Shown here: one piece after another, positions 1-64,000 of the stretch
How positions within the stretch are numbered: the stretch's first letter is position 1
Layout: each line of letters begins with the position of its first letter
NCBI RefSeq assembly: GCF_003334405.1
Contig: NZ_QOWM01000002.1
DNA from: Escherichia coli
GTDB taxonomy: Bacteria; Pseudomonadota; Gammaproteobacteria; Enterobacterales; Enterobacteriaceae
DNA length: 64,000 bases
Reading direction: 5' to 3' (one strand)
Made by a program: the position numbers and the translations under genes
Notes under the pieces: model-generated
Told to the model about the DNA's origin: nothing
Database searches by the model: none
Seen by the model: only the letters and a program-made list of their open reading frames with translations

Positions 1-1839
1 GTTCGCGAGCTGGAACTCCCCGCCACCGGACAACACACCTGGCGATTTGGCCTGACGCGTATGTTGTTGGGCTACGCGATGGAGAGCGCGCAGGGCGAGT
101 GGCAATCGGTTCTACCTTATGATGAATCGAGCGGCTTAATTGCAGAACTGGTGGGGCATCTGGCTTCACTGCTAATGCAGCTAAACATCTGGCGTCGCGG
201 GCTGGCACAGGAGCGTCCGCTGGAAGAGTGGTTGCCGGTTTGTCGCGATATGCTCAACGCCTTCTTCCTGCCGGATGCGGAAACCGAAGCGGCGATGACG
301 CTGATCGAACAACAATGGCAGGCGATTATCGCCGAAGGTTTAGGTGCGCAGTATGGCGACGCGGTGCCGCTGTCACTATTGCGTGATGAACTGGCACAGC
401 GTCTGGATCAAGAACGTATCAGCCAGCGTTTTCTCGCCGGACCGGTTAACATTTGTACTCTGATGCCAATGCGTTCAATTCCGTTCAAAGTGGTTTGCCT
501 GCTGGGAATGAACGACGGCGTTTATCCACGTCAGCTTGCGCCATTGGGCTTTGACCTGATGAGCCAGAAACCGAAGCGTGGCGACCGTAGCCGTCGCGAT
601 GACGACCGCTATCTGTTCCTGGAAGCGTTAATTTCCGCGCAGCAAAAACTCTATATCAGCTATATCGGTCGTTCCATTCAGGATAACAGTGAGCGTTTCC
701 CGTCGGTACTGGTGCAGGAACTGATCGACTACATCGGGCAAAGTCATTATCTACCGGGCGATGAAGCGCTCAACTGTGATGAAAGCGAGGCAAGGGTAAA
801 AGCGCATCTTACTTGCCTCCATACCCGGATGCCGTTTGATCCACAAAACTACCAGCCAGGCGAACGACAAAGCTATGCTCGTGAATGGCTACCTGCGGCC
901 AGCCAGGCTGGTAAAGCACATTCTGAATTTGTTCAGCCGCTGCCGTTTACCTTACCGGAAACCGTGCCGCTGGAAACGCTACAACGATTCTGGGCACATC
1001 CGGTGCGGGCATTTTTCCAGATGCGTTTGCAGGTGAACTTCCGTACTGAAGACAGCGAAATCCCCGACACCGAGCCATTTATTCTGGAAGGACTTAGCCG
1101 TTATCAAATCAATCAGCAGTTATTGAATGCACTGGTTGAGCAGGATGATGCCGAACGCTTGTTCCGCCGCTTCCGAGCGGCAGGGGATTTACCGTATGGC
1201 GCTTTTGGTGAAATTTTCTGGGAAACACAGTGCCAGGAGATGCAGCAGCTTGCCGACAGAGTCATTGCCTGTCGCCAGCCGGGGCAGAGTATGGAAATTG
1301 ATCTCGCCTGCAACGGTGTGCAGATAACTGGCTGGTTGCCGCAGGTGCAGCCGGATGGCCTGTTGCGCTGGCGTCCCTCTTTATTAAGTGTGGCCCAGGG
1401 AATGCAACTTTGGCTGGAACACCTTGTCTACTGTGCCAGCGGTGGTAATGGTGAAAGTCGCCTTTTTCTACGCAAAGACGGCGAGTGGCGTTTTCCGCCG
1501 CTTGCAGCCGAACAGGCTTTGCATTACCTCTCACAACTGATTGAGGGGTATCGTGAAGGAATGTCCGCGCCATTGCTGGTGTTACCTGAAAGTGGCGGCG
1601 CGTGGCTAAAAACCTGTTATGACGCGCAAAACGATGCCATGCTGGATGACGATTCCACGTTGCAAAAAGCCCGTACGAAATTCCTTCAGGCTTACGAAGG
1701 CAACATGATGGTGCGTGGCGAAGGTGATGATATCTGGTATCAAAGGCTCTGGCGGCAATTAACACCAGAGACAATGGAGGCCATCGTTGAACAGTCGCAA
1801 CGTTTCCTGTTACCGCTGTTTCGCTTTAATCAGTCATGA
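1..1839 (+). CDS. recC: RecC, exodeoxyribonuclease V gamma subunit; C-terminal ~612 codons, 5' end lies outside the window
   Basis: Frame is open from base 1 with no stop before the listed ORF (61..1839). Translation is recognised as the RecC C-terminal region, and the context is the recC-ptrA-recB-recD cluster. Confidence 0.9.
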   Translation, partial: VRELELPATGQHTWRFGLTRMLLGYAMESAQGEWQSVLPYDESSGLIAELVGHLASLLMQLNIWRRGLAQERPLEEWLPVCRDMLNAFFLPDAETEAAMTLIEQQWQAIIAEGLGAQYGDAVPLSLLRDELAQRLDQERISQRFLAGPVNICTLMPMRSIPFKVVCLLGMNDGVYPRQLAPLGFDLMSQKPKRGDRSRRDDDRYLFLEALISAQQKLYISYIGRSIQDNSERFPSVLVQELIDYIGQSHYLPGDEALNCDESEARVKAHLTCLHTRMPFDPQNYQPGERQSYAREWLPAASQAGKAHSEFVQPLPFTLPETVPLETLQRFWAHPVRAFFQMRLQVNFRTEDSEIPDTEPFILEGLSRYQINQQLLNALVEQDDAERLFRRFRAAGDLPYGAFGEIFWETQCQEMQQLADRVIACRQPGQSMEIDLACNGVQITGWLPQVQPDGLLRWRPSLLSVAQGMQLWLEHLVYCASGGNGESRLFLRKDGEWRFPPLAAEQALHYLSQLIEGYREGMSAPLLVLPESGGAWLKTCYDAQNDAMLDDDSTLQKARTKFLQAYEGNMMVRGEGDDIWYQRLWRQLTPETMEAIVEQSQRFLLPLFRFNQS

Positions 1840-2014
1840 GTGCTGTATAAAAATTGCGCAATCTATCCGCTTACTTTATGATGCGCACCAGTCACGGACT
1901 GATGGTTATATAAACATAGGCTGACTCGTGCAGCACAAGATTAAATTCTGGCAGATGATTTGCGTTAACGTGTTGAATCTGGACAGAAAATTAAGTTGAT
2001 TATGAGGTCCGTGA

Positions 2015-4903
2015 ATGCCCCGCAGCACCTGGTTCAAAGCATTATTGTTGTTAGTTGCCCTTTGGGCACCCTTAAGTCAGGCAGAAACGGGATGGCAGCC
2101 GATTCAGGAAACCATCCGTAAAAGTGATAAAGATAACCGCCAGTATCAGGCTATACGTCTGGATAACGGTATGGTGGTCTTGCTGGTTTCTGATCCGCAG
2201 GCAGTTAAATCGCTCTCGGCGCTGGTGGTGCCCGTTGGGTCGCTGGAAGATCCCGAGGCGTACCAGGGGCTGGCACATTACCTTGAACATATGAGTCTGA
2301 TGGGGTCGAAAAAGTACCCGCAGGCTGACAGTCTGGCCGAATATCTCAAAATGCACGGCGGTAGTCACAATGCCAGCACTGCGCCGTATCGCACGGCTTT
2401 CTATCTGGAAGTTGAGAACGACGCCTTGCCTGGTGCGGTAGACCGCCTGGCCGATGCTATTGCTGAACCTTTGCTCGACAAGAAATATGCCGAACGTGAG
2501 CGTAATGCGGTGAACGCTGAATTAACCATGGCGCGTACGCGTGACGGGATGCGCATGGCACAGGTCAGCGCAGAAACCATTAACCCGGCACACCCCGGTT
2601 CAAAGTTTTCTGGTGGTAACCTCGAAACTTTAAGCGACAAACCTGGTAATCCGGTGCAGCAGGCGCTGAAAGATTTCCACGAGAAGTACTATTCCGCCAA
2701 TTTGATGAAGGCGGTTATTTACAGTAATAAACCGCTGCCGGAGTTGGCAAAAATGGCGGCGGACACCTTTGGTCGCGTGCCGAACAAAGAGAGCAAAAAA
2801 CCGGAAATCACCGTGCCGGTAGTCACCGACGCGCAAAAGGGCATTATCATTCATTACGTCCCTGCGCTGCCGCGTAAAGTGTTGCGCGTTGAGTTTCGCA
2901 TCGATAACAACTCAGCGAAGTTCCGTAGTAAAACCGATGAATTGATTACCTATCTGATTGGCAATCGCAGCCCAGGTACACTTTCTGACTGGCTGCAAAA
3001 GCAGGGATTAGTTGAGGGCATTAGCGCCAACTCCGATCCTATCGTCAACGGCAACAGCGGCGTATTAGCGATCTCTGCGTCTTTAACCGATAAAGGCCTG
3101 GCTAATCGCGATCAGGTTGTGGCGGCAATTTTTAGCTATCTCAATCTGTTACGTGAAAAAGGCATTGATAAACAATACTTCGATGAACTGGCGAATGTGC
3201 TGGATATCGACTTCCGTTATCCGTCGATCACCCGTGATATGGATTACGTCGAATGGCTGGCAGATACCATGATTCGCGTTCCTGTTGAGCATACGCTGGA
3301 TGCAGTCAATATTGCCGATCGGTACGATGCTAAAGCAGTAAAGGAACGTCTGGCGATGATGGCGCCGCAGAATGCGCGTATCTGGTATATCAGCCCGAAA
3401 GAGCCGCACAACAAAACGGCTTACTTTGTCGATGCGCCGTATCAGGTCGATAAAATCAGCGCACAAACTTTCGCCGACTGGCAGAAAAAAGCCGCCGACA
3501 TTGCGCTCTCTTTGCCAGAGCTTAACCCTTATATTCCTGATGATTTCTCGCTGATTAAGTCAGAGAAGAAATACGACCATCCAGAGCTGATTGTTGATGA
3601 GTCGAATCTGCGCGTGGTGTATGCGCCAAGCCGTTATTTTGCCAGCGAGCCCAAAGCTGATGTCAGCCTGATTTTGCGTAATCCGAAAGCCATGGACAGC
3701 GCCCGCAATCAGGTGATGTTTGCGCTCAATGATTATCTCGCAGGGCTGGCGCTTGATCAGTTAAGCAACCAGGCGTCGGTTGGTGGCATAAGTTTTTCCA
3801 CCAACGCTAACAACGGCCTTATGGTTAATGCTAATGGTTACACCCAGCGTCTGCCGCAGCTGTTCCAGGCATTGCTCGAGGGGTACTTTAGCTATACCGC
3901 TACGGAAGATCAGCTTGAGCAGGCGAAGTCCTGGTATAACCAGATGATGGATTCCGCAGAAAAGGGTAAAGCGTTTGAGCAGGCGATTATGCCCGCGCAG
4001 ATGCTCTCGCAAGTGCCGTACTTCTCGCGAGATGAACGGCGTAAAATTTTGCCCTCCATTACGTTGAAAGAGGTGCTGGCCTATCGCGACGCCTTAAAAT
4101 CAGGGGCTCGACCAGAGTTTATGGTTATCGGCAACATGACCGAGGCCCAGGCAACAACGCTGGCACGCGATGTGCAAAAACAGTTGGGCGCTGATGGTTC
4201 AGAGTGGTGTCGAAACAAAGATGTAGTGGTCGATAAAAAACAATCCGTCATCTTTGAAAAAGCCGGTAACAGCACCGACTCCGCACTGGCAGCGGTATTT
4301 GTACCGACTGGCTACGATGAATACACCAGCTCAGCCTATAGCTCTCTGTTGGGGCAGATCGTACAGCCGTGGTTCTACAATCAGTTGCGTACCGAAGAAC
4401 AATTGGGCTATGCCGTGTTTGCGTTTCCAATGAGCGTGGGGCGTCAGTGGGGCATGGGCTTCCTTTTGCAAAGCAATGATAAACAGCCTTCATTCTTGTG
4501 GGAGCGTTACAAGGCGTTTTTCCCAACCGCAGAGGCAAAATTGCGAGCGATGAAGCCAGATGAGTTTGCGCAAATCCAGCAGGCGGTAATTACCCAGATG
4601 CTGCAGGCACCGCAAACGCTCGGCGAAGAAGCATCGAAGTTAAGTAAAGATTTCGATCGCGGCAATATGCGCTTCGATTCGCGTGATAAAATCGTGGCCC
4701 AGATAAAACTGCTGACGCCGCAAAAACTTGCTGATTTCTTCCATCAGGCGGTGGTCGAGCCGCAAGGCATGGCTATTCTGTCGCAGATTTCCGGCAGCCA
4801 GAACGGGAAAGCCGAATATGTACACCCTGAAGGCTGGAAAGTGTGGGAGAACGTCAGCGCGTTGCAGCAAACAATGCCCCTGATGAGTGAAAAGAATGAG
4901 TGA
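2015..4903 (+). CDS. ptrA: Protease III (pitrilysin), periplasmic zinc metalloprotease
   Basis: 962-aa ORF with an N-terminal signal peptide (MPRSTWFKALLLLVALWAPLSQA) and an HYLEH inverted zinc-binding motif. It sits between recC and recB. Confidence 0.92.
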   Translation: MPRSTWFKALLLLVALWAPLSQAETGWQPIQETIRKSDKDNRQYQAIRLDNGMVVLLVSDPQAVKSLSALVVPVGSLEDPEAYQGLAHYLEHMSLMGSKKYPQADSLAEYLKMHGGSHNASTAPYRTAFYLEVENDALPGAVDRLADAIAEPLLDKKYAERERNAVNAELTMARTRDGMRMAQVSAETINPAHPGSKFSGGNLETLSDKPGNPVQQALKDFHEKYYSANLMKAVIYSNKPLPELAKMAADTFGRVPNKESKKPEITVPVVTDAQKGIIIHYVPALPRKVLRVEFRIDNNSAKFRSKTDELITYLIGNRSPGTLSDWLQKQGLVEGISANSDPIVNGNSGVLAISASLTDKGLANRDQVVAAIFSYLNLLREKGIDKQYFDELANVLDIDFRYPSITRDMDYVEWLADTMIRVPVEHTLDAVNIADRYDAKAVKERLAMMAPQNARIWYISPKEPHNKTAYFVDAPYQVDKISAQTFADWQKKAADIALSLPELNPYIPDDFSLIKSEKKYDHPELIVDESNLRVVYAPSRYFASEPKADVSLILRNPKAMDSARNQVMFALNDYLAGLALDQLSNQASVGGISFSTNANNGLMVNANGYTQRLPQLFQALLEGYFSYTATEDQLEQAKSWYNQMMDSAEKGKAFEQAIMPAQMLSQVPYFSRDERRKILPSITLKEVLAYRDALKSGARPEFMVIGNMTEAQATTLARDVQKQLGADGSEWCRNKDVVVDKKQSVIFEKAGNSTDSALAAVFVPTGYDEYTSSAYSSLLGQIVQPWFYNQLRTEEQLGYAVFAFPMSVGRQWGMGFLLQSNDKQPSFLWERYKAFFPTAEAKLRAMKPDEFAQIQQAVITQMLQAPQTLGEEASKLSKDFDRGNMRFDSRDKIVAQIKLLTPQKLADFFHQAVVEPQGMAILSQISGSQNGKAEYVHPEGWKVWENVSALQQTMPLMSEKNE

Positions 4904-7900
4904 TGTCGCCGAGACACTAGATCCTTTGCGCTTGCCCTTACAGGGTGAGCGCCTGATTGAAGCCTCTGCCGGCACAGGCAAAACCTTTACGATTGCGGCG
5001 CTCTATTTGCGCCTGTTACTTGGACTAGGCGGTTCCGCCGCCTTTCCCCGCCCGCTGACCGTTGAAGAACTGCTGGTGGTCACCTTTACCGAGGCTGCCA
5101 CGGCAGAATTGCGCGGTCGTATCCGTAGCAATATCCACGAGTTGCGCATCGCCTGTCTGCGTGAAACCACCGACAATCCACTGTACGAACGCCTGCTGGA
5201 AGAGATCGACGATAAAGCGCAAGCCGCGCAGTGGTTGTTGTTAGCCGAACGGCAGATGGATGAAGCGGCAGTCTTTACTATTCACGGCTTTTGCCAGCGC
5301 ATGCTCAACCTGAATGCCTTTGAATCCGGCATGCTGTTTGAGCAGCAGCTGATTGAAGATGAGTCTCTGCTACGCTACCAGGCCTGCGCCGATTTCTGGC
5401 GTCGCCACTGCTACCCGCTGCCGCGTGAAATAGCCCAGGTCGTCTTTGAAACCTGGAAAGGGCCGCAGGCGTTGCTGCGCGATATTAATCGTTATCTGCA
5501 AGGCGAAGCGCCGGTTATCAAAGCACCGCCGCCCGATGATGAAACGCTGGCTTCCCGTCACGCGCAAATTGTGGCGCGTATTGATACGGTAAAACAGCAG
5601 TGGCGCGACGCAGTGGGTGAACTGGATGCGCTGATCGAATCTTCTGGTATTGATCGACGCAAGTTTAACCGTAGCAATCAGGCTAAATGGATCGACAAGA
5701 TCAGCGCCTGGGCAGAAGAAGAGACAAACAGTTATCAGTTGCCGGAGTCGCTGGAAAAATTCTCCCAGCGTTTCTTAGAAGATCGCACGAAGGCCGGGGG
5801 GGGAACCCCGCGACATCCACTGTTTGAGGCGATCGATCAACTGCTTGCAGAACCATTGTCGATCCGCGATCTGGTGATCACCCGCGCATTGGCTGAGATC
5901 CGCGAAACAGTAGCGCGTGAAAAACGCCGCCGTGGCGAATTGGGTTTTGATGACATGTTAAGTCGGCTCGATTCCGCGCTGCGTAGCGAAAGCGGTGAGG
6001 TGTTGGCAGCGGCGATCCGTACGCGATTCCCGGTGGCAATGATCGATGAATTTCAGGATACCGACCCCCAGCAGTACCGAATTTTTCGCCGTATCTGGCA
6101 CCATCAGCCGGAAACCGCATTGTTGCTAATTGGCGACCCGAAGCAGGCCATATATGCATTCCGGGGTGCGGATATCTTCACTTATATGAAGGCGCGTAGC
6201 GAAGTTCACGCCCACTACACTTTAGACACCAACTGGCGTTCCGCACCAGGAATGGTGAACAGCGTGAATAAGCTTTTCAGCCAGACTGATGACGCGTTCA
6301 TGTTTCGCGAAATACCGTTTATTCCAGTGAAATCAGCCGGGAAAAATCAGGCGTTACGTTTTGTATTTAAAGGTGAAACACAGCCTGCGATGAAAATGTG
6401 GCTGATGGAAGGCGAAAGCTGCGGCGTTGGCGATTATCAAAGTACCATGGCGCAGGTATGTGCTGCGCAAATCCGCGACTGGCTACAAGCCGGACAGCGG
6501 GGCGAAGCGTTGCTGATGAACGGCGACGACGCGCGTCCGGTGCGTGCTTCGGACATCAGTGTGCTGGTGCGCAGCCGCCAGGAGGCCGCCCAGGTGCGCG
6601 ATGCCTTAACGTTGCTGGAAATCCCTTCCGTTTACCTTTCGAACCGCGACAGTGTTTTTGAAACTCTGGAAGCGCAGGAAATGCTTTGGTTGTTGCAGGC
6701 GGTGATGACGCCCGAACGTGAGAACACCCTGCGTAGTGCGCTGGCAACGTCAATGATGGGGCTGAACGCGCTGGATATCGAAACGCTGAACAATGACGAA
6801 CATGCGTGGGATGTGGTAGTCGAAGAGTTCGATGGTTATCGGCAAATCTGGCGCAAACGTGGCGTTATGCCGATGCTGCGGGCGCTGATGTCGGCGCGTA
6901 ACATTGCTGAAAACTTGCTGGCAACGGCAGGCGGTGAGCGGCGTCTTACCGATATCTTGCATATCAGCGAACTGCTACAAGAAGCCGGAACGCAGCTGGA
7001 AAGTGAACATGCGCTGGTACGCTGGTTATCGCAACATATCCTCGAGCCAGACAGTAATGCCTCCAGCCAACAAATGCGTCTCGAAAGTGATAAACATCTG
7101 GTGCAGATTGTCACGATCCACAAATCGAAAGGGCTGGAATATCCATTGGTCTGGCTGCCGTTTATCACCAATTTCCGCGTCCAGGAGCAGGCGTTTTATC
7201 ACGATCGCCACTCGTTTGAGGCAGTTCTGGATCTTAATGCTGCGCCAGAAAGCGTCGACCTCGCGGAGGCCGAACGTCTGGCGGAAGATCTGCGTTTGCT
7301 TTACGTGGCGCTGACACGTTCGGTTTGGCATTGCAGTCTCGGCGTTGCACCGCTGGTGCGCCGTCGTGGCGATAAAAAAGGTGACACCGACGTCCACCAA
7401 AGTGCGCTCGGGCGTTTGCTGCAAAAAGGGGAACCGCAAGATGCGGCAGGGCTTCGCACCTGTATTGAAGCGTTATGCGATGATGATATTGCCTGGCAAA
7501 CGGCACAAACTGGTGATAACCAACCCTGGCAGGTTAATGATGTTTCTACAGCAGAGCTGAATGCGAAGACGTTACAACGATTGCCCGGCGATAACTGGCG
7601 CGTCACCAGCTACTCTGGTTTGCAACAGCGTGGTCACGGTATCGCCCAGGATTTGATGCCTCGGCTGGATGTCGATGCTGCAGGCGTTGCCAGCGTCGTT
7701 GAAGAACCGACGTTAACACCACATCAGTTTCCGCGCGGTGCGTCACCGGGGACGTTCTTGCACAGTTTGTTTGAAGACCTGGATTTTACCCAGCCGGTTG
7801 ACCCGAACTGGGTGCGGGAAAAACTGGAACTCGGCGGCTTTGAATCGCAGTGGGAACCGGTATTGACCGAGTGGATCACGGCTGTCCTCCAGGCACCTCT

Positions 7901-8438
7901 CAATGAAACCGGCGTAAGCCTGAGTCAACTTTCCGCCCGCAATAAACAGGTGGAGATGGAGTTTTATCTGCCGATTAGTGAACCGCTTATCGCCAGTCAG
8001 CTTGATACGTTAATCCGCCAGTTTGACCCGCTATCCGCAGGCTGCCCGCCGCTGGAGTTCATGCAGGTACGTGGCATGTTAAAAGGCTTTATCGACCTGG
8101 TGTTCCGCCACGAAGGGCGTTATTACCTGCTCGACTATAAATCCAACTGGTTGGGTGAAGACAGTTCGGCTTACACCCAACAGGCTATGGCAGCGGCAAT
8201 GCAGGCACACCGCTATGATCTGCAATATCAGCTTTATACCCTGGCGCTGCATCGTTATCTGCGCCATCGCATTGCTGATTACGACTATGAGCACCACTTT
8301 GGCGGCGTTATTTATCTGTTCCTGCGTGGCGTTGATAAAGAACATCCGCAACAGGGGATTTACACAACCCGACCCAACGCCGGGTTGATTGCCCTGATGG
8401 ATGAGATGTTTGCCGGTATGACCCTGGAGGAGGCGTAA
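4896..8438 (+). CDS. recB: RecB, exodeoxyribonuclease V beta subunit (helicase-nuclease)
   Basis: ORF 4887..8438. The start is placed at the second ATG ([13 protein letters not shown]...), giving 1180 aa. Walker A motif [10 protein letters not shown] is present. The start overlaps the ptrA stop by 8 nt. Confidence 0.92.
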
Positions 8439-10264
8439 TGAAATTGCAAAAGCAATTACTGGAAGCTGTGGAGCACAAACAGCTACGCCCGCTGGATGTG
8501 CAATTTGCCCTGACCGTGGCGGGAGATGAACATCCTGCCGTCACCCTCGCGGCGGCACTGTTAAGTCATGATGCCGGAGAGGGACACGTTTGTTTGCCGC
8601 TTTCACGACTGGAAAATAACGAGGCGTCGCATCCGCTGTTGGCGACCTGTGTCAGTGAAATCGGTGAGCTACAAAATTGGGAAGAATGCTTGCTGGCTTC
8701 TCAAGCGGTCAGCAGGGGAGATGAACCCACGCCGATGATCCTCTGTGGCGATCGTCTTTATTTGAATCGCATGTGGTGTAACGAGCGCACAGTGGCACGC
8801 TTTTTCAACGAAGTGAATCATGCCATTGAGGTTGATGAAGCTCTACTGGCGCAAACCCTGGACAAACTTTTTCCAGTAAGCGATGAAATTAACTGGCAAA
8901 AAGTTGCGGCGGCAGTGGCGCTGACGCGGCGGATCTCGGTGATTTCCGGCGGCCCTGGCACCGGTAAAACGACCACCGTAGCGAAGTTGCTGGCAGCGTT
9001 AATTCAAATGGCCGACGGCGAACGCTGCCGTATCCGTCTGGCTGCACCAACGGGTAAAGCTGCCGCGCGCTTAACCGAATCTCTCGGCAAGGCTTTGCGA
9101 CAGTTACCGCTGACCGATGAACAAAAGAAACGCATTCCGGAAGATGCCAGCACTTTGCACCGATTGCTGGGCGCGCAGCCGGGTAGCCAGCGTTTACGTC
9201 ATCATGCCGGTAACCCGCTGCATCTTGATGTGCTGGTGGTAGATGAAGCGTCAATGATCGATCTGCCTATGATGTCGAGACTGATCGACGCTTTGCCCGA
9301 TCATGCGCGAGTGATCTTTCTCGGCGATCGTGATCAACTGGCCTCGGTTGAGGCTGGGGCTGTGCTGGGCGATATCTGCGCTTATGCCAACGCGGGCTTT
9401 ACCGCCGAGCGTGCCAGGCAGCTAAGCCGCCTGACGGGGACTCACGTTCCGGCAGGAACCGGCACAGAAGCGGCATCTTTGCGCGACAGTCTCTGCCTGC
9501 TGCAAAAAAGCTATCGTTTCGGCAGCGATTCTGGCATTGGTCAGTTAGCTGCGGCGATCAACCGTGGTGATAAAACGGCAGTGAAAACCGTTTTTCAGCA
9601 GGATTTTACTGATATCGAAAAACGGCTTTTACAGAGCGGCGAAGATTATATTGCGATGCTTGAGGAAGCTCTTGCGGGTTACGGACGTTATCTGGATCTG
9701 CTGCAAGCGCGTGCCGAGCCGGATTTAATCATTCAGGCGTTCAATGAGTACCAGCTTTTGTGCGCCCTGCGGGAAGGGCCGTTTGGCGTGGCTGGACTGA
9801 ATGAGCGAATTGAGCAGTTTATGCAACAGAAGCGCAAAATTCATCGTCATCCGCACTCTCGTTGGTACGAAGGTCGACCGGTGATGATTGCCCGTAATGA
9901 CAGCGCGCTTGGGTTGTTTAATGGCGATATCGGTATTGCGCTGGATCGCGGGCAGGGGACGCGCGTCTGGTTTGCGATGCCGGACGGCAATATTAAGTCT
10001 GTGCAACCGAGTCGCTTGCCAGAGCACGAAACTACGTGGGCGATGACGGTACATAAATCGCAGGGATCGGAGTTCGACCATGCGGCGTTGATTTTGCCGA
10101 GCCAACGCACGCCGGTAGTAACGCGAGAGCTGGTTTATACCGCGGTGACCCGCGCGCGTCGCCGTCTGTCGCTGTATGCCGATGAGCGCATATTAAGTGC
10201 GGCAATCGCCACTCGTACTGAGCGGCGCAGTGGTCTGGCGGCGTTGTTTAGTTCACGGGAATAA
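8438..10264 (+). CDS. recD: RecD, exodeoxyribonuclease V alpha subunit
   Basis: 608-aa ORF with Walker A motif [10 protein letters not shown]. Its ATG overlaps the recB TAA stop (TAATG). Confidence 0.93.
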
Positions 10265-10269
10265 ACGTA

Positions 10270-10320
10270 ATTGCCGGATGCGACGTACGAGTGTTACGCA
10301 TGTCGCATCCGACGATTTTC
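10270..10320. repeat. REP-like palindromic hairpin between convergent recD and argA; likely bidirectional terminator
   Basis: Inverted repeat ggatgcgacg ... tgtcgcatcc in the 61-bp convergent gap. Confidence 0.45.
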
Positions 10321-10325
10321 ATCGC

Positions 10326-11657
10326 TTACCCTAAATCCGCCATCAACACTTTGGATTTACGCTGGTAGTTGTACAACTGCTTTTTGCTCTCGGGCAGTAA
10401 ATCAATATCCACTGGGGTAAATCCACGTTCCTGGAACCAGTGAATACTGCGCGTGGTCAGCACAAACAATTTGCTTAAGCCGCTCTGCTTCGCCTGAGCG
10501 GCAATGCGTTCCAGCAGAACTTCACCCCTTGATGAACTGCGGTAATCCGGGTGAACTGCCACACAGGCCATTTCCCCAATCTTCTCTTCCGGGAACGGAT
10601 AGAGCGCGGCGCAGGCAATAGTCGTGTTATCGCGCTGAATAATGGTGAATTTGTCGATTTCCATCTCCAGCTGCTCGCGAGAACGGCGTACCAGAATACC
10701 TTGCTGCTCCAGTGGGCGAATCAACTCCAGAATACCGCCAATATCGTTGATTGTTGCGCGACGAATCTGCTCGGCGCTTTCCATCACAATCTGCGTACCG
10801 ATACCGTCGCGTGAGAACAACTCTTGCAACAGCGCGCCATCTTCCTGATAACTGATTAAATGACAGCGACGCACGCCGCTGCGGCAGGCTTTCACTGCGC
10901 CACGCAAAAAGCGCACCGTACCGGAGTTGTAATCGCCTTTCTCTTCCTGGGCTTCTACCCGCGCTTGCGCTTCGTTAGGGAAAAGTTCGGAGACAATATC
11001 ACCGTCGTCATTAGTGACGCCCTGGGAAGAGCAAAAACCAATCATCTTTTCAGCTTTCAGTTTGATGGCCAGTTGAGTGGCAATCTCTTCCGAGGTCAGG
11101 TTAAAGCTCTCGCCAGTGACTGAAACAGCGACCGGCCCCATTAGCACTATTGCACCGCTGTCCAGTTGACGATGGATCGCGTCTTCATCAATCCGCCGGA
11201 TACGCCCGCTATGGCAGTAATCCACGCCGTCATCGACGCCCAGCGGCTGGGCAATAATAAAATTGCCACTGACGACGTTGATATGCGCGCCCTGCAGCGG
11301 CGTGTTATTGAGACTCATCGACAGGCGAGCAGTAATATCCAGTTGCAATGTTCCCGCAGCCTGCTTCACCAGTTCCAGTGTTTTGGCGTCGGTCACACGT
11401 ATATTCTTGTGATACAGCGGTTCGTGGTGATGCGCAGCCAGATTTGCGTCGATCTGCGGACGTGCGCCATAGACCACCACCAGACGGATGCCGAGGCTGT
11501 GCAACAACCCGATATCATTAACGATACTGGAGAAATTCTCATGCTCAATGGCTTCACCGCCGAGCATGATGACAAACGTTTTTCCCCGGTGGGTATTGAT
11601 ATAGGGAACCGAATGGCGGAATCCCTCGACCAACTCGGTTTTACGTTCCTTTACCAC
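10326..11657 (-). CDS. argA: N-acetylglutamate synthase
   Basis: ORF 10326..11723. I place the start at the GTG codon at 11655..11657 (VKERKTEL...), which gives the expected 443 aa. C-terminal GNAT acetyltransferase region. Confidence 0.88.
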
Positions 11658-11888
11658 GGCACACCTCTTTGCATGATTATTCGAAATTAGTGTATTTTTA
11701 TTCTGTTTTTTCGCAGGGTGCAAGTGTAAATTTTATGCGAGAGCGACTTTTTTATCAGTAATGCCGTGAATATAAAAAGAATGTTTACCGTTTATTAGAT
11801 GACAGATTATGCGTCTTTCGCTAAAGTTTCCGGTCAAATTAGTCGTTTACTTGTTACACAGCTTAGATTTCTTTTGCTCGGGAGAGGC

Positions 11889-13142
11889 ATGTCAGGATCC
11901 AACACTGCAATCAGCCGTCGTCGTTTACTGCAAGGCGCGGGTGCCATGTGGCTATTGAGCGTAAGTCAGGTCAGTCTGGCTGCGGTCAGCCAGGTCGTGG
12001 CGGTGCGCGTCTGGCCTGCGTCCAGCTACACCCGCGTGACGGTGGAATCAAATCGTCAGCTGAAATATAAGCAGTTCGCGTTGAGTAACCCTGAACGCGT
12101 GGTGGTGGATATCGAAGATGTAAACCTGAACTCGGTACTCAAGGGGATGGCGGCACAAATTCGTGCAGACGACCCGTTCATCAAGTCGGCGCGCGTCGGG
12201 CAATTTGACCCGCAAACCGTACGGATGGTTTTTGAATTAAAGCAAAACGTAAAACCGCAGCTGTTTGCCCTTGCGCCGGTCGCCGGGTTTAAAGAGCGTC
12301 TGGTGATGGACCTCTATCCGGCCAATGCACAGGATATGCAGGACCCGCTGCTGGCGCTGCTGGAGGATTACAACAAAGGCGACCTCGAAAAGCAGGTGCC
12401 GCCAGCGCAAAGTGGTCCACAACCGGGTAAAGCAGGGCGCGATCGTCCGATTGTCATTATGCTTGACCCTGGCCACGGTGGCGAAGACTCCGGTGCGGTG
12501 GGGAAATACAAAACGCGCGAAAAAGATGTGGTATTGCAAATAGCTCGCCGTTTGCGCTCTCTGATCGAGAAAGAGGGCAATATGAAGGTGTACATGACGC
12601 GCAATGAAGACATCTTCATTCCATTGCAAGTGCGCGTAGCAAAAGCCCAGAAACAGCGTGCTGACCTGTTTGTCTCTATCCATGCCGACGCCTTTACCAG
12701 TCGTCAGCCGAGCGGTTCCTCTGTGTTTGCGCTCTCAACCAAAGGTGCAACCAGTACTGCGGCAAAATATCTGGCACAAACCCAGAACGCCTCGGACTTG
12801 ATTGGTGGCGTGAGCAAAAGCGGTGACCGCTATGTCGACCACACCATGTTCGATATGGTACAGTCGCTGACCATTGCCGACAGCCTGAAGTTTGGTAAAG
12901 CGGTACTGAATAAGCTCGGTAAAATCAACAAGCTGCATAAAAATCAAGTTGAACAGGCCGGGTTTGCCGTACTAAAGGCACCAGATATTCCCTCCATTCT
13001 GGTCGAAACGGCGTTTATCAGTAACGTTGAGGAAGAGCGTAAACTGAAAACGGCGACTTTCCAGCAGGAAGTTGCGGAGTCTATTCTTGCGGGGATTAAA
13101 GCGTATTTTGCCGATGGGGCGACGCTGGCGAGAAGGGGATGA
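11889..13142 (+). CDS. amiC: N-acetylmuramoyl-L-alanine amidase AmiC (Tat-exported)
   Basis: ORF 11799..13142. Start placed at the internal ATG giving 417 aa, beginning [19 protein letters not shown] (twin-arginine signal). Amidase_3 catalytic domain. Confidence 0.9.
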
Positions 13143-13145
13143 TAA

Positions 13146-13170
13146 AAAGGCGCTGAATGGCGCTTTTTTA
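13146..13170 (+). terminator. Putative intrinsic terminator after amiC
   Basis: Short GC stem (gcgc / gcgc with A-U extension) followed by tttttt at 13164..13169. The stem is weak. Confidence 0.4.
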
Positions 13171-13215
13171 TGGGAGACCAGAAACAAAAAAACACCCGTT
13201 AGGGTGTTCAATAAT

Positions 13216-13292
<77 letters not shown>

Positions 13293-13500
13293 TCCGTGGA
13301 TGCGCACTATACTCCGCTCGCGTTTTCATGCAACCTTTTTTTTACCCCGATCACGGATTTGGCATGATTTTGAACAAAAACAAATCACTAAAGCCTATTT
13401 TTTGTGCAAAATTTGCGTCAGGGAGAGGCTGCTCATTTCATTAAACGCGGCGGTTTGTTATCTTCGTTGCGCCTTATTTTTTAACCTGAAGAAGAGAACA

Positions 13501-14598
13501 ATGAAAGGACGTTGGGTAAAGTACCTTCTTATGGGCACGGTTGTGGCAATGCTTGCCGCCTGCTCTTCCAAACCAACCGATCGCGGACAGCAATATAAAG
13601 ACGGGAAATTTACCCAGCCTTTCTCTCTGGTGAACCAGCCAGATGCCGTTGGCGCGCCGATTAACGCCGGTGATTTTGCCGAGCAAATTAACCATATCCG
13701 TAATTCGTCACCGCGTCTGTATGGCAACCAGAGTAATGTTTATAACGCGGTGCAAGAGTGGCTGCGCGCAGGCGGTGATACCCGCAATATGCGCCAGTTC
13801 GGCATTGATGCCTGGCAGATGGAAGGTGCCGACAACTATGGTAACGTGCAGTTTACCGGTTATTACACGCCGGTAATTCAGGCGCGCCATACCCGCCAGG
13901 GCGAGTTCCAGTATCCTATTTACCGTATGCCGCCAAAACGTGGTCGTCTGCCGTCTCGTGCGGAGATCTACGCGGGGGCATTGAGTGATAAATATATTCT
14001 CGCTTACAGTAACTCCCTGATGGATAACTTCATTATGGATGTGCAGGGTAGTGGGTATATCGACTTTGGTGATGGCAGTCCGCTTAACTTTTTCAGCTAT
14101 GCAGGGAAAAACGGTCATGCCTATCGCAGCATTGGTAAGGTGCTGATCGACCGTGGCGAAGTGAAAAAAGAAGATATGTCGATGCAGGCGATTCGTCACT
14201 GGGGCGAAACACACAGTGAAGCCGAGGTTCGCGAGCTGCTGGAACAGAACCCGTCTTTCGTCTTCTTTAAACCGCAATCTTTTGCTCCGGTGAAAGGGGC
14301 AAGTGCGGTGCCGCTGGTTGGTCGCGCGTCAGTTGCCTCTGATCGTTCCATTATTCCGCCAGGTACTACCTTGCTGGCAGAAGTGCCGTTGCTGGATAAT
14401 AACGGCAAATTTAATGGTCAGTACGAACTGCGTCTGATGGTGGCGCTGGATGTCGGTGGTGCAATCAAAGGCCAACACTTCGATATCTATCAAGGGATCG
14501 GGCCGGAAGCCGGACACCGCGCAGGTTGGTACAACCACTATGGACGTGTCTGGGTGCTGAAAACCGCCCCGGGCGCAGGTAACGTCTTTAGCGGCTGA
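13501..14598 (+). CDS. mltA: Membrane-bound lytic murein transglycosylase A (lipoprotein)
   Basis: ORF 13072..14598. Start placed at MKGRWVKYLLMGTVVAMLAACSS, which has a lipobox (LAAC) and gives 365 aa. Confidence 0.9.
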   Translation: MKGRWVKYLLMGTVVAMLAACSSKPTDRGQQYKDGKFTQPFSLVNQPDAVGAPINAGDFAEQINHIRNSSPRLYGNQSNVYNAVQEWLRAGGDTRNMRQFGIDAWQMEGADNYGNVQFTGYYTPVIQARHTRQGEFQYPIYRMPPKRGRLPSRAEIYAGALSDKYILAYSNSLMDNFIMDVQGSGYIDFGDGSPLNFFSYAGKNGHAYRSIGKVLIDRGEVKKEDMSMQAIRHWGETHSEAEVRELLEQNPSFVFFKPQSFAPVKGASAVPLVGRASVASDRSIIPPGTTLLAEVPLLDNNGKFNGQYELRLMVALDVGGAIKGQHFDIYQGIGPEAGHRAGWYNHYGRVWVLKTAPGAGNVFSG

Positions 14599-14633
14599 TG
14601 TGATATTCTGTATGCCGTTTTTACGGATATGAC

Positions 14634-14816
14634 AGGGTGAGGGGTAACCTCACATCCTGATTATTGACTAAGTGCGCGTTGTTCATGCCGGATGCGGCGT
14701 GAACGCCTTATCCGGCCTACAAATCATGCAAATCCAAAATATTGCAGGAGTTATGTAGGCCTGATAAGCGTAGCGCATCAGGCATTTATGCGTTTAGGGT
14801 GAGGGATAACCTCGCC
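14634..14816. repeat. BIME: two inverted REP elements flanked by 21-bp direct repeats
   Basis: REP gccggatgcggcgtgaacgccttatccggcctac (14688..14720) and inverted REP gtaggcctgataagcgtagcgcatcaggc (14755..14783). Flanking repeats agggtgaggggtaacctcaca (14634..14654) and agggtgagggataacctcgcc (14796..14816). Confidence 0.7.
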
Positions 14817-14836
14817 CTTTTTAATTCTGAGGTGCT

Positions 14837-15643
14837 ATGTCTGTGGTAATTAGTGATGCATGGCGTCAGCGTTTTGGTGGCACAGCGCGTCTGTATGGTG
14901 AAAAAGCGTTGCAACTGTTTGCTGACGCGCATATTTGTGTGGTTGGTATCGGTGGTGTCGGTTCCTGGGCGGCGGAAGCGCTGGCGCGCACGGGGATTGG
15001 CGCAATCACGCTTATCGATATGGATGATGTGTGCGTCACCAATACCAATCGGCAAATTCATGCCCTGCGCGATAACGTTGGGCTGGCAAAAGCGGAAGTT
15101 ATGGCGGAGCGTATTCGCCAGATTAACCCGGAGTGCCGTGTAACGGTGGTGGATGATTTCGTGACGCCGGATAACGTAGCGCAGTATATGAGCGTGGGTT
15201 ATTCGTACGTGATTGATGCCATTGATAGTGTACGGCCCAAAGCGGCGCTGATTGCTTATTGTCGGCGCAATAAAATCCCACTGGTCACAACCGGTGGCGC
15301 GGGTGGGCAGATTGATCCGACGCAGATTCAGGTTACCGATCTGGCGAAAACGATTCAGGACCCGCTGGCGGCGAAGTTGCGCGAGCGCCTGAAAAGCGAT
15401 TTTGGCGTAGTGAAAAACAGTAAAGGTAAGCTCGGCGTGGATTGCGTGTTTTCTACTGAAGCACTGGTGTACCCGCAGTCAGACGGTACGGTGTGTGCGA
15501 TGAAAGCCACGGCAGAAGGGCCGAAGCGGATGGATTGTGCATCTGGATTTGGCGCGGCAACGATGGTGACCGCCACCTTTGGGTTTGTTGCGGTTTCTCA
15601 TGCGCTGAAGAAGATGATGGCGAAAGCGGCGCGTCAGGGTTAA
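14837..15643 (+). CDS. tcdA: tRNA threonylcarbamoyladenosine dehydratase (ThiF/MoeB-like E1 fold)
   Basis: 268-aa ORF with nucleotide-binding motif VVGIGGVGSWAAEALAR. Context is next to csdE/csdA. Confidence 0.88.
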   Translation: MSVVISDAWRQRFGGTARLYGEKALQLFADAHICVVGIGGVGSWAAEALARTGIGAITLIDMDDVCVTNTNRQIHALRDNVGLAKAEVMAERIRQINPECRVTVVDDFVTPDNVAQYMSVGYSYVIDAIDSVRPKAALIAYCRRNKIPLVTTGGAGGQIDPTQIQVTDLAKTIQDPLAAKLRERLKSDFGVVKNSKGKLGVDCVFSTEALVYPQSDGTVCAMKATAEGPKRMDCASGFGAATMVTATFGFVAVSHALKKMMAKAARQG

Positions 15644-15650
15644 ACAATCA

Positions 15651-15682
15651 GGTCGGATGAGACGCGAACGTCTTATCCGACC
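15651..15682. repeat. REP-like palindrome between convergent tcdA and csdE
   Basis: ggtcggatgagacgcgaacgtcttatccgacc is an imperfect palindrome. Confidence 0.45.
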
Positions 15683-15693
15683 CGGTTCTGTGC

Positions 15694-16137
15694 TTAAACC
15701 TGCTTCGTCGCAGCGATAATCGCCTCGCTTAACGCATTTAACCCCTGGCTGCGTGAGGCGCTAAGCTGCGCACGTAATCCCAGCTCATCAAACAATGCCA
15801 GTGGTGACTGTGCCTGCAACTCGGCGGCGGTTTTCCCCTCAACGGCAGTCAACAACACCGCCAGCAGGCCGCGCACAATGCGCCCTTCGCTGTCGCCAAA
15901 GAAATGCATTTTGCCGTTTTCAGCCACTGTATATCCCAGCCAGACGCGGTTTTCGCATCCGGCAATCTCTTTAGCCTGCGCTTTTAACTCGTCTGGCAAT
16001 GCCGGAAGCTGTTTCCCCAGCATGATCAACTGGCGATATTTATCTTCCCATTGCGTCAACGGTGCGAAGGTATTGCGTAACGTTTCTGCGGTTACGGTTG
16101 TGCCGAACGGATGTCCGGCGAATTGCGGGTTTGTCAT
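15694..16137 (-). CDS. csdE: Sulfur acceptor protein CsdE (SufE-like)
   Basis: 147-aa ORF, SufE family. Its ATG overlaps the csdA stop by 1 nt. Confidence 0.88.
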
Positions 16138-17342
16138 TAATCCACCAATAATTCCAGCGCGCGGTCAACGGCATTCACCAGCGCATCCACATCACTCTTT
16201 GTATTATATGGCGCAAAAGAGGCGCGCAGTGTGCCGGTTACGCCTAATTCTGCCAGTAGCGGCTGAGCGCAATGCTGCCCGGCCCGCAGGGCAATACCGT
16301 ACTCCGCCAGCAGCGTCACCATATCGCTATGATGAACGCCAGCAAAATCAAAGGCCAGCAGGCTGGAATCCTGGCAGCGGAATGAACGAAAGCCGGGACG
16401 TTTCGCCAGCGCATCTTCCGCCAGCGTTGCTAAGCTACGGCTCCAGCTTTCGGCCTGGTTGATATCGTAATCTGCCAGCCATTCCAGCGCCGCGCTTAAT
16501 CCTATGACACCAGCGACATTTGGCGTTCCAGCTTCCAGTTTCCACGGCGCAGATTGAGTCGTGAAGCCGTCAAAACTCACTTCGTGAACCATTTTGCCGC
16601 CGCCCAGCCAGGGCGACATCGCCTCCAGCAGTTCTGATTTACCATACAGCACGCCGATACCTGTCGGGCCATACAGTTTGTGACCTGAAAAAGCATAGAA
16701 ATCAATATCCAGTTGCTGAACATCCGCGGGGAAATGCACTGCCCCCTGAGCACCATCAACCATCACCACCATCCCGGCTGAATGAGCAAAGGTAATCGCT
16801 CGCGCCAGATCCGGGCAACCGCCAGTAACGTTCGACATCTGACCCAACGCCAGAATCCGACTACGGGGAGTAATCAGTTCTGGCAACAAATCGACATCCG
16901 GCAGTCGCTGCGCATTAAGCGGCAATTTCACCACTTTGGCTCCAGTTTGTTGGGCGACCATCAGCCAGGGGACGAGGTTGGCGTGGTGTTCTGCCACGCT
17001 GACAATAATCTCATCGCCCGGTTGCAGACGCGGACGCGCATAGCATTGTGCCACCATGTTGATGGATTCAGTGGTGCCGCGCGTCCAGACGATAGTTTTA
17101 TCATCCGGTGCATTCAGTAATTGCGCCACTTTCTCTCGTGCAGCTTCATAACGCGCGGTCAGGCGTTGGGCTTCGGCAAACTGGCTGCGATGGACGTTTC
17201 CGGCGCTCAGACTGTAAAACTGTTGGGTGGCTTCAACCACGGCTTCAGGTTTAAGCGCGGTCGCGGCGCTGTCGAGATAGACGCCCGCATCCTGTAGTGC
17301 GGGAAACTGGGCGCGAAACTGCGCGGGATTAAAAACGTTCAT
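16137..17342 (-). CDS. csdA: Cysteine sulfinate desulfinase / cysteine desulfurase CsdA
   Basis: ORF 16137..17378. Start placed at [16 protein letters not shown], giving 401 aa. Class V aminotransferase with an SGHK pyridoxal-phosphate lysine motif. Confidence 0.9.
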
Positions 17343-17533
17343 GGTACTCCTCGGCTTGATGCACCGATCGTGACGCAAAATTCACTTTGATACAAGGAGA
17401 GTGCTAACCATCAGAATTATCTGGATATCCTGGCGAAGCCGCGTAAGTAACATATGCTGAATAGTGTTAGGCGTTAATTTTAGCCTGTTAATCAATACTA
17501 TTAAGATTTATTAATCGCTTTAAGGAGAAGATG

Positions 17534-17761
17534 ATGAAAAAGACTGCCGCAATTATTTCTGCCTGTATGCTGACTTTTGCCCTGAGCGCCTGTTCCGGTT
17601 CGAACTATGTGATGCACACCAATGACGGACGTACCATCGTCTCTGACGGCAAACCACAGACTGATAACGATACCGGTATGATTTCGTATAAAGACGCTAA
17701 TGGCAACAAACAGCAGATCAACCGTACTGACGTGAAAGAGATGGTCGAACTGGATCAGTAA
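17534..17761 (+). CDS. ygdI: Small lipoprotein YgdI (DUF903)
   Basis: 75-76-aa ORF with signal peptide and lipobox ([20 protein letters not shown]). Start could be 17531 or 17534. Confidence 0.8.
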
Positions 17762-17777
17762 TTCGCGATCGCAAGGT

Positions 17778-17983
17778 AAAAAAAAGCACCGCAATTAGGC
17801 GGTGCTACATTAATCACTATGGACAGACAGGGTAAATGTACAGGAAGTGAAAAAAGGTAGCTTTGCTACCATGGTCTGAATCGCAGACCAATTGCAAACA
17901 CAACAACACAACATCACAACCGTAAGCCAAAAGTTCACCAGAACACGCATTCCGATAAAACTTTTCGTTCCGGCTCAGGAAGT
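17778..17983 (-). ncRNA. gcvB: GcvB small regulatory RNA
   Basis: The reverse complement matches the gcvB sequence as I recall it, from 5' ACTTCCTGAGCCGGAACG to the terminator hairpin (gcaccgcctaattgcggtgc) and U-tract. It is divergent from gcvA, with a TATAGT -10 just upstream on the minus strand. Confidence 0.85.
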
Positions 17984-18111
17984 GCCGCCACTATAGGTAT
18001 TTGCTGGTAGAAGCTCAACGGACAATTTATAATGGCTCAGATTAAAAAAACTAATAGGTTACATAGTGTGATCTAATTGTTAAATTCATTTAACATCAAA
18101 GTTTAATAGCC

Positions 18112-19029
18112 ATGTCTAAACGATTACCACCGCTAAATGCCTTACGAGTTTTTGATGCCGCAGCACGCCATTTAAGTTTCACTCGCGCAGCAGAAGAGCT
18201 TTTTGTGACCCAAGCCGCAGTAAGTCATCAAATCAAGTCTCTTGAGGATTTTTTGGGGCTAAAACTGTTCCGCCGCCGTAATCGTTCACTCCTGCTGACC
18301 GAGGAAGGGCAAAGCTATTTCCTCGATATCAAAGAGATATTTTCGCAATTAACCGAAGCGACGCGTAAACTCCAGGCCCGTAGCGCCAAGGGGGCGTTGA
18401 CGGTCAGTTTACTCCCCAGTTTCGCCATTCATTGGTTGGTTCCGCGACTTTCCAGCTTTAATTCAGCTTATCCGGGAATTGACGTTCGAATCCAGGCGGT
18501 TGATCGTCAGGAAGATAAGCTGGCGGATGATGTTGATGTGGCGATATTTTATGGTCGGGGCAACTGGCCGGGGCTACGGGTGGAAAAACTGTACGCCGAA
18601 TATTTATTGCCGGTGTGTTCGCCGCTACTGCTGACTGGCGAAAAACCCTTGAAGACACCGGAAGATCTGGCTAAACATACGTTATTACATGATGCTTCGC
18701 GCCGTGACTGGCAGACATATACCCGACAGTTGGGGTTAAATCATATCAACGTTCAGCAAGGGCCAATTTTTAGCCATAGCGCCATGGTGCTGCAAGCGGC
18801 TATCCACGGGCAGGGAGTGGCGCTGGCAAATAACGTGATGGCGCAATCTGAAATCGAGGCCGGACGTCTTGTTTGCCCGTTTAATGATGTTCTGGTCAGT
18901 AAAAATGCTTTTTATCTGGTTTGTCATGACAGTCAGGCAGAACTGGGTAAAATAGCCGCCTTTCGCCAATGGATCCTGGCGAAAGCCGCTGCTGAACAAG
19001 AAAAATTCCGCTTTCGTTATGAACAATAA
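18112..19029 (+). CDS. gcvA: LysR-family glycine cleavage system activator GcvA
   Basis: 305-aa ORF with N-terminal helix-turn-helix (LNALRVFDAAARHLSFTRAAEELFVTQAAVSHQIKSLE). Confidence 0.92.
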   Translation: MSKRLPPLNALRVFDAAARHLSFTRAAEELFVTQAAVSHQIKSLEDFLGLKLFRRRNRSLLLTEEGQSYFLDIKEIFSQLTEATRKLQARSAKGALTVSLLPSFAIHWLVPRLSSFNSAYPGIDVRIQAVDRQEDKLADDVDVAIFYGRGNWPGLRVEKLYAEYLLPVCSPLLLTGEKPLKTPEDLAKHTLLHDASRRDWQTYTRQLGLNHINVQQGPIFSHSAMVLQAAIHGQGVALANNVMAQSEIEAGRLVCPFNDVLVSKNAFYLVCHDSQAELGKIAAFRQWILAKAAAEQEKFRFRYEQ

Positions 19030-19047
19030 TTTACGTAGGGTACGACC

Positions 19048-19443
19048 ATGACCAGCCGTTTTATGCTGATTTTCGCCGCCATTAGCGGCTTCATTTTTGT
19101 GGCTCTGGGCGCTTTTGGCGCGCATGTGTTAAGTAAAACCATGGGGGCCGTTGAGATGGGCTGGATCCAGACCGGCCTCGAATACCAGGCGTTTCATACG
19201 CTGGCGATCTTAGGTCTGGCGGTGGCAATGCAGCGTCGCATCAGTATCTGGTTTTACTGGAGTAGCGTTTTCCTCGCGTTAGGCACGGTGTTGTTCAGCG
19301 GCAGCCTTTATTGCCTGGCGCTGTCCCATCTGCGTTTGTGGGCGTTTGTCACTCCGGTTGGCGGCGTGAGCTTCCTCGCGGGCTGGGCGTTAATGTTAGT
19401 TGGTGCTATCCGTTTAAAGCGCAAGGGCGTAAGTCATGAATAA
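19048..19443 (+). CDS. ygdD: Inner membrane protein YgdD (DUF423)
   Basis: 131-aa hydrophobic ORF. Overlaps the rlmM start. Confidence 0.82.
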
Positions 19444-20536
19444 GGTTGTATTGCTGTGCCGTCCGGGCTTTGAAAAAGAGTGCGCCGCAGAAATTACCGA
19501 TAAAGCCGGCCAGCGGGAAATTTTCGGTTTTGCCCGCGTGAAAGAGAATGCGGGTTATGTCATTTATGAATGTTATCAACCTGATGATGGCGATAAGTTA
19601 ATCCGTGAGCTGCCGTTCAGTTCATTAATTTTTGCCCGCCAGTGGTTTGTGGTGGGGGAACTCCTGCAGCATTTGCCGCCAGAAGATCGTATTACCCCCA
19701 TTGTCGGCATGTTACAGGGCGTAGTAGAGAAGGGCGGTGAACTGCGTGTTGAAGTTGCCGATACCAACGAAAGCAAAGAGTTACTGAAATTCTGCCGTAA
19801 ATTTACTGTTCCGCTACGCGCTGCCTTGCGCGATGCCGGGGTGCTGGCGAACTATGAAACGCCGAAGCGTCCGGTTGTGCATGTATTCTTTATTGCACCA
19901 GGCTGCTGCTATACCGGTTACTCATACAGCAACAATAATTCGCCGTTCTATATGGGCATTCCGCGCCTGAAATTTCCGGCAGATGCGCCGAGTCGTTCCA
20001 CGCTCAAACTGGAAGAGGCATTTCATGTGTTTATTCCTGCGGATGAGTGGGATGAACGCCTGGCGAACGGGATGTGGGCGGTGGATTTAGGCGCTTGCCC
20101 TGGCGGCTGGACCTACCAACTGGTGAAGCGCAACATGTGGGTTTATTCCGTCGACAACGGCCCGATGGCGCAAAGTCTGATGGATACCGGACAGGTGACG
20201 TGGCTGCGGGAAGACGGTTTCAAATTCCGTCCGACGCGCAGCAATATCTCCTGGATGGTATGCGATATGGTTGAAAAACCGGCGAAAGTTGCGGCATTGA
20301 TGGCGCAGTGGCTGGTTAATGGCTGGTGCCGTGAAACCATTTTCAACCTCAAACTGCCGATGAAAAAACGCTACGAAGAAGTGTCACACAATCTGGCGTA
20401 TATTCAGGCACAGCTTGATGAACATGGCATAAATGCTCAGATTCAGGCGCGGCAGTTGTATCACGATCGCGAAGAAGTGACGGTGCACGTCCGCCGCATC
20501 TGGGCTGCGGTGGGTGGTCGTCGCGACGAGCGATAA
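19436..20536 (+). CDS. rlmM: 23S rRNA (cytidine2498-2'-O)-methyltransferase RlmM
   Basis: 366-aa ORF recognised as YgdE/RlmM. Confidence 0.88.
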
Positions 20537-20579
20537 CAGGCAAGGCCGGGGCGTCGTCTCCGGCCTGCTACCCTTTCCG

Positions 20580-21311
20580 TCAGGCTGTTACCAAAGAAGT
20601 TGCAACCTGGCGCTCATCAGAAATAATGTGCGTTACCTCATCCAGATGCCCGATGCGGGCTTCCCCTGAACGATTAAATTTACTTTTATCAATCAATAAC
20701 AACGATTGCGCGGCACGTTTTAATAGCATCGATTTGTAATCAGCGTTGATCGCATTGGAGTCCCACAGTGCGCCGCTGCTATCGATCCCTTCACAAGAAA
20801 AAATAAACAGATCGATTTCCAGCGATTTAAGTTGGGAAATCAGCGAGGGATTGACGTAACAGCCATATTTGCGCTCAAGTGTGCCGCCGGAACTGATCAG
20901 TTGAATGCGTTCGCGTTTACCGAGTTCATGGCAAATCGGATGGCTATTGGTGAAGACCTGAATGTTGATGTCAGGCAACTGGCGTGCCAGATACCAGCAA
21001 GTTGAACTGGCGTCTAAGGCTATCACCATCCCTTCTTCAATCCACGCGAGCGCCTCGCGCGCGATATCTGCTTTATGCGCATAATGGCTTTTCAGCCTGA
21101 TGTGAAAGGGATCGCCACTGTCTTGATTTTGACGGTGGATATATTTAGCGCGTCCATGATTGCGCAGAATTTTACCCTGCGTCTGTAATTCATTGAGATC
21201 GCGACGAATGGTTTCTTTACTGACCTTTAGCTGTTCAGAGAGAGCTTCCGTGGTCAGGCTGGTATGGTTCAGCAGCAGGTCGACTATCGCTTGCTGGCGT
21301 GCCGCTTTCAT
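20580..21311 (-). CDS. fucR: DeoR-family L-fucose operon activator FucR
   Basis: ORF 20580..21320. Start taken at MKAARQQAIVDLL, giving 243 aa. DeoR-type helix-turn-helix. Confidence 0.88.
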   Translation of the reverse strand: MKAARQQAIVDLLLNHTSLTTEALSEQLKVSKETIRRDLNELQTQGKILRNHGRAKYIHRQNQDSGDPFHIRLKSHYAHKADIAREALAWIEEGMVIALDASSTCWYLARQLPDINIQVFTNSHPICHELGKRERIQLISSGGTLERKYGCYVNPSLISQLKSLEIDLFIFSCEGIDSSGALWDSNAINADYKSMLLKRAAQSLLLIDKSKFNRSGEARIGHLDEVTHIISDERQVATSLVTA

Positions 21312-21368
21312 ATTTTTCACCCCATCATTCGATAACCGCCCGCGTCATGCGGGCGTACCGGTATGAGA

Positions 21369-21791
21369 TTACGGTGTTACCCCTTTTTTTAAAAGAATAT
21401 TCCCGTACTTCGCTCGTTCGCCTGTGATAACGATCGCAAAGGCTTTTTGCGCCCGTTCATAAAACGCAAAACGATTGATGCGGATGATGTCAGGACACGG
21501 GGCTTGTAGTGAAAGCGCATTACGGTAACGTCGTTCTACTTCAGGATCGAGAGTGTCACCTTCTACCGCCGCCATCATCACCAGCGGCGGTGCATAACTG
21601 TCCAGTTCAAATAACGGGATAATCGCCTGGAGCAAGTCGCTCACCAACAGGCCATCAGCGCGGATCACCTGCGGTCCCATCGAATGGGCGGGAAAGTGAG
21701 CATCGGAAAAAATAATTTCATCTCCATGTCCCATCTCTGCCAGCACTTTCAATAGTTCGGGAGAAATTAACGGCGAAATTGTTTTCAGCAT
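21369..21791 (-). CDS. fucU: L-fucose mutarotase FucU
   Basis: 140-aa ORF, RbsD/FucU family. Confidence 0.9.
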
Positions 21792-21792
21792 T

Positions 21793-23241
21793 TCACACTT
21801 CCTCTATAAATTCAGGTTCAGTTTGCGGGTAGAAATAACGGTACTGATAATGAATCTGTGCGCGGGCTTCTTCCGGGCTGTTAAATTCCCCTACGCCATA
21901 CCAACCGAACAGCGCAGCTCCTGCGACGGTCGTTTCGGCGTCGTCGAGAACTTTTACCGGAATATCAAGCATATTGGCTTTAATCTGATTCCACAATGTG
22001 TTGCGACTTCCTCCACCGACTAACAATAATTCAGAGGCCTTAAAGTGCCCGATTTTTTCCAGCATCTGTAGATTGCGCTGTAATTGCGCAGTTAACCCTT
22101 CCAGCGCCGCGCGATAGAAATGCCCCCGCGTGGTATTAAGCGTCACTCCTTGCCAGCCAGCGTTCTGACACGACAATAAATCACACTGCATTTTTACGCC
22201 ATCCGCGCCAGGCGCGATCAGACGAGCTTCTTCAATCAACATTTGCCAGGGTGTTTCAGCCGTCCAGAACAGTTTTCTCACCCATTCCAGCACGCCGGAT
22301 GCCAGCCATTGCATACCTGGGTTATACAACCCTGCCTGGCTATCCAGTTCGCAGGTGGAACCGGCGTACTGACTTAACAGCGAAGTATCAACCTGGGCGC
22401 TGCGAACCATTAAAATTTCCCATGTACCGGAAGAGAGCACGGGTTCATTTTGTTCAGCACCAGCGCCAAAAAGGGCGAACTGGGTATCGTGACCTGCGGA
22501 AATCACCGGTATGCCAACGGGTAAGCCGAGCATTGCTGCGGCGCTGTTCTGTAGCGTACCAATCTGTTCACCCGCTTCCACCAGACGAGGGAAGAGTCGG
22601 CGTGGAATACCGGTGGCTTGTAAAATTTGCGGACTGAAATCGCGTTGCTGGATATCCAGCATCTGGCTGGTTCCGGCCATCGTGATATCAGTAGTGAATT
22701 CGCCGGTTAAACGGTGGTTAATCAGCGACGAAATAAAGAGCCAGGCGTGCGCGCGTTCCAGCAGTTGTGGATGATTTTCTTTCAACCACACCAACTTATA
22801 TAACGTATTGAAACTAAAGGCTCCGACGCCAGAAATAGCCTGCAACCGCTGTGCGGAGATTAACCGTTCAATATTGTCCATAACCGCTGCTGTTCGCGGA
22901 CATTTCCAGCTAATAATCGGATAGAGCAGATTGCCTTGCTTATCTACCAGAGCGCCATCCACACCAAAGGTGGTGACGGCGATACCGCGGATGTGGCATT
23001 CAGTCAGTTCACTATTGATTTGCCGACAGCAATCAGCAAAGCGTTGCAAAATGGCGTCTAAAGACCACTGGTGCCAGGTGTTGTTTTCCATCGCGATATC
23101 GCTGGCATTAGGCGTTGAGGCGCGGGCAACAATTTTGCCCTGCCGATTAACCGCGATGGCCCTGACATTGGTCGCGCCACAGTCGAGTACCAGGATAACT
23201 TCTTGTTTCATAATCGCTCCTGCAATATAGCCGGATAACAT
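21793..23241 (-). CDS. fucK: L-fuculokinase FucK (FGGY kinase)
   Basis: 482-aa ORF. An alternative start at [15 protein letters not shown] (23211) would give 472 aa. Confidence 0.9.
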
Positions 23242-23319
23242 TGCTTATCCGGCTAACCACTCTTGCTTGTTCAGGCCCGGTAGCCGGAGCGACCGGGCAT
23301 CACATCAGGGAGTAATGTA

Positions 23320-25095
23320 TTAACGCTTGTACAACGGACCGTAGTTCTGGCAAGCGCGGTAATCCTGGCCTTCAATATCCATGCCGTGCGCAGCCCAGGC
23401 AGAAGGACGATACACTTTGGTCTCTTCAACGTTGTGCATACATACCGGGATACGCAGCATGGAGGCGAGAGTGATAAAGTCTGCGCCAACGTGGCCGATG
23501 GTCAGAACCCCATGGTTAGCGCCCCAGTTCGCCATTACCGAGTACACATCCGTAAACGGCCCTTTACCGGTGAGGCGCGGTGCAAACCAGGTGGTTGGCC
23601 AGGTTGAGTTGGTGCGTTTGTTGAGGATGTCATGCACATCCTTCGGCAATTCCACGCTCCAGCCTTCCGCGATTTGCAGTACCGGTCCCAGGCCTTTGAT
23701 GATGTTGACACGAGTCATGGTGAACGGGACGCCGCCTTCGGTAAGGAAGCGGGAAGAGTAACCGCCGCCACGGAAGTATTCGTGGATCGCCGGGCACCAT
23801 TCGGTAGCGGCGAGGCAAGCGTCAGCCTCTTGCTGAGAGATTTCCCAGTGTGGCTTCATCGTCGGGTTACCTTCGCTGTCGCGTTGTTTACAGGAACCGT
23901 CCAGCGCAGCAGAACCGGAGTTGATCAAATGGATGATGCCGTGTTCTGCCAGTCCATCCAGTTTATGCCCCGTTACACGCTCAATTGCTTCTGGTGACCA
24001 GTAGGTACGCACATCGGCAAATACCTGAGCGGTGCCGGTGAGCTGGTGACCCATTAGCATTGCCACGCCGTTAAGACTGTCGTTTTCGGTCGCCACGACA
24101 AAGGGTTCGCGCACGCCATTCCAGTCAAATGAACTGTTGAGGATCGCTTCGGCGGTGTCACCATTGGGATATTGATCGGTCCAGTGACGTTGCCCCTGGA
24201 AGCCCGCAGCGATGGCGTTGTAGCCAAGTGATTCTTCCACGCGACCAATATCGGCCAGTTTGCTGTTGCCTTGCATCATGTCGCGGATACACATCGCCAT
24301 CAGTAAACTTTCGCGCAGAACTGCGCGGCTTTGCTCGGCATTACGTTGATACTGTTTGTTATTTTCATCTTCGCCATAGCGGAAGTTTTTATCAGCCCAG
24401 GCCAGTGCCATTTCCAATTCGGCTTCGTCGTAAATCTTCTGATCGATACGGCGACGCAGTTCGGTCATATCCACCGCCTGGACTTTCATTCCCAGCCAGG
24501 ATTCAAAGAAGTTGTGATCAACAATGGAACCGGCGATACCCATCGAAACGCCGCCCAGCGACAGATAGCTTTTACCTTTCATGCTGGCGACGGCCAAACC
24601 GGCGCGGGCAAAGCGCAGCAGTTTTTCTTCAACATCGGCAGGAATCGATGTGTCATCGGCATCCTGAACGTCATGACCGTAAATGGAGAATGCTGGGATG
24701 CCTTTCTGGCTGTGAGCTGCCAGAGCCGCTGCCAGGTAAACAGCGCCGGGGCGTTCAGTGCCGTTAAAGCCCCAAATGGCCTTCGGGCGGGTTGGATCCA
24801 TGTCGATGGTTTCACTGCCATAGCACCAGCAAGGCGTTACCGTAATGGTGAGGCCTACATTCTGACTGCTGAATTTTTCTTCGCAAGCAGCGGCTTCAGC
24901 CATACCCGCGATACAGGTATCGGAAATGACACACTCGACGGCAGCTCCGCAGGCATGGCGCAGTTTCTCGGTCAGCAGTGCGGCCGTAGCTTTCGCCATA
25001 TTCATTGTTTGTTCTTCAAGCGACTCACGAACACCCATGCGACGACCGTCAATAACCGGGCGGATACCAATTTTCGGTAAGCTGATTTTTTTCAT
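23320..25095 (-). CDS. fucI: L-fucose isomerase FucI
   Basis: 591-aa ORF recognised as FucI. Confidence 0.93.
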
Positions 25096-25127
25096 TACAG
25101 ATTCCTCACTTTATTCGGAAAATATGT

Positions 25128-26444
25128 TCAGTTAGTTGCCGTTTGAGAACGGAAACGGGCAAAGATAAAGATGACCGCGAAGCAGAGTGCGGGGATCAGT
25201 TCAGCAGTGGGGATGTTGCCCGCCGCGTCACTGACAAAACCCATGACCGGAGTGACAATACCGCCGCCAATAATGGTCATAACGATGAAGGACGAACCAT
25301 ATTTGGTGTCCTGGCCGAGATTCTTAATGCCCAGCGAGAAGATTGTTGGGTACTGAATCGACATAAAGGCGCTGCATAAAGTCAGGGCTATTAAGCCCAC
25401 ATGACCGCCAGCGAAGGCTGAGATCAGGCACAGTGCCATAGCGATTAATGCGTAGGCGGCCAGGACTTTGTGTGGTGCGAAGCGACTGATGAGCCAGGTA
25501 CCGGTGAAACGACCAATAAAGAAGCACACCATGGTTCCGGTTAAATAGTTAGCGGCAAAGCCTGCAGTCATACCTGGAATTTCTTCTACAGCGTAGCGAA
25601 TCAAATAGCTCCAGCAGGCCGTTTGTGCGCCGACATAGCAGAATTGCGCTAATACCGCCCAGCGCCAGTGGCGAATACGCGCCAGGCGAGAAAGCGATGC
25701 GGAGAACGATCCTTGTTTGGCGTCACTGTGATTATCACTCTGCAATGCCGGGAATTTCGTCAGCATGATCAGCAGGGCGACCAGTAACACGATAGCCACG
25801 ATGATCATATAAGGTGTCTGTACCGATAATACCAGGCTGTGTTTATACGCACTCAATTGCTCTGGAGACATTTTATCGAGAACGTCTTGCGATTGATGTG
25901 GCACGTTAGACAAAATAAGACTTTGCCCAAAGACAACCGCGATAATTGCGCCAAACGAGTTAAATGTTTGCGCAAGATTTAAGCGGAAGTGACCACTACT
26001 TTCCGGCCCTAATACCGTAACAAAAGGGTTTGCGGCAGTTTCCAGACAACCTAATCCGGCTGCAATAATAAATAGGCCAACTAAAAATAAGGTGTAGTTC
26101 ATTATTTCTGCGGCGGGCCAGAATAATGCAGCACCCAAGGCATATAAAAATAACCCGGTAATAATCCCTGCTTTATAACTGAGTTTTTTCATCAATATCC
26201 CAGCAGGGATTGGGATAATGAAATAACCAAAGTAAAAGGCCGATTGGATCAGGCCAGCCTGGAAATTTGTCAGCGTAAAAGCCTGCTGGAATTGAGGTAA
26301 TAAAATGTCGTTAAGGTTATTGGCTACCGCCCAAAGAAAAAACAGTGAGCACAGCAGCGCGAATGGAATAATGTAACTTCTGCTTTGCCCTGCATCTTTA
26401 TCTACCGCACGGTAACTCTGCGTTTGTATTGATGTGTTTCCCAT
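25128..26444 (-). CDS. fucP: L-fucose:H+ symporter FucP (MFS)
   Basis: 438-aa ORF with multiple transmembrane segments. Confidence 0.92.
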   Translation of the reverse strand: MGNTSIQTQSYRAVDKDAGQSRSYIIPFALLCSLFFLWAVANNLNDILLPQFQQAFTLTNFQAGLIQSAFYFGYFIIPIPAGILMKKLSYKAGIITGLFLYALGAALFWPAAEIMNYTLFLVGLFIIAAGLGCLETAANPFVTVLGPESSGHFRLNLAQTFNSFGAIIAVVFGQSLILSNVPHQSQDVLDKMSPEQLSAYKHSLVLSVQTPYMIIVAIVLLVALLIMLTKFPALQSDNHSDAKQGSFSASLSRLARIRHWRWAVLAQFCYVGAQTACWSYLIRYAVEEIPGMTAGFAANYLTGTMVCFFIGRFTGTWLISRFAPHKVLAAYALIAMALCLISAFAGGHVGLIALTLCSAFMSIQYPTIFSLGIKNLGQDTKYGSSFIVMTIIGGGIVTPVMGFVSDAAGNIPTAELIPALCFAVIFIFARFRSQTATN

Positions 26445-26990
26445 AGCATCCTCTTAGGTTCAGAAGCTTAAGCACGTAATCGGTTATGTTTTCAAAAGTG
26501 CAAAACCAGCGAGTTCGGGCTTCATATCAGTGAATATTTGCCTGTCTGAAATGAACTCATGGATTCATTTTCAAATAAAAAACGCTCTGTAATATGACGG
26601 CGGTCACACTTATTAGCTAGAAGGTGACTTTATGTGACTACCATCACTTTAATAATCGAAATTTCATGCCCGTTTCAGAAAATAAATCATAAAAAACACA
26701 AATCAGATGACCGTATTAATTGTTTGTGCCGAAAACGGTCATTCCGGGCTTGGAGGAATAGAAAAATGACCGTTTTGATAAATATTTTTAAGAGCGGTCA
26801 TTTTTAATGGGGTTATAAAAAGAGAACTTGCAGTTATTTACTGTGATTAGTTGAACCAGGTCACAAAATATAAGCTTGTGAATTTCTTTCTTGTTAATCA
26901 GGAAGAAGATGGTGGGTAATTAAACGGCTAATTCAATAGTGTGAAAGGAACAACATTATTGCCCTGTTTTGAATCAGAGAGAGGTAGCTA
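26445..26990. promoter_or_regulatory. Divergent fucPIKUR / fucAO control region
   Basis: 546-bp AT-rich intergenic region between divergent fucP and fucA. Individual binding sites could not be pinned down by eye. Confidence 0.6.
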
Positions 26991-27638
26991 ATGGAACGAA
27001 ATAAACTTGCTCGTCAGATTATTGACACTTGCCTGGAAATGACCCGCCTGGGACTGAACCAGGGGACAGCGGGGAACGTCAGTGTACGTTATCAGGATGG
27101 GATGCTGATTACGCCTACAGGCATTCCATATGAAAAACTGACGGAGTCGCATATTGTCTTTATTGATGGCAACGGTAAACATGAGGAAGGAAAGCTCCCC
27201 TCAAGCGAATGGCGTTTCCATATGGCAGCCTATCAAAGCAGACCGGATGCCAACGCGGTTGTTCACAATCATGCCGTTCATTGCACGGCAGTTTCCATTC
27301 TTAACCGATCGATCCCCGCTATTCACTACATGATTGCGGCGGCTGGCGGTAATTCTATTCCTTGCGCGCCTTATGCGACCTTTGGAACACGCGAACTTTC
27401 TGAACATGTTGCGCTGGCTCTCAAAAATCGTAAGGCAACTTTGTTACAACATCATGGGCTTATCGCTTGTGAGGTGAATCTGGAAAAAGCGTTATGGCTG
27501 GCGCATGAAGTTGAAGTGCTGGCGCAACTTTACCTGACGACCCTGGCGATTACGGACCCGGTGCCAGTGCTGAGCGATGAAGAGATTGCCGTAGTGCTGG
27601 AGAAATTCAAAACCTATGGGTTACGAATTGAAGAGTAA
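26991..27638 (+). CDS. fucA: L-fuculose-1-phosphate aldolase FucA
   Basis: 215-aa class II aldolase ORF. Confidence 0.92.
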   Translation: MERNKLARQIIDTCLEMTRLGLNQGTAGNVSVRYQDGMLITPTGIPYEKLTESHIVFIDGNGKHEEGKLPSSEWRFHMAAYQSRPDANAVVHNHAVHCTAVSILNRSIPAIHYMIAAAGGNSIPCAPYATFGTRELSEHVALALKNRKATLLQHHGLIACEVNLEKALWLAHEVEVLAQLYLTTLAITDPVPVLSDEEIAVVLEKFKTYGLRIEE

Positions 27639-27665
27639 TTTCGTAAAGCAACAAGGAGAAGGATG

Positions 27666-28814
27666 ATGGCTAACAGAATGATTCTGAACGAAACGGCATG
27701 GTTTGGTCGGGGTGCTGTTGGGGCTTTAACCGATGAGGTGAAACGCCGTGGTTATCAGAAGGCGCTGATCGTCACCGATAAAACGCTGGTGCAATGCGGC
27801 GTGGTGGCGAAAGTGACCGATAAGATGGATGCTGCAGGGCTGGCATGGGCGATTTACGACGGCGTAGTGCCCAACCCAACAATTACTGTCGTCAAAGAAG
27901 GGCTCGGTGTATTCCAGAATAGCGGCGCGGATTACCTGATCGCTATTGGTGGTGGTTCTCCACAGGATACTTGTAAAGCGATTGGCATTATCAGCAACAA
28001 CCCGGAGTTTGCCGATGTGCGTAGCCTGGAAGGGCTTTCCCCGACCAATAAACCCAGTGTACCGATTCTGGCAATTCCTACCACAGCAGGTACTGCGGCA
28101 GAAGTGACCATTAACTACGTGATCACTGACGAAGAGAAACGGCGCAAGTTTGTTTGCGTTGATCCGCATGATATCCCGCAGGTGGCGTTTATTGACGCTG
28201 ACATGATGGATGGTATGCCTCCAGCGCTGAAAGCTGCGACGGGTGTCGATGCGCTCACTCATGCTATTGAGGGGTATATTACCCGTGGCGCGTGGGCGCT
28301 AACCGATGCATTGCACATTAAAGCGATTGAAATCATTGCTGGGGCGCTGCGAGGATCGGTTGCTGGTGATAAGGATGCCGGAGAAGAAATGGCGCTCGGG
28401 CAGTATGTTGCGGGTATGGGCTTCTCGAATGTTGGGTTAGGGTTGGTGCATGGTATGGCGCATCCACTGGGCGCGTTTTATAACACTCCACACGGTGTTG
28501 CGAACGCCATCCTGTTACCGCATGTCATGCGTTATAACGCTGACTTTACCGGTGAGAAGTACCGCGATATCGCGCGCGTTATGGGCGTGAAAGTGGAAGG
28601 TATGAGCCTGGAAGAGGCGCGTAATGCCGCTGTTGAAGCGGTGTTTGCTCTCAACCGTGATGTCGGTATTCCGCCACATTTGCGTGATGTTGGTGTACGC
28701 AAGGAAGACATTCCGGCACTGGCGCAGGCGGCACTGGATGATGTTTGTACCGGTGGCAACCCGCGTGAAGCAACGCTTGAGGATATTGTAGAGCTTTACC
28801 ATACCGCCTGGTAA
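27666..28814 (+). CDS. fucO: Lactaldehyde reductase (1,2-propanediol oxidoreductase) FucO
   Basis: ORF 27663..28814. Second ATG taken (MANRMILNE...), giving 382 aa. Iron-containing alcohol dehydrogenase with aaggaga SD upstream. Confidence 0.9.
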   Translation: MANRMILNETAWFGRGAVGALTDEVKRRGYQKALIVTDKTLVQCGVVAKVTDKMDAAGLAWAIYDGVVPNPTITVVKEGLGVFQNSGADYLIAIGGGSPQDTCKAIGIISNNPEFADVRSLEGLSPTNKPSVPILAIPTTAGTAAEVTINYVITDEEKRRKFVCVDPHDIPQVAFIDADMMDGMPPALKAATGVDALTHAIEGYITRGAWALTDALHIKAIEIIAGALRGSVAGDKDAGEEMALGQYVAGMGFSNVGLGLVHGMAHPLGAFYNTPHGVANAILLPHVMRYNADFTGEKYRDIARVMGVKVEGMSLEEARNAAVEAVFALNRDVGIPPHLRDVGVRKEDIPALAQAALDDVCTGGNPREATLEDIVELYHTAW

Positions 28815-28832
28815 ATGCGCTGATGTGATAAT

Positions 28833-28862
28833 GCCGGATACGACGTTTGCGGCGTATCCGGC
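28833..28862. repeat. REP-like palindrome between fucO and xni
   Basis: gccggatacgacgtttgcggcgtatccggc is a near-perfect palindrome. Confidence 0.5.
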
Positions 28863-28868
28863 TCGCCG

Positions 28869-29735
<867 letters not shown>

Positions 29736-31103
29736 TTAATCGCAGGCAACGATCTTCATTGCCAGGCCGCCGCGAGAGGTTTCGCGGTACTTGGCGTTCA
29801 TATCTTTACCTGTTTCGTACATGGTTTCGATAACTTTATCGAGGCAGACGCGCGGCTCGCTGGTACGGCGCAGCGCCATACGTGCGGCGTTCACCGCTTT
29901 TACTGCCGCAATGGCGTTACGCTCGATGCATGGCACCTGTACCTGTCCGGCGACCGGGTCACACGTCAGACCGAGGTTGTGCTCCATGGCGATTTCCGCC
30001 GCGATGCACACCTGCGCCGGGCTTGCGCCTAATAGTTCTGCCAGACCAGCCGCCGCCATTGAGCACGCCACGCCAACTTCACCCTGGCAACCCACTTCAG
30101 CACCAGAAATCGACGCGTTCATCTTATAAAGAGAACCAATGGCGCTGGCTACCAGCAGGTAACGAGCCAGTGAGTTAGCGTTCACTTCGCGGATAAACTT
30201 GTCGTAGTACGCCAGAACTGCCGGGATAATCCCGCACGCACCGTTAGTCGGCGCAGTCACCACGCGACCGCCAGCAGCGTTCTCTTCGTTCACTGCCAGT
30301 GCAAACATGTTGATCCAGTCAACAACCGCCATCGGGTCAGTGGTGGTTTTATCCTGGCTGACCAGCATCCGGCGTAGTGCCGCAGCACGGCGTGGAACGC
30401 GCAGTTTGCCAGGCAACACGCCTTCGGTGGAAATACCGCGCTCAATACCGCCGCGCATGACTTCCCAGACGTTCGCCAGGTGCTGTTCCAGCTCTTCTTT
30501 GCTGTGCAGCGCCAGCTCGTTTTTCATCATCAGGCCAGAGAGTGACAGCCCGGTTTCCTGACAATGTTTTTGCAGATCGGCTGCTGAACTGTACGGATAA
30601 GGAACTTCAACCGGTGCGCTATCCTGCTGGCCAAAATGCTCTTCATCAACGATAAAGCCACCGCCAATAGAGTAGTAAGTCTGGCTGTAAACGACTTTAT
30701 CGCCCGCCAGCGCGGTAATGCGCATACCGTTTTCATGCAGAGAAAGGTTGTCGGCGTGGAAGTTCATGCACTGATCAACCGGGAACTCCACTTCATGCTG
30801 ACCGTTTGCCAGCATCAGGCGACCATGAGTATTCACATCCTGAATAAAACTGGGGATGGAATCGATATCCACGGTATCCGGCAGGTTACCCGCCAGGCCC
30901 ATAATAATGGCGATATCAGTGTGGTGGCCTTTACCGGTCAGAGAGAGCGAGCCGTACACGTCAACCACCACGCGGGTCACGTCTTTAAGCAGGTTACGGG
31001 CAATCAGATCGTCGGTAAATTGTTTACCCGCTTTCATTGGTCCAACGGTATGAGAACTGGAAGGGCCAATGCCGATTTTGAAAATATCGAATACGCTAAT
31101 CAT
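29736..31103 (-). CDS. sdaB: L-serine dehydratase 2
   Basis: 455-aa ORF recognised as SdaB. A hairpin terminator lies downstream at about 29700..29730 on the minus strand. Confidence 0.92.
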   Translation of the reverse strand: MISVFDIFKIGIGPSSSHTVGPMKAGKQFTDDLIARNLLKDVTRVVVDVYGSLSLTGKGHHTDIAIIMGLAGNLPDTVDIDSIPSFIQDVNTHGRLMLANGQHEVEFPVDQCMNFHADNLSLHENGMRITALAGDKVVYSQTYYSIGGGFIVDEEHFGQQDSAPVEVPYPYSSAADLQKHCQETGLSLSGLMMKNELALHSKEELEQHLANVWEVMRGGIERGISTEGVLPGKLRVPRRAAALRRMLVSQDKTTTDPMAVVDWINMFALAVNEENAAGGRVVTAPTNGACGIIPAVLAYYDKFIREVNANSLARYLLVASAIGSLYKMNASISGAEVGCQGEVGVACSMAAAGLAELLGASPAQVCIAAEIAMEHNLGLTCDPVAGQVQVPCIERNAIAAVKAVNAARMALRRTSEPRVCLDKVIETMYETGKDMNAKYRETSRGGLAMKIVACD

Positions 31104-31160
31104 AGGAAATACATCGCGTTAAAACGGAGGAAGCGCCGCCCGAAAGCGGCGCGAAAGGAC

Positions 31161-32450
31161 TTAGCTGAACAGAGAGTAGAAGATTGCGGAGATTGCAATC
31201 AGACCCATCACGACAACGAATACGTTGCTGATGTGACCGCTGTACTTACGCATTGCCGGTACTTTCTGAATTGCGTACATCGGCATCAGGAACAGGATCA
31301 TCGCGATGATTGGACCGCCCAGGGTTTCAATCATACCCAGGATGCTCGGGTTCAGGGTGGCAACAATCCAGGTCGTTACCAGCATGAACAGCGCAGTGAT
31401 ACGGTTCAGCTTGTTGATTTCGATAGACTTACCTTTACCACGCAGAGATTTAATCACCATACCGTTGAAGCCTTCACGTGCGCCCAGGTAGTGACCGAGG
31501 AAGGATTTGGTGATAGCGATAATCGCGATAATCGGAGCCATCCACGCGATAACCGGTGCGTTAAAGTGGTTAGCCAGGTAAGACAGAATCGAGATGTTCT
31601 GCTCTTTAGCCGCAGCCAGGTCTGCCGGAGTCAGGCTCAGTACACAGCTGAAGACGAAGAACATTACGGTCAGCACCATCATGATGTGTGCGAATGCCAG
31701 GATCTTCGAGCATTTCTGTTCTGCCATATCGCCGTACTCTTCACGCTTCGCAACGGCGAAAGAAGAGATGATCGGAGAGTGGTTGAACGAGAACACCATT
31801 ACCGGAATTGCCAGCCACAGGGTCATCCACAGACCGTTTCCGGTTGCAGATGCAGTGTCCAGAGACAGCGTTTCCAGTGCAGCGCCGTTCCACTGCGGGA
31901 TCAGGTACAGAGCCAGCAGCATCAGTACGCCAACAAACGGGAATACCAGAATACTCATCGCTTTAACGATCATCTGCTCACCGAAGCGAACGATGGTCAT
32001 CATACCCACGATCAGGATCAGCGACAGAATCGCACGCGGCGGTGGCGTCATACCCAGCTGGTGAGACATGAAGCTTTCAACGGTATTGGTGATTGCCACG
32101 CTATAAACCAGCAGGATCGGGTAGATAGCGAAGAAGTAGAGCAGGGTAATCAGTTTACCTGCGCCAATACCAAAGTGTTCTTCTACAACCTCGGTGATGT
32201 CTTCGCCCGGGTTTTTACCAGACAGTACGAAGCGAGTCAGGCCGCGGTGAGCAAAAAACGTCATCGGGAACGCAAGGATAGCCATGATGATCAGCGGGAT
32301 CATACCGCCAACACCGGCGTTGATTGGCAGGAACAGCACGCCCGCGCCGATTGCCGTGCCGTAAAGGCCCAGCATCCACATGGTGTCTGTCTTGCGCCAG
32401 GCACTACGAGAGTCTTTCGACGCAATCGTGCTGGTTTGAGTCGTTTCCAT
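31161..32450 (-). CDS. sdaC: Serine:H+ symporter SdaC
   Basis: 429-aa polytopic membrane ORF. Confidence 0.92.
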
Positions 32451-33006
32451 CTATTTCTCCTGGAGGAATGCAAATAATTCAGCTTTTAGCCAGTTCAGCC
32501 CGGGAAGGTGCCTGACCGTAAAAATGAAATCTGTCTATCGGCGATGGCTTAATCATTTACCGCCGTAATAATTTGAGGGCGGAAAGATACACACAAGTTA
32601 TGTATCTATCAGTGATCTTGATCTCAAATACAATAATCTACTTGGAAGATAGATTATCCCAACGCTTTACTCTGTAAATCAAAAGTAAAAGAGAATTTAA
32701 GGGCAATATTTGCCCATTAAACGACATCTGACTTCTTCCGGGGCGCGCAATATATGTAGGTTGAACTGAAAAAATCAATACTTTTAGTTAATCATGGCGA
32801 TAATTTCTTTTTCATAGCGATAAAATACGGTTTATGAAAATAGGGAAACGTTTGCGTTGCAACATAAATTGTATGACATATTAACTGTGATGATATTTGT
32901 CGCGTGAGGGTGGTAAGAAACATTCATATAACAAATGAAATGAGTTGATGAGTAAGTGACCAAAAACGAGAAAACCCGGCAACAAACGTCACCGGGGGAG
33001 CGGAGA

Positions 33007-34371
33007 TTACGTGCAGATTTCGTAGCAAGGGATGTAGGCTGAGCCTGGCAACTTCATACGATGCTGGGCAACAAAACCCTGTAGCAGGTCGTCCATACGA
33101 CGCATAATCTCTTTATCGCCGTTGATTTTGTAAGGACCAAACTCTTCAATGGCGCGAATACCGACTTCTTTTACGTTACCCGCCACAATACCGGAGAACG
33201 CACGGCGCAGGTCGGCAGCCAGCACTTCAACAGGTTGATCCGGGTAAAGCTTCAGATTAGCCATATTCTCGTGAGACGGCTCAAACGGCATTTGCAAATC
33301 TGGCGCAATGCGCATTGACCAGTTAAAGCTGTAGGCATCGCCTGTATCACGGCGATTTTCTTTCACCAGCGGCATCGATTTTTTCATCTGACGAGCGACT
33401 TCAGCTGCGTCATCAATGATGATGCGGTAATGGCGGCGCGCGTTTTCACCCAGCGTATGCACGACAAACTCGTCCAGTACGCGGAAGTAGTCGGCGCTCT
33501 CTTTCGGGCCGGTGAGGATCAATGGTAAAACCTGATCTTTGTTGGCCGGGTTCATTAAAATTCCCAGCAAATAGAGCAACTCTTCTGCCGTACCCACACC
33601 GCCAGGGAAGATAATGATACCGTGAGCGATACGGACAAACGCTTCCAGACGTTTTTCGATATCTGGCATGATGATCAATTCGTTGACCAGCGGGTTAGGC
33701 GGTTCAGCGGCGATAATCGACGGCTCTGTCATACCAATAAAACGACTGTCTTTGTAACGCTGCTGCGCGTGTCCGACCGCAGCACCTTTCATCGGCGCTT
33801 CCATCGCTCCCGGACCACAGCCGGTGCAGATATTCAGCTCACGCAGGCCCAGCTGGTTTCCGACGCGACGGGCATACAAATACTCGTTTTCGTTAATTGA
33901 GTGACCGCCCCAGCAGACCACCATATTTGGCGCTTCACCCACATGCAGCGCGCGAGCGTTACGCAAGATGGAAAAGACCAGGTTAGTGATGTGGACGGAG
34001 TTGTCGAGATTCAGGTTGGGAAAACGAACGGTGTTATGGATTTGCCCGTAAACGAAGAGAATGTCACGCAGGACCGCGAACAAGTTGGCCTGCAAAGCGC
34101 GAATAATTCGCCCATCGACAAAAGCCTCTTCCGGGGGATTAATCAGTTCCAGCTTTACGCCGCGTTCACGGCGCAAGACGTTAATATCGAAATTTTCAAA
34201 ACGAGACAGCAATTCTTTGCTGTTATCGGTCAAACTACCGGAGTTCAGTACGGCAAGTGAACAGTTGCGAAACAGTTGATAGAGGTCGCTGCTGGCGGTG
34301 CGTTTAAGCATATCCACTTCCAGCTGCGACAACATATCCATGGAGCCAAGCGGGCTAATATGTGTAATCAA
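33007..34371 (-). CDS. ppnN: Nucleotide 5'-monophosphate nucleosidase PpnN (YgdH, LOG family)
   Basis: 454-aa ORF with a LOG-family region ([10 protein letters not shown]). Confidence 0.85.
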
Positions 34372-34482
34372 GAAAAACTCCTTATGGGACGAATATCGTC
34401 ATTCCCTTTGATTACAATAGCCCTGCCTGATGACCTTTCACAACCTTCTGCGTGAATCCAGCACGCAAAATTGAGAAAAAAT

Positions 34483-35331
34483 TTATTGCCGAACCAGTCT
34501 TGTGGTCGATGGGACAAAATCGCTATTACTGCGCCACGGGTTAATGTCCAGACCGCCACGACGGGTATAACGTGCGTAAACGCTCAATTTTTCTGGCTGG
34601 CAGAAGCGTAACAGGTCATTAAAGATGCGTTCCACGCACTGTTCGTGGAACTCGTTGTGATGACGGAATGAGACCAGGTAACGCAGCAGTTTTTCTCTGT
34701 CAATTTGGCGTCCACGATACTGAATTTGGAGCGAACCCCAATCTGGTTGATGGGTGATCAGGCAGTTTGATTTCAGCAGGTGGCTGACAAGCGTCTCTTC
34801 CACTACTTTTTCACCACAGGTGGCATTCTCCAGATAGTCAGTAGTGAATTCATAGTTATCGATAGTGATATCCTGGTCATCAATGCAAGTGCCATTAAAA
34901 TGACCTATCGGCTGGCCTTCCAGTTCATCAAGACGATATAACGCCACGCTAATCTTACCCTGAGCGCAAGTGCTTAAGTCGCGCTCCAGCGTCTGGCGCA
35001 CCTCATCCCAGTTATTAAAACGCGTCTGGTTAAAACTGTTGAGATAGAGCTTAAAACTCTTCGACTCAATCAGATTTACGCTGGTGTAATCAAGTTCAAC
35101 ATGACCGACAGCGACCTGCGGCAAACCTTTCGCATTCAGCCAGGAAAGTTCATACAGCGTCCAGATATCCGTACCGTGAAAAGGCAGGTTATCCGCTTTC
35201 AGACCCAGCGGGTCGCGATTCAGGCTGCGTGGAACGCCTTGCAGTAGGCTGGCGTCATAGGTATCCCGGTAATCGGTTGATTTTCCAAGAGTCAGGCCCG
35301 CAAGTGCCTGATGGTTTGCATAAGAAGACAT
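34483..35331 (-). CDS. queF: NADPH-dependent 7-cyano-7-deazaguanine reductase QueF
   Basis: 282-aa ORF beginning [31 protein letters not shown]. Confidence 0.9.
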
Positions 35332-35398
35332 GTTTCACCGTCATAAACCAGATAAACTAAACGACAAGTGTATCTGGTTTAAGTGAAGAGAGAAATTA

Positions 35399-35944
35399 GT
35401 GGACGATTTGACCGCACAAGCCCTGAAAGATTTTACTGCACGCTACTGCGATGCGTGGCATGAAGAGCATAAAAGCTGGCCGTTAAGTGAGGAACTGTAC
35501 GGTGTTCCTTCACCGTGCATTATTTCAACTACCGAAGATGCCGTATACTGGCAACCCCAGCCGTTTACCGGGGAACAAAATGTAAACGCGGTTGAACGCG
35601 CTTTTGATATTGTGATACAACCCACAATTCATACCTTTTATACGACTCAGTTTGCCGGGGATATGCACGCGCAGTTTGGCGATATCAAACTGACATTGCT
35701 GCAAACCTGGAGTGAAGACGACTTCCGTCGGGTGCAGGAAAATCTGATTGGTCATCTGGTGACTCAGAAAAGGCTAAAACTGCCGCCCACACTATTTATC
35801 GCGACGCTGGAAGAAGAGTTAGAGGTCATCTCGGTGTGTAATCTCTCCGGTGAAGTGTGCAAAGAGACGCTGGGAACACGTAAACGGACGCATTTAGCCT
35901 CAAATCTTGCGGAATTCCTTAATCAACTTAAGCCTCTTCTGTAA
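35399..35944 (+). CDS. syd: SecY-interacting protein Syd
   Basis: 181-aa ORF recognised as Syd. Confidence 0.88.
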
Positions 35945-35963
35945 TCCAAATACCCCATCTGGT

Positions 35964-35981
35964 TGTGAGAGATCTCTTACA
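35964..35981. promoter_or_regulatory. 18-bp palindrome upstream of csrB; candidate UvrY (BarA-UvrY) binding box
   Basis: Perfect palindrome tgtgagagatctcttaca about 165 bp upstream of csrB. Confidence 0.55.
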
Positions 35982-36144
35982 GACTCTGTAGGAGATCGCC
36001 AGGAAATAAGCGAATACTTAAAAAGATAAGAATCGTTATTTTCATTTAAAATCAAAATGTTGATTGTTAATTCTTAACTTTCATATGAAATTTTCCTTAA
36101 GGCATTGTCTGTAAGCGCCTTGTAAGACTTCGCGAAAAAGACGA

Positions 36145-36520
36145 TTCTATCTTCGTCGACAGGGAGTCAGACAACGAAGTGAACATCAGGATGATGACAC
36201 TTCTGCAGGACACACCAGGATGGTGTTTCAGGGAAAGGCTTCTGGATGAAGCGAAGAGGATGACGCAGGACGCGTTAAAGGACACCTCCAGGATGGAGAA
36301 TGAGAACCGGTCAGGATGATTCGGTGGGTCAGGAAGGCCAGGGACACTTCAGGATGAAGTATCACATCGGGGTGGTGTGAGCAGGAAGCAATAGTTCAGG
36401 ATGAACGATTGGCCGCAAGGCCAGAGGAAAAGTTGTCAAGGATGAGCAGGGAGCAACAAAAGTAGCTGGAATGCTGCGAAACGAACCGGGAGCGCTGTGA
36501 ATACAGTGCTCCCTTTTTTT
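36145..36520 (+). ncRNA. csrB: CsrB, CsrA-sequestering small RNA
   Basis: About 370 nt with roughly 20 reiterated GGA motifs (caggatg, aggaca, cagggag). Ends in a terminator hairpin gggagcgctg..cagtgctccc plus ttttttt (36488..36520). The 5' end is approximate. Confidence 0.85.
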
Positions 36521-36565
36521 ATTCCTGCTATCCTTCGCGGCAGTTTTTCTTATTGAGGTTGCTTT

Positions 36566-36895
36566 ATGACCACTCATGACCGCGTTCGTCTCCAGTTGCA
36601 GGCGCTTGAAGCGTTACTGCGTGAACATCAGCACTGGCGAAACGATGAACCCCAGCCGCATCAATTTAATAGTACCCAACCGTTCTTTATGGACACCATG
36701 GAACCACTGGAGTGGTTGCAGTGGGTGCTGATCCCGCGAATGCACGATTTGTTAGATAACAAACAGCCGTTACCGGGCGCTTTTGCCGTTGCACCCTATT
36801 ATGAAATGGCGCTGGCGACGGACCATCCGCAACGCGCGCTTATTCTGGCTGAGCTGGAAAAACTGGATGCTCTTTTTGCGGATGATGCGAGCTAA
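36566..36895 (+). CDS. yqcC: DUF446 protein YqcC
   Basis: 109-aa ORF. Its stop overlaps the truC start (TAATG). Confidence 0.82.
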   Translation: MTTHDRVRLQLQALEALLREHQHWRNDEPQPHQFNSTQPFFMDTMEPLEWLQWVLIPRMHDLLDNKQPLPGAFAVAPYYEMALATDHPQRALILAELEKLDALFADDAS

Positions 36896-37677
36896 TGCTG
36901 GAAATACTCTATCAGGATGAATGGCTGGTTGCGGTAAATAAACCCTCCGGCTGGCTGGTTCACCGCAGCTGGCTGGATCGCGACGAGAAAGTAGTGGTCA
37001 TGCAAACCGTGCGTGACCAGATAGGCCAGCATGTTTTTACTGCTCATCGTCTGGACCGACCCACTTCTGGTGTGTTGTTGATGGGATTATCCAGCGAGGC
37101 CGGACGGCTGCTGGCACAACAGTTTGAACAGCACCAAATCCAGAAACGTTACCATGCGATTGTGCGCGGCTGGTTGATGGAAGAAGCGGTGCTGGATTAT
37201 CCACTGGTGGAAGAACTGGACAAAATCGCTGATAAATTTGCCCGCGAAGATAAAGGCCCGCAGCCAGCAGTGACGCATTATCGCGGTCTGGCGACCGTAG
37301 AAATGCCGGTAGCGACCGGACGTTACCCGACCACGCGCTACGGCCTGGTGGAACTGGAGCCGAAAACCGGACGCAAACATCAGCTTCGCCGACATCTTGC
37401 CCATTTGCGTCATCCGATTATTGGCGATAGCAAACATGGCGATTTACGCCAGAATCGCAGCGGTGCTGAGCATTTTGGCCTCCAGCGGTTAATGCTACAT
37501 GCCAGTCAGTTGTCATTGACGCATCCTTTTACTGGCGAGCCGCTGACTATTCACGCGGGCCTGGACGACACCTGGATGCAGGCGTTATCACAATTTGGCT
37601 GGCGCGGTCTGCTTCCTGAAAATGAAAGGGTTGAGTTCAGTGCGCCATCGGGTCAGGATGGAGAGATAAGTTCCTAA
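36895..37677 (+). CDS. truC: tRNA pseudouridine65 synthase TruC
   Basis: 260-aa ORF, RluA-family pseudouridine synthase with catalytic HRLDRPTSG motif. Confidence 0.9.
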
Positions 37678-37694
37678 TCCAGGGAGAAAACGGT

Positions 37695-38144
37695 ATGGCG
37701 GAAATTGGTATTTTTGTCGGCACCATGTACGGGAATTCACTGTTAGTGGCCGAAGAAGCGGAAGCGATTCTGACCGCGCAGGGCCACAAAGCAACGGTAT
37801 TTGAAGATCCTGAATTAAGCGACTGGCTGCCCTATCAGGATAAGTATGTTCTGGTGGTTACGTCCACGACCGGGCAGGGCGACCTTCCTGATAGCATTGT
37901 GCCACTCTTTCAGGGAATCAAAGATAGTCTGGGCTTCCAGCCGAATCTGCGTTATGGCGTGATTGCGCTCGGCGACAGTAGTTATGTGAATTTCTGCAAT
38001 GGCGGCAAACAGTTCGATGCCTTGTTGCAGGAACAGAGCGCTCAGCGGGTTGGCGAAATGCTGTTGATTGACGCCAGTGAGAACCCGGAACCGGAAACGG
38101 AATCAAATCCGTGGGTCGAACAGTGGGGCACGCTGTTGTCCTGA
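37695..38144 (+). CDS. yqcA: Flavodoxin-like protein YqcA
   Basis: 149-aa ORF with flavodoxin signature ([11 protein letters not shown]). Confidence 0.88.
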
Positions 38145-38578
38145 TATGTTCAGCGAGCGGTAAATGTCGTTTTAGCGGTGCTGAATCGAATCTTTTCAGG
38201 CAAATGCCAGTAAAAACTGCTTCATAGCGCGGATTTTTACTGGCGTTTGCCTGGAGTCAAGCGATCCATTTCATACTCTTCTTTATTTCTTCGTTTTAAC
38301 CCTTCCTTTCTTGTTCTTGTTTTCATTTCCGTGAAGTGGATTCCACCGTCCAGGGCTAATGCCAAAATCGGGCCTCATTGAACGCATTAATGTTGTGTTG
38401 TTGCACGGTGAGCCGCTATGGCGCGCTTTTTATACTGCTATTGCCAGATATAAACACGCGCCGTATTCGGCGAACGACCTATAAAAACGGCAAAAAACAC
38501 CCTACGTCACCTCTGATTTCCTGGCGATGTCGCAGTCCAGAGTGAGCGTGGCTAACGCGAATTTTCAGGAGTGCAACA

Positions 38579-39931
38579 ATGAGTTCTTTAAGTCAGGCTG
38601 CGAGCAGTGTGGAAAAACGCACAAATGCTCGTTACTGGATAGTGGTGATGTTGTTTATCGTCACATCCTTCAACTACGGCGACCGCGCTACGCTCTCTAT
38701 CGCCGGTTCGGAAATGGCCAAAGATATCGGCCTTGATCCCGTGGGAATGGGCTATGTGTTCTCTGCTTTCTCATGGGCTTATGTTATCGGGCAGATCCCT
38801 GGTGGCTGGTTGCTGGACCGTTTTGGTTCAAAACGCGTCTACTTCTGGTCGATCTTTATCTGGTCGATGTTTACCTTGCTGCAAGGCTTCGTCGATATCT
38901 TTAGTGGATTCGGCATTATCGTTGCCCTGTTTACGCTGCGCTTCCTGGTCGGGCTTGCTGAAGCGCCATCTTTCCCCGGCAACAGTCGCATTGTTGCGGC
39001 CTGGTTTCCGGCGCAGGAAAGGGGAACGGCGGTGTCGATTTTTAACTCCGCTCAATACTTCGCAACGGTGATCTTCGCGCCGATTATGGGCTGGCTGACG
39101 CATGAAGTGGGCTGGTCACACGTCTTCTTCTTTATGGGCGGTCTGGGGATTGTCATCAGCTTTATCTGGTTGAAAGTCATCCACGAGCCAAATCAACATC
39201 CGGGGGTAAATAAGAAAGAGCTGGAGTACATCGCCGCGGGTGGTGCGCTGATCAATATGGATCAGCAAAACACCAAAGTTAAAGTGCCGTTCAGCGTGAA
39301 GTGGGGGCAGATCAAACAGCTGCTAGGGTCACGGATGATGATCGGCGTTTATATCGGTCAGTACTGTATCAACGCCCTGACTTACTTCTTTATTACCTGG
39401 TTCCCGGTTTATCTGGTGCAGGCACGCGGGATGTCGATTCTGAAAGCGGGCTTTGTGGCTTCCGTTCCGGCGGTTTGCGGTTTTATCGGCGGTGTGCTGG
39501 GTGGGATTATTTCCGACTGGCTGATGCGCCGCACGGGATCGCTGAACATTGCGCGTAAAACACCGATCGTAATGGGCATGTTGCTGTCGATGGTGATGGT
39601 GTTCTGCAACTACGTCAACGTTGAGTGGATGATCATCGGCTTTATGGCGCTGGCCTTCTTCGGTAAGGGCATCGGGGCGCTGGGTTGGGCAGTAATGGCA
39701 GATACCGCGCCAAAAGAGATCAGCGGTCTTTCCGGTGGCCTGTTCAACATGTTCGGTAACATTTCTGGCATCGTCACGCCAATCGCAATTGGTTATATCG
39801 TTGGCACGACTGGCTCGTTTAATGGGGCGCTGATTTATGTTGGTGTTCATGCCTTAATCGCGGTACTGAGCTACCTGGTGCTGGTGGGCGATATCAAGCG
39901 TATCGAGTTGAAACCTGTTGCGGGGCAATAA
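38579..39931 (+). CDS. gudP: Glucarate/galactarate MFS transporter GudP
   Basis: 450-aa ORF with multiple transmembrane segments. Confidence 0.9.
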
Positions 39932-39932
39932 G

Positions 39933-41273
39933 ATGGCGACACAATCCAGTCCTGTTATTACTGATATGAAAGTCATTCCGGTGGCCGGGCATGACAGCAT
40001 GTTGCTTAATATTGGTGGGGCACATAACGCATATTTCACCCGCAATATTGTGGTACTCACCGATAACGCCGGGCATACCGGCATTGGTGAAGCGCCGGGC
40101 GGAGATGTGATTTATCAGACGCTTGTCGATGCTATTCCGATGGTTCTGGGCCAGGAAGTTGCGCGACTGAATAAAGTGGTCCAGCAGGTGCATAAAGGTA
40201 ATCAGGCCGCCGATTTTGATACCTTCGGTAAAGGTGCCTGGACCTTTGAATTACGCGTTAACGCCGTGGCGGCGCTGGAAGCCGCTTTGCTTGACCTGCT
40301 AGGTAAGGCGCTGAATGTTCCGGTCTGCGAACTGTTAGGGCCAGGCAAGCAACGCGAGGCTATTACCGTCCTCGGTTATCTGTTTTATATCGGTGATCGG
40401 ACCAAAACCGATCTTCCTTATGTGGAAAATACGCCGGGCAACCATGAGTGGTATCAGTTGCGGCATCAGAAAGCAATGAACAGCGAAGCCGTTGTGCGTC
40501 TGGCGGAAGCCTCACAGGATCGCTACGGCTTTAAAGATTTCAAACTTAAGGGCGGCGTGTTACCTGGCGAGCAAGAAATCGACACTGTTCGTGCATTGAA
40601 GAAACGCTTCCCGGATGCGCGGATTACCGTTGATCCCAACGGTGCATGGCTGCTTGATGAAGCCATTTCTTTATGCAAAGGGCTGAATGATGTTCTTACC
40701 TATGCCGAAGATCCATGCGGCGCAGAACAGGGCTTCTCCGGACGTGAAGTGATGGCGGAATTTCGACGGGCGACCGGCTTGCCCGTCGCGACTAACATGA
40801 TCGCCACCAACTGGCGCGAAATGGGTCATGCGGTGATGCTCAATGCGGTAGATATTCCACTTGCCGATCCGCACTTCTGGACGCTTTCCGGTGCAGTCCG
40901 TGTGGCGCAGCTTTGCGACGACTGGGGGCTGACCTGGGGCTGCCATTCTAATAACCATTTCGATATCTCTCTGGCGATGTTTACCCATGTGGGCGCGGCG
41001 GCACCGGGTAATCCTACCGCTATCGATACCCACTGGATTTGGCAGGAGGGCGATTGTCGCCTGACCCAAAATCCGCTGGAGATTAAAAACGGAAAAATTG
41101 CCGTTCCTGATGCGCCCGGTCTGGGCGTGGAACTGGACTGGGAACAGGTACAAAAGGCACATGAGGCCTATAAACGTCTGCCTGGCGGTGCGCGTAACGA
41201 CGCAGGTCCGATGCAGTACCTGATCCCCGGCTGGACCTTTGACCGTAAACGTCCCGTTTTCGGCCGTCATTGA
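39933..41273 (+). CDS. gudX: Glucarate dehydratase-related protein GudX (enolase superfamily)
   Basis: ORF 39918..41273. Start placed at [22 protein letters not shown], giving 446 aa. Paralogous to the next ORF. Confidence 0.88.
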
Positions 41274-41293
41274 TTCTGAAAAAGGACATAAAT

Positions 41294-42634
41294 ATGAGTT
41301 CTCAATTTACGACGCCTGTTGTTACTGAAATGCAGGTTATCCCGGTGGCGGGTCATGACAGTATGCTGATGAATCTGAGTGGTGCACACGCACCGTTCTT
41401 TACGCGTAATATTGTGATTATCAAAGATAATTCTGGTCACACTGGCGTAGGGGAAATTCCCGGCGGCGAGAAAATCCGTAAAACGCTGGAAGATGCGATT
41501 CCGCTGGTGGTAGGTAAAACGCTGGGTGAATACAAAAACGTTCTGACGCTGGTGCGTAATACTTTTGCCGATCGTGATGCTGGTGGGCGCGGTTTGCAGA
41601 CATTTGACCTACGTACCACTATTCATGTAGTTACCGGGATAGAAGCGGCAATGCTGGATCTGCTGGGGCAGCATCTGGGGGTAAACGTGGCATCGCTGCT
41701 GGGCGATGGTCAACAGCGTAGCGAAGTCGAAATGCTCGGTTATCTGTTCTTCGTCGGTAATCGCAAAGCCACGCCGCTGCCGTATCAAAGCCAGCCGGAT
41801 GACTCATGCGACTGGTATCGCCTGCGTCATGAAGAAGCGATGACGCCGGATGCGGTGGTGCGCCTGGCGGAAGCGGCATATGAAAAATATGGCTTCAACG
41901 ATTTCAAACTGAAGGGCGGTGTACTGGCCGGGGAAGAAGAGGCCGAGTCTATTGTGGCACTGGCGCAACGCTTCCCGCAGGCGCGTATTACGCTCGATCC
42001 TAACGGTGCCTGGTCGCTGAACGAAGCGATTAAAATCGGTAAATACCTGAAAGGTTCGCTGGCTTATGCAGAAGATCCGTGTGGTGCGGAGCAAGGTTTC
42101 TCCGGGCGTGAAGTGATGGCAGAGTTCCGTCGCGCGACAGGTCTACCGACTGCAACCAATATGATCGCCACCGACTGGCGGCAAATGGGCCATACGCTCT
42201 CCCTGCAATCCGTTGATATCCCGCTGGCGGATCCGCATTTCTGGACAATGCAAGGTTCGGTACGTGTGGCGCAAATGTGCCATGAATTTGGCCTGACCTG
42301 GGGTTCACACTCTAACAACCACTTCGATATTTCCCTGGCGATGTTTACCCATGTTGCCGCCGCTGCACCGGGTAAAATTACTGCTATTGATACGCACTGG
42401 ATTTGGCAGGAAGGCAATCAGCGCCTGACCAAAGAACCGTTTGAGATCAAAGGCGGGCTGGTACAGGTGCCAGAAAAACCGGGGCTGGGTGTAGAAATCG
42501 ATATGGATCAAGTGATGAAAGCCCATGAGCTGTATCAGAAACACGGGCTTGGCGCGCGTGACGATGCGATGGGAATGCAGTATCTGATTCCTGGCTGGAC
42601 GTTCGATAACAAGCGCCCGTGCATGGTGCGTTAA
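41294..42634 (+). CDS. gudD: D-glucarate dehydratase GudD
   Basis: ORF 41270..42634. Start placed at [23 protein letters not shown], giving 446 aa. Strong similarity to the upstream paralogue is visible directly. Confidence 0.9.
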
Positions 42635-42757
42635 GACAGAAAACCAAAACCGGCTCTATCTGGAGTCGGTTTGAGACTGATGCTAAACGCAAAATAGCCT
42701 GTTGTGCTATGTATCAGGTCTACATCATTTTTTAATTCATTGAATTTAATTGGTTTT

Positions 42758-42791
42758 GTAGGCCGGATAAGGCGTTAACGCCGCATCCGGC
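42758..42791. repeat. REP element between convergent gudD and barA
   Basis: gtaggccggataaggcgttaacgccgcatccggc is the reverse complement of a canonical REP. Confidence 0.6.
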
Positions 42792-42865
42792 ATAAACACA
42801 GGCACTTTGTCACCAATCTGAAACCAGCGTCATAAAAAGCCGATTGCTACTCGACAAGACATCCA

Positions 42866-45622
42866 TTACCCGAGAATTTTGCTGGCTTCGCGCGCGACAT
42901 TATCCATCTCGTCCAACAGTTCCAGCAGCTCCGGTTCCAAATCTTCTTCTTTAGTACCGCTACGTAGCTGTTGTTCGATCAGTTGGCAGAGATTCTTCAT
43001 ACGTGGCACACCGCTATAGCCGCAACTGCCATGCAGTTTATGAATCAAATCAACCAGGCCTTCCGGGTTTTCTCCAACCAGCTGTTCCTCAACTTTGTTG
43101 CGAACTTCAGGCAGGAAATCGAGTAACATTTGCAGCATATCGCGCGCTAAATCGGTTTTTCCTGCTGCCTGGCGTAGTGCCAGTTGCCAGTCGAGGGTCG
43201 CATTCGGGTTCACCACAATTTCGTTGACTTCGGGCGTCACGACGCGAGAGGAAATACCGCTGCCAGGCTTGTAGCGCAACAACAAATTATGCAATCGCTC
43301 TTCTTCAATCGGTTTCGCCAGATAATCGCTCATCCCTGCGCCAAGCAGCTTCTCTTTTTGCCCGGCCATTGCATGCGCCGTTACCGCGATAACCGGCGTT
43401 TGTTGCTGATGCGGGAGTTGGTGGATGAGTTCGCAGGCCCGAATGCCATCCATGTCCGGCATTTGAATATCCATTAAGATCAAATCGAACGGCATCTGTT
43501 TCGCCCGTTCAACCGCCTGATGCCCGCTATCGCAAAGTTCCACATGTTGCACCATATCTTCCAGCAATGCGCCGATAAGTTTCAGGTTAGCGGGGTTGTC
43601 ATCAACCGCCATGACTGTCATTGCCAGCTTACTTTCATCGGTTACAGGCAAAAGCGTGTTTTGTTTGTGATGACAAAATTCCGTCAGGGCAGGCAACAGG
43701 CGTGTAGGTGTTAATGGTTTCAGCAGACACGCGCCGATACCATCTTGCTTGAGTTTTTCAGCATTGACTTGTGCATGGCAAGGAAGTGCCAGCATCAGGA
43801 AATCGGTCATCGATACCGCTTTCGCTAATCGCTCATGTTGCATTGTTAGCGGCTCGCGGAAGGTCACCGCGATGCCTAACAACATCATGTCGTAATGCGC
43901 GGGAGGCAGCGCGGAGAACGTTGGGCTATAAACCACTTCCAGCGGCGTTTCACTTAAAATATCCAGCGTGCATTGCGCTGCTGCGGAGTTTGGTTCGACA
44001 TAGGCCAGGCGCTTACCTGCGAGGCACTGGGTGGATGGCCCTTCGATAATAATGTTCGGGTTCAGATCGAGATTAATGTGGAACCAGAAAGTTGAACCGC
44101 GATTCGGCTGGCTATGGAACGAAATATCGCCGCCCATTTCATTAACCAGTTTTTGTGTAATCACCAGCCCCAGCCCGGTGCCACCATGACGGCGGGAAAT
44201 ACTGGCATCAGCCTGTCGGAAGGCCTGGAATAAGCGCGATTGATCGCGTTCAGGAATACCAATGCCGGTATCCCGAATCTGCACTTCAATCTGCACTTTG
44301 GTATTACTCAGCGCACGTTTTTCTACCAGAATATCAATGTTGCCATTCTCGGTGAATTTAATTGCATTCCCCACCAGGTTAGTGATGATTTGCTGTAATC
44401 GCAGCGGGTCGCCGATCACGTTATCAGGCACGTCGCTTTTAATATTGAGCGTCAGTTCTAACCCTTTATCGTGAGAAGAATGTGCCAGCAGAGTAACGAC
44501 TTCATCCAGCGTGCTGCGTAGTGGGAATGGAATACTTTCCAGAATCAGCTTACCTGCTTCCAGTTTCGAGAAGTCGAGAACATCATTAATAATTGCCAGC
44601 AAATTATTTGCCGAACGTTCAATCGTATTCAGGTGATCGCGCTGCGTTGGTGTTAATTCTGTTTTCAGCGTCAGGCGGGTAAAGCCAATAACACCATTCA
44701 GTGGTGTACGCAGCTCGTGTGACATATTTGCCAGAAACTCGGATTTAATACGCGCCGCTTCCTGGGCGCGCTTTTTCGCCAGATCTAACTCAACGTTCTG
44801 AATTTCCATCTGCTCCAGCGTTTCACGCAGATCGGACGTCGCCTGGTCGATATTGTGCTGCATCTCTTCGTGATAAGCAGCCAGCGACATTGCCATCGAG
44901 TTGATACCGTTTTTCAGCATATCCAGCTCGCCGAGCATAAATCCTTCCACCCGGCTGTCGAGTTGCCCGCGACGGATGCGGTCGACGGTATTCACCATGT
45001 TGCGAATCGGACCGGTTACATCGCGCATTAAGCGCCAGCCAAAAATAAGCGCAATACCGATACAAAACAGCATCATCACGCTGGAAATAAAGATCTCTTT
45101 ATATTGCTGCAAGCGAACCGATTTAAGATCCAGCTCCAGCGCAATATATCCCAACATATTTTGACTATTTTTGGCATCGCTACTGGGCGATTCGTCGGGG
45201 GAGTAACTCTCAGAAATAATCGGCGTGCGGAGGATCATAATATCGCCGTCACGAGTGACAGTGAGCTGGCGAGGAAACGGCACGTTGCTGCCGAGCTGCA
45301 TTGATGAGGGATCAAGATGAAAATTGGAGGTGACAAAGAGTCGGTTATTTTCATCATAAACCGAAATCGCGCGAACAATATCGGAATGGCGACGATGCAG
45401 TACGCTTATTAACTGACCGATAGATTCGCGATTTTGCAGGCTCATGCCATATTCAGTAGAAACTGCAAGCGGCTCAATAATGCTGGCACCGGCATCTTCC
45501 AGTTGACGCTGCAAGTCGTTATAGCGATGCACGACGAAAAAGATACTCAGCAATAAACCAATAAGGACGGTCGGTGCCAGGATCAGAATCATCATGCGTG
45601 CGCGCAGGCTGTAGTTGGTCAT
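42866..45622 (-). CDS. barA: Hybrid sensor histidine kinase BarA (HAMP, HisKA/HATPase, receiver, HPt)
   Basis: 918-aa ORF with H-box (SHELRTPLN), a receiver region ([12 protein letters not shown]) and C-terminal HPt region. Confidence 0.93.
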
Positions 45623-45678
45623 GGAGTTCCGTTATGGGACAATTAAGGTCACACTGTTAAATTGAGAAAGTCTCGCCA

Positions 45679-46980
45679 ATGGCGCAATTCTACTCTGCAA
45701 AACGACGCACGACGACGCGTCAGATCATAACCGTTTCAGTCAACGACCTCGACTCTTTTGGTCAGGGCGTGGCGCGACATAACGGCAAAACGCTATTTAT
45801 CCCCGGATTATTGCCGCAGGAAAACGCGGAAGTTACTGTTACTGAAGATAAAAAACAGTATGCCCGCGCTAAAGTCGTACGCCGGTTAAGCGATAGCCCG
45901 GAACGCGAAACGCCACGCTGTCCTCATTTTGGCGTATGCGGTGGCTGTCAGCAACAACACGCCAGCGTGGATTTACAGCAGCGAAGCAAAAGTGCGGCAC
46001 TCGCCCGATTAATGAAACACGATGTCTCTGAAGTGATCGCCGATGTTCCCTGGGGCTATCGCCGTCGCGCGCGTTTAAGTCTGAACTACTTACCGAAAAC
46101 ACAGCAACTTCAGATGGGGTTTCGCAAAGCGGGCTCCAGTGACATTGTCGACGTCAAACAATGCCCCATTTTAGCGCCCCAACTTGAAGCATTGCTGCCC
46201 AAAGTCAGGGCATGTCTGGGCAGCTTACAAGCTATGCGCCATCTTGGTCATGTTGAACTGGTACAGGCAACCAGCGGCACGCTGATGATTTTGCGCCATA
46301 CCGCACCGCTAAGTTCGGCAGATCGCGAAAAACTGGAACGCTTTTCGCATTCTGAAGGCCTGGATCTGTATCTCGCCCCCGATAGTGAGATACTCGAAAC
46401 CGTCTCTGGTGAGATGCCCTGGTATGACTCAAACGGGTTGCGCTTAACTTTTAGCCCGCGCGATTTTATTCAGGTCAATGCGGGTGTGAACCAAAAAATG
46501 GTAGCGCGTGCGTTGGAATGGCTGGATGTGCAACCTGAAGATCGCGTACTGGATCTGTTCTGCGGTATGGGCAACTTTACACTGCCATTGGCGACACAAG
46601 CTGCCAGTGTGGTCGGTGTAGAAGGTGTTCCGGCGCTGGTGGAAAAAGGCCAGCAGAATGCGCGTCTTAATGGCTTACAGAATGTGACGTTTTATCACGA
46701 AAATCTTGAAGAAGATGTCACAAAGCAGCCGTGGGCGAAAAACGGCTTCGATAAAGTGTTGCTGGACCCGGCGCGAGCAGGTGCCGCAGGTGTTATGCAG
46801 CAAATTATAAAACTGGAACCTATTCGTATAGTTTATGTATCCTGTAACCCTGCAACGCTGGCTCGGGATAGCGAAGCGTTATTAAAAGCAGGATATACCA
46901 TTGCGCGACTGGCGATGCTGGATATGTTCCCACACACGGGACATCTGGAATCGATGGTACTTTTCTCGCGCGTTAAATAG
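45679..46980 (+). CDS. rlmD: 23S rRNA (uracil1939-C5)-methyltransferase RlmD
   Basis: 433-aa ORF with an Fe-S cysteine cluster ([11 protein letters not shown]) and a SAM-methyltransferase region ([14 protein letters not shown]). Confidence 0.9.
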
Positions 46981-47027
46981 TTGCGATTTGCCGATTTCGG
47001 CAGGTCTGGTCCCTAAAGGAGAGGACG

Positions 47028-49262
47028 ATGGTTGCGGTAAGAAGTGCACATATCAATAAGGCTGGTGAATTTGATCCGGAAAAATGGATCGCAAGTCTGG
47101 GTATTACCAGCCAGAAGTCGTGTGAGTGCTTAGCCGAAACCTGGGCGTATTGTCTGCAACAGACGCAGGGGCATCCGGATGCCAGTCTGTTATTGTGGCG
47201 TGGTGTTGAGATGGTGGAGATCCTCTCGACATTAAGTATGGACATTGACACGCTGCGGGCGGCGCTGCTTTTCCCTCTGGCGGATGCCAACGTAGTCAGC
47301 GAAGATGTGCTGCGTGAGAGCGTCGGTAAGTCGGTCGTTAACCTTATTCACGGCGTGCGTGATATGGCGGCGATCCGCCAGCTGAAAGCGACGCACACTG
47401 ATTCTGTTTCCTCCGAACAGGTCGATAACGTTCGCCGGATGTTATTGGCGATGGTCGATGATTTTCGCTGCGTAGTCATCAAACTGGCGGAGCGTATTGC
47501 TCATCTGCGCGAAGTAAAAGATGCGCCGGAAGATGAACGTGTACTGGCGGCAAAAGAGTGTACCAACATCTACGCACCGCTGGCTAACCGTCTCGGAATC
47601 GGACAACTGAAATGGGAACTGGAAGATTACTGCTTCCGTTACCTCCATCCAACCGAATACAAACGAATTGCCAAACTGCTGCATGAACGGCGTCTCGACC
47701 GCGAACACTACATCGAAGAGTTCGTTGGTCATCTGCGCGCTGAGATGAAAGCTGAAGGCGTTAAAGCGGAAGTGTATGGTCGTCCGAAACACATCTACAG
47801 CATCTGGCGTAAAATGCAGAAAAAGAACCTCGCCTTTGATGAGCTGTTTGATGTGCGTGCGGTACGTATTGTCGCCGAGCGTTTACAGGATTGCTATGCC
47901 GCACTGGGGATAGTGCACACTCACTATCGCCACCTGCCGGATGAGTTTGACGATTACGTCGCTAACCCGAAACCAAACGGTTATCAGTCTATTCATACCG
48001 TGGTTCTGGGGCCGGGTGGAAAAACCGTTGAGATCCAAATCCGCACCAAACAGATGCATGAAGATGCAGAGTTGGGTGTTGCTGCGCACTGGAAATATAA
48101 AGAGGGCGCGGCTGCTGGCGGCGCACGTTCGGGACATGAAGACCGGATTGCCTGGCTGCGTAAACTGATTGCGTGGCAGGAAGAGATGGCTGATTCCGGC
48201 GAAATGCTCGACGAAGTACGTAGTCAGGTCTTTGACGACCGGGTGTACGTCTTTACGCCGAAAGGTGATGTCGTTGATTTGCCTGCGGGATCAACGCCGC
48301 TGGACTTCGCTTACCACATCCACAGTGATGTCGGACACCGCTGCATCGGGGCAAAAATTGGCGGGCGCATTGTGCCGTTCACCTACCAGCTGCAGATGGG
48401 CGACCAGATTGAAATTATCACCCAGAAACAGCCGAACCCCAGCCGTGACTGGTTAAACCCAAACCTCGGTTACGTCACAACCAGCCGTGGGCGTTCGAAA
48501 ATTCACGCCTGGTTCCGTAAACAGGACCGTGACAAAAACATTCTGGCTGGGCGGCAAATCCTTGACGACGAGCTGGAACATCTGGGGATCAGCCTGAAAG
48601 AAGCAGAAAAACATCTGCTGCCGCGTTACAACTTCAATGATGTCGACGAGTTGCTGGCGGCGATTGGTGGCGGGGATATCCGTCTCAATCAGATGGTGAA
48701 CTTCCTGCAATCGCAATTTAATAAGCCGAGTGCCGAAGAGCAGGACGCCGCCGCGCTGAAGCAACTTCAGCAAAAAAGCTACACGCCGCAAAACCGCAGT
48801 AAAGATAACGGTCGCGTGGTAGTCGAAGGTGTTGGCAACCTGATGCACCACATCGCGCGCTGCTGCCAGCCGATTCCTGGAGATGAGATTGTCGGCTTCA
48901 TTACCCAGGGGCGCGGTATTTCAGTACACCGCGCCGATTGCGAACAACTGGCGGAACTGCGCTCCCATGCGCCAGAACGCATTGTTGACGCGGTATGGGG
49001 TGAGAGCTACTCCGCCGGATATTCGCTGGTGGTCCGCGTGGTAGCTAATGATCGTAGTGGGTTGTTACGTGATATCACGACCATTCTCGCCAACGAGAAG
49101 GTGAACGTGCTTGGCGTTGCCAGCCGTAGCGACACCAAACAGCAACTGGCGACCATCGACATGACCATTGAGATTTACAACCTGCAAGTGCTGGGGCGCG
49201 TGCTGGGTAAACTCAACCAGGTGCCGGATGTTATCGACGCGCGTCGGTTGCACGGGAGTTAG
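47028..49262 (+). CDS. relA: GTP pyrophosphokinase RelA, (p)ppGpp synthetase I
   Basis: 744-aa ORF with RelA/SpoT synthetase domain and TGS/ACT C-terminal regions. Confidence 0.93.
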   Translation: MVAVRSAHINKAGEFDPEKWIASLGITSQKSCECLAETWAYCLQQTQGHPDASLLLWRGVEMVEILSTLSMDIDTLRAALLFPLADANVVSEDVLRESVGKSVVNLIHGVRDMAAIRQLKATHTDSVSSEQVDNVRRMLLAMVDDFRCVVIKLAERIAHLREVKDAPEDERVLAAKECTNIYAPLANRLGIGQLKWELEDYCFRYLHPTEYKRIAKLLHERRLDREHYIEEFVGHLRAEMKAEGVKAEVYGRPKHIYSIWRKMQKKNLAFDELFDVRAVRIVAERLQDCYAALGIVHTHYRHLPDEFDDYVANPKPNGYQSIHTVVLGPGGKTVEIQIRTKQMHEDAELGVAAHWKYKEGAAAGGARSGHEDRIAWLRKLIAWQEEMADSGEMLDEVRSQVFDDRVYVFTPKGDVVDLPAGSTPLDFAYHIHSDVGHRCIGAKIGGRIVPFTYQLQMGDQIEIITQKQPNPSRDWLNPNLGYVTTSRGRSKIHAWFRKQDRDKNILAGRQILDDELEHLGISLKEAEKHLLPRYNFNDVDELLAAIGGGDIRLNQMVNFLQSQFNKPSAEEQDAAALKQLQQKSYTPQNRSKDNGRVVVEGVGNLMHHIARCCQPIPGDEIVGFITQGRGISVHRADCEQLAELRSHAPERIVDAVWGESYSAGYSLVVRVVANDRSGLLRDITTILANEKVNVLGVASRSDTKQQLATIDMTIEIYNLQVLGRVLGKLNQVPDVIDARRLHGS

Positions 49263-49275
49263 GCCGAAATTTGCT

Positions 49276-49320
49276 CGTATCTACAATGTAGATTGATATA
49301 TACTGTATCTACATATGATA
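49276..49320. promoter_or_regulatory. mazEF promoter/operator with overlapping palindromes
   Basis: Palindromic atctacaatgtagat and related atctacat half-sites lie 20-65 bp upstream of the mazE ATG. Confidence 0.55.
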
Positions 49321-49339
49321 GCGGTTTGAGGAAAGGGTT

Positions 49340-49588
49340 ATGATCCACAGTAGCGTAAAGCGTTGGGGAAATTCACCGGCGGTGCGGATCCCGGCTACGT
49401 TAATGCAGGCGCTCAATCTGAATATTGATGATGAAGTGAAGATTGACCTGGTGGATGGCAAATTAATTATTGAGCCAGTGCGTAAAGAGCCCGTATTTAC
49501 GCTTGCTGAACTGGTCAACGACATCACGCCGGAAAACCTCCACGAGAATATCGACTGGGGAGAGCCGAAAGATAAGGAAGTCTGGTAA
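49340..49588 (+). CDS. mazE: Antitoxin MazE (type II toxin-antitoxin)
   Basis: 82-aa ORF beginning [25 protein letters not shown]. Its stop overlaps the mazF ATG. Confidence 0.92.
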
Positions 49589-49923
49589 TGGTAAGCCGAT
49601 ACGTACCCGATATGGGCGATCTGATTTGGGTTGATTTTGACCCGACAAAAGGTAGCGAGCAAGCTGGACATCGTCCAGCTGTTGTCCTGAGTCCTTTCAT
49701 GTACAACAACAAAACAGGTATGTGTCTGTGTGTTCCTTGTACAACGCAATCAAAAGGATATCCGTTCGAAGTTGTTTTATCCGGTCAGGAACGTGATGGC
49801 GTAGCGTTAGCTGATCAGGTAAAAAGTATCGCCTGGCGGGCAAGAGGAGCAACGAAGAAAGGAACAGTTGCCCCAGAGGAATTACAACTCATTAAAGCCA
49901 AAATTAACGTACTGATTGGGTAG
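49588..49923 (+). CDS. mazF: Toxin MazF, ACA-specific mRNA interferase
   Basis: 111-aa ORF beginning [35 protein letters not shown]. Confidence 0.93.
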   Translation: MVSRYVPDMGDLIWVDFDPTKGSEQAGHRPAVVLSPFMYNNKTGMCLCVPCTTQSKGYPFEVVLSGQERDGVALADQVKSIAWRARGATKKGTVAPEELQLIKAKINVLIG

Positions 49924-49993
49924 TGTTACTAACTCACTTCTATTCTGGTCACAGGTTTCCACCTGACAGACCCGCAATTTTCAGGACAATTCA

Positions 49994-50785
49994 ATGAATC
50001 AAATCGACCGTTTGCTCACTATTATGCAGCGCCTGCGCGATCCGGAAAACGGCTGCCCGTGGGATAAAGAGCAGACATTTGCCACCATTGCGCCTTACAC
50101 CCTTGAAGAAACCTACGAAGTGCTGGACGCCATCGCCCGTGAAGATTTTGACGATCTTCGCGGTGAACTGGGCGATCTGCTATTCCAGGTGGTGTTTTAC
50201 GCGCAAATGGCTCAGGAAGAAGGGCGCTTTGACTTTAATGATATTTGCGCTGCTATTAGCGATAAATTAGAGCGTCGCCATCCGCATGTTTTTGCTGATA
50301 GTTCTGCCGAAAACAGTAGTGAAGTGCTTGCCCGTTGGGAGCAAATCAAAACCGAAGAGCGCGCGCAGAAAGCGCAGCATTCGGCGCTGGACGATATTCC
50401 TCGTAGTTTACCGGCTTTAATGCGTGCGCAAAAAATCCAGAAACGTTGCGCCAACGTTGGCTTCGATTGGACGACGCTTGGTCCGGTAGTCGATAAAGTC
50501 TACGAAGAGATCGACGAGGTGATGTACGAAGCGCGGCAGGCTGTTGTCGACCAGGCTAAACTGGAGGAGGAAATGGGGGACCTGCTGTTTGCCACGGTTA
50601 ATCTGGCTCGCCATTTAGGGACGAAAGCAGAAATCGCATTGCAAAAAGCGAACGAAAAATTCGAGCGTCGTTTTCGCGAAGTGGAGCGTATTGTTGCCGC
50701 GCGTGGACTGGAAATGACAGGTGTTGACCTCGAAACAATGGAAGAAGTCTGGCAACAGGTAAAACGGCAGGAAATTGATCTCTAA
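49994..50785 (+). CDS. mazG: Nucleoside triphosphate pyrophosphohydrolase MazG
   Basis: 263-aa ORF recognised as MazG. Confidence 0.9.
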   Translation: MNQIDRLLTIMQRLRDPENGCPWDKEQTFATIAPYTLEETYEVLDAIAREDFDDLRGELGDLLFQVVFYAQMAQEEGRFDFNDICAAISDKLERRHPHVFADSSAENSSEVLARWEQIKTEERAQKAQHSALDDIPRSLPALMRAQKIQKRCANVGFDWTTLGPVVDKVYEEIDEVMYEARQAVVDQAKLEEEMGDLLFATVNLARHLGTKAEIALQKANEKFERRFREVERIVAARGLEMTGVDLETMEEVWQQVKRQEIDL

Positions 50786-50997
50786 GGGAATTACGCGGTC
50801 AAGCGCCATTTGTGTCATTTTTTAAATGACAAGCGCTTGATTTGCGTCAAAAACATTTACCCCAAAGGGGCTATTTTCTCACTCCTGATTTCAATAGTGC
50901 GCTGGCGAAGAGGAGGGATAATGAAAGTTTGTGGCACAGGTCATGTTCGGGTATACTGCTTTCCCGTCTTGGTTATTCCATCGTCTTTTCAACCTAA

Positions 50998-52650
<1,653 letters not shown>

Positions 52651-52667
52651 GTAAAAAAGTTAGAGCG

Positions 52668-52700
52668 GCAACGCGTACCCTGGGTACGCGTTGTTTGTCT
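52668..52700 (+). terminator. Putative intrinsic terminator after pyrG
   Basis: Hairpin aacgcgtaccc tgg gggtacgcgtt followed by a T-rich tract. Confidence 0.5.
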
Positions 52701-52722
52701 GGAGTTTCAGTTTAACTAGTGA

Positions 52723-54036
<1,314 letters not shown>

Positions 54037-54055
54037 GACTGACTTTATCTGATTT

Positions 54056-54088
54056 AAAAATGCCAGCCTCCGGGCTGGCATTTTTTAT
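54056..54088. terminator. Bidirectional intrinsic terminator between convergent eno and ygcG
   Basis: Hairpin gccagcc tccg ggctggc flanked by aaaaa on the left and tttttt on the right. Confidence 0.65.
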
Positions 54089-54095
54089 GGTTGAG

Positions 54096-54968
54096 TTACC
54101 AGCGGCCGGATGCGCCGCCACCTCCAGAAGAACCGCCCCCGCCGCTAAATCCGCCGCTATCTGAGCCTCCAGCGGAACCGCTGTTGTCTGAATGATAACT
54201 TCTACCAGATGCTCTTTTCTGAAGTACACATAAACAGGTAAAGACCATAAATATGGTGAAAGTAAAAAAGAAGGAAAATACAGCAATGGAAAAAATTTTA
54301 TCGGAGAACAGGAATAAATCTAAAAGATAGATTGCTGAAATACAGACTCCACTTTTACATGCGCGACAAAAATTACTGCCTTGATGAAAAAACCAGAAAG
54401 GGAAGAACATCACTGCAAATACCCAAAAAATAGCAAAGTAATAATGATCACTGGAAGACGCTGATTCACTTTCTGAAGGATTAGTCGGATATTGGTGTTG
54501 TGAAGTGAGTTGGTTATTCAAAGCGTTTATAGCTAGCTCTAATCCCTTAGCTAATTTTTGTTGTTTAAATGCGGGTATCATGTTGCTACGGATGATATCT
54601 CCAGCCAGAGCATCGGTTACCTTTTCTTCCAGCCCATAACCTACCTGGATGCGGACAGTGCGATCCGACCAGGCAACAACGATCAGTATCCCATCATTAC
54701 GTTTGGCATCTCCTAAACGCCAATTGTCAAAAACTCTTGTAGCATATTGTTCAATTGTCTCGTCTTTGGTTGTGGGAACAATTAATACGGCAATTTGCAC
54801 TTGGGTATTATTGAAAATAGATTCTAACTTGTGCGTCAGTTCTTTCTTTTCTTGTGAGTTTAAGCTACTCGTAAGATCCGTAACTTGTTGCTGTAATTGT
54901 GGGACAATAGTTGGTTGGGCTGCAACAAAGGAACATACGAAAGTGAACATTAGTATGAAATAGCGCAT
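54096..54968 (-). CDS. ygcG: TPM-domain membrane protein YgcG with Gly/Ser-rich C-terminal tail
   Basis: ORF 54096..55037. Start placed at [17 protein letters not shown] (signal peptide), giving 290 aa. Hydrophobic segments are followed by the tail [31 protein letters not shown]. Confidence 0.8.
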
Positions 54969-55260
54969 TATAAATTTCTCATTAAATCTGGATAAATAAA
55001 TTGACGGCGGCATCGGTAATTTTATATTCGTTATCATTAAAAACTAATACAGAAAAAATAAATATAATTTTGGTGAATGTTTTGACATGATTAAATCCAT
55101 TTTCTTTATTTTCTTCTGACATAATACGTTACTCCCTTTAATTATTAACGATATGTTTCGCATTTTTCTTTAAACCTGCCTGTAACAGAATGTTAATAAG
55201 ACATGATTGTTGTGGCAGGATCTGCAATAATTAACAATTATCCACTTCACAGAGAATGCT

Positions 55261-55932
55261 ATGCAGTACCCGATTAACGAGATGTTCCAGACCCTGCAAG
55301 GTGAGGGTTACTTTACCGGCGTTCCCGCCATTTTTATTCGTTTACAGGGATGCCCGGTTGGCTGTGCCTGGTGCGACACCAAACACACCTGGGAAAAGCT
55401 TGAGGATCGGGAAGTCTCCCTTTTCAGCATTCTGGCGAAGACCAAAGAGAGTGATAAGTGGGGGGCTGCGAGCAGTGAAGATTTGCTGGCTGTCATTGGT
55501 CGCCAGGGATACACCGCGCGGCATGTGGTGATTACGGGTGGTGAGCCTTGCATTCATGATTTGCTGCCACTGACTGATCTGCTCGAAAAGAACGGTTTTA
55601 GCTGCCAGATCGAAACCAGTGGTACTCATGAGGTACGCTGCACACCGAATACCTGGGTTACCGTATCGCCAAAGCTGAACATGCGCGGCGGCTATGAAGT
55701 GTTGTCACAGGCACTGGAGCGAGCCAACGAAATCAAGCATCCAGTGGGGCGCGTACGCGATATTGAAGCACTGGATGAACTACTGGCAACGCTGACCGAT
55801 GATAAACCGCGAGTCATTGCACTGCAGCCGATTAGCCAAAAGGATGATGCCACACGTTTGTGCATTGAAACCTGCATTGCGCGTAATTGGCGTTTGTCGA
55901 TGCAAACACATAAATATCTAAATATTGCCTGA
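55261..55932 (+). CDS. queE: 7-carboxy-7-deazaguanine synthase QueE (radical SAM)
   Basis: 223-aa ORF with a cysteine cluster (CPVGCAWCDTKHTW). Confidence 0.9.
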   Translation: MQYPINEMFQTLQGEGYFTGVPAIFIRLQGCPVGCAWCDTKHTWEKLEDREVSLFSILAKTKESDKWGAASSEDLLAVIGRQGYTARHVVITGGEPCIHDLLPLTDLLEKNGFSCQIETSGTHEVRCTPNTWVTVSPKLNMRGGYEVLSQALERANEIKHPVGRVRDIEALDELLATLTDDKPRVIALQPISQKDDATRLCIETCIARNWRLSMQTHKYLNIA

Positions 55933-56099
55933 TTAAACATTTATAAGCGTTATAAATGGGTGGAACCTGTAAAGACTTCTACTCATTTATATTGTTTGTC
56001 GCCTCTGAAAACTCCTCCATTTTACCCATCCAGGGCTAATCATTAGCATTCTCTACAAATTCTGTGGCATTAATTTTTCGCTGGAGTGAAAATTATTGC

Positions 56100-56271
56100 G
56101 GTAAAGTTTGGTAGATTTTAGTTTGTATAGAGTTATTTTAAATATTTACCTTTTTAATCAATGGATTAAGTGCTCTTTAACATAATGGATGTGTTGTTTG
56201 TGTGATACTATAAAGTTGGTAGATTGTGACTGGCTTAAAAAATCATTAATTAATAATAGGTTATGTTTAGA
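56100..56271 (+). promoter_or_regulatory. CRISPR leader (AT-rich), immediately upstream of the first repeat
   Basis: About 170 bp of AT-rich sequence ending ...taataataggttatgtttaga next to repeat 1. The repeat orientation puts the leader on this side. Confidence 0.5.
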
Positions 56272-56544
56272 GTGTTCCCCGCGCCAGCGGGGATAAACCG
56301 GCAAAAACCGGGCAATCGCAAAAAGGCGTAATGTGTTCCCCGCGCCAGCGGGGATAAACCTGTGTTTGCGGCATTAACGCTCACCAGCATTTCGTGTTCC
56401 CCGCGCCAGCGGGGATAAACCGAGCAGATACACGGCTTTGTATTCCGTGCGCCCGTGTTCCCCGCGCCAGCGGGGATAAACCGGAGCCTGACGAGACTAC
56501 TGAGGCCGTTCTGTCGAGTTCCCCGCGCCAGCGGGGATAAACCA
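56272..56544 (+). CRISPR. Type I-E CRISPR array, 5 repeats of 29 nt and 4 spacers of 32 nt (61-bp period)
   Basis: Repeats start at 56272, 56333, 56394, 56455 and 56516, with consensus gtgttccccgcgccagcggggataaaccg. The last repeat reads gagttccccgcgccagcggggataaacca. Spacers: 56301..56332 gcaaaaaccgggcaatcgcaaaaaggcgtaat; 56362..56393 gtgtttgcggcattaacgctcaccagcatttc; 56423..56454 agcagatacacggctttgtattccgtgcgccc; 56484..56515 gagcctgacgagactactgaggccgttctgtc. Confidence 0.95.
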
Positions 56545-56998
56545 CCATATAACCCGTTATCTCTTTCTCAAGTTTTTATATTAGCAGTACTTGTAATAAG
56601 CAACATATCCACGTAACACCTCATGTTCAAAATAGTTCTCCATGCCAGAGAGGTTCACAATTATCGATACAAAAAATTAAATTTAATCAAAGTGTTATTT
56701 GTATGATTCTTAAATCGTTAAGAAATTTTAATCTATTATTTTTTTAATATTGAATTAATGCCTGTTAATTTTTTCTTTAGAATAACAGTATATTTTTTAA
56801 GCTTGTTATTCATTGGTTAAGTAATAAATCTGGAAGTTTGTCTTTGTTTTGAGGCTAATGAGTGGTTTTACATAACCGCCTCTATACGCTGTTGATGAAT
56901 AGTTCTTATGAATAAAGATATCCAGTTCATACTTTAAGTGAAAATTGATAAAGTGCGATTCGTATTGTCTTTTATTCTAAAGACATCGAGTGTAGTTA

Positions 56999-57136
56999 AT
57001 ATTCCTTGTAAAAACAGGGATAAACCGAACTAGTTAAAGTTTTTATTATGTTCCCTGCATCAGCGGGGATAAACCGGACTTGTTATCATTTTTTAAGTTG
57101 TCGAACTTATGTTCCCCGCGTCAGCGGGGATAACCA
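56999..57136 (+). CRISPR. Degenerate CRISPR remnant: one truncated and two mutated I-E-like repeats
   Basis: Partial repeat ending cagggataaaccg at 57027; atgttccctgcatcagcggggataaaccg at 57048..57076; a 32-nt spacer at 57077..57108; atgttccccgcgtcagcggggataacca at 57109..57136. Same strand and 61-bp spacing as the main array. Confidence 0.6.
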
Positions 57137-57182
57137 TTCAGGTATGTTCAGGCCGGGCAGTTTCCCGCCCGGCCTTCCTCAC

Positions 57183-58439
57183 TTACGCATTCGACCAGCT
57201 CTGGATCGAATCCACATTCCCCAATTCCCCATGCATCACTTCATACGATTTTTTCAGGATCACATCAGTATGTTTGGTTAGGTCTTTGAAAATGCCTTTA
57301 TTCATCGCGTCGTAGCGTTTGGCATTGCTCTCAATCGGTATAAAGATATCTTTCACGCGAACCATGTTATCGACAGCCGTTGCGTAATCCGGGTATAGCC
57401 CCAGACCTACCGCTGTATTAATCGCTGCCCCCAGGCTTGCACAACCGTTAATGGCGTTACGTCGTGCCGGAAGGTTGAACACGTCGGCAAAAATCTGCAT
57501 AAACAGATCGCTGTTCGAACCGCCGCCAGTAATGATCACATGCTTCGCAAAGTGATTCATTTCATTACACATATTGTCGTAATTGTTCTTCAGCGTCAGC
57601 GCCACGCTTTCCAGTATCGAACGATATATCCATGCGTAATCCATGCTGGAATCAAAGCCGATCATAATCCCGCGTTTGTACGGTTCCCACGGATTGGTCA
57701 GCCAGTCCAGCACCGTCATCAGACCATTACAGCCTGGCGGCACACAAGAAGCTTTTTTGTTGAGTAAATCTTCCGGTGAAAGATCCTGCGCCCTGGCATC
57801 CTGAATTAACGACTCGCCTAGCATGTCGCGCAGCCAGCTCACCGTCCACATGCCTTTGCGAATACCGTAACCTTCATACAGCAATGTTTGCGGAATAGAA
57901 GACATAATCGGCCAGTACGCTACTGGATCTTTCGGCAGTGCTTTGCCGTTCATCATCAATGCGATGTAAGTGCCAAGAGAAATTACCGCCGTTTCATCAT
58001 CCAGTAATCCGGCCCCCAGAGCTTCTACCGGTTTATCACTGGTGGTACAAACAACCGGCAGTCCTGCCGGGAAATGTGTCGCCAGTGCGGCTTGTGGTGT
58101 GATATGTCCGAGGACGGTGCCAGGCATTTGCACATCAAACAGCATATGACGGGGGATATTAAACTTATCCATTACCGCAGCATCTTCGCTCCATGCCCAG
58201 CTCTTATAATCCACCGGCCACTGACCAAAATAGTTGGCGATATTGTCTTTAAACTCGCCGGTTAACCGCCCGCCGGAAAGATTTTTGCTGCCGGGGATTT
58301 CAGCGCGTTCCAGTAACAAAACGGATAAACCCGCTCGCGCGCAGCGTAACGCGCAAGCGGTGCCTGCAATACCGGCACCAATAATAATAATGTCGCAGTC
58401 GTCTTCCATGTCATGCCCCAGATATCCAGAACACAACAC
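57183..58439 (-). CDS. Hybrid ORF: FAD-binding Rossmann N-terminus (about 50 aa) fused to the C-terminal ~365 aa of an FGGY sugar kinase; probable deletion-fusion product
   Basis: 418-aa ORF. The N-terminus DIIIIGAGIAGTACALRCARAGLSVLLLER is a classic GxGxxG dinucleotide-binding fold. The rest is FGGY-like (VISLGTYIALM ... HVIITGGGSNSDLFMQIFADVFNLPARR) and lacks the N-terminal ATP-binding motif of that family. Alternative start at the ATG at 58409. Confidence 0.6.
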   Translation of the reverse strand: MLCSGYLGHDMEDDCDIIIIGAGIAGTACALRCARAGLSVLLLERAEIPGSKNLSGGRLTGEFKDNIANYFGQWPVDYKSWAWSEDAAVMDKFNIPRHMLFDVQMPGTVLGHITPQAALATHFPAGLPVVCTTSDKPVEALGAGLLDDETAVISLGTYIALMMNGKALPKDPVAYWPIMSSIPQTLLYEGYGIRKGMWTVSWLRDMLGESLIQDARAQDLSPEDLLNKKASCVPPGCNGLMTVLDWLTNPWEPYKRGIMIGFDSSMDYAWIYRSILESVALTLKNNYDNMCNEMNHFAKHVIITGGGSNSDLFMQIFADVFNLPARRNAINGCASLGAAINTAVGLGLYPDYATAVDNMVRVKDIFIPIESNAKRYDAMNKGIFKDLTKHTDVILKKSYEVMHGELGNVDSIQSWSNA

Positions 58440-58486
58440 CCTAACATAGCGTTACTTAAGGGAAATTGACCGCCGACACACTCTTA

Positions 58487-58852
58487 TCATTCGCCGCGAT
58501 AGATACAACCTGCGGTGCAGGTTTCTTTTACCATCACCGCACTTAACAGCGGCACAACGGGTTTAACCTGATCCCAAATCCATTTTGCTAAAACCTCGCT
58601 GGTTGGGTTTTCCAGACCTGGAATATCATTGAGATAATGGTGATCGAGGCGCTCGTAGGTTGGTTTAAACGCCGCTTTTAGTTCAGCGAAATCGATAATC
58701 CAGCCCGTATGCGGATCGACTTCCCCGGTAATTTCCAGTCGCACCATAAAGGAATGCCCGTGCAGGCGACCACATTTATGCCCTTCCGGGACGTGTGGTA
58801 AGCGGTGAGCGGCTTCGAAGGTGAAATCTTTAAATAACGTGGTGGACATCAT
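58487..58852 (-). CDS. queD: 6-carboxy-5,6,7,8-tetrahydropterin synthase QueD
   Basis: ORF 58487..58936. Start placed at [18 protein letters not shown], giving 121 aa, with the CGRLHGHSF zinc-binding motif. Confidence 0.88.
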
Positions 58853-59167
58853 AATTTCTCTACAGGACGATAAAACCGCCGTAGAGTACCGGAAAGGCTG
58901 TTTTTTCGCATTATCTAAAACGACTTTGTTGCGCAAAATCGCTGATTTATCTTAATGATTGGCTAAATTCATTTGTTTTTCATTAGGTTGGTTAATCTAT
59001 TTTGTTGTTAAAGACTATTGCTAAAACAGGTTAGTCGATTTGGTTATTAGTTATCGCTATCCCGTCTTTAATCCACACCGTTTGCCCCGTTAACCTTACC
59101 TTCTCTTCTGTTTTATGGGCGCTGACAGGGCGCAGAAACAGCTTTGCTTACTGGAACATAACGACGC

Positions 59168-60967
59168 ATGACGACACAGGTCCCACCTTCCGCGTTGCTT
59201 CCGTTGAACCCGGAGCAACTGGCACGCCTTCAGGCGGCCACGACCGATTTAACTCCCACCCAGCTTGCCTGGGTTTCTGGCTATTTCTGGGGCGTACTCA
59301 ATCAGCAGCCTGCTGCGCTTGCAGCGACGCCAGCGCCAGCCGCAGAAATGCCGGGTATAACTATTATCTCCGCCTCGCAAACCGGCAATGCGCGCCGGGT
59401 TGCTGAAGCATTACGTGATGATTTATTAGCAGCAAAACTGAACGTTAAGCTGGTGAACGCGGGCGACTATAAATTCAAACAAATCGCCAGCGAAAAACTG
59501 CTCATCGTAGTGACGTCAACGCAAGGGGAAGGGGAACCGCCGGAAGAAGCCGTCGCGCTGCATAAGTTCCTGTTCTCCAAAAAAGCGCCAAAGCTGGAAA
59601 ACACCGCGTTTGCCGTGTTTAGCCTCGGCGATAGCTCTTATGAATTTTTCTGCCAGTCCGGGAAAGATTTCGACAGCAAGCTGGCGGAACTGGGTGGTGA
59701 ACGCCTGCTCGACCGTGTCGATGCCGATGTTGAATACCAGGCTGCTGCCAGCGAGTGGCGCGCCCGCGTGGTTGATGCGCTTAAATCGCGTGCGCCTGTC
59801 GCGGCACCTTCGCAATCCGTCGCTACTGGCGCGGTAAATGAAATCCACACCAGCCCGTACAGCAAAGACGCGCCGCTGGTGGCTAGCCTCTCTGTTAACC
59901 AGAAAATTACCGGGCGTAACTCTGAAAAAGACGTTCGCCATATCGAAATTGACTTAGGTGACTCGGGCCTGCGTTACCAGCCGGGTGACGCGCTGGGCGT
60001 CTGGTATCAGAACGATCCGGCACTGGTGAAAGAACTTGTCGAACTGCTGTGGCTGAAAGGCGATGAACCTGTCACCGTCGAGGGCAAAACGTTGCCTCTG
60101 AACGAAGCGCTACAGTGGCACTTCGAACTGACCGTCAACACCGCCAACATTGTTGAGAATTACGCCACGCTTACCCGCAGTGAAACACTGCTGCCGCTGG
60201 TGGGCGATAAAGCGAAGTTACAGCATTACGCCGCGACGACGCCGATTGTTGACATGGTGCGTTTCTCCCCGGCACAGCTTGATGCCGAAGCGCTAATTAA
60301 TCTGCTGCGCCCGCTGACGCCGCGTCTCTATTCCATTGCCTCCTCGCAGGCGGAAGTCGAGAACGAAGTACACGTCACCGTTGGTGTGGTGCGTTACGAC
60401 GTGGAAGGCCGCGCCCGTGCCGGTGGTGCCTCCAGCTTCCTCGCTGACCGCGTGGAAGAAGAGGGCGAAGTCCGCGTATTTATCGAACATAACGATAACT
60501 TCCGCCTGCCAGCCAATCCAGAAACCCCGGTGATTATGATTGGCCCAGGCACCGGCATCGCGCCGTTCCGCGCCTTTATGCAGCAACGTGCTGCCGATGA
60601 AGCGCCGGGAAAAAACTGGCTGTTCTTTGGCAACCCGCACTTTACGGAAGATTTCCTCTACCAGGTGGAGTGGCAGCGCTACGTCAAAGAGGGTGTGCTG
60701 ACGCGGATCGATCTCGCCTGGTCGCGCGACCAAAAAGAAAAAGTTTACGTACAAGACAAACTGCGCGAACAGGGCGCGGAGCTGTGGCGCTGGATCAATG
60801 ACGGTGCCCACATTTATGTCTGCGGTGACGCTAATCGCATGGCGAAAGACGTTGAGCAGGCACTTCTGGAAGTGATTGCCGAATTTGGTGGCATGGACAC
60901 CGAAGCGGCGGATGAATTTTTAAGTGAGCTGCGCGTAGAGCGCCGTTATCAGCGAGATGTCTACTAA
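59168..60967 (+). CDS. cysJ: Sulfite reductase [NADPH] flavoprotein alpha subunit
   Basis: 599-aa ORF with flavodoxin-like and FAD/NADPH-binding regions. Its stop overlaps the cysI start (TAATG). Confidence 0.93.
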
Positions 60968-62679
60968 TGAGCGAAAAACATCCAGGGCCTTTAGTGGTCG
61001 AAGGAAAACTGACAGACGCCGAGCGCATGAAGCTTGAAAGCAACTACCTGCGCGGCACCATTGCGGAAGATTTAAACGACGGTCTGACCGGCGGCTTTAA
61101 GGGCGACAACTTCCTGCTGATCCGCTTCCACGGCATGTATCAGCAGGATGACCGCGACATCCGCGCCGAACGTGCTGAACAGAAGCTGGAGCCGCGCCAC
61201 GCGATGCTGTTGCGCTGCCGTCTGCCGGGTGGGGTGATTACCACTAAACAGTGGCAGGCGATAGACAAATTTGCCGGTGAAAACACCATCTATGGCAGCA
61301 TTCGCCTGACCAACCGCCAGACGTTTCAGTTCCACGGCATTCTGAAAAAGAACGTCAAACCGGTGCACCAGATGCTGCACTCGGTTGGTCTTGATGCGCT
61401 GGCGACCGCTAACGACATGAACCGTAACGTACTCTGCACCTCGAACCCTTACGAGTCGCAGCTACACGCGGAAGCGTACGAGTGGGCGAAGAAGATTTCT
61501 GAGCATCTGCTGCCGCGTACCCGCGCGTATGCGGAGATCTGGCTCGACCAGGAAAAAGTCGCCACTACTGATGAAGAACCGATCCTCGGCCAGACCTACC
61601 TGCCGCGTAAATTCAAAACCACGGTAGTGATCCCGCCACAGAACGATATCGATCTGCACGCCAACGACATGAACTTCGTGGCGATCGCCGAAAACGGCAA
61701 GCTGGTGGGCTTTAACCTGTTGGTGGGCGGTGGGCTTTCCATCGAACACGGCAACAAGAAAACCTACGCCCGCACCGCGAGTGAGTTTGGCTATCTGCCG
61801 CTGGAGCATACGCTGGCGGTGGCCGAAGCCGTCGTGACAACTCAGCGTGACTGGGGTAACCGAACCGATCGTAAAAATGCCAAAACCAAATACACGCTGG
61901 AGCGCGTGGGGGTTGAGACGTTTAAAGCGGAAGTGGAGCGTCGCGCGGGGATCAAATTTGAACCGATCCGTCCATATGAGTTCACCGGACGAGGCGATCG
62001 TATTGGCTGGGTTAAGGGCATTGATGATAACTGGCACCTGACGCTGTTTATCGAAAATGGTCGCATCCTTGATTATCCGGCGCGTCCGCTGAAAACCGGC
62101 CTGCTGGAGATCGCGAAGATCCACAAAGGCGATTTCCGCATTACGGCGAACCAGAATCTGATCATCGCCGGTGTACCGGAAAGCGAGAAAGCGAAGATCG
62201 AGAAGATCGCCAAAGAGAGCGGGTTAATGAATGCCGTCACGCCGCAGCGTGAAAACTCAATGGCCTGCGTGTCATTCCCGACTTGCCCGCTGGCGATGGC
62301 GGAAGCGGAGCGTTTCCTGCCGTCTTTTATCGACAACATCGATAATTTAATGGCGAAACATGGTGTCAGCGATGAGCATATCGTGATGCGTGTAACAGGC
62401 TGCCCGAACGGTTGTGGTCGCGCGATGCTGGCGGAAGTGGGCCTGGTGGGTAAAGCGCCGGGTCGCTACAACCTGCATCTTGGCGGCAACCGCATTGGGA
62501 CACGTATCCCTCGGATGTATAAAGAAAACATCACCGAGCCGGAAATCCTGGCGTCGCTTGATGAACTGATAGGGCGCTGGGCGAAAGAGCGCGAAGCGGG
62601 TGAAGGCTTCGGCGACTTTACGGTGCGTGCGGGCATCATTCGCCCGGTGCTCGATCCGGCGCGCGATTTGTGGGATTAA
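60967..62679 (+). CDS. cysI: Sulfite reductase [NADPH] hemoprotein beta subunit
   Basis: 570-aa ORF with a siroheme/4Fe-4S cysteine region ([16 protein letters not shown] ... TGCPNGCGR). Confidence 0.93.
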
Positions 62680-62696
62680 CCATCAGCCCGGTCTTG

Positions 62697-62731
62697 TAGG
62701 CCTGATAAGACGCGTGAGCGTCGCATCAGGC
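62697..62731. repeat. REP element between cysI and cysH
   Basis: gtaggcctgataagacgcgtgagcgtcgcatcaggc is REP-like. Confidence 0.55.
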
Positions 62732-62752
62732 AAGGCAAACAGTGAGGAATCT

Positions 62753-63487
62753 ATGTCCAAACTCGATCTAAACGCCCTGAACGAACTGCCGAAGGTAGAT
62801 CGCATTCTGGCGCTGGCGGAAACTAACGCCCAACTGGAAAAACTGGACGCTGAAGGCCGCGTAGCCTGGGCGCTGGATAATCTGCCCGGTGAATATGTGC
62901 TTTCTTCCAGCTTCGGCATTCAGGCGGCGGTGAGCCTGCATCTGGTGAATCAGATTCGGCCGGATATTCCAGTGATCCTCACCGATACCGGTTATCTGTT
63001 TCCGGAAACCTACCGCTTTATTGACGAGTTAACGGACAAACTCAAGCTCAACCTGAAAGTGTACCGTGCTACCGAAAGCGCCGCCTGGCAGGAAGCACGC
63101 TACGGCAAACTGTGGGAACAGGGCGTTGAAGGCATTGAAAAGTACAATGACATCAACAAAGTCGAACCGATGAACCGGGCGCTGAAAGAACTTAACGCGC
63201 AAACCTGGTTTGCTGGCCTGCGCCGCGAACAATCCGGCAGCCGCGCCAATTTACCGGTGCTGGCAATTCAGCGTGGCGTATTTAAAGTGCTGCCGATTAT
63301 CGACTGGGATAACCGAACTATTTATCAGTACCTGCAAAAACATGGCCTGAAATATCACCCATTATGGGATGAAGGATATTTATCGGTCGGTGATACCCAT
63401 ACAACCCGTAAATGGGAACCTGGCATGTCGGAAGAAGAAACACGTTTCTTTGGCTTAAAAAGGGAATGTGGATTGCACGAAGGGTAA
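62753..63487 (+). CDS. cysH: Phosphoadenosine phosphosulfate (PAPS) reductase
   Basis: ORF 62600..63487. Start placed at [42 protein letters not shown], giving 244 aa, with a C-terminal ECGLH motif. Confidence 0.92.
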
Positions 63488-63751
63488 ATATTGCCGGATA
63501 AATTAAACGCCTCTGTCAGAAATGATGGGGGCGTTTTTATTTTGCGAGCAGTATTCCTGATTTTAAACGTGAACGCCGCTGGAAGAATTATCAGGTATAG
63601 AATGGCGTCGGGTGCTTGAGGCTGTCTGGCGTTAAGCATTCGCGAGGTTCCAGATGGACAAAAGCCCCAGGCGATATTTCTATCAACCTGAGGCTTACGT
63701 TCGAACCCAAACAATTCGAATGTTAGTCTCTTCTTTGCAGGGAGGCAAGAC

Positions 63752-63904
63752 ATGCTGACAAAATATGCCCTTGTGGCAATCATAGTGCTGTGTTTTACAG
63801 TACTGGGATTCACGCTGATGGTAGGCGACTCGTTGTGTGAGTTGAGTATCAGAGAACGTGGTATGGAGTTTAAGGCAGTTCTCGCTTACGAATCGAAGAA
63901 GTAG
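63752..63904 (+). CDS. Hok/Gef-family type I toxin (50 aa), HokE-like
   Basis: Not in the ORF track because it is under 60 aa. I translated it by hand: [51 protein letters not shown] ggagg SD sits 7-11 nt upstream. It has one transmembrane helix and the conserved SLCE...R and AYES motifs of the Hok family. Confidence 0.7.
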
Positions 63905-64000
63905 CCACCACGCGGGGGTAAAACCCATAAGCGCTAACTTAAGGGTTGAACCATCTGAAGAATGCGACGCCTCGGTGCCTCGTTAAGACGATGCCTCGCG

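Follow-up and report, generated by a model that had tools for sequence, protein, structure and literature searches.

The 64,000-nucleotide stretch of Escherichia coli DNA analysed here (contig NZ_QOWM01000002.1 of RefSeq assembly GCF_003334405.1; hereafter the window) contains an intact CRISPR array and, downstream of it on the same strand, a short cluster of mutated repeats at 56999-57136. A preliminary description of this cluster, made from the letters alone, regarded it as an older second array degraded by point mutation and deletion. The locus raises the question of what the cluster is, whether it ever was an array of its own, and whether it is still decaying. The features of the region are listed in Table 1.

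Table 1. Features of the region from queE to the hybrid ORF (positions in the window)
Feature	Position	Strand	Remark
queE (ygcF), left flanking gene of CRISPR-II	55261..55932	+	ORF; 100% identical to K-12 queE; annotated as queE
Leader 2.3 of the active array, AT-rich (30% GC, 338 bp)	55934..56271	+	100% identical to K-12; 93% to E. albertii
Intact CRISPR2.3 array, five repeats and four spacers (32 nt)	56272..56544	+	Last repeat GAGTTCCCCGCGCCAGCGGGGATAAACCA
AT-rich stretch between CRISPR2.3 and CRISPR2.2, 454 bp, 28% GC	56545..56998		
Relic half-repeat inside the AT-rich stretch	56633..56661	+	GTTCTCCATGCCAGAGAGG here, GTTCCCCATGCCAG in other haplotypes
R1′, full-length diverged repeat (29 nt), ATATTCCTTGTAAAAACAGGGATAAACCG	56999..57027	+	Invariant in 8 diverse strains
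S1′, 20-nt spacer, AACTAGTTAAAGTTTTTATT	57028..57047	+	Invariant in 8 strains
R2′, repeat with 4 substitutions, ATGTTCCCTGCATCAGCGGGGATAAACCG	57048..57076	+	1 variable site in 8 strains
S2′, 32-nt spacer, GACTTGTTATCATTTTTTAAGTTGTCGAACTT	57077..57108	+	Invariant in 8 strains
R3′, degenerate terminal repeat (28 nt), ATGTTCCCCGCGTCAGCGGGGATAACCA, ending in GATAACCA	57109..57136	+	
Perfect 8-bp G+C stem, GGCCGGGC / GCCCGGCC, with 8-nt loop	57151..57174		Read from the sequence
Hybrid ORF, 5′ end of ygcN fused to the 3′ 1,086 nt of ygcE	57183..58439	-	Formed via a 9.5-kb deletion

Three derivatives of the type I-E repeat follow the intact array

Three derivatives of the type I-E repeat, R1′, R2′ and R3′, were found on the plus strand, the first of them 454 bp after the last intact repeat, which ends at 56544; the preliminary description had placed mutated same-strand repeats about 450 bp past the intact array and was correct in this. 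Its estimate of about 20 nt for the first spacer agreed with the length of S1′ (20 nt), and its distance of 46 bp from the last repeat to the stop codon of the hybrid ORF matched the position of the ygcE stop codon (57183-57185, minus strand). The 61-bp phase that it described holds for the spacing from R2′ to R3′ but does not extend to the main array, with which the cluster is out of register (57048 - 56516 = 532 = 8 x 61 + 44). One unit of the cluster is 61 bp long, and the other, with the 20-nt spacer, is 49 bp. The first copy, described as truncated, turned out to be a full-length 29-nt repeat, the 5′ part of which is heavily mutated.

Compared with the intact repeat, R2′ matched at 25 of 29 positions, R3′ at 25 of the 28 aligned positions, plus a 1-nt deletion, and R1′ at 19 of 29; R1′ and R2′ matched each other at 22 of 29 positions. 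A repeat search grouped R2′ and R3′ with the five intact repeats into a single family, spaced at 61 bp, and aligned R1′ plus S1′ with R2′ plus S2′ (74% over 46 nt, spacing 49). The 12-mer CGGGGATAAACC, allowing up to two mismatches, occurred at all three sites on the array strand. Its expected number is 4.8 per 64-kb window on both strands; three of these handle motifs fall inside 122 bp, against 4.8 expected in 128 kb.

R1′ is not significant by itself, as about 0.6 matches of at least 19/29 are expected per window, and it becomes significant because of its position and strand. This expectation for R1′ is the point in favour of a chance resemblance to CRISPR repeats. Such a resemblance is refuted by the membership of R2′ and R3′, 61 bp apart on the array strand, in the family of the intact repeats, by the clustering of the handle motifs, and by orthologous terminal repeats in other Escherichia species, E. 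albertii and E. whittamii (see below), and we regard it as exceedingly improbable.

The cluster is CRISPR2.2 of the CRISPR-II locus

All 138 positions of the cluster were identical to E. coli K-12 MG1655 (NC_000913.3), and identity to this strain was also 100% for queE, the leader, the AT-rich stretch and the first 1,078 nt of ygcE. The interval occupies the same position, between ygcE and queE, as in the annotated K-12 and Sanji loci. CRISPR2.2 has been described within the CRISPR-II locus (PMC3903273, PMC4489801, PMC10910852), its name following the nomenclature of Diez-Villasenor et al. 2010 as used in PMC3903273, PMC4489801 and PMC3737337. It is defined by three repeats and two invariable spacers (PMC4489801), CRISPR2.2 and CRISPR2.3 are about 0.5 kb apart, leaders adjoin CRISPR2.1 and CRISPR2.3 (PMC3903273), and CRISPR2.2 is counted as part of 'CRISPR2' in PMC10910852. 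The cluster at 56999-57136 is this CRISPR2.2, and thus a feature already known; it appears unannotated because the RefSeq annotation tags the CRISPR2.3 part alone as CRISPR. The best explanation of the observations overall, and very probably the correct one, is that the cluster is CRISPR2.2, a remnant at that end of the type I-E CRISPR-II locus which lies away from the leader, in the interval between queE (ygcF) and ygcE.

Comparison with other E. coli genomes, which had been proposed as a check, found the remnant conserved: the region 56544-57182 was present at a coverage of at least 80% in 4,124 of 5,426 complete E. coli genomes (about three quarters). The CRISPR2.3 array of the window has four spacers compared with six in K-12 and is without K-12 spacers 3 and 5. 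The hybrid ygcN/ygcE ORF is context, outside the CRISPR remnant. The G+C stem at 57151-57174, between R3′ and the ygcE stop codon, has the look of a terminator and was not called by a strict terminator scan; the outgroups, E. albertii and E. whittamii, have kept it along with the R3′ flank.

Origin of the terminal repeat and separation from the leader

The queE loci from 80 species were used for outgroup comparison. In E. albertii, the leader (93% identical) was followed by two repeat-spacer units and then by GGGTTCTCCGCGTCAGCGGGGATAACCA tttaggtatgttcaggccggg, which corresponds to R3′ with its GTCA loop and 1-nt deletion, and its downstream flank. In E. whittamii, the leader was followed directly by GAGTTCCCCGCGTCAGCGGGGATAACCA and the same flank as that of R3′, and in E. 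coli SF-166 by a repeat, a spacer and an R3′-type terminal repeat. The 454-bp stretch, R1′ and R2′ were all absent from these three. One genome labelled E. coli, a separate entry in the species-representative collection, carried no CRISPR in the queE-ygcE interval. R3′ was identified as the old terminal repeat because the array next to the leader runs straight into R3′ and its flank in E. albertii, E. whittamii and SF-166. Judged from these alignments, R3′, the degeneracy of which includes the GTCA loop, the 1-nt deletion and a final G to A change, is the degenerate terminal repeat of a single CRISPR-II array and predates the split of E. coli and E. albertii.

In the simplest history, this single array would have been interrupted, in part of E. 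coli, by the 454-bp AT-rich stretch; a 0.5-kb AT-rich sequence splitting one array is also the published view (PMC10910852). The distal units would have been stranded from the leader, where Cas1-Cas2 integrates, and their turnover would have ceased. S1′ looks like S2′ after the internal loss of 12 nt; this points to the duplication of one unit, S1′ probably being a shortened copy of S2′. As to the direction of the split, the stretch could have been gained in E. coli, or recurrent repeat-to-repeat deletion could have removed the intervening part in E. albertii, E. whittamii and SF-166-like strains. Repeat-to-repeat deletions do occur, as R2′-S2′ has been lost entirely in O145:H28, the sole structural variant seen.

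The AT-rich stretch had no homolog in the 80 Enterobacteriaceae queE loci, E. albertii and E. whittamii included, and no paralog or foreign source beyond its own locus in the 5,426 E. coli genomes; as far as these searches reach, it is E. coli-only among the loci examined. A search of the stretch for further decayed units revealed no 61-bp periodicity and turned up the relic half-repeat at 56633-56661 alone, which agrees with the consensus at 16 of 29 positions (shuffle p = 0.012) and is polymorphic between haplotypes. The relic half-repeat indicates that the stretch is not purely foreign DNA.

The same half-repeat would also fit an independent older second array that had the AT-rich stretch as its own former leader and decayed neutrally after loss of function. 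The stretch is leader-like in GC content (28%, compared with 30% for leader 2.3), local alignment gave a marginal 48-nt similarity to leader 2.3 (p about 0.04), and the repeats are degenerate, with one spacer short. The similarity to leader 2.3, however, is not colinear with the repeat junction; local alignment of the stretch with K-12 leader 2.1 and trailer 2.1 gave no signal, a promoter scan found no promoter consensus next to R1′, and the literature gives leaders to CRISPR2.1 and CRISPR2.3 only. A second leader upstream of R1′ has no support, none being detectable. A second array of this kind is quite improbable: in E. albertii, E. whittamii and SF-166, R3′ with its flank closes the one array behind leader 2.3, and the block varies less than the rest of the region (see below), which contradicts neutral decay. 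The earlier interpretation as an older degraded second array holds with respect to degenerate type I-E repeats on the array strand, one short spacer, and a place in the oldest, leader-distal part of the locus; the cluster is not clearly a separate array, given that R3′ terminates a single array elsewhere and no leader-like sequence precedes R1′.

The R1′-S2′ block is the least variable part of the region

Diversity was determined in eight E. coli strains with flanks differing by 2-9%, which were chosen for divergence of the AT-rich stretch; ygcE and the trailer are controls independent of this choice. Locus L097 (strain HH45) was left out owing to assembly noise in the array. The block from R1′ to S2′ contained one segregating site in 110, compared with 8 of 46 in the 46-bp trailer, 92 of 1,078 in ygcE, and 55 of 455 in the AT-rich stretch, which is highly polymorphic and is the part by which the strains were selected. 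A 110-bp window sliding along the 1,745-bp alignment reached a minimum of one site against a mean of 10.5. The windows of minimum diversity start at 56965-57008 and thus span 56965-57117, and the two longest invariant runs (91 and 61 bp) neighbour each other at this minimum. Both spacers were identical across the eight diverse strains, without spacer turnover.

In the larger genome set, the cluster was again the best conserved: genomes with at least 99% identity numbered 3,924 of 4,187 for the 138 bp of CRISPR2.2, and for two controls of equal length 2,873 of 4,155 (AT-rich stretch) and 3,340 of 5,369 (first 138 bp of ygcE). The cluster had four variable sites, of which three fell in R3′ (loop, one stem position, and 3′ end). 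Natural variants that break a stem pair were found at 57056 (locus L092) and at 57118 (locus L091); together with the loss of R2′-S2′ in O145:H28, they indicate that neither unit is indispensable. On these comparisons, we read the R1′-S2′ block as being under purifying selection and not currently decaying. That a block of decayed appearance is the best conserved stretch of the region was the unexpected part of the analysis.

All three repeats keep the hairpin, and the two before spacers the 5′ handle

A type I-E repeat needs two features, the hairpin for Cas6e and the 5′ handle. The preliminary description had proposed checking whether the degenerate repeats still fold into the hairpin, and folding gave a 7-bp stem with a 4-nt loop at positions 5-22 in all three, as in the intact repeat. 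Folding energies were -15.2 kcal/mol for the intact repeat, -7.9 for R1′, -12.1 for R2′ and -15.1 for R3′, the hairpin of R2′ being kept with one G-U pair. Both repeats that are followed by a spacer, R1′ and R2′, carry the 8-nt 5′ handle AUAAACCG without a change; in R3′, behind which no spacer lies, the handle is degenerate.

Of the 29 positions of R1′, 10 deviate from the consensus, and the handle (ATAAACCG) is intact over its 8 nt. Pairing survives all five changes in the stem, as two C-G pairs have become U-A by compensatory change and one pair is G-U. When 10 random substitutions were placed in R1′, the handle was untouched in 1.8% of cases (p = 0.018), all pairs were kept in 6%, and both in 0.04% (4e-4), in a test that was post hoc and on two features known to matter for Cas6e and Cascade; taken alone, the compensatory stem changes gave p about 0.05-0.06. 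The view of the cluster as undergoing degradation is not borne out: no other block of the region varies as little across E. coli, and the changes in R1′ spare both hairpin pairing and handle.

Cascade accepts spacers down to 14 nt in priming, and interference in vivo is seen only with spacers of more than 20 nt (PMC5159557). This tolerance of short spacers makes loading of a 20-nt S1′ guide possible.

Targets, transcription and possible function

Searches for protospacers of S2′ in phages gave matches at chance level only. In a plasmid collection, S2′ matched E. coli records of the size of a chromosome (4.8-4.9 Mb), which are presumably wrongly labelled chromosomes that contain this locus, and the S2′ pattern with every sixth base free had a sole match in IMG/VR, a contig with the same R1′-R3′ locus. 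The S1′ pattern matched at least 120 unrelated AT-rich viral contigs, S1′ being too short and AT-rich for a meaningful search; a match in one family of related environmental contigs (AAG PAM, 18/20 identity) was judged to be due to chance. Seed-plus-PAM sites for S1′ or S2′ did not exceed shuffle expectation in the K-12 iap-queE region (28.5 kb, cas promoters included) or in the 64-kb window.

The examined parts of the window, which run from queE to the cysH/hok end, showed no cas gene; the K-12 cas operon is about 16-25 kb from CRISPR2.2. No promoter or intrinsic terminator was predicted in or beside the block, and Rfam gave no relevant family, with one spurious sub-threshold match. As candidate small ORFs, frames of 77 and 68 aa open at the ATG starts in R2′ and R3′, antisense to ygcE, and one of 31 aa with a GTG start overlaps R1′; support was found for none of them.

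In the mechanism that we consider most likely, based on established type I-E biology, the absence of a leader would preclude Cas1-Cas2 integration, and the spacer content would thereby be frozen. Transcription of the block, if it takes place, may stem from the AT-rich stretch or from CRISPR2.3 promoter read-through, and in the presence of Cas6e two invariant crRNA-like RNAs of 49 and 61 nt would then result. That such RNAs have a Cascade-dependent function is possible, though we would not expect it. More specific, and more doubtful, is a selectively maintained mini-array, in which the 49- and 61-nt RNAs would be processed by Cas6e and loaded into shortened and full-size Cascade for a conserved, non-adaptive task, for instance the repression of a promoter on the chromosome or a prophage, or a buffering of free Cascade; this reading is drawn from the diversity minimum lying exactly on the block and from the decay pattern that spares hairpin and handle.

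A closely related proposal is a regulatory mini-array like CreR/CreA, in which crRNA-like RNAs would guide Cascade to a chromosomal or prophage site of partial complementarity and repress it without cleavage. The anatomy is as in CreR, an upstream pseudo-repeat with the 8-nt 5′ handle and a downstream one with the 3′ hairpin (bioRxiv 10.1101/2023.03.10.532045). The spacers are invariant across E. coli (this analysis; PMC4489801), the 20-nt S1′ lies at the length boundary for interference in vivo (PMC5159557), and mini-arrays are reported for about 19% of bacterial I-E loci (bioRxiv 10.1101/2023.03.03.530964). The known ones, however, lie inside cas loci, typically between cas3 and cas8e, whereas CRISPR2.2 is at the distance from the K-12 cas genes given above, and the seed-plus-PAM search found nothing above shuffle expectation near cas promoters, in the 28.5 kb of K-12 or in the 64-kb window. 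Moreover, BL21-AI, the CRISPR2.1 locus of which is without leader and cas genes, still has CRISPR2.2 (PMC3737337), and transcription of CRISPR2.2 is putative, with no promoter predicted. We consider a CreR/CreA-like role rather unlikely; it would be compatible with CRISPR2.2 as the best explanation and would account for the conservation.

Constraint on the block might also have nothing to do with CRISPR and reflect a small RNA, a protein-binding or nucleoid-structuring site within a promoter island, or part of a termination zone between the convergent CRISPR2.3 and ygcE transcripts. The invariant block begins about 35 bp upstream of R1′, beyond any repeat, and the ygcE/ygcF interval is an RNA-polymerase-binding 'promoter island' with a predicted sRNA, HB_171 (PMC2731890); the three repeat hairpins and the G+C hairpin also stand serially between the convergent units. 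Against this, the block has no Rfam match and no promoter or terminator consensus, no ORF of at least 20 aa with a plausible start extends over it, the 31-aa GTG frame being the sole one present, and the positions spared in R1′ are exactly those important for a I-E repeat. We hold such a non-CRISPR element to be about as doubtful as a CreR/CreA-like one.

Implications

As such, the finding changes nothing, because the feature has already been catalogued, and in the CRISPR locus that has been studied most. What is added is that the block with the known 'invariable' spacers is now found to vary less than the ygcE coding sequence next to it, and that its mutations spare the Cas6e hairpin and the 5′ handle. 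The retention of a transcriptionally silent I-E system by E. coli is a long-standing puzzle. If the constraint is due to a Cascade-dependent RNA, it would bear on why this system is kept, and crRNA-like regulators would be extended to a site outside the cas operon; a maintained mini-array, if real, would give the otherwise silent system a housekeeping role.

Comparison with known systems

CRISPR2.2 differs from a working type I-E array in leader, spacer turnover and matches to mobile elements, none of which was found for it, and unlike CRISPR2.3 it is leaderless and without spacer turnover. Like orphan CRISPR arrays, it has no adjacent cas genes, and the whole of CRISPR-II relies on the I-E cas genes of CRISPR-I, which in K-12 lie at a distance of about 16-25 kb.

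With the CreA/CreR mini-arrays, CRISPR2.2 shares its anatomy, as these likewise have degenerate repeats around an invariant spacer, and CRISPR2.2 also has one short spacer. Unlike them, it lies outside the cas intergenic region and has no adjacent toxin gene; a PAM-flanked partial target, and with it a promoter target, was not found within the 28.5 kb of K-12 and the 64-kb window.

R3′ resembles the degenerate terminal (trailer-end) repeats of CRISPR arrays in that it comes last, is mutated at the 3′ end and is conserved together with its flank across Escherichia species; the leader-distal units are the oldest and are common to strains. Unlike in ordinary terminal repeats, two extra units are stranded with R3′ behind a 454-bp non-repeat stretch, and R1′ still keeps hairpin and handle with 10 of 29 positions degenerate.

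The closest counterpart is CRISPR2.2 as already known, with the same position between ygcE and ygcF/queE, a distance of about 0.5 kb from CRISPR2.3, three repeats, two invariable spacers and no leader of its own. The block itself shows no difference from it; its neighbours differ, in that CRISPR2.3 has four instead of six spacers and ygcE is truncated and fused to ygcN.

Degenerate repeats downstream of CRISPR2.3

The intact array CRISPR2.3 contains four spacers, identical to K-12 spacers 1, 2, 4 and 6, and the absence of K-12 spacers 3 and 5 is the result of two separate single-unit losses. Both flanks of the array are 100% identical to K-12 despite these losses. A relic half-repeat lies 89 bp past the last intact repeat of CRISPR2.3; some haplotypes preserve it better (GTTCCCCATGCCAG), and almost no trace of it is left in the O157-like ones.

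The degenerate remnant CRISPR2.2 consists of R1', S1', R2', S2' and R3' in this order. Because 14 of the 20 positions of S1' align with S2' when a 12-nt deletion is allowed for, the sequences suggest that the R1'-S1' unit is the product of a duplication of R2'-S2'. The invariant block, the stretch of lowest diversity in an alignment of eight E. coli strains, starts approximately 35 bp 5' of R1'. The positions from its start to R1' (56965-56998) are not repeat-like, and a search of them for a promoter consensus found none. The two reading frames that open at R2' and R3' lack supporting features and probably carry no meaning.

Features of the CRISPR-II locus and its surroundings
Feature	Position	Strand	Remarks
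CRISPR2.3 array	56272-56544		
Relic half-repeat GTTCTCCATGCCAGAGAGG	56633-56661		within a 454-bp AT-rich stretch
S1'	57028-57047	plus	20 nt
S2'	57077-57108	plus	32 nt; differs in length from S1' by two 6-nt Cas7 steps
77-aa frame	57048-57281		antisense into ygcE 3' end; opens at the ATG beginning R2'
68-aa frame	57109-57315		antisense into ygcE 3' end; opens at the ATG beginning R3'
Hybrid ORF (ygcN'-'ygcE fusion)	57183-58439	minus	junction 58263-58268

Variants of the queE-ygcE interval and a probable assembly artefact

E. coli O145:H28 RM12761 (L095, 901-977), with which 55 genomes share an 80-90% identity bin, is a natural variant in which recombination between R2' and R3' has removed the R2'-S2' unit. 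The queE-ygcE interval is only about 140 bp in NZ_JAATUR010000008.1, labelled E. coli SCPM-O-B-8794 (L007, 5669-5810), where leader, repeats and AT-rich stretch are all missing; this state either predates the CRISPR locus or reflects full deletion of it. In the 'complete' genome of E. coli HH45 (NZ_CP116411.1; L097, 830-1500), the CRISPR-II array gradually dissolves into low-complexity sequence, first G/A-rich and then A/T-rich, a pattern that appears to be an artefact of assembly or polishing rather than biology.

The ygcN'-'ygcE fusion and mosaic identity to K-12

The deletion behind the fusion removed 9.5 kb (K-12 positions 2892803 to 2902289), comprising ygcN through most of ygcE, with an overlap of approximately 6 bp at the junction. 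This junction was covered nowhere in 5,426 complete E. coli genomes. Strain M11 carries a distinct deletion with a like result, in which a truncated ygcE adjoins queD and cysJ.

Identity to K-12 is mosaic along 55179-63754: the segment from queE to the deletion junction (55179-58268) is 100% identical, and that from ygcN through cysJIH (58263-63754) is 98.7% identical, with 70 mismatches in 5,493 nt. K-12 homology stops at 63754, and a hok/sok-type locus adjoins cysH at the end of the window, an arrangement that is the same in many non-K-12 strains.

Follow-up and report, generated by a model that had tools for sequence, protein, structure and literature searches.

An in-frame ygcN-ygcE chimera beside the CRISPR-II locus of Escherichia coli, very probably the scar of a single recent deletion

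In Escherichia coli K-12 the gene order is cysJ, queD, ygcN, ygcO, ygcP, ygcQ, ygcR, ygcS, ygcU, ygcW, yqcE, ygcE, CRISPR-II and queE, which from queD to CRISPR is exactly the order given in the original prediction made for the locus studied here. The first gene of the ygc cluster, ygcN (b2766), encodes a FixC-like FAD-dependent oxidoreductase of 423 aa, and the last, ygcE (b2776), an FGGY-family carbohydrate kinase. In ASKHA/FGGY kinases the phosphate-1 motif for ATP binding is formed by the N-terminal loop, and most of the sugar contacts come from domain I around it. The closest solved relative of YgcE is the autoinducer-2 kinase LsrK (PDB 5ya0): residues 2-110 of YgcE align to LsrK 20-128, and the stretch IGIDGGSQSTK matches the LsrK N-terminus. 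The CRISPR-II locus of E. coli is the ygcE-ygcF (queE) interval (PMC3903273). A literature search returned this definition of CRISPR-II only, and none of the papers covered named any two of ygcN, ygcE and ygcU.

In the stretch of E. coli DNA analysed here (64,000 nt, hereafter the window), a minus-strand ORF lies between queD and CRISPR-II. A mechanical ORF of 418 aa with a GTG start at 58439 is present at 57183..58439 (minus strand), as originally described. The annotated start of K-12 ygcN is the ATG at window position 58409 (MEDDCDIIIIGAG...), and the product is therefore one of 408 aa, not 418. The chimeric ygcN'-'ygcE ORF thus occupies 57183..58409 (minus strand; 408 aa plus stop), GTG 58439 being simply the most upstream start permitted to a mechanical ORF finder. 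The exact 408-aa protein is held in NCBI under at least four accessions (HAH2862263.1, HAI1962690.1, HAM4697985.1 and RCQ37467.1), from several E. coli drafts, and as UniRef entry UPI000B42C15F. It is named either 'FAD-dependent oxidoreductase' or 'sugar kinase', and the 418-aa version has no record in the public protein collection. Upstream of the ORF, queD is intact (58487..58852, minus strand; mapped from K-12 b2765). The gap of 47 bp first given between queD and the ORF does not hold: it is 77 bp when counted from the ATG at 58409, a distance unchanged from K-12.

Alignment to K-12, which had been proposed as a check, showed an abrupt switch from ygcN to ygcE with 100% identity on both sides. 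From 59200 to 58263 (minus strand) the window is identical at 938 of 938 positions to K-12 queD, the spacer and ygcN to nt 147, and from 58265 to 57183 (minus strand) it matches ygcE nt 397-1479 of K-12 at 1083 of 1083 positions, with the same result against strain VG48B2. The ygcN-derived 5' part (58263..58409, minus strand) covers ygcN nt 1-147, that is codons 1-49, and the ygcE-derived 3' part (57183..58265, minus strand) covers ygcE nt 397-1479 including the stop, approximately residues 133-492. At the protein level, YgcN 1-49 is followed by YgcE from about residue 132-134 to 492, each 100% identical to K-12, across the junction peptide ...NLSGGRLTGEFK.... The kinase part had been placed after about residue 55; the last YgcN residue before the switch is 49, or 59 in the numbering of the 418-aa ORF.

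The two parts overlap in the triplet TTA at the deletion joint (58263..58265, minus strand), which is common to the parental sites in ygcN and ygcE. In the three-way alignment the ygcN side reads ...GGCGGGCGGTTA/TATACC, the ygcE side ...CGCATCGCTTA/ACCGGCG and the window at the joint ...GGCGGGCGGTTAACCGGCG. A search for short microhomology at this point, also proposed beforehand, thus found 3 bp of exact match (TTA), or 5 of 6 positions if CG[G/C]TTA is counted. TTA is codon 49 of ygcN and codon 133 of ygcE, specifying Leu in both, and it is because the triplet stands in phase 0 in both genes that the fusion is in frame.

Relative to either K-12 or VG48B2, the window lacks exactly 9,491 bp. 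The deletion fusing ygcN to ygcE is therefore as originally proposed, with its size of roughly 10 kb now refined. Eight genes are wholly lost (ygcO, ygcP, ygcQ, ygcR, ygcS, ygcU, ygcW and yqcE), together with the 3' 88% of ygcN (nt 148-1272) and the 5' 27% of ygcE (nt 1-396). By annotation name, the lost cluster encoded FixABCX-like proteins (YgcQ/R/N/O), a GlpP-like protein (YgcP), two MFS transporters, an FAD-linked oxidase (YgcU) and an SDR (YgcW). VG48B2 (NZ_CP128584.1), among the best-matching complete genomes, is 99.9% identical to window positions 40000-64000 and spans this region over ~33.5 kb instead of 24 kb. Window 40000-58265 corresponds to positions 1-18266 of the VG48B2 segment and window 58263-64000 to positions 27755-33492, with the same 3-bp overlap. 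The whole 10-gene interval is kept in VG48B2, where both breakpoints lie 9,491 bp apart. Continuous alignment of the ORF to a single gene, or a conserved natural family of the same architecture, had been named as the evidence that would speak against a deletion. The ORF does not align continuously to any one gene, and relatives identical on both flanks (99.9%, 24 kb) carry separate intact genes, so that a conserved natural architecture is not what is seen here. The halves of the chimera are collinear with two separate genes of a close relative and are divided by one abrupt switch. As the parental genes are nucleotide-identical in near-identical strains, the origin of the chimera is settled.

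The deletion is also recent. The 24-kb tail of the window differs from VG48B2, the nearest intact relative, by only two SNPs (42666 and 42762) and one CRISPR spacer; neither the gene stumps nor the 5.7 kb towards queD and cysJIH contain any difference. The identity of both stumps to K-12 and VG48B2 at the DNA level shows that the deletion is very young. Its recency also explains why the chimera carries no disabling mutation, which is accordingly uninformative about selection. Both SNPs fall between gudD and barA, at a distance of 96 bp from each other.

Profile searches with Pfam and NCBIfam bore out the two-part make-up of an FAD-oxidoreductase and an FGGY kinase. In the 418-aa numbering, Pfam DAO matched residues 16-65 with model positions 1-53 of 353 only (E 1.5e-10), and further Rossmann-type FAD/NAD models of Pfam, including FAD_binding_2 and NAD_binding_8, covered the same ~35-50 residues. 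The N-terminal GxGxxG beta-alpha-beta dinucleotide-binding motif of the FixC/YgcN type is present (DIIIIGAGIAGTACAL...LLLER). The flavoprotein body of about 430 aa is not: the NCBIfam FixC/YgcN-type profiles (PRK10015/PRK10157) matched over profile positions 3-62 of 429, scoring 42.1 bits against a curated cut-off of 466 for the full-length protein. On the kinase side, Pfam FGGY_C was complete (model 1-196 of 198, E 5.2e-22), and only the final third of FGGY_N was found (model 163-245 of 245, E 0.0094), so that the N-terminal domain is not complete. The NCBIfam FGGY kinase profiles (LsrK, XylB, AraB, GntK and GlpK) matched from about position 160-190 through to the end. No FGGY whole-protein model of NCBIfam passed its curated cut-off on the chimera; the top score was that of the autoinducer-2 kinase model (115.6 bits against 528), and the XylB model reached 102.2 bits against 380. 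The FGGY N-terminal ATP-binding motif had been reported as absent, and indeed the YgcE stretch IGIDGGSQSTK falls in the deleted part.

The 408-aa product keeps little of YgcN and an incomplete YgcE kinase, and it is almost certainly inactive. Compared with K-12 ygcN, the first 147 nt are identical and residues 50-423 are gone. The 49 residues that are left (~12% of 423 aa) comprise beta1-alphaA-beta2 with GAGIAG and the acidic end of beta2, and such a fragment could not be expected to form an FAD domain alone. Compared with K-12 ygcE, approximately the first 132-133 residues are gone and the remainder is 100% identical; what the chimera lacks includes the glycine-rich N-terminal loop that matches LsrK, and with it the phosphate-1 ATP-binding loop and most of the sugar-binding domain. 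Since the rest of the cluster has gone as well, even a partly active kinase would be without its pathway. The chimera could nevertheless be transcribed and translated, judging from the native ygcN start region that it retains. A promoter and terminator scan of 56900-59200 was uninformative, with fewer promoter-like sites than in shuffled sequences. On the minus strand it placed no terminator-like site in the gap from queD to the ORF, and read-through from queD is therefore possible, though unproven.

Downstream of the ORF, the neighbourhood is that of a normal ygcE. The CRISPR-II array (56272..56544; type I-E repeats, 5 repeats and 4 spacers) is the usual right-hand neighbour of this gene. The ORF stop is followed directly by a degenerate remnant of two repeats and one spacer (57048..57137), which is not part of the main array and stands in the position that it normally takes after ygcE. 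The short plus-strand 'ORFs' at 57048-57137 are translated CRISPR repeats. Directly past the ORF stop there is a GC-rich hairpin without a T-run (GGCCGGGCGGGAAACTGCCCGGCC; 57141-57180, minus strand), which is probably the native 3' element of ygcE and was not called by a simple terminator scan. Within the 4-spacer array, spacer 3 (56423-56454) is wholly unlike the spacer that VG48B2 carries in the same slot, and the other three are identical. Such an internal swap is unusual under polarised acquisition and suggests recombination between arrays.

Elsewhere in the window, Rfam models identified a sok antitoxin RNA at 63610-63767 (RF01794, 113 bits), belonging to a chromosomal hok/sok locus near the window end. 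Four further RNAs found in this way are expected in E. coli: CsrB (36164-36523, plus strand), GcvB (17778-17983, minus strand), the ES036 sRNA (14720-14762, plus strand) and a tRNA (13219-13292, minus strand). The last 12.8 kb of the window are 100% identical to the end of draft contig QOWM01000002.1 (GCA_003334405.1), and window base 64000 is the end of this contig. In strain 2017.15.02CC, IS421 comes after hok. The break in the contig probably falls at a repeat (an IS, for example) or at the CRISPR-I/cas region.

How widespread the chimera is was assessed with a 200-bp probe that has the joint at its centre. In the 5,426 complete E. coli genomes compared, each match covered one half of the probe only and none spanned the joint. 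At a threshold of 80% coverage, 5,064 of these genomes (93%) have the deleted segment and the remaining 362 (~7%) do not. The retention of the segment in 93% of genomes makes the ygc cluster near-core. The chimeric allele, on the other hand, is clade-specific and confined to one small E. coli lineage.

Taken together, these data make it very probable that one recent, illegitimate deletion of 9,491 bp produced the chimera, and that the ORF is a non-functional in-frame scar and not a new enzyme. A collapsed or chimeric join in the assembly might be suspected, given that the window was taken from the end of a draft contig. Yet the joint lies ~5.7 kb from the contig end, and three contigs assembled independently in different projects (GCA_003334405.1 QOWM01000002.1, Logan ERR4578754 and Logan ERR1948962) agree across it at 100% identity. 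The ERR4578754 contig carrying it recurs in nine samples, and several NCBI accessions hold the exact protein. Identical junctions in independent assemblies exclude misassembly, and an artefact is in our estimate exceedingly unlikely. Equally hard to credit is a genuine bifunctional or neofunctional enzyme with a natural FAD-domain/FGGY-kinase architecture. Such an enzyme would agree with the open frame, the retained native ygcN start region and the lack of disabling mutations. However, its halves do not differ by a single nucleotide from two intact genes which near-identical strains carry separately, 9.5 kb apart, only 49 flavoprotein residues are left, the kinase is without its N-terminal ATP-binding region, and the chimera occurs in 0 of the 5,426 complete genomes. 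A further reading, improbable if somewhat less so, is that the native ygcN signals drive expression of the chimera and that losing the ygc cluster is adaptive. One variant of it would have the fusion protein gain some regulatory or dominant-negative role. If the loss were adaptive, its recurrence would suggest that an uncharacterised catabolic cluster of FixABCX-like genes, transporters and a kinase, next to CRISPR-II, has repeatedly been selected against or has come under relaxed selection.

As to how the deletion arose, the starting state would have been a K-12-like queD-ygcN...ygcE-CRISPR-II interval, in which a single RecA-independent step joined two sites with only TTA in common. The most likely route would be a microhomology-guided illegitimate event, and we infer either replication slippage or microhomology-mediated end joining of a break. 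The stumps would have been left in frame by chance, for which a prior of 1/3 calls for no special explanation. Microhomology of 3 bp or more is expected at ~5% of random joins, so the 3 bp seen here mildly favour microhomology-guided joining and are weak evidence for any particular mechanism. Homologous, RecA-dependent recombination was rejected: it needs repeats of tens of bp, and the endpoints have 3 bp in common. When 600 bp around each endpoint were compared, no direct or inverted repeat longer than 10 nt was detected (best 10 nt, E 0.27). A two-step origin, in which an IS such as IS1 replaced the interval and a second deletion then took the IS with its flanks, gains some plausibility from an allele of strain 2017.15.02CC (NZ_AP027818.1), which consists of ygcN nt 1-471, IS1A and ygcE from nt 161 to its end. 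Here 8,928 bp are replaced by IS1A (feature at 7603-8370 of the extracted NZ_AP027818.1 segment), and the missing segment lies wholly inside the deletion of the window; IS3-associated alleles of the same interval exist as well. Nonetheless, no IS element, IS end or terminal repeat is left at or near the joint of the window, where ygcN and ygcE abut directly. Over the 1083 positions of the ygcE stump, the IS1A allele has 10 SNPs against the window and the intact genes of VG48B2 and K-12 have none, which argues against an IS1-bearing ancestor. With intact genes in the closest relatives, a single step is the more parsimonious, and we regard the two-step origin as very unlikely. Self-targeting of the ygc genes by the type I-E CRISPR-Cas system, followed by microhomology repair, would fit the microhomology at the joint and the distance of ~1.1 kb between the deletion end and a CRISPR array, and Cas3 damage can cause large deletions. 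The five CRISPR-II spacers of the window, however, share with the deleted 9.5 kb only chance words of 7-12 nt; CRISPR-I and the cas genes lie outside the window. We consider self-targeting very unlikely, and a single microhomology-guided deletion is the origin that we prefer.

The original interpretation of the ORF as a ygcN-ygcE deletion scar is thus supported, and the event is an ordinary one of the pseudogene type, with no mechanistic novelty. Its practical consequence is that the automated protein names are misleading and that a flag as fusion pseudogene is warranted. The locus also provides a base-resolved 3-bp microhomology deletion in a natural E. coli lineage, the joint of which is usable as a clade marker. 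The uncharacterised ygcN-ygcE cluster beside CRISPR-II is lost recurrently, and the window supplies one more allele of this kind. This pattern, the only mildly interesting point, may help in working out what the cluster does or what fitness cost it carries.

At least three to four independent losses of this interval can be counted, namely the allele of the window, the IS1 allele, an allele lacking ~10.2 kb and the IS3 alleles. In the ~10.2-kb allele, which is widespread (for example in strain A11), ygcN nt ~60-66 runs into ygcE nt ~1023, the two overlap by 6 bp at most, and the fusion is out of frame, whereas that of the window is in frame. The interval is also lost at 6735-6740 of the extracted NZ_CP028763.1 segment. 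In the IS3-type alleles, IS3 lies beside the ygcE stump. Like the allele of the window, the IS1, ~10.2-kb and IS3 alleles have all lost the ygc cluster between queD and CRISPR-II and left stumps of ygcN and/or ygcE; unlike it, they have other breakpoints and sizes and occur in other lineages. Their stumps are annotated by NCBI as partial pseudogenes, a flag which the chimera described here escapes because it happens, by chance, to be in frame.

Follow-up and report, generated by a model that had tools for sequence, protein, structure and literature searches.

The closest described relatives of the locus analysed here are the hok/sok module of plasmid R1, the E. coli K-12 loci hokC (gef)/sokC (sof) and hokE/sokE, and hokX/sokX of E. 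coli B (the BL21(DE3)/REL606 lineage). R1 hok/sok is plasmid-borne and stabilises its plasmid. Its mok frame has 70 codons with a defined start. Hok synthesis in R1 needs translation of mok up to the hok Shine-Dalgarno sequence (PMC9841398). Mutations that weaken the last 3' stem-loop of the R1 mRNA abolish toxicity via RNase degradation (PMC9841398). In K-12 gef, fbi is disrupted by an IS186 behind the gene, inside which the mRNA is reported to end; in this configuration gef is reportedly still transcribed and antisense-controlled (PMC3562002). A hokX/sokX locus is named in three reports (PMC7232551, PMC12736100, PMC3903273). Hok and sokX adjoin cysH in 90% of urological isolates (PMC12736100), and hok-sok is a component of the CRISPR-I region in every strain that does not have the K-12-type cas-E2 module (PMC3903273). 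The affinity of IS186 for GC-rich sequences (PMC3903273), its insertion behind hokX and its part in reshaping the neighbouring CRISPR-Cas region (PMC3903273, PMC7232551) have been described as well.

With a probability of roughly 85% the end of the window, i.e. of the whole 64,000-nt stretch of E. coli DNA that was analysed, is the chromosomal hokX/sokX type I toxin-antitoxin locus of the cysH-cas3/iap intergenic region, in the allele known from E. coli B with IS186/IS421 22 nt past the hok stop codon. The E. coli B counterpart lies in the cysH-iap region and is the same locus: positions 62600-63926 of the window are identical to BL21(DE3) at 1327/1327 nucleotides, the toxin is the same protein (WP_000956460.1), and the left junction between hok and IS421 is identical. 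Both the locus and its disruption are already known; the main additions made here are the IS disruption, itself published, and a caution concerning the mok frame. The features of the locus are:

63505-63536, plus strand: intrinsic terminator of cysH, from the terminator scan (14-bp stem, then a T run)
63598-63603, plus strand: putative -10 box of hok, TAGAAT, 6 nt ahead of the first position of the Rfam model; the counterpart of TATAAT 5' of K-12 hokC in the alignment, and invariant in 10 alleles
63610-63926, plus strand: body of the hokX mRNA up to the IS junction (leader, coding sequence, first 22 nt of the 3' UTR), from Rfam RF01794 and 5'-end homology
63610-63623, plus strand: tac element (5' GGGUGCUUGAGGCU), the partner of the 3' fbi element where the locus is intact, from the predicted pairing in the O26 allele
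63654-63758, plus strand: 34-codon upstream ORF from the ORF list, the 'mok' of the initial annotation, with GAGG at 63644-63647; not conserved
63654-63712, minus strand: SokX antisense RNA gene with its 5' end at 63712, a 5' tail, a long hairpin and a U-rich 3' end, from mapping of K-12 sokX and the predicted fold
63690-63730, plus strand: Sok-target hairpin of the leader with the loop CCCAAAC (63706-63712), from the structure line of the Rfam alignment and the sequence
63720-63748, minus strand: Sok promoter with -35 TTGCCT (63748-63743), a 17-nt spacer, -10 TAACAT (63725-63720) and 7 nt to +1, in the layout of K-12 sokB, sokC and sokE
63720-63758, plus strand: 12-codon mini-ORF in the frame of the 34-codon ORF, ending in ATGCTGA over the hok start; in 10/10 alleles
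63741-63745, plus strand: hok Shine-Dalgarno sequence GGAGG, read from the sequence about 6-7 nt 5' of the ATG; unchanged in 10/10 alleles
63752-63904, plus strand: hokX coding sequence, 50 aa, F15 variant (WP_000956460.1), from the ORF list, Pfam, RefSeq, the allele alignment and paralog identity
63910-63926, plus strand: what the IS has left of the 3' hairpin ACGCGGGG-GUAAAA-CCCCGCGU, namely its left arm and the loop; in O26 (nt 301-322) the hairpin is uninterrupted
63926-64000, minus strand: end of IS186/IS421 (1.34-kb element, transposase on the minus strand), which runs past the window; from the terminal repeat and the annotation at identical junctions

Like the locus in the window, R1 hok/sok combines a Hok/Gef toxin, of which 21/50 residues are identical to HokX, with an antisense Sok RNA whose promoter overlaps the hok Shine-Dalgarno region. 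Its leader is matched by the same Rfam model and a GC hairpin follows the stop codon; it shares with intact hokX alleles a 5'-3' pairing of tac and fbi, the sequences of which covary. In K-12 hokC an IS186 occupies the homologous position; its orientation and its sequence at the junction are those of the IS behind hokX, and the 5' tac sequence of hokC, GGGUGCUUGAGGCU, is likewise that of hokX. In contrast to hokX, hokC has an annotated in-frame MokC starting 57 nt upstream, and the two proteins share only 19/50 residues. K-12 hokE resembles hokX in protein sequence, leader and Sok, has an IS186 in the homologous 3' hairpin and, too, is without an annotated mok. Yet it resides at the ybdK-entD site and its IS is in the opposite orientation.

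The 50-codon ORF proposed by the initial annotation is present behind its GGAGG and encodes the peptide exactly as quoted there. Its assignment to the Hok/Gef family was borne out by protein search: residues 5-46 of this 50-aa single-TM-helix toxin match Pfam HOK_GEF (PF01848) over model positions 1-42 of 42 with an E-value of 3.5e-11. The stated closeness to HokE was correct as well, K-12 HokE being the closest paralog with 39/50 identical residues, compared with 25/50 for HokA and 16-21/50 for HokB, HokC, HokD and R1 Hok. None of the NCBIfam models reached its cut-off with HokX; HokA scored 57.7 bits vs 89 and the Hok family 41 vs 73. HokX is thus no equivalog of HokA. Because no NCBIfam model applies at cut-off, the name of the ORF at 63752-63904, which adjoins cysH, remains the generic 'Hok/Gef family protein' in RefSeq rather than hokX. 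The statement that the ORF had been missed does not hold for public annotation, since RefSeq calls it in every genome examined. Judged by its sequence, this is a real Hok/Gef type I toxin locus and the ORF is no chance frame.

At least 80% of the region 63480-64000 is present in 4146/5426 complete E. coli genomes. K-12 has kept just the leader, identical as far as the hok ATG (63754), with divergent sequence from there on. The remnant is annotated as sokX (b4701); it lies between cas3 and cysH, with the two genes cysH and sokX on opposite strands. The initial annotation had likewise placed the K-12 sokX, next to the cas locus, at this position. To assess conservation 10 E. coli alleles were aligned, the 9 comparison alleles being 93-99% identical to the window over the region. 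The hok coding sequence had 10 variable sites, nine synonymous and one with an amino-acid change (C15 to F); F15 occurs in the window, BL21 and MSB1_4I. Across 8 divergent strains the Hok protein is identical with flanking DNA just 93-99% identical. In the same 10 alleles 1/44 columns was variable in leader nt 1-44 and 1/39 in the block of Sok promoter and hok Shine-Dalgarno sequence, compared with 20/112 in the upstream spacer. The substitution pattern indicates that the toxin and the regulatory RNA elements are under purifying selection. Variation within the transcribed part was highest in two loops, that of the Sok-target hairpin (63706-63712) and an internal one at 63695-63697. Beside two intact hokX loci the cas3 annotation is that of a pseudogene, owing to an internal stop in O26:H11 11368 (L003 3619-6318) and to a frameshift in 13P477T (L012 from 1019, past the locus end).

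The gene order towards the window end is cysJ, cysI, cysH with the cysH stop at 63487, followed by the terminator at 63505-63536; the hok locus is a transcription unit separate from cysH. Several Rfam matches in this part were discarded. Those to ctRNA_p42d, Spot_42 and ncr952 (63408-63545) were sub-threshold and all lie on the 3' end of cysH and its terminator, while naRNA4 at 62700-62732 (both strands) reached 33.6 bits vs a gathering score of 59.5 on a REP-like palindrome in the cysI-cysH spacer. RF01794, on the other hand, matched 63610-63767 in full length (model positions 1-157) with 113 bits vs a gathering score of 59, and the model, which represents the conserved structured leader, matched the hok-sense strand in every locus tested. 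The mRNA 5' end GGGTGC is common to hokB, hokC and hokE; its R1 counterpart is GGCGC. Upstream of it no convincing -35 box of hok was recognised, and the -10 box TAGAAT is absent from the consensus scan.

RF01794 is named 'sok antitoxin', yet it covers the 157-nt hok leader, antisense to the annotated sokX, sokC, sokB and sokE RNAs (comparison loci L004 3300-3456, L005 1902-2054, L006 1690-1845, L018 1067-1218 and L017 282-453). Taken at face value the Rfam annotation therefore assigns 'sok' to the wrong strand and to almost three times its real length. An RNA-seq table for EHEC lists 'sok_15/sokX' with 152 nt and the promoter word tcaggtata (PMC5331693). This word corresponds to the hok-side promoter region of the window, 63591-63599.

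A Sok-type antisense RNA had been expected on the minus strand at about 63650-63750. K-12 sokX (b4701, 59 nt) maps inside this range, to 63654-63712, with 56/59 identical positions and 3 mismatches. The RNA is predicted to fold into a tail and a hairpin of -24.7 kcal/mol, and the first 7 nt of Sok, its 5' tail, are complementary to the leader loop CCCAAAC at 63706-63712. The proposed search for a minus-strand promoter gave a divided outcome: the consensus scan of the window reported neither the hok nor the Sok promoter, but TTGCCT-17-TAACAT was found through sok homology. At an equal distance the K-12 genes have the -35 boxes TTGCCG (sokB), TTGACC (sokC) and TTGCCT (sokE), and at the -10 position TAAGAT (sokB) and TACCAT (sokE); the -10 box of sokC is less clear. 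The Sok promoter escaped the scan because it has just 8/12 consensus matches. With both promoters below the scan threshold, they were assigned by homology. The only match of the scan in the window, CTGACA-17-AATCAT at 63755-63783 within the coding sequence, was rejected as chance level (1 found vs 0.6 expected). Taken together, the locus has a predicted cis-encoded Sok gene that overlaps the hok leader and has its own promoter and terminator hairpin.

The long-range fold of the mRNA was examined in the IS-free allele of O26 11368, where the transcript from GGGUGC to the U run comprises 360 nt. Nucleotides 1-6 and 9-14 are predicted to pair with nt 341-354 at probabilities of 0.96-1.0 (0.75 for the last pair), values that are partly built in because the mRNA 3' ends were chosen at the complementary box. 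The fold as a whole had a z of -3.8. The same 5'-3' closure was predicted in two further hokX alleles, in K-12 hokB and in an R1-type plasmid hok, and also in K-12 hokC and hokE reconstructed by removal of IS186 in silico. The tac and fbi elements show compensatory changes, GGGUGC/GCACCC, GGGUGCC/GGCACC and GGCGCU/AGCGCC. Recurrence and covariation are real evidence for the closure. Directly 3' of the stop codon all hok loci that were folded have a GC hairpin, GCGGGG-N4-6-CCCCGC.

The initial annotation had expected this long-range pairing within about 63600-64000. In the allele of the window it is absent: nt 1-6 pair locally with nt 27-32, regardless of whether the transcript is ended at the IS junction or 200 nt into the IS. 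Because the IS at 63926 separates the mRNA from fbi, tac-fbi pairing is impossible here, while in intact hokX alleles it is predicted with a probability of about 1. The missing pairing is a lesion of this allele and no sign that the locus belongs elsewhere.

The lesion is caused by an element of which the window holds the first 75 nt only. A 23-bp IS terminal repeat, CATAAGCGCTAACTTAAGGGTTG, occupies 63926-63948; it starts inside the GC hairpin, 22 nt past the hok stop. In strain 602354, which has an identical junction, the element is 1337 bp long with an inverted right end and a minus-strand transposase annotated as IS421 family. It is flanked by a target duplication, GGGGTAAAACCC; beyond it come the remainder of the hairpin, the fbi box, the terminator and cas3. 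The duplication, seen at both IS ends in this strain, measures 10-12 bp. The assignment to IS186/IS421 (IS4 family) is based on the left repeat in the window and on the right end, duplication and transposase of genomes with an identical junction. GGGG-N5-CCCC in the hok 3' hairpin is what we take to be the IS186-type target consensus.

BL21(DE3) differs from strain 602354 on the right side of the IS. In 602354 the hok 3' end and cas3 come next, whereas in BL21(DE3) (L007 3078-4440) the left junction is the hokX hairpin and the right junction a different site, GGGGTTTTTCCCC, which directly adjoins the IS, with CRISPR repeats and iap immediately beyond it. A target duplication is lacking there, as are the cas genes (cas3-cas2) and the hok 3' end. 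The mismatched junctions, the lack of a duplication and the loss of cas3-cas2 fit a deletion between two IS copies, as proposed before (PMC3903273). We estimate from evenly spaced rows that about 600-700/5426 genomes carry the hokX::IS junction, a figure that is an estimate because hokE::IS186 junctions align too; junction-spanning matches were also found at plasmid hok copies.

IS186/IS421 is located in the homologous GGGG-N-CCCC hairpin behind hokX (window and BL21), behind K-12 hokC and hokE and behind some plasmid hok copies (window 63910-63948; comparison loci L005 about 1715-1760 and L006 about 1990-2010). The conserved 3' hairpin of hok is a recurrent target of IS186. That it might be a selected landing pad by which IS186-family elements repeatedly disarm hok loci is a weaker idea still than that of a mok-less hok subfamily considered below. 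One report that mentions hok, IS186 and cysH (PMC4557228) was set aside as irrelevant to hokX, since it concerns hokE deletions.

The mechanism of the intact locus can be modelled on R1 hok/sok (PMC9841398). A hok mRNA of about 360 nt would start near 63610 and be kept translationally closed by pairing of its 5' tac with its 3' fbi element. The mRNA would be opened by slow trimming from its 3' end as far as the GC hairpin that follows the stop codon. The 59-nt SokX RNA, transcribed from 63712 to 63654 on the minus strand, would then pair with the leader and lead to decay; upon loss of Sok the 50-aa membrane toxin would be made. In the window the toxin ORF is intact, and so are the leader structure and the Sok gene, whose promoter and hairpin are typical of the family. 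The IS splits the 3' hairpin, and fbi and the terminator are moved at least 1.3 kb away or deleted. The mRNA of this allele could thus probably no longer be held in the closed form or undergo normal processing. With the toxin gene itself intact, we infer from R1 and from K-12 hokC and hokE that the loss of both the 3' stem-loop and fbi would cripple post-segregational or stress-triggered regulation; the same has been proposed for K-12 hokC (gef), whose IS186 sits at this site in the same orientation.

Two other readings differ from this one in opposite directions. Conceivably, hok/sok is fully functional here, and the IS, lying outside of the coding region, leaves toxin and antisense RNA working as in IS-free alleles. 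Indeed the ORF, Shine-Dalgarno sequence, leader, Sok gene and Sok promoter are identical or nearly so to those of IS-free alleles, the F15 variant also occurs in the IS-free locus of strain MSB1_4I, and K-12 gef is reported to be transcribed and antisense-regulated with the same IS configuration (PMC3562002). The latter means that a crippled locus need not be silent. However, the IS cuts the 3' hairpin and takes away fbi, the predicted tac-fbi closure seen in every intact family member tested is missing, a weakened last 3' stem-loop abolishes toxicity in R1 (PMC9841398), and the IS is described in the literature as inactivating hokX in E. coli B; we consider full function improbable. The reverse reading, that the ORF is a chance or decaying frame without function, a relic like the sokX remnant of K-12, can practically be dismissed. 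K-12-type strains have lost the ORF wholly with no obvious harm, and the NCBIfam HokA and Hok-family scores are below the curated cut-offs. This contrasts with a Pfam E-value of 3.5e-11 for the product, a ratio of 9 synonymous to 1 non-synonymous change, the occurrence of the ORF region in at least 4146/5426 genomes and an unchanged protein in 8 divergent strains with flanks of 93-99% identity. The conservation pattern already contradicts a relic. We favor the view of a hokX locus with an intact toxin gene whose regulation would be crippled by the IS.

The rival that concerns translation is more serious, though we regard it as doubtful. It holds that, as suggested by the initial annotation, Hok translation depends on mok-type coupling to the 34-codon frame at 63654-63758 and that Sok blocks this frame. 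The frame does end 4 nt past the hok ATG with the overlap ATGCTGA; it is open in the window with GAGG 6 nt upstream, its ATG at 63654 is the last triplet under SokX, and R1 offers the precedent that mok must be translated up to the hok Shine-Dalgarno sequence (PMC9841398). Yet the frame is intact in only 4/10 alleles. In the other 6/10 a stop codon at mRNA nt 101 (TAA or TAG, in the hairpin loop) ends it 42 nt before the hok ATG, and the Hok protein is unaltered there. Moreover, the frame starts 98 nt 5' of hok rather than at the 57-58 nt of annotated mokB and mokC, a distance at which hokX has no ATG, GTG or TTG. The 34-aa peptide had no match in NCBIfam, and hokE, the closest paralog, lacks a mok annotation. 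So, of the suggested coupling the overlap with the hok start stands; because the frame is intact in 4/10 alleles and starts off the canonical mok position, we do not regard mok-type coupling via this frame as established. This is a small point on the translation of this hok subfamily.

The non-conserved frame invites the speculation that hokX, perhaps together with hokE, represents a hok subfamily without a canonical mok. Translation might then be mok-independent via the strong GGAGG, or be relayed via short frames, namely an ORF of 18-34 codons from ATG 63654 and the invariant 12-codon ORF at 63720-63758, for which no Shine-Dalgarno sequence was visible upstream on inspection of the sequence. 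We think this unlikely; if true, it would amount to a modified form of textbook mok-hok coupling. The loop variants that make the stops ending the upstream ORF (equivalents of 63708-63710 in comparison loci L010-L015) also alter the 5' tail of the cis-encoded Sok.

For annotation, the value of the analysis is that the toxin ORF should be named hokX with sokX on the opposite strand; beyond that its importance is small. In toxin-antitoxin inventories the locus should be marked as disrupted by the IS at the 3' end rather than counted as an intact module. Elsewhere in the window the RNA genes at Rfam gathering scores are CsrB (36164-36523, plus strand), GcvB (17778-17983, minus strand), a tRNA (13219-13292, minus strand) and ES036 (14720-14762, plus strand).
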